Origin: an uncultured archaeon
Lineage (GTDB): Archaea; Asgardarchaeota; Thorarchaeia; Thorarchaeales; Thorarchaeaceae
Direction: 5' to 3'
DNA: 26,777 nt
NCBI GenBank assembly: GCA_964631415.1
Contig: CAZVZC010000031.1
Coordinates: 1 to 26,777, forward strand
Position numbers and translations under genes: made by a program. The notes below the pieces were generated by a model. It had not been told where the DNA came from, searched no databases, and saw only the letters and a program-made list of their open reading frames with translations. Numbering within the stretch: position 1 is the stretch's first letter; each line of letters starts with the position of its first letter. This document shows, one piece after another, positions 1-26,777 of the stretch.

Positions 1-75
1 GAGCCCGCATTGGGAGAGCTGGAACGATCTATCTATGGGAGTGAGAACGATGGTCCGAGAGAAGGGGACCAGTGA
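1..75 (+). CDS. 3' end of an upstream CDS, probably an ABC transporter ATP-binding subunit (partial)
   Basis: Frame 1 reads EPALGELERSIYGSENDGPREGDQ* (TGA 73-75). It resembles the EPSLEDxF-type tail of ABC-2 ATPases and overlaps the start of a permease gene. Confidence 0.4.
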   Translation, partial: EPALGELERSIYGSENDGPREGDQ

Positions 76-970
76 CGCCACTGTCTCACTGATAAACAGG
101 AGTGCCCGGGCGGTCAAGAGCTTCGTCACTCTGTTCTCGATGTATGTCAGAGAGAGCCTGACTCGACTTCCCGTCCTCTGGATGCTCGTGTTCTTCCTCT
201 TCGGGATTGGCGCGTTGCTCGTGGGTTTCTTCAGGGAACCTGAGGTGAGCGACATGGTTGATCACATCTCTGGGATGCAGCTACCCGAACAGGCAATCTA
301 CGGAGCAGCAATAGTCATAGCGAGAGTCGTGGGGCCTCTCGCAGGAGTTCAACTCCTTGCTTTGATCTACGTGGTGTTTCAGGGCGCATCCCATGGCATC
401 AGAGAACAGGAGAGGACCATTATGACACAGCCTGTCAGTCCTCGAGCCATTGGAGCTGCCCGGGTGTTGGTGACAACGATGCCGATCATTCTTGTGCGGA
501 CTGCTCTCATCTTGATAGGGTTCGGTCTGTACTCGTGGAGGTTGTCCGTGTCTAGCGCGGACTTCGTGTACCTCCTCCTTCCTACAGTCTGGGCGCCTGT
601 CCTTGTATGCATGATTCATGACCTGTTCCTGTATTCAGCCATGTTCTTTCTGAGCCGAATGCTTGCACATCCAGTTCTTGGCCTAGCGGCCGCGTATCTG
701 ATTTCCTTCCCGTCCTTCGTCAATGATGCGTTAGCGACGAACTGGGCCAACTATGTTCCAGGGGGACTGCTCTCTTCGGAGCGTGTTGTCCTGTTCTTGT
801 TCTATTCGGTCCTTATGCCGAGTCAGTTTTCATACATCGCATGGCAGTCTGAAATAGGAAGTGAGTTCGTGCGCTCGGGACTCGTTCAAGTCCTCAGCAT
901 CTGGATCGTAGGCAGCCTCCTTTTCGCGTGGCTTGCTGTCGAGATCACTCGTAGACTGAGTCAGAGCTGA
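35..970 (+). CDS. ABC-2 type exporter permease-like membrane protein
   Basis: About 6 hydrophobic segments. 'IREQERTIMTQPVSPRAIGAARVL' resembles the ExExGT..LL..P.SR..I..GK signature of ABC-2 permeases. The start may be ATG 50. Confidence 0.6.
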   Translation: MGVRTMVREKGTSDATVSLINRSARAVKSFVTLFSMYVRESLTRLPVLWMLVFFLFGIGALLVGFFREPEVSDMVDHISGMQLPEQAIYGAAIVIARVVGPLAGVQLLALIYVVFQGASHGIREQERTIMTQPVSPRAIGAARVLVTTMPIILVRTALILIGFGLYSWRLSVSSADFVYLLLPTVWAPVLVCMIHDLFLYSAMFFLSRMLAHPVLGLAAAYLISFPSFVNDALATNWANYVPGGLLSSERVVLFLFYSVLMPSQFSYIAWQSEIGSEFVRSGLVQVLSIWIVGSLLFAWLAVEITRRLSQS

Positions 971-1752
971 TGGGGGCATCGGAGAAGATGACCTCGGCCC
1001 TGATGCGATGTGCAACCCTCATCCTTGTCTCAGGTACTCACATATCAGCCATCGTTGGGCTTGTCTTGATGATTACCGGGAGTCTAGTGAGACACATCTC
1101 ACTCTTGGCTGTTGGGGCAACAGAGGGTCTAGTCTATGCAGCACTGGAGGCGGAGTTTCAAGGTGGAGGGAATCTTACACTTGTGGCCTTGATAATGAGT
1201 GGCGTTCTGTTCCAGATGTTCCTTTCAGAGTCGCAGCTGCAGAAAGACGTAGGACTGGTGCTACAGCCAGTAGAGAGAGTCCACATATACGGTAGTAGAC
1301 TCCTCCTCGACCTCCTAATGGTCCTAGCGTACTTCGTATACGTCATGGGGTTCTACTCTTATCTTTCTGTAACCCTGAGCGATCCTGAGTTCCTCGGGTT
1401 TGGATTAGCAGTTGTGGTGGTGGGTTCTTGCCTCGTCTTCATGGTCCACGCCATTGTGTTCCTCCTCACTGTGCTTCCCATTGACGACATGCAGAAGGGC
1501 GCGTTACTGGTGATCTTAGCCATCTTTTGTGTCTCCTCTCCAGTAGGAACTGGCGGAGTCTCATCGACCCTCTTCATGTTCCTTGCGCCAGTCATCGTTG
1601 GATTGCTCCCTTCTGCACTAGTCGAATCACTCGAACAGGCAACAGGGACAACGCTGGAACCCTCAGTCCTGCCGCTGGTGTCGATCGTCCTTTTGTTCGG
1701 AATGGCGTGCATCGTCTACGTTTCAGTCCTCAGACGGAGAGAGTTCCCCTAG
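970..1752 (+). CDS. Second ABC-2 type permease-like membrane protein
   Basis: About 6 TM segments. 'VGLVLQPVERVHIYGSRLLL' is an ABC-2-like motif and the C-terminus is 'LRRREFP'. Translationally coupled to the previous gene (TGATG overlap at 968-972). Confidence 0.6.
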   Translation: MGASEKMTSALMRCATLILVSGTHISAIVGLVLMITGSLVRHISLLAVGATEGLVYAALEAEFQGGGNLTLVALIMSGVLFQMFLSESQLQKDVGLVLQPVERVHIYGSRLLLDLLMVLAYFVYVMGFYSYLSVTLSDPEFLGFGLAVVVVGSCLVFMVHAIVFLLTVLPIDDMQKGALLVILAIFCVSSPVGTGGVSSTLFMFLAPVIVGLLPSALVESLEQATGTTLEPSVLPLVSIVLLFGMACIVYVSVLRRREFP

Positions 1753-1940
1753 AAAGAGGCCGCGACTGTCACACTCTGCCTTCATCCTGAAGAACCTGAG
1801 GAATCAGTTTGCCGTGGGGGCAAGAGTCCGGAAACCACTTCTGCTGCCCTCCCTGTGACAGATGCGTTCATGTCGATGTGAATGCAACCAGAAACATAAT
1901 CCTGTTCCTTCGAGGTCCGAGAGATGTTCCTAGGAGGAGA

Positions 1941-1950
1941 GCATATATGT
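1941..1950 (+). promoter_or_regulatory. Putative archaeal TATA box for the pfkB-like gene
   Basis: GCATATATGT preceded by purine-rich AGGAGGAGA (BRE-like), about 35 nt upstream of ATG 1982. Confidence 0.4.
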
Positions 1951-1981
1951 CATCTCTGTCCAGCTCACAGCGAGCGGTTCT

Positions 1982-2896
1982 ATGTCACAAGTGCGGCCTG
2001 GACTGGAGATTGTTGTCGTAGGCCATCTCAGTAGGGACCTTCTAATCACACCCGATTTGACACGTGAGTCGCTGGGTGGCGGGACCGCCTATGCCATGCT
2101 TGCACCTGCCGTGGGTGCAATGGGGTCGGGAATAGTCACGCGGGTCGGACAGGATTTCAATCAGGAGTACATGAATGCTCTCAAGATGTCAGGTCTCGAT
2201 CTCACAGGACTGAGAACAAGTGGGCCTCACACTACGCGTTTTGTCAATATGTATGACGCTCAGGGTAACAGGACACAACGAGTCGAGGCCGTTGCACCCT
2301 CCCTAAGAGGAGATGATTACCTCAGTCACCATCTACACTCAACCATCTTCCATTTCTGTCCGTTAACAGCCGCGGAACTGCACCTGTCGTGCCTTGAAGT
2401 TGCAGACACGTCCGGAGCGTTTGTGTCCCTTGATGTTCAAGGATACCTCCGGGCAATAGAAGGCGACCGAGTGGTGCCTAGGAACTGGGATGAACGTGAT
2501 GAAGTTCTAAGGTACGTGGACTCGGTCAAGTTCGATGACAAGGAGCTCAAGGTCGCCTATGGGAAGATACCCGAGGCATTAGCCGTGGAGAAGATCACAA
2601 GGCTTGGCCCGAAGATCGTGATAGTGACCCGCGACCGAAGGGGATCCACGATATACACGCGCAACAGGCATACCGACATCCCTCTTGTTCTCGCGGACAA
2701 GTTCGTAGACGCCACAGGGTGCGGGGACACGTACACAGTGGGGTTCTTGCTGGAGTATATGCGGACGGGCGACATCAAGAGGGCAGGGCTGTTTGGTGCC
2801 ACCTGTGCTTCCTACAATCTGGAAACCGTAGGTCCATATGACATGCCGAGTCGCGAGCAGGTCGAGAAGCGGATGAAGCCCTACCTGTATTCGTGA
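1982..2896 (+). CDS. PfkB/ribokinase-family carbohydrate or nucleoside kinase
   Basis: N-terminal VVGHLSRD, GGG motif, RVGQDF, SLDVQG, and the C-terminal PfkB signature DATGCGDTY. Confidence 0.9.
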   Translation: MSQVRPGLEIVVVGHLSRDLLITPDLTRESLGGGTAYAMLAPAVGAMGSGIVTRVGQDFNQEYMNALKMSGLDLTGLRTSGPHTTRFVNMYDAQGNRTQRVEAVAPSLRGDDYLSHHLHSTIFHFCPLTAAELHLSCLEVADTSGAFVSLDVQGYLRAIEGDRVVPRNWDERDEVLRYVDSVKFDDKELKVAYGKIPEALAVEKITRLGPKIVIVTRDRRGSTIYTRNRHTDIPLVLADKFVDATGCGDTYTVGFLLEYMRTGDIKRAGLFGATCASYNLETVGPYDMPSREQVEKRMKPYLYS

Positions 2897-2949
2897 ACGG
2901 AAGGCTTTTTCACTGACGCTTATCGCAGCCCTCCACACCGGGTGTTATC

Positions 2950-4134
2950 ATGCTCGATGACTTGGACCGTCTTATGGAAATCGCAGGCATTGATGCCATT
3001 GTGGCTGAAGGCAGCGCTTTCGAAGTGCCTGACATCTTCTGGATGACTGGCTTTCGTTCAACCGACTCGATAATCTGCCTCAAGAGCCGGAACGAACCCC
3101 AAGTAGTTGCTGCAGGATTCAATACCTTGGATCGCATACAAAGCGAGAGTTTCGTCAAGCGTACACATGATCTAACAGAGCTTTACATAGGACTGATGCG
3201 AGAGAACAAGAGAGCGCAGGAGAATCCCGAGATTGTCTATCGCGATGTCCTGAAGAGCCTCTTTACCGGAAAGGTCCTAGGTGTACCTGACCATATCCCT
3301 GCGAGAGTGCTTGTGGCGATCCAGAAGTTGGGTTACGATGTGAGAGTCATGCCCGACCTACTGAAGGAAGCTCGCGCAAGGAAGTCCGATGCTGAGATAA
3401 AGACCATCAGGAAGGCCGGTGATGCCACTATTGAAAGCATGACCGAGGCTTTTCAGATGATAAGGGATTCCAGCGTGGGTCCCAACAAGACACTGATCTA
3501 CAAGGGTCAACCGCTCACCGTAGGTGACTTCAAGCTGAAGCTCGAGATAGCTCTGGTCACGAGGTCTGCAGAGTCCGCTGAGGATGCAATTGTGGATGTC
3601 GGGAAGAAGGGCTTCGACTACCACTATCTTGGTGCACCACGGGACGTGCTGAAGGCAGGGGAGCCCATTATCGTCGATGTCTTTCCAAGGCTGAAGCTCG
3701 ACCGCTATGTCGCAGACATCACCCGCACTGTTGTCAAGGGTCCGATGAGCGATAGGGTCAAGAAAATGTATGATGCAGTCGCTGAGGCCAAAGCCGCCGC
3801 AGTAGACACACTCACTGATGGCGCAGTCATAGATGACGTGAACATGGCCTGCTTTCAGTCCTTGAAGGCGCATGGGTTTGATTCCAGAAGGCTCAACCCC
3901 ACTGCGACAGAGGGCATGACTCATGGTCTAGGTCATGGCATCGGTCTCGAGGTACACGAGAATCCTAACATGTACCACTATGCTGAGAAGTTCTCCGAGG
4001 GTCATGTTATCACGATTGAGCCGGGCGTCTATTTCAAGTCTGTCGGGGGAGTCCGCCTGGAGGATGACTATGTTGTGACAAAGGGCAAAGCGAAGCTGCT
4101 GACCCGGGGACTTGATGACGTGATATCAATGTGA
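2950..4134 (+). CDS. M24B Xaa-Pro aminopeptidase/prolidase family peptidase
   Basis: Metal-ligand motifs DVFP, ADITRT, HGLGHGIGLEVHE, TIEPGVY and RLEDD. Confidence 0.92.
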   Translation: MLDDLDRLMEIAGIDAIVAEGSAFEVPDIFWMTGFRSTDSIICLKSRNEPQVVAAGFNTLDRIQSESFVKRTHDLTELYIGLMRENKRAQENPEIVYRDVLKSLFTGKVLGVPDHIPARVLVAIQKLGYDVRVMPDLLKEARARKSDAEIKTIRKAGDATIESMTEAFQMIRDSSVGPNKTLIYKGQPLTVGDFKLKLEIALVTRSAESAEDAIVDVGKKGFDYHYLGAPRDVLKAGEPIIVDVFPRLKLDRYVADITRTVVKGPMSDRVKKMYDAVAEAKAAAVDTLTDGAVIDDVNMACFQSLKAHGFDSRRLNPTATEGMTHGLGHGIGLEVHENPNMYHYAEKFSEGHVITIEPGVYFKSVGGVRLEDDYVVTKGKAKLLTRGLDDVISM

Positions 4135-4149
4135 GTCGGACAGATAGTG

Positions 4150-5244
4150 TCATTCAGCACTGAGAGCATGTTCTGGACAGAGTGAGATGCAGAGTCCGCA
4201 GCCTACACACGCGGCAGTGTCAATGTTGAGGGTCTTCGCTTGACTATCCACATGCAAGGCCGAGTAGGCACATGACTTGGTACACAATCCACAGAGGGTA
4301 CATCTGTTTCTGTCCACACTGACAGGCGGCCTGAGCAAGCGTTTCTTCTTGAGATACGGCAATGCAACACCTCGGACTGACTCTACCGATGAGTAGTCAT
4401 GTGAATCGAGCCATTTGCGGATCTCCGTTGCGATTCTTCCATATACGGCAGGTCCTTCGAGTATCGCCGCAGTGCAGACTTGGACTGCAGATGCTCCGGC
4501 CATGAAGAACTCAATGGCGTCTTGACCGGTCGTGACGCCTCCTGAGGCTATGACTGGAACACTCACAGCTTGGGCAATATCTGCGACGCATCTCATGGCA
4601 ATGGGCCTGAGAGCTGCTCCACTCAACCATCCATAGCCATTCTCACTCCCCAGCACGGGACGGCATGTTTCGACATCAATCCTCAGGCATGGACCTAAGG
4701 TATTGATCGCCACTATGCCATCGACATGCGGCTCTAGGGTCTTTGCGACCTTGGCGACGTCCACTTGAGGGCTCAGCTTTGCGAACACCGGTACGGAAAC
4801 ACACTGTTTCAGGGTCTTGGCTATTTCAACATGGCCACCCACGTAGTGCGTGCTGAACTCGATGGCACTCACTCCAGCACTCTCGACCAGTGGACCGATC
4901 TTTGCCACGTCCTCAGGCGTATAGCCGATGCTCGCTATCAAGGGCAGACCTGCCGTCAGTGCTAGAGGGTACTCATGTTTGAGCCATCTCTCCAAAGGCA
5001 GCTCGCTCCAGAGCTCTGCGTTCAATAGTCCCCTCCTTGAGCCGACTCTGCCGCTCTCCACAGCAGCAATATTGGGCTTGGGCGCCTCGGCAGGCATGAT
5101 GCTGACCGTTTTCGCCACAAGGCCTCCTGCTCCACCCTTAGCAGCCTCCAGAAGCGTCGCACCGTCACGTGCCATCGGACCCGCTGCTGTCATGACCGGT
5201 GTCTTGAAGCTTAATCCGGATACCTGAACAGTAATGTCTGCCAC
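4150..5244 (-). CDS. PreA/dihydroorotate dehydrogenase-like FMN protein with C-terminal 2x[4Fe-4S] domain (non-canonical active site)
   Basis: TPVMTAAGP, AKT, GLLNAELWSE (PreA-like), AKLSP, INT, GWLSG, SGGV and GASAVQVCTA. C-terminal CTLCGLCTKSC and CVGCGLCISLCP. The usual NxSCP loop reads EFSTHY. Confidence 0.85.
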   Translation of the reverse strand: MADITVQVSGLSFKTPVMTAAGPMARDGATLLEAAKGGAGGLVAKTVSIMPAEAPKPNIAAVESGRVGSRRGLLNAELWSELPLERWLKHEYPLALTAGLPLIASIGYTPEDVAKIGPLVESAGVSAIEFSTHYVGGHVEIAKTLKQCVSVPVFAKLSPQVDVAKVAKTLEPHVDGIVAINTLGPCLRIDVETCRPVLGSENGYGWLSGAALRPIAMRCVADIAQAVSVPVIASGGVTTGQDAIEFFMAGASAVQVCTAAILEGPAVYGRIATEIRKWLDSHDYSSVESVRGVALPYLKKKRLLRPPVSVDRNRCTLCGLCTKSCAYSALHVDSQAKTLNIDTAACVGCGLCISLCPEHALSAE

Positions 5245-5299
5245 ATCAAAGGGTCATGCGGCGCCTGACATAAGAGTTCTGATGCCAGGGTCTTGCTGC

Positions 5300-7234
5300 T
5301 CATTGACTTGCCAACAGGCCTCGGTTCTCGAGGTCGCCTGCAACGGCATCCAGCTTGAGTCGGACGAGGGTTTCTTTCTTCGGGAATCCTGTTTTCAAAT
5401 CGCATCCGCGTTTAGTGTAGTACTCATCCAGCATGTAGTCTAGGTCAGGGAGACCGCCCTTTGCAGGTCCCGTCGGCATTGGCTCGGACAAGAGCCTCTT
5501 GGGAAGGGTCTCTTGTTCTCGAGTGATTCCAAGACGGTGGTTGTAGGCTCTCCTCAGGTGGCATATTCTCTCGGCAGCTTCTCTCACGAACTTCATACTG
5601 GACCACTCATCCATGCCCGTCAAAGGAGGAATCACGTTTGTGAAGGTCTCGAAATAGTAGACTGGTGGCCACATCGTACCATACTTGCATATCACAGCTG
5701 AGTCCACGAGTGCGTACAGGTCCTCGATGTCCTTGATCACCTCGCCCTTGTATATTGGCGACGTGATCTTCTTGATCTCCTCAAACTTCTCCTTGCCGAA
5801 TCTCTTGATGATCACCTCGGGATAGCCCAGTTCCTCGAGGCTTGACAGACTCCTGAGGTGGTCGGCTCCTCGTACATTCACAGCATAGGTCAGCCCTACA
5901 GACTGGTGCGCACGGGGGTCCTGTCCCGAAGCCTCAAGACCCTTGGAGTGGATTGCATACATCCAAGCATCACCCCCAATCCTCTCGGCCGCTTTTCTGG
6001 TCCCCAGTGCAAGGAGGTTTCCGATTCCCTCGCGCTTGGCAGTCATCTCTACGAGTTTCGCCATGGACTCGGCATTGCCCCAAGAGAGATCAAGACCACC
6101 GGTGTCCTTAGATGTGAGGATGCCTTTCTCCCAGAGCTCCATTAGAAACCCGATGGTCTTGCCACAGGATATGGTGTCCATCCCGAGCAGGTCACATCTC
6201 GTACCCATATAGAGCACAGATGCCAAGTCATTGTTCAGGCAGTTCGATCCGAAGGCCATGATGCTCTCATACTCGGAGCCACCAGCTGGGCCAATGGCGA
6301 ACGGCCCCTCTTTGACCCGGAAGATGTACTTGCACCCGATTGCGCAACCGTAGCAGGCCTCCTGTGCGATTCTGTACTGCTTCGAGATCGCCTCAGGTCC
6401 GATGTCATCTGCATGCTCATAGTAGCCAGTCCAATGGTTCTTCGTTGGGAGCCTGCCAATCTCGTTAATCATGGTCACGAGACCGGTGGTTCCGTACTTC
6501 CTGAGCGAGGCTATTGATTCCGTCCAGAGCGGGTCGCGCAGCTTTGCCATCTCTTGTTCATTGGCTTGGAGGTACTTGTCCATGTCATGAGCCTCAACGG
6601 CCAGTGAACCTGTCGCGGCTATCGCCTTGAGGTTCTTCGACCCCATGACTGCCCCCAGCCCCGTGCGGCCTGCTGCTCGATAGAAGTCTACTGTGATGCT
6701 CGCAAACAGCACCTGATTCTCTCCCGCTGGTCCTATCACTGCCACCTCGGTTGAGGGGTCCCTGTGTTCTTCCCGAATCATCGTTGCTGCCACGTTAGTT
6801 TCTCTGCCCCACAGGTGAGTAGCATCGCACAGCTCTGCCCTCCCATCGTTGAGGAAGAGATAGACAGGCTTGGGTGACCGTCCATGAAGGATGACTAGGT
6901 CAAACCCTGCGTACTTCATCTCAGGTCCCAAGAAACCACCCACATGGCTCTCAGCCCATATGCCGGTCAGAGGACTCTTTGAAGCGAACATCATTCTGCC
7001 TGATGGGGAGAACATTGCACCAGTGAGTGGTCCAGTAGCTGCGATGAGAACATTGTCGGGCGATAGAGGCTCTGTCTGTGGTCCAGTTCTCTCCCACAGT
7101 ATCCGGGCGCTGACGCCTGTCCCGCCGAGATAGAGTCGCGCCCATTCCTCCTCCATCTCTCTCTTGTTGACCTTCCCCTTGGTGAGGTCCACTTCGAGAT
7201 AGTGCCCAGCATATCCCTTGTAGCGGAACGGCAA
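5300..7234 (-). CDS. aor: Tungsten-containing aldehyde:ferredoxin oxidoreductase family protein
   Basis: KSPLTG, AAGRTGLGAVMGSKNLKAIA, CYGCAIGC, EYES, CDLLGMDTISCG, RGADH and DSAVICK. TTG start with GGAGG RBS, 2 nt after the stop of the ferredoxin-like gene. Confidence 0.93.
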   Translation of the reverse strand: MPFRYKGYAGHYLEVDLTKGKVNKREMEEEWARLYLGGTGVSARILWERTGPQTEPLSPDNVLIAATGPLTGAMFSPSGRMMFASKSPLTGIWAESHVGGFLGPEMKYAGFDLVILHGRSPKPVYLFLNDGRAELCDATHLWGRETNVAATMIREEHRDPSTEVAVIGPAGENQVLFASITVDFYRAAGRTGLGAVMGSKNLKAIAATGSLAVEAHDMDKYLQANEQEMAKLRDPLWTESIASLRKYGTTGLVTMINEIGRLPTKNHWTGYYEHADDIGPEAISKQYRIAQEACYGCAIGCKYIFRVKEGPFAIGPAGGSEYESIMAFGSNCLNNDLASVLYMGTRCDLLGMDTISCGKTIGFLMELWEKGILTSKDTGGLDLSWGNAESMAKLVEMTAKREGIGNLLALGTRKAAERIGGDAWMYAIHSKGLEASGQDPRAHQSVGLTYAVNVRGADHLRSLSSLEELGYPEVIIKRFGKEKFEEIKKITSPIYKGEVIKDIEDLYALVDSAVICKYGTMWPPVYYFETFTNVIPPLTGMDEWSSMKFVREAAERICHLRRAYNHRLGITREQETLPKRLLSEPMPTGPAKGGLPDLDYMLDEYYTKRGCDLKTGFPKKETLVRLKLDAVAGDLENRGLLASQ

Positions 7235-7236
7235 GT

Positions 7237-7743
7237 CTATACTTCCTCCTTCACGAGTCCATATGATGACGACAACGCCTCGATTCCGCCGTATCTCTCC
7301 CTAGCGCCATCGGGTTTGGTGGGAAGCATCACGATTGCGCCGTACGAGCATGCCTTGACACACGCAGGGTCGCCCTGACACAGATCGCATTTGATGGCCC
7401 TTCCTGTCGGCGGGTCCATCACTATTCCACCATAGATGCAGGCTGCCATACAGTCCTTGCATCCGATACACGATTCATCGTCGACAACCAGTATCTCCTT
7501 GGAGTTCTCTGCTATCGCACGGGTCGGACAAGATTCGGCACACAGGGGTTTCTCACACTGAAGACAGACCACTGGCAGTATCATGTTTCTGACCTCATCC
7601 TTGAGCACTTGGACTCTCGATCTGCGAGGGTTGAATGTCCCCGTGTGCACCGCGGAACAGGCGAGTTCGCAGTTTCGACAGCCTGTACATCGTTTGGTGT
7701 CAATAGCAAGGATGCTCTTCAAATGGACCGAACTCTCCATCAA
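7237..7743 (-). CDS. 4x[4Fe-4S] dicluster-domain protein (DmsB/HydN/CooF-like), probable AOR electron-transfer subunit
   Basis: CTGCRNCELAC, CLQCEKPLCAESCP, CIGCKDCMAAC and KCDLCQGDPACVKAC. Confidence 0.92.
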   Translation of the reverse strand: MMESSVHLKSILAIDTKRCTGCRNCELACSAVHTGTFNPRRSRVQVLKDEVRNMILPVVCLQCEKPLCAESCPTRAIAENSKEILVVDDESCIGCKDCMAACIYGGIVMDPPTGRAIKCDLCQGDPACVKACSYGAIVMLPTKPDGARERYGGIEALSSSYGLVKEEV

Positions 7744-7912
7744 CTCTGTTCGTGGACCCTCTGGACTGACGTACGGCCATTTAAGTTGTTGTCATTGTGA
7801 CCTTGTACTCATCACGACAAAGTATTAGAGGAACAGAACGGTTCTGCGTCTAGCGCCAGCTCGTCTTTCAGGCAAGCGCGCCTGTAAAACAGCCCTGTCA
7901 GTTGAGACACCG
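7744..7912. promoter_or_regulatory. Divergent promoter region between the AOR operon and the histidine kinase
   Basis: TTTAAG at 7780-7785 (CTTAAA on minus), AAAGTATTA at about 7819-7827, and the palindrome CAGAAC-G-GTTCTG at 7834-7846. Confidence 0.45.
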
Positions 7913-9700
7913 ATGAAGTCTTCAGAGAGCTTTGGGCCTCGCGACCGTGCACAATTCAGGCGAGTCGCAGAGGAGATGCCAATCGCGGTCGTTGAGCTTG
8001 ATACTGAGCTGAAGGTCGTATACGCGAATCAGTACACTCTGAATCTCCTAGGTCTTACACAAGTCGACATTGAGGCTGGAGTCCACGCGGAAGAGCTTGT
8101 CGCACCCGAGCAGGTTGGCATGATTCACGAGGGGTTGAAGCAACTCGCTACGGGTGCAAAGCCGACATCTGTTTCGCTGAGACTGCTGCGACAGAAACAA
8201 ATCCAAGTCCTCACAGAAACCTTTGCTCAGCGGTTGATGTCCGGAGGGAAGTTGACCGGGTTCTTGGTCTATGGTTTTGACTTGTCGCGTCGTGCAGTTG
8301 TGCAAGACAAGATGCGAGATCAGATGGACCTGTTTCAGATGATCATCGAACATGCTTACGCGGGCATATGTGTGATAGATGGCGAGTACCACGTCGAGTA
8401 TGCAAATGACAGACTGTGCGACATAACGGGGCGGACTAGGACCGAGATACTGGGGCATGACTTCAGGGATTTTCTGCACCCGAGCAGTGTGGATATCGTG
8501 TCAGACAGATACAGAAGAAGGCAGAATGGAGAGAGCGTTCCGCCAGTCTATGATATCAAGGTGCTAACCAAGGAAGGCGTGGTCCGCGAGGTAAGACTCA
8601 GCAGCCGCACCATGACGAGCCGCGGTGGTCAGGTCAAGACAGTGGCACAGGCTATCGACATAACAAGCGAGAAGGAAAAGGAGAAGCAACTGCAAGAGAG
8701 CGAACACCGGTATCGTACTCTCGTAGAAACAATGGACTCGGGCTTTGGTGTCGACGACGATAGTGGTACGTTGGTGCTTGTGAATGCTGCTCTATGCAGA
8801 ATGTTGGGCTATGAATCGGTTGATGAGCTGGTCGGCCGACCGTTCTACGAGATTGTGCAGGGTTGGTCGAAGGAAAATGCCGACGAGAAGAGGAAGGCAC
8901 GTCGGGAAGGTCGGTTCGAGCACTATGAGGTAGAGCTCATCCACAAATCCGGCGGTCTTATCCCTGCCATGATATCGGCATCACCATTGTTTGATTCGAC
9001 TGGGAAGTACATTGGCAGCTTTGGCATCTTCACAGATGTGTCAGAGCTGAAGAGTGCGGAAGAGGAGGCACACTTCCTCTTGGACCTCCTGCTCCACGAC
9101 ATTGGAAACCAACTTCAGCTCATTTTGGCAGGAGCAGACCTTCTTGACACGCGACATTCCACTCCGGAGGTTCAGAGCGCAAGGCGTTATGTCACTGAAG
9201 GCGCAAACCGGTGCATCGAGCTGATAACCAAGGTCAGGAGAGCTGAAGAAGCGAAATCGGAGCCCTTGGTCGTCGTGGACTTGATTGATGTCATCATGCC
9301 GGAAATCACGCTGCTCTCAAAGCAGTATCATCTGGAGCCCGAGGTGGGGCCGCTGCCTGACAAACTTTTGATTCAGGCTGACAGTGCTCTCAACCATCTG
9401 CTCTGGAACTTGATGGAGAATGGCGTGAAGCATAACCAGAACGACAACAGACGCCTCTGGATAACAGGTGAGCGCACTGGCGACACCTACGAACTGAGGA
9501 TTGCTGACAATGGTCCTGGCCTGTCTGACTCGATGAAGCGGCAGCTCTTTGACCCCAAACGCCGGTATGGTGGAGTCGGTCTGCACCTTGTTCACAGACT
9601 TGCAGACAAGTATGGAGCTTGGATTGAGGTAAGAGACAGGATTGAAGGCAGCCCTGACCAAGGGCTCGAAGTCCGCATCCGCTTTCTTGTTGCGTCGTGA
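7913..9700 (+). CDS. Soluble sensor histidine kinase with three PAS domains
   Basis: Three PAS repeats (VVYANQ, VEYANDRLCDITG, LVNAALCRMLGY with PAC-like ends). H-box LLHDIGNQL, N-box NLMENGVKH, DNGPGL, GGVGL. No TM or receiver domain. Confidence 0.92.
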   Translation: MKSSESFGPRDRAQFRRVAEEMPIAVVELDTELKVVYANQYTLNLLGLTQVDIEAGVHAEELVAPEQVGMIHEGLKQLATGAKPTSVSLRLLRQKQIQVLTETFAQRLMSGGKLTGFLVYGFDLSRRAVVQDKMRDQMDLFQMIIEHAYAGICVIDGEYHVEYANDRLCDITGRTRTEILGHDFRDFLHPSSVDIVSDRYRRRQNGESVPPVYDIKVLTKEGVVREVRLSSRTMTSRGGQVKTVAQAIDITSEKEKEKQLQESEHRYRTLVETMDSGFGVDDDSGTLVLVNAALCRMLGYESVDELVGRPFYEIVQGWSKENADEKRKARREGRFEHYEVELIHKSGGLIPAMISASPLFDSTGKYIGSFGIFTDVSELKSAEEEAHFLLDLLLHDIGNQLQLILAGADLLDTRHSTPEVQSARRYVTEGANRCIELITKVRRAEEAKSEPLVVVDLIDVIMPEITLLSKQYHLEPEVGPLPDKLLIQADSALNHLLWNLMENGVKHNQNDNRRLWITGERTGDTYELRIADNGPGLSDSMKRQLFDPKRRYGGVGLHLVHRLADKYGAWIEVRDRIEGSPDQGLEVRIRFLVAS

Positions 9701-9730
9701 GTTGCTTCACAATTCGACCAAAAGCAATAT

Positions 9731-11170
9731 GTGGGTTGGTTTGGCTCGAGAACGCAGACGAGGTCTTGTGGATTGCCGACGAGTCCATCCATCTTGATAA
9801 AGAACGGCTACATACTCACTATGAACTCCCAGCGTCAGATCATCCGTGATGGCGCAGTGCTGGTGCAGGAAGGGAAGATAGATCGCGTTGGCGAGATGAG
9901 TGACCTGAAGGACGCCAAGGCCGACACTGTGCTTGATGCTCGAAACATGGTAGTCCTACCCGGGCTCATTGACACTCACGTACATCTCGCTCAGGCTCTC
10001 ATCCGCGGCTGTGCAGATGACGTGTCGCTTCTGGACTGGTTGAAGAACTACGTATGGGTCCTTCAGGGTAACTTCACGAAGGATGATGGCAGGGTTTCAG
10101 CTGAGCTGTGCATGGCCGAGATGATAAAGACGGGTACGACGTCATTCATCGAGTGCATGATTCATACGCGGTACGGCTTCGACGGGATTGCCAAGGCTGT
10201 AGAAAAAGCGGGTATGCGTGCCGCGTTGTCAAAGATAGTGATGGACTCCACAGGCTACGCAGACAGCCCTGGCATAATGTATCCTGGGATGGTTGAGGAC
10301 TCGGAGGACTGCCTCAGAGAAACCGAATCGATGTACGCAAAATGGCATGGCAAGGCCAACGGGCGCATTCAGGTCTGGTATGGTCTCCGCTCACTTGGTG
10401 CGGTGAGTCCCAGCCTCTTCAAGGAAGTGACGAGCAGGGCGAGAGTCCAGAGAACTCGGATGACGATGCATCTCGGTGAGGTAGTTGACGACGTTCGATA
10501 TGTCAGAGAGAAGAAGTACAAGAGCCTGACAGCATTTGCCCGCGAAATGGGGCTGCTCGGTCCTGACATGGTATTTGCGCACGGCGTACACTTCGACGAA
10601 TCAGACCTGATAACGCTGGCAGAAACGCAGACCAATGTTTCGCACTGTCCAGCCAGTAACATGAAGCTCGCTTCGGGGTTTGCGAGAGTACCTGACATGC
10701 TCCGACTCAGGGTGCCGGTTTCTCTGGGGTGCGATGGCGGACCAAGCAACAACACATACGACATGGTCCGGGAGATGCGCCTAGCGGCCCTTGTTCACAA
10801 GCCCGTCGCACAGAGCCCAACGGTTGTTAACGCGGAGCAGGTCCTTGAGATGGCCACGATTGGCGGTGCCGTCGCAATGGGTATTCAAGAGAAGGTCGGG
10901 TCTCTAGAGCCGGGGAAGCTCGCTGATATCATTCTGATTGACATGAGAGATATTGGGCTCACACCGCTTCCGAACCCTGTTTCGAATCTTGTCTACGCAG
11001 GTTCTGGCAGACATGTGGACACAGTGATAGTCAACGGCCGCGTGCTTATGAGAGAAAAGCGCCTGTTGACCCTGAACGAGTCAGAAATCATGAAGGACGC
11101 GAATGGCCGCTTGGCAGCTCTGCTGGAGCGGTCAGGAGTGCATGTGGGCCCCAAGTGGCCTGTCAGCTGA
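9731..11170 (+). CDS. Metal-dependent amidohydrolase, TrzA/AtzA/MtaD/SsnA family (nucleoside or heterocycle deaminase)
   Basis: PGLIDTHVHLAQ, MHLGE, AHGVH, HCPASNMKLASG, LGCDG and GSLEPGKLAD. The true start may be about 14 codons downstream (TTG near 9773). Confidence 0.9.
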   Translation: MGWFGSRTQTRSCGLPTSPSILIKNGYILTMNSQRQIIRDGAVLVQEGKIDRVGEMSDLKDAKADTVLDARNMVVLPGLIDTHVHLAQALIRGCADDVSLLDWLKNYVWVLQGNFTKDDGRVSAELCMAEMIKTGTTSFIECMIHTRYGFDGIAKAVEKAGMRAALSKIVMDSTGYADSPGIMYPGMVEDSEDCLRETESMYAKWHGKANGRIQVWYGLRSLGAVSPSLFKEVTSRARVQRTRMTMHLGEVVDDVRYVREKKYKSLTAFAREMGLLGPDMVFAHGVHFDESDLITLAETQTNVSHCPASNMKLASGFARVPDMLRLRVPVSLGCDGGPSNNTYDMVREMRLAALVHKPVAQSPTVVNAEQVLEMATIGGAVAMGIQEKVGSLEPGKLADIILIDMRDIGLTPLPNPVSNLVYAGSGRHVDTVIVNGRVLMREKRLLTLNESEIMKDANGRLAALLERSGVHVGPKWPVS

Positions 11171-11190
11171 TCTCAACGGAAGTCGATAAC

Positions 11191-12399
11191 CTAACTGATT
11201 ATTGCCTCTCTCTCAAACAGCTTGGCTCCGATAATCAGAAAGACAACAGTGAACCCCAGCATGTAGAGGACATTGAAAAGCAGGCTAGCAGGGGTGGCGA
11301 CACCGGAAAGCACACCATTAAGAAAAACGATTGCGTGACTGAATGGGACCGCCATGACAATGAACCCGAACACGCCTCCATACTGGAGGATGCTGCCCGT
11401 GAATCCAAGCATTCCGATGACCATGGTGGGAAGAAGTAGGACCATATTGTTGATAGACTCAGCGGTGGCCTGGTCCTTTGCGAGGCATGATATGACGACG
11501 CCTATGCCGATTGCGCAGAGTAGGATGAGAAACTGACAGAAGAAGATGAGCGGCAGGGTCGCAACGTTCACCGTGTAGAGACCGATGTAGTAGCTAGCCG
11601 CCTCCGCCGGAAAGGATGACACTCTAGCTATGATTGACCAGTTGTATGTCAGTATGCCGACGATTGTGAAGACCGAATAGAGCATCGTTAGTACAAGCCC
11701 TGCCACGAGCTTTGAGGCGAGAATCTTGATTCTGCTCATAGGGACGACAAGCAGGGCCTCCAGTGTATGTTTCTCCCTCTCTCCCGCGAACGATTGGCTC
11801 ACATACGGAGCCGGCGCGAGGACCGAAGTCAACATGACGAGGAAGATGGCCAGCTGGTGACCATAAGTGGCCTCTGGCGCGATGGTGTACCAGTTGACTT
11901 GGAGGTTTCTTATCACTTTGATCTCATCTATCACTCCTCGAGCGAAGGTGTCAATCCTCTGTGCAGCTGCAGTCGCCCGGAAATTGCCTGTGTTTACATA
12001 TATGACAAGTGTACTCTGATTCTGAGTCAAGAGCTCTTGCGTGAAATTCTCCGGTATCAAGACCCATACTGACAAGGATCTGTTCGCAACGAGATTGTTT
12101 CCGTCTGATTCTGTGACATTTACGAGCGGGTCAATGAGCAGGTTGGTCACATTAGCTTCTATCTCGTCGAAGAGAGTCTGTCCCCAAACCCCTTGGTCTT
12201 CCAACGTAATGTAGACCTTTTCTGATTCCTCAGTGGTCTGGGCCACAATAAAGGAGAGAAATGCTCCTTGGAAGAGCCAAGCGAACATTGGGCTGATTAT
12301 GAAGCCAAAGAGCAACCACTTGGATCTCAGTACTGTCTTGACCTCTTTTTTCAGCATCCAGACAGTCTTCGTATCAATCTTCAAGGGACTTACCACCAA
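11191..12399 (-). CDS. ABC-2 exporter permease (NatB/YhgE-like, large extracellular loop)
   Basis: N-terminal TM, an extracellular loop of about 130 aa, GEREKHTLEALLVVPMSRIKILASKL, then 5 further TMs. Confidence 0.88.
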   Translation of the reverse strand: MVVSPLKIDTKTVWMLKKEVKTVLRSKWLLFGFIISPMFAWLFQGAFLSFIVAQTTEESEKVYITLEDQGVWGQTLFDEIEANVTNLLIDPLVNVTESDGNNLVANRSLSVWVLIPENFTQELLTQNQSTLVIYVNTGNFRATAAAQRIDTFARGVIDEIKVIRNLQVNWYTIAPEATYGHQLAIFLVMLTSVLAPAPYVSQSFAGEREKHTLEALLVVPMSRIKILASKLVAGLVLTMLYSVFTIVGILTYNWSIIARVSSFPAEAASYYIGLYTVNVATLPLIFFCQFLILLCAIGIGVVISCLAKDQATAESINNMVLLLPTMVIGMLGFTGSILQYGGVFGFIVMAVPFSHAIVFLNGVLSGVATPASLLFNVLYMLGFTVVFLIIGAKLFEREAIIS

Positions 12400-12476
12400 A
12401 GTGGGGTTTCAACAGATTTCGGGTGGTAGCGAGCATCGGTATGTCCCGATAACGTTTGCGTTCCCTATCACTCGTC

Positions 12477-13832
12477 CTAGTGCATAAGAGTGAGAATCCT
12501 GTCTGTGACTTTCTCAAACACTTCAGAGGCAGCTCGGCCGATTGGCCCTCTCTTTCGAAGCAGATGCTGGGCAATGCCCTTGTTCTGGGCGAAGCGCAAC
12601 TTCATTTGAGTGAAGTTGGTGGTGAACAGCAGGTCATGTCGTCCGGCTGCCCCTCTCTGCTTTCTCCACTCTGGCCTGCTGATTCTCTTCTGCACCTTGG
12701 AATAGAGACCTGTGCCGAAGATCGGATACGGGAAGGAGTACGACAAGTAATCCAGAGGCAATCGAGACGAGAAATGCAGTGTTTCCAGCAATGAGCTATC
12801 GGTTTCGCCCGGGTAGCCCAAGATGAAGAACCCTCCTGTTTCGATTCCTGCCGATTTGGCCGCGCCCACGGCCGTTTCTGCATCCCTTAGTACTATCTTC
12901 TTGTTCATGATTCTCAGCATACCCTCGCTGCCCGACTCAATTCCAAAGAAGACCCGGACGCACCCCGCCCTCCTCATTCTCTTCGCGAGGGCTGCTCCCA
13001 ACCTGTCTGCACGGCTCAGACACATCCATTCCAGGTCAATCCCCTCGTCTGCAATCAGGTCGCATATCTGCTCTACTCTCTGTGGGTTCTGGGTGAAACA
13101 GTCGTCTGTGAAGAAGACTCGATCATAGCCCAATCGTTTGATCTCTAACATCTCCCCGATTACGTTAGGGGCAGATCGTTCCCTGTAGCTTCTGCCAAAC
13201 ACGGGGTTGCTGCAGAAATCGCACAAGTAAGGGCAGCCACGTGTTGTGATTTGACTCGTGGCAGTGTATCCATGGTATTTCTTCCAGTACTTCATGTAGG
13301 CTCGGTTTGGAAACATATCCCGAGCAGGGAAGGGGATGGCGTCTAGGTCGCTCGCGAACGGGCGGCTCTTGTTCGTGGAAATGCCATGTCCATCATTGAC
13401 GAAGGTGATGCCACCAATGTCGTTCCAAGGCTGGTTGTTCAGGTGGCGCGTGACAAGATCAAGAAAGGTCTGTTCACCCTCGTTGTGAACGACAGCATCA
13501 AAGATGTCCAAGAAGCTCTCTGGAACAAGTGTGGGTAGAGGGCCGCCTGCAACAAGCAGCTCAGCCGTTTCCCTCAGCTCCTTGGCCAAGGCAATCGCGT
13601 GATGGTTGATTGTGACCATGGAGTAGATGCCCACTATGCGAGGGTGCTGGTTCCGAACGGCTGACACCACATTCTCGAAACGTGAGAAGGTGCAGTCGAA
13701 CAGGCTTACAGACACACCTGCCTGTCTGAGAACAGATGCTAGATACCCCAATCCAAGTGGCGGATATCGGAAGATTGAACGGTCTAGTTCCTCATTGAAG
13801 TATGGATAAACAAGGACTACTTCGGTCATCAT
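12477..13832 (-). CDS. B12-binding domain radical SAM protein (class B methyltransferase-like)
   Basis: N-terminal YPPLGLGYLAS, GGPLPT and NEGE B12-binding region. TTRGCPYLCDFC (CxxxCxxC), FTDDCF, FGIESGS and FILGYPGET. Confidence 0.92.
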   Translation of the reverse strand: MMTEVVLVYPYFNEELDRSIFRYPPLGLGYLASVLRQAGVSVSLFDCTFSRFENVVSAVRNQHPRIVGIYSMVTINHHAIALAKELRETAELLVAGGPLPTLVPESFLDIFDAVVHNEGEQTFLDLVTRHLNNQPWNDIGGITFVNDGHGISTNKSRPFASDLDAIPFPARDMFPNRAYMKYWKKYHGYTATSQITTRGCPYLCDFCSNPVFGRSYRERSAPNVIGEMLEIKRLGYDRVFFTDDCFTQNPQRVEQICDLIADEGIDLEWMCLSRADRLGAALAKRMRRAGCVRVFFGIESGSEGMLRIMNKKIVLRDAETAVGAAKSAGIETGGFFILGYPGETDSSLLETLHFSSRLPLDYLSYSFPYPIFGTGLYSKVQKRISRPEWRKQRGAAGRHDLLFTTNFTQMKLRFAQNKGIAQHLLRKRGPIGRAASEVFEKVTDRILTLMH

Positions 13833-13911
13833 CCACCCATCTAGGAATCTGTACTATTCCTTGCGACTCCGGTTCAGTGCAAGACTATTCTGACACATTC
13901 ATTCCCCACAT

Positions 13912-14796
13912 TTATGGGCGGCGGTACGTATGCGCTGTTTCTTGAATCAGTTCTTTCAAGGAACCAAAACGCATCACGTACTGTATGCTCTTCGCTGACG
14001 GGCTCGCACAGAGTATGATGCCGCTCCAAGAGATGTCACTACCAATCGTTTCCCTGCCACGGAATGCAGAGCATGTTTCGGGAATCTCAATACGAAAGCC
14101 GACTCCGTGAGCAGGTGCATAGAGCATAGCCCATGTTGCATTCACCTTAGCCCAAGGTGTGATCTCGTCAGCATGTAGTCTGAGCCCGCTGCTGTCGATG
14201 TAAAGAGTGAAAGCTCGGGCACCGACCTCGTTTGAGATGTATATGCGCTCTAGGCCCTTCCGAACGACGTCTTCGAAGTCCATCGTTACGACTGTCTGTT
14301 TCTTACAAACATCTAGGTCATAGGTCACACGCACCATTCCGCGGCCGCGAATGCGAATGAACCGCTGGACTGGAGGTTCAAGCCCGGGTCTTCGTTCCAT
14401 ACCGAGCTTCTCAGAGGCTTGAACAATGAGTCTTCCAGGACCTGCCTTGTAGAGCCGGTTGAAGATGCGAGGGAAGACCCATGAGAACATCCCGAGATTT
14501 TTCTCATCACGCCTTCCTCTGCGTTCAATCAGGTCAAACTGGAACTGCTTCCACCAGACACCGGTTGTCAGCTCTCCATGCGCAGCGACGGTCGACGAAC
14601 CTGGGAACAGGAAATCTCGAGCATACTGTAGGATGGGAAGTCCGAAACCAACACCCTCCTCACACAGGTCGGCACCACCATCTACTTGGCTAATGATGAG
14701 GCCTTTCTGCACAGGTGAGGACTTTCCATGATAGGGCTGAGTGCCTCTGTAGAGGAAGTACCGTAGGAGCGTGACAGTGCCAGAAGCCCCCGCCAA
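13912..14796 (-). CDS. Hypothetical soluble protein, probably beta-rich
   Basis: 294-aa ORF filling the space between co-oriented genes. TTG start preceded by AGGAGAG. Contains the motif EEGVGFGLPILQY. Confidence 0.75.
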   Translation of the reverse strand: MAGASGTVTLLRYFLYRGTQPYHGKSSPVQKGLIISQVDGGADLCEEGVGFGLPILQYARDFLFPGSSTVAAHGELTTGVWWKQFQFDLIERRGRRDEKNLGMFSWVFPRIFNRLYKAGPGRLIVQASEKLGMERRPGLEPPVQRFIRIRGRGMVRVTYDLDVCKKQTVVTMDFEDVVRKGLERIYISNEVGARAFTLYIDSSGLRLHADEITPWAKVNATWAMLYAPAHGVGFRIEIPETCSAFRGRETIGSDISWSGIILCASPSAKSIQYVMRFGSLKELIQETAHTYRRP

Positions 14797-14894
14797 GCCG
14801 AGTCTCTCCTATGTGACCCCAACACCGAATCGGTACCCACAATGACATGAGGTCCTGCAAACCGGGATTGTTTCGTGCAACACAACTCAACCCC

Positions 14895-15662
14895 CTACTC
14901 CTTGTAGACGCCTTCGCCTGTGACCAGACCCGTGAATACTTCCTCGAGATTCGCTGCCTTGAACTTCATCTCAAGTTCGCTCGGCTTGCCCACTGCGACG
15001 AGCCGACCATTGTTCAGGATTCCCACCCTGTGACACAGCTCTGAAACCTCGTTCAAGTCGTGAGTAGTCAGAATAATGGTCTGCTTTCTCTCAGAACTGA
15101 GTTTCTTGAGGAGATTCCTGACAACCCGTGCGCCAATCGTATCTATGCCTGTCGTGGGCTCATCCAAGAAGACTATCTCCGGCTCGACTATCAGTGCTCT
15201 GGCCACCAACACCTTTCTCTTCATTCCACCGCTGAAACCCTTGACTTGGTAGTCCTGCTTCTCGGTCAGTCCAACGATCTCAAGTAACGAATCGGCGCGC
15301 CGCTGCAGTTCATCGTTTGGAATCCCGTAGAGCCCACCATAGTATACAAGGTTCTCACGGGCAGTCAGCCTCTCGTATGCTCCCGCCTCCTGAGGTAGCA
15401 GTGCCACCCTAGGACGGATGTAGTCGATATTCTCTACGACGTCTTTTCCGAGGACATAGGCCTTGCCAGAGGTTGGGGTCAGCAGTCCGACTAGGACACG
15501 AATCAGGGTGGTCTTTCCTGCACCATTTGGGCCGAGCAGCCCAAAGACCTCCCCTCTGCCAATCTCAACGCTCACATCATCAAGTGCGACAACCTCGCGC
15601 CTTCTGCCCTTCTCGAATATCTTCGTGAGCTGTTCGGTCTTGATGACTATCTCGTCGGACAC
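14895..15662 (-). CDS. ABC transporter ATP-binding protein (ABC-2/NatA/CcmA-like)
   Basis: Walker A GPNGAGKTT, signature FSGGM, Walker B IVFLDEPTTG, H-loop TTH. GTG 15662 follows an AGGAGG RBS and is preferred over ATG 15704. Confidence 0.95.
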   Translation of the reverse strand: MSDEIVIKTEQLTKIFEKGRRREVVALDDVSVEIGRGEVFGLLGPNGAGKTTLIRVLVGLLTPTSGKAYVLGKDVVENIDYIRPRVALLPQEAGAYERLTARENLVYYGGLYGIPNDELQRRADSLLEIVGLTEKQDYQVKGFSGGMKRKVLVARALIVEPEIVFLDEPTTGIDTIGARVVRNLLKKLSSERKQTIILTTHDLNEVSELCHRVGILNNGRLVAVGKPSELEMKFKAANLEEVFTGLVTGEGVYKE

Positions 15663-15700
15663 ACTGAGTCCTCCTAGGAAGGCAATGTCACTACTCCTTA

Positions 15701-16471
15701 TCATGCAACATTCTTAATCTCTGGGAAGGGTGGCTCTCCTTTAATCTTCGACAGCAGAAAATCATGTGCTTCACCAATGCGTGTGTCATCTCCTTCTACG
15801 AAGAGAGTCACTGCCCCCTCGGCACCGTTGACGCCTCCAGCTGCAATCGGCGTTGCGCTCACACCAAACAGGGCATCGAGTGCATCCACCTCCGTGAACG
15901 GAATAGCTTCGGGGACCGCTATGGCACCGACAGGCATACCGATGGCATAATCCCAGTCTGTCATTCCAAACTGGCGGCTGAAAGATTCGTATGGCACCGG
16001 GATACACTTCTCAAGACCAACAGGCATCACAATTGTCACGTTCTTCGCTGCGGCGGCACCCAAGAATGATCCGATTGAGCCGCCAGTCGGACTCGCCAGC
16101 AGTATGACGGGCACTAGGTTGATGTCCAGAGCATTGGCACTCTTGACAATCACGTCGCCCGCCTGAAGCTCTCCGAGCATGTCGACCACCTTCTTACTGC
16201 TGATGTACTGTCCCTTGTGGAAGATCGCATCATATGAACGGGTTTCTCGCATTACGACAGAGGTACCCTTCGGAACAACAACTCCTGCTACATGTTTCGT
16301 CTTGTCGTAGGAACCGAGAATCTCCTCAACAAGGTAAGAGGATGTCGTGCCCAGAGTCACGCAGAGGTAGCCATTCTTCAGTGCGTTGCGGACTGCGTCG
16401 GTGGCCAGAAGGCCTTTTGCGATTAGTCTCTTACCCTCCGCAGGGGTCAGTGTCACAAGGAGCTTCTTCAT
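15701..16471 (-). CDS. Conserved hypothetical alpha/beta protein (possibly NagB/RpiA/CoA-transferase-like fold)
   Basis: Motifs LTPAEGKRLIAKG, GTTSSY, GDVIVKSANALD, GGSIG, PVGLEK, TEVDAL and AAGGVNGAEG look like a conserved uncharacterised family. The fold is inferred. Confidence 0.75.
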   Translation of the reverse strand: MKKLLVTLTPAEGKRLIAKGLLATDAVRNALKNGYLCVTLGTTSSYLVEEILGSYDKTKHVAGVVVPKGTSVVMRETRSYDAIFHKGQYISSKKVVDMLGELQAGDVIVKSANALDINLVPVILLASPTGGSIGSFLGAAAAKNVTIVMPVGLEKCIPVPYESFSRQFGMTDWDYAIGMPVGAIAVPEAIPFTEVDALDALFGVSATPIAAGGVNGAEGAVTLFVEGDDTRIGEAHDFLLSKIKGEPPFPEIKNVA

Positions 16472-16585
16472 AGTTTCTCACTCCGCAGGTCTGACAAGAA
16501 GCATCGGTCACTCTTTGGTCGTTATGTCAGCGACGGTGACCGCCCTTTTAACAATCTCCCTTGATATGACCTGTCCATCTGTGAC

Positions 16586-17629
16586 TTGGCTGCTATCCAC
16601 GAAGTCTATTACGGACGCTGGCCTGACAATGTTGCGGTGTCCATGAGAAAAGTCACACCACAGATTCTCGGCCGGGCAGGTATTGCCGAAATCCTCCAGA
16701 CTGCTGGCTCCTTCATGCAACATGGCTTCGGCGACCTGCCCCCGGACATACATCTGCCGGCGCTTGTTGGCACGGCGTTGCACAACGCTCCATCCTCAGA
16801 CTCGACTGTTGCTCATGCTGCCGCAGCGCGGCTGGGCTCTTCACTTGTGGAGTTCCCTCTTCAGGAGAAGCAAGCCATGATGTCCGAGGAGGTACTTGAG
16901 CGCCTCGCCGGTTTTAGCTCGATCGTCGACATCGTGTTGGCCGCATATGTGGACTATGAAACCTTTGGAGCGGGTCGCATGCTGACTGAGAGCTTCCCTG
17001 AATGGACTCACTCACCGCTGCTGTCCTTACGGGACGACGTTTACGCTCATCAGTCGGCGCTGGCAGAGCTTCTCGGGCTCTCTGCCAGAATGGGTGGTCT
17101 GGAGAACCGCCGAATCGCAGTATCATGGGGTTTTGGCTCGGCATTTGGGCTGCCTACCACCGCACATAGCCTAATCCTCACGGCACTCATCATGGGTGCG
17201 AGTCTGCGAGTCGTTGCGCCCGACAAGTTCTCGCTCCTAAGACGAGTCATGAGGGAAGGGGCCAAAGTTGCGAACTCAGCAGGCGGGCAACTCGAAGAGG
17301 TGCATGAGTTCGAGGGTTCCTTTCGTGACGTTGACGCTGTCTTTGCTCTCAACTGGTGCAGACTGGACGACTTCAATCATCCTGAGAGAAATCCCCAGTA
17401 TGCGTCAGAGTTCAGAGACTGGTACTTCACATCCGAAATACTACCCAGCGGTTGCGCCTTCGCAACAGAACCCCCAATGCAGACAGAATTGATGGCGAGC
17501 AAGGAACTCCTATGCGGTCCTACAAGCTTGGCAACGACTTGGCTTGGTCGGCGAATAGCAGTCCTAGCTGCAACAATCGTCTGGATGGCTCAGAGAGCTG
17601 CTGCTGACGACCGCGTTGTGTTAGTCTAG
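16586..17629 (+). CDS. YgeW/ornithine carbamoyltransferase-fold protein with degenerate catalytic motifs
   Basis: RRIAVSWGF..AFGLP, MGASLRVVAPDKF, FRDVDAVFALNW and DWYFT align by eye with YgeW-type transcarbamylases. STRT reads SSDS and HCLP reads TEPP. Start is TTG 16586 or ATG 16643. Confidence 0.75.
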   Translation: MAAIHEVYYGRWPDNVAVSMRKVTPQILGRAGIAEILQTAGSFMQHGFGDLPPDIHLPALVGTALHNAPSSDSTVAHAAAARLGSSLVEFPLQEKQAMMSEEVLERLAGFSSIVDIVLAAYVDYETFGAGRMLTESFPEWTHSPLLSLRDDVYAHQSALAELLGLSARMGGLENRRIAVSWGFGSAFGLPTTAHSLILTALIMGASLRVVAPDKFSLLRRVMREGAKVANSAGGQLEEVHEFEGSFRDVDAVFALNWCRLDDFNHPERNPQYASEFRDWYFTSEILPSGCAFATEPPMQTELMASKELLCGPTSLATTWLGRRIAVLAATIVWMAQRAAADDRVVLV

Positions 17630-17670
17630 CCTGGTTCCAGATCGTAAGAGGTTGCTGGATTTGCTTCGCA

Positions 17671-17686
17671 GACCTTTTATCAGGTC
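17671..17686 (+). promoter_or_regulatory. TATA box of pflX flanked by a 5-bp inverted repeat
   Basis: GACCT-TTTATC-AGGTC. TTTTAT ends about 28 nt before ATG 17708, consistent with a leaderless archaeal transcript. Confidence 0.45.
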
Positions 17687-17707
17687 AGTCCTCTGCCTTC
17701 CCAGAAG

Positions 17708-18811
17708 ATGTGGCAGTTCCTCAGACCCGATTCTTTCAGAGTGTGGAAGGACCCAGAAACACTCCGAAGACTAAGGAGATACCGGGGGATAATAGACAAT
17801 CACAGGTGGGCGAAGTACCTCCTATGCAAAGATGTGGAGTGCACTCTAAGCCTTGACGCATCGATCGATGAGCTCTGGGAACACCATGCTCTGCTATCGA
17901 AGAGGTTTGCAGAATACGTCAGAGGGATTGACCTAGGAAAGGTCAGGGTTTCACAGAACGACCTGCCAGAAACCAGCTTTCTGGACTTGAAGATTGAGAT
18001 TGCCACCAGGATTCTACGGAGCTGCCATTTCTGCGAAAGGAGCTGCGGAGTCGACCGTACGACCGGCAAGAGAGGATGGTGCAAACTGGGGAAGGATTCA
18101 CGTGTGTCTTCTGCCTTTCTCCACACAGGTGAGGAAGCGCCACTTGTTCCGAGCGGCACGATCTTCTTTGCATCTTGCTGCTTCGCTTGCGTGTTCTGCC
18201 AGAATCAAGACATCTCGACTGACCCAGAGTGTGGAGACGTGGTGAGGCCAAGTGAGCTGGCAGCGCTTGCAGAGTCGCTTCACCGCGAGGGTGCTCTGAA
18301 CATCAACTACGTCGGTGGAGACCCCATCCCAAACACGCACACGATTGTGTCTTCCATGCGTCATCAGACAGCTAATGTGACACAGTTGTGGAACTCCAAC
18401 CTCTACTGTTCAGAGGACACGATGAGGCTCCTAGCCGAGGTAATCGACGTCTGGCTGCCTGACTTCAAGTATGGGAATGATGCGTGCGCTGAGCGATTGT
18501 CTGCCGCGAGGGACTATTTCAGAGTAGCATCAAGGAATCATCTGCTTGCTTACAACTCTGGCGAGGTGATCATCAGACACCTCGTACTGCCCAACCATAT
18601 CGAGTGCTGCTCGATCCCGATACTTGAGTGGGTGTCCAAGAACATGCCCGACTGCTTGGTAAACGTCATGCAGCAGTATCGACCTGAACACAAGGTCCGA
18701 ACTCGACCCCAAGACTACCCGGAAATCTCCAGAAGAGTGAGCAGTGAGGAGATGAAACGTGTTCTTGAGAGGGCGGACGAACTTGGCATCTGTTGGAGCC
18801 CGGTGAGCTGA
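17708..18811 (+). CDS. pflX: PflX-like radical SAM protein (archaeal type)
   Basis: CHFCERSCGVDR, HTGEEAPLVPSGTIFF, CCFACVFCQNQDIS, NINYVGGDP, WNSNLY, DFKYGND, IIRHLVLPNH and NVMQQYRP. Confidence 0.9.
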   Translation: MWQFLRPDSFRVWKDPETLRRLRRYRGIIDNHRWAKYLLCKDVECTLSLDASIDELWEHHALLSKRFAEYVRGIDLGKVRVSQNDLPETSFLDLKIEIATRILRSCHFCERSCGVDRTTGKRGWCKLGKDSRVSSAFLHTGEEAPLVPSGTIFFASCCFACVFCQNQDISTDPECGDVVRPSELAALAESLHREGALNINYVGGDPIPNTHTIVSSMRHQTANVTQLWNSNLYCSEDTMRLLAEVIDVWLPDFKYGNDACAERLSAARDYFRVASRNHLLAYNSGEVIIRHLVLPNHIECCSIPILEWVSKNMPDCLVNVMQQYRPEHKVRTRPQDYPEISRRVSSEEMKRVLERADELGICWSPVS

Positions 18812-18911
18812 AAAGCCCTGTCGACCACAACACATCCGCGGGCAGAAGTGGCGCGTGAACCGCTTCACAATGTTCTAAAGAGAGCGCTCGAGAGCACGTG
18901 TGGTCAGGAAC

Positions 18912-19151
18912 ATGTGCCTAGCAGTCCCCGGTCTGGTCAAGAGCATTGATGGCGAGTACGCCGACGTAGACTTTGGAGGAGTCAGGAAGAGGGTCTGTGT
19001 GACACTGTTGCCAGAATTGGAAGTGGGAGAGTACGTCATAGTCCACACGGGCTATGCCATTGAACGTCTTAGGGCAGAAGAGGCCAAGAAGACTCTGGAC
19101 CTCTTCGAGCAGATGGCCCAGTTAGCAGAAAGGAATGCGCGAGGCGCATAG
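18912..19151 (+). CDS. hypC: Hydrogenase maturation chaperone HypC/HupF
   Basis: Canonical MCLAVP N-terminus (ATG 18912), VDFGGV and VGEYVIVHTGYAI. Confidence 0.95.
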   Translation: MCLAVPGLVKSIDGEYADVDFGGVRKRVCVTLLPELEVGEYVIVHTGYAIERLRAEEAKKTLDLFEQMAQLAERNARGA

Positions 19152-19203
19152 GCAGCGCCAACAAGCCTTTTTGCTCGCGACACACTGGGCGGAGGTGACG
19201 ACC

Positions 19204-20067
19204 ATGCCAGACACACTAGAATCAATCATGGCAGAGCTCCGCTCTCGTATCAACACAGAGGACACGACAACAAGAGTGTCAAGAAAGGAGATAGAGGTGC
19301 TCAGGGGCGAAACTGTCGTTGTGATGCCGGCCGGAGGCAAGGGAACTCGTATTCGGAGCGAAACCCAGAACGAAAGCATAAACAAGGTGATGATCAGCGT
19401 CGACGGCAAAGAGAGCATGATTGAGAGGACCGTGAGAGACTATGCAGAGGCGGGGTTCGAACGGTTTGTGGTCCTCACAGGCTTTCTGACAGAAAAGGTC
19501 GAAGCGCATCTCGGTGATGGTTCTCGATGGGGTGTCAAGATACGCTATTCCGCGGACCCTGGCGGAAGGAAGGTGGGCAATGCCGGCGCTATCCTCCACG
19601 CCTTGAATAATGGTACTCTCGATGACTCACTTGTGTCAATTGTGCATAATCCTGATGACATGATCATAGGGATGAAGCGACCCTATGGAGAAGCCTTTCT
19701 CGAGGGTCATGTCAAAGCCCGAAAGAATGGATGTATCGCCACTTTCGTTGTTGTCCCTGAAACACCCTATCAGTTCTCGGGCATGATAATCAAAAAGGGG
19801 AAGGTGCTAGATACGACCAAGTACCCAATGGTTGCCTTACCTGCTCACACGGGAATAACGGTCTTCAACCCGGAGTCATACGAGTACTTCAGAAAGCTGG
19901 TTTCGCTTGAGGCCGAGTCGTCGTTCGAGAATGTGGTATGCCCTGCGCTAGTTCGTGAGGGGCGGCTCTTCGCGGTCAACATACCCTCGGACACATGGAT
20001 TCCGGTCAACGATCTGAAGGGCATCGAGGCGGCGAGAGAGGCATTGGCCAAAGCTCATAGGAAGTGA
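19204..20067 (+). CDS. Sugar-phosphate nucleotidyltransferase (NTP_transferase domain only)
   Basis: PAGGKGTRIR, HLGDGSRWGVKIRYS and GNAGA. ATG 19204 follows a GGAGGTG RBS. No left-handed beta-helix domain. Confidence 0.85.
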   Translation: MPDTLESIMAELRSRINTEDTTTRVSRKEIEVLRGETVVVMPAGGKGTRIRSETQNESINKVMISVDGKESMIERTVRDYAEAGFERFVVLTGFLTEKVEAHLGDGSRWGVKIRYSADPGGRKVGNAGAILHALNNGTLDDSLVSIVHNPDDMIIGMKRPYGEAFLEGHVKARKNGCIATFVVVPETPYQFSGMIIKKGKVLDTTKYPMVALPAHTGITVFNPESYEYFRKLVSLEAESSFENVVCPALVREGRLFAVNIPSDTWIPVNDLKGIEAAREALAKAHRK

Positions 20068-20181
20068 GCTTCGAGTGGAAGGCGCTCGTCGACTTCTGCA
20101 CCAGCTTCATAACTTGCTTGTTTCACGTGGTGAACTGCTCAATGCTGTGTCTGGGTAGTCTGAAATGGAGGACCCGGCTAG

Positions 20182-20886
20182 ATGAGGACTATCGTAATCC
20201 CGACGTTGAACGAAGAAGATAACATCGGCCGGCTCATCGAATCCATCTTTGAAGTCATAGGCACAGACGATGTGTCAATCATAGTTGTGGATGACGACAG
20301 CAAGGACCGCACCCAGAGCATTGTGACTGAGCTTGGACAGCACTTTCGTGAGGTCCGGCTTATAGTGAGAAGGCATGTCCGCGGCCTTGGTAGCGCTGTT
20401 CGTTTCGGCGCCAGTCAGGCGCAGAAGGGCCCAGTTGTGGTGATGGATGCTGACCTGTCTCACGATCCGAAACATCTACCTGCTTTCTTCAGCTGTCTGG
20501 GTAGGGGATACGATGTCGTCGTGGGTTCGAGATACGTTCGGGGCGGCAGAACTGAGGGCTGGCCCGGCAGGAGGATTGCCATCAGCAAGGTCGCAACACT
20601 GGTTGCCCGTCTGCTCTTCCGCCTGCCCGTCAAAGATCCGATGAGTGGATTCGTGGGCTGCAGGTCGGGTCGGATTCTTGCTGAGGGCTTCAGATTTGCA
20701 GACTACAAGTTCCTACTTGAGATAATGGTCACAAACAGGACCTTGCGCGTGACCGAGGTACCCATAGTCTTTCGTGACAGGATGCGAGGAAAGAGCAAGC
20801 TGAAGGGACGGACCATAGTCCTGTATCTTGAGCTCGTGGCAAGACTTCTCTTTCAAAGCGGCAAGGGCCGTTTCGGTGGTTCGTAG
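20182..20886 (+). CDS. GT2 polyprenol/dolichol-phosphate mannosyltransferase (DPM1-like)
   Basis: IPTLNEEDNI, VVDDDSKD, GLGSA, VMDADLSHDP, GSRYV.GG, DPMSGF and EVPIVFRDR..GKSKL. GGAGG RBS. Confidence 0.9.
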   Translation: MRTIVIPTLNEEDNIGRLIESIFEVIGTDDVSIIVVDDDSKDRTQSIVTELGQHFREVRLIVRRHVRGLGSAVRFGASQAQKGPVVVMDADLSHDPKHLPAFFSCLGRGYDVVVGSRYVRGGRTEGWPGRRIAISKVATLVARLLFRLPVKDPMSGFVGCRSGRILAEGFRFADYKFLLEIMVTNRTLRVTEVPIVFRDRMRGKSKLKGRTIVLYLELVARLLFQSGKGRFGGS

Positions 20887-20900
20887 GGGGAGATGTCGGA

Positions 20901-23039
20901 TTGGGTGATGTCGAACTGTCATCTGACACTCGGGGGCTTCGGCTTGCCAACCTCCTAGTTGTGTTCTTCATTGTCATCAATCTGCTCATGGCTGTCGTCA
21001 TCAGAGTCCTAGGCAGTCAGATGTATCCGTTCTTCGTTGCATTCTATGTCTGGGTTCCGCTCTACACATCCTTGATCGCTGCTCTTCTCTATCGGGAACG
21101 ATTGAGGGAGAAGTCACATCTCGAAGGCGGCTATCCAATCCGCCTCATTGTCCTCCTCACGATTGCGGCTCGTCTGGTCTTTGTTGGCCAGACTGAGCTC
21201 ATCTCGTTGGACCCGTTGTGGTATCTAGACTTTGGCAAGTTCATGCAGATGGGTCTGACCCCGTACAGTGGATTCTACTTCCCATACCCGCCTGTCTTTG
21301 CCTACTTCATTCTCATCATCACTTGGATAGCTCCTTCAGTAGACAGCTTTCGCATACTTGCCGCTTTGATGGATGCAGGTGTGGTCATCGTAGTCTGGAG
21401 TCTTGCCGGGCGTCTTGTGGGACCCAGATGGAGTGGAATTGCTGCTGTCTTGTATGCGCTTCTTCCAATCTCCATAATCGAGTCAGGTTGGAACGGGCAT
21501 TTCGAACCGATTGCCAACCTATTCATGCTGGCATCTATGTGGTTCCTACTCAAGGGGCAACACCGTGCAAGTGGGCTTATGCTAGGCCTTGGTGCTGCAA
21601 CGAAGGTCTATCCATTGGCACTTTTTCCGCTCTTCCTCTTCTACCTCAAAGGGTGGAGAACGCGGCTTGAGTTCTCGCTTCTCACCGTCATATCAGCAGC
21701 CCTCACCTTTGTGCCATTCTTGGTTGCAGGTCTGATTGGTGGCGGGGGCGTACCCCCAAACGGCTCTTCGACCACCCTGTCCCAGTTCGGCTTCTTCTCC
21801 TCGCTACTCGGCTTCCTGTCGAATCCAAACGTCGGTACGATGGCCATCAACATACTTGTCATCAGCGGGGTCGTCCTTGGGACCGTCCTAACGATTCACC
21901 AGCTTGTCAAAGGGAACCCGGGATCCTACTGGCATGAGTATCAGTGGACCACTCTCATAATCGGCGTCATACTCATCTTTGCGGGCCTCATCGCCGGCGT
22001 GTATCCTCTGATTCCAGCGTCTAGGCTTGTATACTGGCGCTATCCCGTTGACGTCGGCATTGTCAGGGGTTTCAGTGCCGTTGGCATTGGTCTGATGGTC
22101 TTGCGTGAGGCCTACAAAAGCCGGAAGACACCGGAGCCACGTGCAGTCTCCCTTGACTCGTTGCTCATACTGGTTTCTGCCACTATCCTACTCTTGCTCG
22201 CCATGTCAAGAGAGGTGTTCTACGGTTGGTACATCTTGTGGTCATTACCGTTGTTTCTGCTCGTTCGCAACAAGCGCTTGATGCTGACTGTTGTCCTGTG
22301 TCTCCTGCTAGTCTATCCGAGCTACACGCACGACAACTTTGCCACGCTTGGCTTTCAAGAGCAACGGATATGGAGCGACGATTTCGAGTCGGTCGAGGGA
22401 TGGGTCTGTCTGGTGAACGTGTCCAACAGCGGACTCGATCCCAGTCAGATAGTGGCAGGCGTGGAAACTGACAGTCAGAGTGGCCGATTCTGGATAAACA
22501 CTACCGGCGTTTACAATGCCACCCTGCTCAGGAATGTCACAGTCAGTTTCACGAAGGCTGTTTCAATAGTCTTCGAACCCACGACAGAGTTCGCTGCGAG
22601 AATCACTTGCAGCTGGGATCCAACTTTCGGCAAGGTTTCGGACCTGTCACTGTCATACATGGGCATCGACAGTCATAGTCGACCCGCAAACGGCAGCATC
22701 ATTCCTCGGACGGGCATCTTCACGAATCTCACCCACATCCTATGGAGATACGCGTTCTGGACAGAGGTTTCCGACAGCAGCGGGACTCTGGACAATCTGA
22801 CTCTTAGCATCTACCCGGCGAGGATTGGTGTGTACTGGTATATCGTCGACTTCCTCTATACCGTATACGCTGGACCGCTAAATCCCATGTATTTCCTCTT
22901 TACGCCAATCCTTGTCGCAATCTCTCTGGCCGCCTACATACCTCTTGAGCGAGAGAGTGCCAAGTGGGCTCCACCTGCTGTGGCGAAGACAGAAACGCGG
23001 GAAGACAAACCATCGCAGACCGAATCTGCCTATGCATGA
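20901..23039 (+). CDS. GT-C fold membrane glycosyltransferase (GT87/PIG-M-like) with C-terminal extracellular domain
   Basis: D..WY....G.TPY..FYFPYPP loop, WNGHFE, KVYP and WYILW. More than 12 TM segments, then a sequon-rich soluble domain and a final TM. Confidence 0.75.
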   Translation: MGDVELSSDTRGLRLANLLVVFFIVINLLMAVVIRVLGSQMYPFFVAFYVWVPLYTSLIAALLYRERLREKSHLEGGYPIRLIVLLTIAARLVFVGQTELISLDPLWYLDFGKFMQMGLTPYSGFYFPYPPVFAYFILIITWIAPSVDSFRILAALMDAGVVIVVWSLAGRLVGPRWSGIAAVLYALLPISIIESGWNGHFEPIANLFMLASMWFLLKGQHRASGLMLGLGAATKVYPLALFPLFLFYLKGWRTRLEFSLLTVISAALTFVPFLVAGLIGGGGVPPNGSSTTLSQFGFFSSLLGFLSNPNVGTMAINILVISGVVLGTVLTIHQLVKGNPGSYWHEYQWTTLIIGVILIFAGLIAGVYPLIPASRLVYWRYPVDVGIVRGFSAVGIGLMVLREAYKSRKTPEPRAVSLDSLLILVSATILLLLAMSREVFYGWYILWSLPLFLLVRNKRLMLTVVLCLLLVYPSYTHDNFATLGFQEQRIWSDDFESVEGWVCLVNVSNSGLDPSQIVAGVETDSQSGRFWINTTGVYNATLLRNVTVSFTKAVSIVFEPTTEFAARITCSWDPTFGKVSDLSLSYMGIDSHSRPANGSIIPRTGIFTNLTHILWRYAFWTEVSDSSGTLDNLTLSIYPARIGVYWYIVDFLYTVYAGPLNPMYFLFTPILVAISLAAYIPLERESAKWAPPAVAKTETREDKPSQTESAYA

Positions 23040-23146
23040 GGCATAGCAGAACCCTGCCACAACTTCGAGATTTTTCAGTCTGGGTGTATCTCAGCAAATC
23101 ACTTAATAGTGATAGAAGCCGGACCCACTTGTTCAGCCCAGAGTTC

Positions 23147-24478
23147 GTGGTCACAGTGAAGCCGTCTGGCCAAGTTCGACGTATTGTGGTCTTCGTGGAA
23201 CACTTTCCTCCGTTTCTGGGTTCAGACAGGACCATATTCGAGCTGTCCAAGAGAGTTGCCGAACGAGGAGTGAAGGTTCACTTCATAGCGACGCAACCAC
23301 TTCGCTATCTTTTGGGTCGGCGACCTCCTGAGTGGGAGTACAAAAAGAACTGGACCCGTCCTCCTCCGAAGATTCATGACAACATCACGGCAAGATACCT
23401 TGTTCTTGACCGAAGAGGAGTCGGGTTCTGGTTACTGATTGCCCCATTGGCATATGTCCTGACTCTCGTGTTGTTCACTGGACGTGCCATTAAGGAAGTT
23501 GTCCGGTTTGGACCGGACTTGATAATCGCGGCCAATGCGTCTCCGATTGTGGGCATCGTGGCTCTTTTGTCTGCCAAGCTCACGGTGCATCCGTTGTTCA
23601 TGGGTTGTCCTGACTGGATGACAGCGTACGCAGCAGGTCTGACGGGGCAGAAGATGAACAGTCTGGGTATGGTCATTCTGCAAATCGTTGAAACGACGTT
23701 GTACAAGTGGGCAACTCGAGTGTTCGCTGTGACAGACTTTCTGAAGAGGTTGCTCACGAGATATGGTGTTGACCCGAACAGGGTTGATGTGATTCCGAAC
23801 GGTGTGGATACACAACGGTTCTCTCCATCGGTCGACGGACTGGCTGTGCGCAAGAAGTATCGTCTTGAGGAGCGCTGTGTCGTGCTTTTGTCAGGACATC
23901 TGGAGGATTGGGCGGGTGTCAGTTTGGTATACGACTTGGCCATGAAACTTGATAGAGATTTCCCTGAGTCGAACGTTCTCTTGGTGGGCACTGGCTCTTC
24001 GATAACTCCTTTGTTTGAGAAGCTATTCAAAGACAGGCTTGCCCATATGGTGACCTATGCAGGCCTGCAGCCATTCGAGGAAATGCCCGAGTTCACGGGC
24101 GCCTCTGACATAGCGTTATGCATCTTTCCCAACACCCCGGTTTCTCATGCAGCATCACCACTGAAGCTCTTTGAGTACATGGGATCTGGGAAGGCGATCA
24201 TTGCTAGTCGAGTGGACGGCACGGCCGAGGTGATTGACGACAACACTGGTGTTCTTGTACCGCCCGGGGATGTCGAAGCCCTCTGTGGTGCGGTTGTGAA
24301 TCTCTGCCGCGACCCCCAGCTAAGAAAGCGCATCGGCGCGAACGCGAGATTGCTCGCCGAACGAAAGTACTCTTGGCTGCGTCTGGCTGATGTATTCATG
24401 GATGCCTGCATCCAAGCAGTCACAAGACAACGTGGCCTGCTAAAACAGAAGTTGGCTGGACCCGTCGACTCAGTTTAG
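23147..24478 (+). CDS. GT4 family glycosyltransferase
   Basis: EHFPPFLG, VIPNGVD, SPLKLFEYMGSGKAII, GVLVPPGD and YSW. Start placed at GTG 23147 (or 23156) after the TATA-like CTTAATA at about 23102. The ORF-track start 22964 overlaps the previous gene. Confidence 0.9.
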   Translation: MVTVKPSGQVRRIVVFVEHFPPFLGSDRTIFELSKRVAERGVKVHFIATQPLRYLLGRRPPEWEYKKNWTRPPPKIHDNITARYLVLDRRGVGFWLLIAPLAYVLTLVLFTGRAIKEVVRFGPDLIIAANASPIVGIVALLSAKLTVHPLFMGCPDWMTAYAAGLTGQKMNSLGMVILQIVETTLYKWATRVFAVTDFLKRLLTRYGVDPNRVDVIPNGVDTQRFSPSVDGLAVRKKYRLEERCVVLLSGHLEDWAGVSLVYDLAMKLDRDFPESNVLLVGTGSSITPLFEKLFKDRLAHMVTYAGLQPFEEMPEFTGASDIALCIFPNTPVSHAASPLKLFEYMGSGKAIIASRVDGTAEVIDDNTGVLVPPGDVEALCGAVVNLCRDPQLRKRIGANARLLAERKYSWLRLADVFMDACIQAVTRQRGLLKQKLAGPVDSV

Positions 24479-25687
24479 TTTCAGAGTGCTCCGGTAGTTG
24501 GCAAGAGTCCTCTCGACTCCGACCTCCCATGTTTCAGTTGCCGCGTATTGCTGAAGCCGCTGACCGATACTCTCAGCCAAGGAGCTGTCGGAGAGCACCT
24601 GTTCTAGCCTGACTGCTAGGTCTTTCGGATCCCCCGCCTTGAACAAAACAAGGTTGCCTCCTAGGCATTCTCTCATATGATGTCCGACATCGGACGCCAG
24701 TATTGGAATACCGTATCCTGCAAGCCTATGAGCCGGCCCGCTGGCACCCACACTTTCAACATATGGTAGTATAACCACTGACGCGGCAGAAACGTATGAG
24801 TGCATTTCCTCTTCCGGTATGAATCTGGTATCGAACTTGGTGTGCTCTAACACGGAATAGCGCGTGGCAGCTTCCTTCAATTCCTTAAGGTATCGAGCAC
24901 CGTCCTTGTCAAGTGGTGTGCCAGCTATCAGCAGAAGTGAATCCGGCACAGCTCCGAGTAGTCTGCTCATCGCCGCCAACGCCACCTCCAAGCCCTTTTC
25001 CCTACGGATGAACCCAATGACCAGAATCACTCTCTTGTCGACCAGTCCTAGGCCCTCCAGTGCCTCCTTCCGACTCACCCTCCTCTGGGGCGGCTCACAG
25101 GGGTGAGGTATCTCAAGGACCTTCTCCTTTCTGTAGCCCCACTCGCGGAGAAACCTTCTCCTGAGAGTGGAACCGATTCTGACGGTGCTCAGCTGGAGCG
25201 AGCTTGTCCCCAGGTCTAGTAAGCGCATATAGCAACGGAACAAGGTGGGCGCTATCAGCGAAAACCTACGCAGAATTCTGTATCGTTTGACTCTTTCTTC
25301 CACCTGTTCGTGCATCCACGTACTGTGAAGAGTAACAGTGGTTCTAATACCGCAAGCTCTGAGCAAGACGAGCAAGCACAACATGGGTTCTCCAAAGAAA
25401 CCTCCGTACACTCGTCCATCTGGACCAAACTGCACGTGCACGACGTGGGGCCGCTCCGATCTCGCTAACCTAAGTAGTTTCAATGGATACAGTAGCTCGT
25501 GCCTTTGCCATACAGGGAGGCATTTCACGCGCTCATTTTCTGACTCCATGCCTTTTGCCCCAATTCCACACACTGCAGTAATCTGAATGTTCGAGCGTTT
25601 TGTCAAACCAGTGATGAGCTTCGCAGTGTAGGCAGATTCGCCTGCGGGCTCTGGAGGAAGTGGTGATATCATGACGATTCTGAGCAT
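24470..25687 (-). CDS. GT4 family glycosyltransferase
   Basis: ISPLPPEPAGESAY, HVVHVQF, VTLHS, GFIRREKG, VILPY, ASG and PILASDVG. ATG 25687 follows AGGAG. 9-nt convergent overlap with the upstream GT4. Confidence 0.88.
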   Translation of the reverse strand: MLRIVMISPLPPEPAGESAYTAKLITGLTKRSNIQITAVCGIGAKGMESENERVKCLPVWQRHELLYPLKLLRLARSERPHVVHVQFGPDGRVYGGFFGEPMLCLLVLLRACGIRTTVTLHSTWMHEQVEERVKRYRILRRFSLIAPTLFRCYMRLLDLGTSSLQLSTVRIGSTLRRRFLREWGYRKEKVLEIPHPCEPPQRRVSRKEALEGLGLVDKRVILVIGFIRREKGLEVALAAMSRLLGAVPDSLLLIAGTPLDKDGARYLKELKEAATRYSVLEHTKFDTRFIPEEEMHSYVSAASVVILPYVESVGASGPAHRLAGYGIPILASDVGHHMRECLGGNLVLFKAGDPKDLAVRLEQVLSDSSLAESIGQRLQQYAATETWEVGVERTLANYRSTLKLN

Positions 25688-25791
25688 CTGACTCCTACGC
25701 GAATCATGAAGCACATTCAAAAGGGTTTCCTTGGTCAGGACTATCGTTTCACTCCTCTGATATCTTTACAACTGACACAGAGAATAGGGAG

Positions 25792-26777
25792 ATGTCCGAC
25801 ACTACAACGGTTGTTGCCCGAGGCACTTCCACATTCTTGGCCCAGTCGTTCATTTCTGGTGCATTCAGGATTCTCAATGTCATGGTGTTGGCAAGGCTTC
25901 TCCTTGTAGAGCAGATGGGTCAGGTCGCAATCCTTGCCATTATCTATGGCATAATGCAGTTCCTTGGGGCTCTCGGACTAAACTACGCTTCACCCCTTGT
26001 AGTCCCAGAGGCCGAACAAGCTGGCCGTCTTGACCGAGTCAGAGCGTTTCTGAACAGATCAGTTGTCATCATAGTACTGACCTCCAGCGTGCTAGCTATT
26101 CTTCTTGCGTTCCTGCTTCCATTGATACTCTCATCGAGTCTGCTGAGCCGAGACATGCAGAGGCTTGTGTTGGTGATTGCGCCTCTCTCGGCCCTGTCAA
26201 CCTTCCTCGATTCTTTTCTTCTGGCGAGGTACACTGTGCGGCCTCTCGCAGCTGGTCGGATACTATTCGATTTCGTCAGAATGGCTTTGAGTGTCGGACT
26301 TGTGCTGCTAGGATTTGGTGTACTGGGTGTCCTAACCGGTTGGCTTTGTGGAGAGGTCGCTGCTTTAGCTGTCTTCGGTTTCTCGGCGGTACGCGGGTCT
26401 GTAGACAAGCCCTCTTCCATAGCGATGCGTCCTATCCTCGCCTTTGCTCTTCCAAGCCTCCTCTTCCAGACGATTGATGTGACAATACAGAATACTGACA
26501 GGGTGATCCTCGTTCAGTTAGCCAATCTGGGAGCGCTTGGAGTCTATGATGTCATGCTGGGATTGCTCTTCATGATGAGCTTCGTGTCGCTGACTGTGTC
26601 CACCTCGCTGTATCCGATTCTTACAAGAATTCGCATTGACTTGGAAGCGAGAGAACCGGGAAGATCAGGGACTGGGATGGGGCCGGTCGTCACTATCCTC
26701 CTCAGATACATACTCCTCATACTCCTGCCCGTGGCAATCGTGGGTGCACTGAACTCTCACACCATTCTCAGTGTCTT
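25792..26777 (+). CDS. Oligosaccharide flippase, MOP superfamily (Wzx/RfbX-like), 3'-truncated by the window end
   Basis: Absent from the ORF track. My translation from ATG 25792 is open to the end: MSDTTTVVARGTSTFLAQSFISGAFRILNVMVLARLL...GFGVLGVLTGW...FALPS...NTDRVIL...LGVY...LYP, the typical Wzx pattern. Confidence 0.88.
   Translation, partial: MSDTTTVVARGTSTFLAQSFISGAFRILNVMVLARLLLVEQMGQVAILAIIYGIMQFLGALGLNYASPLVVPEAEQAGRLDRVRAFLNRSVVIIVLTSSVLAILLAFLLPLILSSSLLSRDMQRLVLVIAPLSALSTFLDSFLLARYTVRPLAAGRILFDFVRMALSVGLVLLGFGVLGVLTGWLCGEVAALAVFGFSAVRGSVDKPSSIAMRPILAFALPSLLFQTIDVTIQNTDRVILVQLANLGALGVYDVMLGLLFMMSFVSLTVSTSLYPILTRIRIDLEAREPGRSGTGMGPVVTILLRYILLILLPVAIVGALNSHTILSV

Follow-up and report, generated by a model that had tools for sequence, protein, structure and literature searches.

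A tungsten-enzyme, polyferredoxin and PreA-like flavoprotein operon of Thorarchaeota as a candidate redox core for archaeal reductive purine-type ring degradation

The reductive degradation of uric acid and 2,8-dioxopurine in E. coli and Clostridia is encoded by a gene cluster comprising XdhD-YgfM or XdhAC, YgfK or UacX, SsnA, HyuA, YgeW, YqeA, YgeY and YgeX, in which UacX together with SsnA constitutes a ferredoxin-dependent ring reductase that has no PreT (bioRxiv 10.1101/2025.05.19.654654). PydAc is likewise a ferredoxin-dependent, PreT-less ring reductase (PMC7332683). The premise of a preliminary description of the locus reported here, namely that PreA normally pairs with PreT, is therefore not general, since both PydAc and UacX are relatives that work without it. 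In a further system, that of Aromatoleum, a polyferredoxin (AorA) accompanies a tungsten-pterin/[4Fe-4S] catalytic subunit (AorB). No description of the cluster presented below was found in the searched literature.

The window analysed, a stretch of 26,777 nucleotides from an uncultured Thorarchaeota member, contains three genes on the minus strand: an AorA-like polyferredoxin subunit (7743..7237, 168 aa), a catalytic subunit of the aldehyde oxidoreductase (AOR) family with a predicted W-bis-pyranopterin/[4Fe-4S] site (7234..5300, 644 aa), and a PreA/UacX-like FMN TIM-barrel flavoprotein with C-terminal 2x[4Fe-4S] (5244..4150, 364 aa). Their co-orientation and the gaps of 2 nt (Fe-S/AOR) and 55 nt (AOR/flavoprotein), as read in the preliminary description, were confirmed by the ORF coordinates and the Pfam domains. 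By homology, the Fe-S protein corresponds to AorA and the AOR to AorB, and the flavoprotein gene occupies the operon position of aorC. The Fe-S protein showed motifs of Fer4_11 and related Pfam families, with 16 Cys, sufficient for four [4Fe-4S] clusters, all of them invariant in 14 orthologues; its nearest solved relative was AorA of Aromatoleum aromaticum (8c0z_C, E 4.6e-34), and the likely start codon of its gene is the ATG at 7740, which lies one codon further in than the TTG at 7743.

The AOR matched AFOR_N with 252 bits and AFOR_C with 394 bits (Pfam gathering scores 29.8 and 27), and its closest solved relatives were 8c0z_A (7e-126) and 1aor (1.5e-121). The Cys ligands of the cluster were present, the motifs CYGCAIGC and ...VICKY aligning to C288, C291, C295 and C494 of PfAOR. 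The second shell read T, E, Q and H against T243, E313, Y427 and H448 of PfAOR, Tyr427 alone being changed, to Gln. This Gln was found in every one of the cluster-associated AORs aligned (41/41), which formed one clade with three old subclades in the tree; other AOR paralogues in the tree carried Y, H, V or F at this position. The Thorarchaeota operon AOR belongs to subclade A, made up of the Gln427 AORs encoded directly upstream of the flavoprotein gene. Because it is nearest to broad-spectrum aldehyde oxidoreductases and keeps Thr243, Glu313 and His448, aldehyde chemistry is the default expectation for this enzyme. BamB-like chemistry is unlikely, since BamB was its most distant solved relative.

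It is possible, if doubtful, that the AOR is an ordinary aldehyde oxidoreductase whose very low-potential electrons, delivered via the polyferredoxin, drive an unfavourable ring dearomatisation at the flavoprotein; the aldehyde could belong to the pathway, for instance a semialdehyde arising when beta-alanine or diaminopropionate is transaminated, or could stem from fermentation. The acid/aldehyde couple lies near -580 mV. Aldehyde-driven reduction accords with the retention of all cluster ligands and three of the four second-shell residues, with the broad-range AORs as nearest solved relatives, and with a third Gln427 paralogue of the Thorarchaeota genome, from subclade C, whose context (an operon that also encodes a class IV aminotransferase, with glutamate dehydrogenases alongside) fits an aldehyde role. 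The clade-wide change of Tyr427 to Gln, however, suggests an altered substrate, and the two or three paralogous AOR/Fe-S pairs that share one operon with ring hydrolases at some loci are hard to explain by a single aldehyde. Malonic semialdehyde arises in the extended Pyd pathway (PMC7332683), and isoxanthine reduction by YgfK alone was undetectable, for which the authors suggested unfavourable thermodynamics, both consistent with aldehyde-driven reduction, whereas the known reductive purine pathway proceeds without an aldehyde intermediate and ends in pyruvate via YgeX (bioRxiv 10.1101/2025.05.19.654654).

In the flavoprotein, Pfam recognised a DHO_dh domain (127 bits) and a C-terminal 2x[4Fe-4S] ferredoxin domain. 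The best NCBIfam matches were the PyrD and PreA models, and the protein scored under every NCBIfam cut-off (PyrD, 177 bits against 269; PreA, 167 against 335). The AF2 model (pLDDT 82) was structurally closest to pig DPD, followed by DHODB. The catalytic loop E-L-N-x-S-C-P is shortened to EFSTHY, with loss of the Cys; alignment to DHODB of L. lactis placed its catalytic-Cys segment 'scpnvk' opposite a gap, so that the EFSTHY loop pointed out in the preliminary description is real. When conservation of the motif was examined across flavoprotein relatives, Asn75 and Asn181-Thr182 were found to be kept.

The DHO_dh domain and the PyrD and PreA matches would suit an ordinary dihydropyrimidine or dihydroorotate dehydrogenase subunit that has its PreT or PyrK elsewhere and lies beside the AOR by chance, an explanation that we regard as extremely improbable. 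The scores below cut-off and the deleted catalytic Cys loop speak against it, as does the AOR linkage, which is kept across phyla. Moreover, Pfam analysis of the window ORFs revealed no PreT/GltD-like or PyrK-like gene, in agreement with the preliminary description, and the rest of the genome offers the flavoprotein no evident partner of this kind: a canonical PyrD-PyrK pair is encoded on a different contig (C8), and the two GltD-like genes of the genome occur in other contexts with other partners, one of them beside a PyrK-like gene as in NfnAB.

The contiguous Fe-S/AOR/flavoprotein triad was present in 32 of the 80 loci holding flavoprotein relatives, mostly with gaps below 30 nt, in Asgard archaea, Thermoproteota, Bathyarchaeia, Nitrososphaeria-labelled MAGs, Coprothermobacterota and Bacillota. 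The linkage on which the preliminary description depended is thus strongly conserved, and the arrangement is far above chance, recurring as it does in many phyla with overlapping or very short gaps. Within the family of the Thorarchaeota genome, orthologues of the flavoprotein and the AOR were detected in 72 and 71 of 76 genomes, respectively, and at the thresholds used the two were confined to the same four of the 30 sampled families of the phylum. Hadarchaeota carry a second, diverged flavoprotein/Fe-S/Gln-AOR operon, and some flavoprotein orthologues are solitary, for example in Levilinea.

Among the loci, the neighbours include SsnA-like, hydantoinase/allantoinase-type and DadD-like amidohydrolases and OTC-like genes, with a YgeY-family hydrolase in some lineages; together these make up the set known from reductive urate / 2,8-dioxopurine degradation in bacteria. 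In the Coprothermobacterota operon L112 the triad is accompanied by a YgeY-family hydrolase (410.7 bits, cut-off 321.5), an OTCase and a DadD-like deaminase, and a PnrA-type nucleoside-binding ABC transporter adjoins the cluster in one Thermoproteota locus. In the archaeal locus L075, whose amidohydrolases are nearest to those of Hadarchaeota loci, the flavoprotein neighbours an SsnA-like protein (411 bits, cut-off 444), and an XdhA-like Mo enzyme, XdhC, MoaD and Mo-cofactor genes lie beside this same core. The amidohydrolase, OTC-like, YgeY and PnrA neighbours, together with the XdhA-like Mo enzyme of L075, support the heterocycle link proposed in the preliminary description. The XDH family adjoining the core in L075 also includes aldehyde oxidoreductases, which is compatible with aldehyde-driven reduction.

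L075 and L136 were the only loci in which a Mo hydroxylase lay next to the core, and in none of the loci did an AOR occur together with XDH or XdhC. Hadarchaeota genomes hold XDH-family genes and the Gln-type AOR module side by side, so that the Mo-for-W swap is not clean. In the Thorarchaeota genome (85% complete), no match to the XDH family (PF02738), no YgeX (best 27.5 bits), no YgeY orthologue (best 135 bits against 321.5) and no carbamate kinase were detected. Its SsnA-like homologue, 51% identical to the L075 neighbour, is unclustered on contig C53; in the window the only amidohydrolase near the flavoprotein is DadD-like, and the adjacency to SsnA-like and hydantoinase-type enzymes is seen in relatives.

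These associations also bear on a generic, AorABC-like aldehyde detoxification, with the PreA-like protein as an exit module to a soluble acceptor such as NAD(P)+ or another cofactor and with unrelated amidohydrolases. In its favour, AorA and AorB rank first among the solved relatives, the third gene stands at the aorC position, and a protein deprived of the catalytic Cys may have lost its ring-reducing chemistry as well. We nevertheless judge such detoxification improbable, given that SsnA-like and cyclic amidohydrolases accompany the flavoprotein even at loci with no AOR nearby (Hadarchaeota, Desulfurococcales, Undinarchaeota and one Asgard family), and that this protein retains its substrate-binding Asn75 and Asn181-Thr182. 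In addition, we know of no NAD(P)-binding site for the DHOD fold in this arrangement.

The reading to which we give about an even chance is that archaea possess a variant of anaerobic, reductive purine-type ring degradation and that the three genes supply its redox core. Its support is comparative throughout: the homology of the Fe-S protein and the AOR to AorA and AorB is established, and the association of the three proteins is part of the proposal. In the proposed mechanism, these proteins would associate so that seven [4Fe-4S] clusters join the tungsten site to the FMN site, a link that would make an NAD(P)H module (PreT or PyrK) unnecessary. The FMN site would reduce a C=C bond of an oxo-N-heterocycle; the kept Asn and Asn-Thr residues correspond to those with which DHOD and DPD bind the lactam edge, and His133 or Tyr134 of the STHY loop may act as the proton donor that replaces the lost Cys. 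Ring opening, at one ring or more, would next fall to SsnA-like and hydantoinase-type amidohydrolases. Most likely, the Gln427-clade W enzyme would stand in for the Mo(/Se) hydroxylase XdhD/DOPDH, hydroxylating or dehydroxylating the purine and swapping electrons with the flavoprotein via the Fe-S wire.

With somewhat less than even confidence, we further propose that the Gln427-clade tungsten enzymes are purine (N-heterocycle) hydroxylases/dehydroxylases that share an all-[4Fe-4S] polyferredoxin bus to the Cys-less PreA-like FMN protein; the bus would balance electrons between ring hydroxylation or dehydroxylation at W and ring dearomatisation at FMN. To our knowledge, no enzyme of the AOR family acts on a heterocycle. 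If the proposal is true, neither NAD(P)H nor free ferredoxin would be needed in the upper part of the purine pathway. The position of a W enzyme among purine-ring-degrading genes, where bacteria have a Mo enzyme, points to a new, predicted role for the tungsten AOR family.

The genes flanking the operon in the window were compared with those of related loci. A divergent intergenic region (7744..7912) separates the operon from a PAS-domain histidine kinase gene (7913..9700, plus strand); judging from its sequence, which has a TTAAAT element about 40 nt upstream of the ATG at 7740, it presumably contains the promoters. The kinase, a possible sensor or regulator, keeps its position in L017, L018, L019, L065, L067, L068 and most of the Thorarchaeota loci for which flanking DNA is available. 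It is followed by a COG0402-type amidohydrolase (9731..11170, plus strand) nearest to 5'-deoxyadenosine/adenosine-type deaminases (in NCBIfam, 419.7 bits to DadD, cut-off 522, and 213.9 bits to SsnA), orthologues of which, with about 50% identity, adjoin the triad in Hermodarchaeota and also lie close to the gene of the flavoprotein in a locus labelled Heimdallarchaeota; the enzyme probably acts as a purine deaminase that supplies the pathway. On the other side, an M24 metallopeptidase gene (2950..4134, plus strand, Pfam Peptidase_M24) converges with the flavoprotein gene at a distance of 15 nt, and its product is a candidate ureido or amide hydrolase. This gene and that of a PfkB-family sugar or nucleoside kinase (1982..2896, plus strand, Pfam PfkB), which had weak NCBIfam matches to ribose-1-phosphate and nucleoside kinases, are neighbours kept in Thorarchaeota. 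Farther away, a very divergent OTC/YgeW-like protein of the carbamoyltransferase fold (16586..17629, plus strand; Pfam OTCace 31 bits, NCBIfam scores far under the cut-offs) is possibly a distal member of the purine-pathway gene set; weak homologues of it adjoin the cluster in Hermodarchaeota, Desulfurococcales and Nitrososphaeria-labelled loci.

Compared with the described systems, the locus resembles AorABC of Aromatoleum aromaticum (PDB 8c0z) and the similar AOR of Moorella thermoacetica in the order AorA-AorB and in the third redox subunit encoded directly downstream. It differs in that this third gene encodes a PreA-like FMN/2x[4Fe-4S] protein whereas AorC is FAD/NAD-binding (no gene with a FAD or NAD domain was detected by Pfam in the window), in the Gln that replaces second-shell Tyr427 across the clade, and in a context of N-heterocycle hydrolases instead of aromatic catabolism. 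With PydAc of Clostridium chromiireducens (PMC7332683) and PreA of E. coli the flavoprotein shares the FMN TIM barrel, the C-terminal 2x[4Fe-4S], the lack of an FAD/NADPH domain and the expected low-potential electron supply; it departs from them in the shortening of the ELNxSCP loop to EFSTHY and in a score under the NCBIfam PreA cut-off. Where PydAc carries two ferredoxin domains, the flavoprotein has one, the extra polyferredoxin being a separate gene. The E. coli/Clostridia purine cluster is matched by a PreT-less, UacX-like FMN/Fe-S putative ring reductase, in relatives beside SsnA-like and hydantoinase-type amidohydrolases, and, in some lineages, by OTC-like, YgeY-family and PLP-enzyme genes. 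The triad loci depart from that cluster in having one to three AOR/polyferredoxin pairs in place of the Mo(/Se) hydroxylase and a flavoprotein without the catalytic Cys loop, and in the Thorarchaeota version, for which no YgeX, YgeY or carbamate kinase could be detected, M24, PfkB and PAS-kinase genes are the neighbours instead.

The window corresponds to contig C31 of a genome of 81 contigs and 2.16 Mb, with an estimated completeness of 85%, and close homologues of its proteins bear Thorarchaeota labels. ORFs and a domain search bore out the operon proposed in the preliminary description, namely three co-oriented genes on the minus strand: a Fe-S protein of 168 aa with 16 Cys in Fer4_11-type motifs (7743..7237), a tungsten enzyme of the AOR family of 644 aa with AFOR_N and AFOR_C domains (7234..5300), and a flavoprotein of 364 aa with a DHO_dh domain and a C-terminal dicluster ferredoxin domain (5244..4150). 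The gaps are 2 nt between the first two genes and 55 nt between the AOR and the flavoprotein. None of the three proteins reached an NCBIfam equivalog cut-off, the flavoprotein scoring 177 bits against PyrD (cut-off 269) and 167 bits against PreA (cut-off 335). A role as biosynthetic DHOD was rejected on account of the PyrD score below the cut-off, together with the canonical PyrD-PyrK pair on contig C8 of the same genome. GltD-like genes were located only on contigs C19, where a PyrK-like gene adjoins as in NfnAB, and C78, and no XDH-family gene was found in this 85% complete genome.

The nearest match of the Fe-S protein was AorA of Aromatoleum aromaticum (8c0z_C, 4.6e-34), and that of the AOR was AorB (8c0z_A, 7e-126), followed by the P. 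furiosus AOR (1.5e-121). BamB was the most remote solved relative, and its value (2.4e-68), set against that of AorB, makes a BamB-like ring reduction by the tungsten enzyme unlikely. In the alignment of the flavoprotein to L. lactis DHODB, the segment with the catalytic Cys was a gap, leaving the motif E-F-S-T-H-Y; N75, N181-T182 and K156 matched the substrate- and FMN-binding Asn, Asn-Thr and Lys, and showed no variation among orthologues. An AF2 model (pLDDT 82) had pig DPD as its top structural match and DHODB as the next. A complex prediction for the Fe-S subunit and the flavoprotein gave no answer (score 0.00), which speaks neither for nor against binding.

The Cys-less branch of the DHOD/DPD family comprised 267 cluster representatives at E <= 1e-30. 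Stand-alone orthologues with 47-48% identity were present in the cultured Anaerolineae Levilinea saccharolytica (L138) and Leptolinea tardivitalis (L153), lacking AOR or amidohydrolase neighbours; those in Levilinea (GH31, WD40 and glutamine synthetase) were uninformative, and these proteins could be tractable for biochemistry. A remoter short-loop relative in an archaeal MAG (L077, P0143; motif IEVVSY, 38% identity) adjoins nitroreductase, CofD and CofC genes of F420 biosynthesis, and this branch may have another role.

Among 301 genomes sampled from the phylum, 72 of the 76 belonging to the family of the window carried an orthologue of the flavoprotein, and 71 of the 76 one of the AOR. Both were confined to the same four of 30 families at the thresholds used, a distribution to be read as a pattern and not as a statistic, since related genomes are not independent. 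The entire neighbourhood is common to Thorarchaeota and one Lokiarchaeota-labelled MAG, in the order DadD-like amidohydrolase, PAS kinase, triad, M24 peptidase, PfkB kinase and a second module, formed by a MoaD-like protein, an allantoinase/hydantoinase-type amidohydrolase, a Fe-S protein and a second AOR. The gene of the PAS-domain histidine kinase (7913-9700, plus strand) diverges from the operon and is retained beside it in Thorarchaeota; the kinase is a possible sensor of substrate or redox state, and no response regulator was found in the window. At 11191-16471 (minus strand), a B12-binding radical SAM gene and two ORFs lacking any Pfam match are enclosed by ABC-2 permease and ABC ATPase genes, and the permease and radical SAM genes also adjoin the cluster in further Thorarchaeota loci. 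The glycan-assembly cluster at 19135-26775 (nucleotidyl transferase, GT2, GT87-like GT-C, two GT4 and a MOP flippase) is unrelated to the triad.

A survey of species-representative genomes yielded 80 loci with flavoprotein relatives at 45-68% identity. Their sources were Asgard archaea (Thor-, Hermod-, Baldr- and Heimdallarchaeota), other archaea (Bathyarchaeia, Thermoproteota including 'Kor' MAGs, Nitrososphaeria-labelled MAGs, Geothermarchaeota, Hadarchaeota, Desulfurococcales and Undinarchaeota) and bacteria (Anaerolineae isolates, Coprothermobacterota and Bacillota). The proposed linkage of AOR and PreA-like protein proved to be conserved across phyla, with an AOR within 3 kb of the flavoprotein relative in 42 loci and a contiguous triad in 32, the gaps being mostly <30 nt or overlaps. 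A related amidohydrolase was present in 56 of the 80 loci, while none had an AOR together with XDH or XdhC. A frequent order was Fe-S, AOR, flavoprotein, Fe-S, AOR, cyclic amidohydrolase and AOR.

Judged by homology, the neighbours in these relatives match the genes of the reductive uric acid/2,8-dioxopurine pathway, which was demonstrated in 2025 in E. coli and Clostridia. In that pathway XdhD produces isoxanthine, which is dearomatised by YgfK or by UacX, an enzyme without PreT, and ring opening falls to SsnA and HyuA (bioRxiv 10.1101/2025.05.19.654654). Locus L075 is archaeal and includes a histone gene, and its amidohydrolases are closest to those at Hadarchaeota loci. Its flavoprotein (54-55% identity) follows a SsnA-like amidohydrolase (411 bits, cut-off 444), and around this core lie a DHOase/allantoinase/hydantoinase-type amidohydrolase, XdhC, genes for the Mo cofactor and for molybdate transport, MoaD, and a XdhA-like Mo enzyme accompanied by its FAD subunit. 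A Coprothermobacterota operon (L112) continues from the triad into a CysK/SbnA-like PLP enzyme, a YgeY-family hydrolase (410.7 bits, cut-off 321.5), an OTCase, a DadD-like deaminase (595 bits, cut-off 522) and a MFS transporter. A Thermoproteota locus (L119) has, in addition, a nucleoside ABC transporter of the PnrA type and a M20 peptidase resembling YgeY, and at a Nitrososphaeria-labelled one (L105) the flavoprotein gene is surrounded by two OTC-like genes, a hydantoinase-type and a SsnA-like amidohydrolase, and three Fe-S/AOR pairs. Two Hadarchaeota genomes (G301 and G302) carry a second diverged module in another order (PreA-like protein with 37% identity, Fe-S subunit and Gln-type AOR; L166 and L167), as well as a SsnA-like/flavoprotein/XdhC cluster and several XDH-family genes; given this coexistence, a clean displacement of molybdenum by tungsten is too simple.

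A tree was built from 48 AOR sequences, 41 of them cluster-associated and the others paralogues from the genome of the window and two other loci. All 41 formed one group with three old subclades: in subclade A the AOR gene lies directly upstream of the flavoprotein gene, in subclade C directly downstream of it in other phyla, and in subclade B it is associated with MoaD and an amidohydrolase of the allantoinase/hydantoinase type. In nearly all members of subclade B, Asp replaces the Cys that opens the [4Fe-4S] motif (PfAOR Cys288); examples of this subclade are the AORs at C16:93-1949 of the genome of the window (G000) and at L019:13488-15371. The AOR of the triad retains the four cluster Cys and Thr243, Glu313 and His448 (PfAOR numbering), and has Gln at position 427, where Tyr is the fourth second-shell residue listed as conserved among the AORs covered by one review, only two of which have single conservative substitutions (PMC12096430). 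Gln occupied this position in all 41 cluster-associated AORs, against Y, H, V or F in the other paralogues of the tree; further clade-specific residues included His at the position of PfAOR Asn93 and Arg within a clade-specific insertion. About nine AOR-family paralogues were counted in the 2.16-Mb genome, and one operon (C2:71855-75407, L073), next to two glutamate dehydrogenase genes, combines a class IV aminotransferase, a Fe-S subunit and a subclade-C Gln427 AOR.

The preliminary description had left two substrates for the tungsten site. Oxidation of an aldehyde, pushing an uphill ring reduction, is the main rival and somewhat less likely in our judgement; the retained catalytic residues and the Gln427 paralogue linked to the aminotransferase are in its favor. 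The reading favored from these comparisons is that the heterocycle itself would be the substrate, in the place of XdhD, because no aldehyde occurs in the known purine pathway, the cluster is accompanied by two or three paralogous AOR modules, the Gln427 clade has an altered second shell, and a Mo hydroxylase adjoins the same core in one lineage. Homologies, conserved operon, dedicated AOR clade and recurrent purine-type hydrolase context are established at the sequence level, and beside them we propose that the three proteins would associate in AorABC style, the flavoprotein substituting for AorC and seven [4Fe-4S] clusters bridging W and FMN. An oxo-N-heterocycle would be reduced at the FMN site, with His133 or Tyr134 as putative proton donor, and the reduced ring would then be opened by the amidohydrolases.

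In the genome of the window (85% complete) YgeX, YgeY and carbamate kinase were not found, and the SsnA-like gene, on contig C53, is unclustered. The assembly lacks the hydantoinase and Fe-S genes of the second module, and contig C16 starts with the AOR of this module, suggesting a contig break. The OTC/YgeW-like protein of the window (16586-17629, plus strand) is very divergent (OTCace 31 bits); loci of Hermodarchaeota and Desulfurococcales, and Nitrososphaeria-labelled ones, have weak homologues of it beside the SsnA-like/flavoprotein core. The absences, the unclustered SsnA-like gene, the broken module and the divergent OTC together indicate that the Thorarchaeota version may cover no more than the upper steps of the pathway, or act on another heterocycle.

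AOR-family tungstoenzymes are associated with aldehyde/acid chemistry, benzoyl-CoA reduction and, more recently, sulfonate chemistry. The searched literature, of incomplete coverage, held no description of an AOR with a DHOD/PreA-like module or of AORs in purine/SsnA clusters. An AOR clade dedicated to purine-ring degradation would, if confirmed, add a reaction class and a tungsten counterpart of the xanthine-dehydrogenase-type molybdoenzymes, account for nucleobase use with no Mo/Se enzyme in sediment archaea (Asgard, Bathyarchaeia, Korarchaeia-type Thermoproteota and Hadarchaeota) and some anaerobic bacteria, and offer a role for part of the numerous AOR paralogues encoded in their genomes. 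The triad also points to a third subunit that would be new among AorAB-type enzymes, and its flavoprotein marks out a large Cys-less branch of the DHOD/DPD family. Like UacX, PydAc is a ferredoxin-dependent relative that works without PreT, but it has two ferredoxin domains (PMC7332683), whereas the flavoprotein described here has the single C-terminal dicluster domain.
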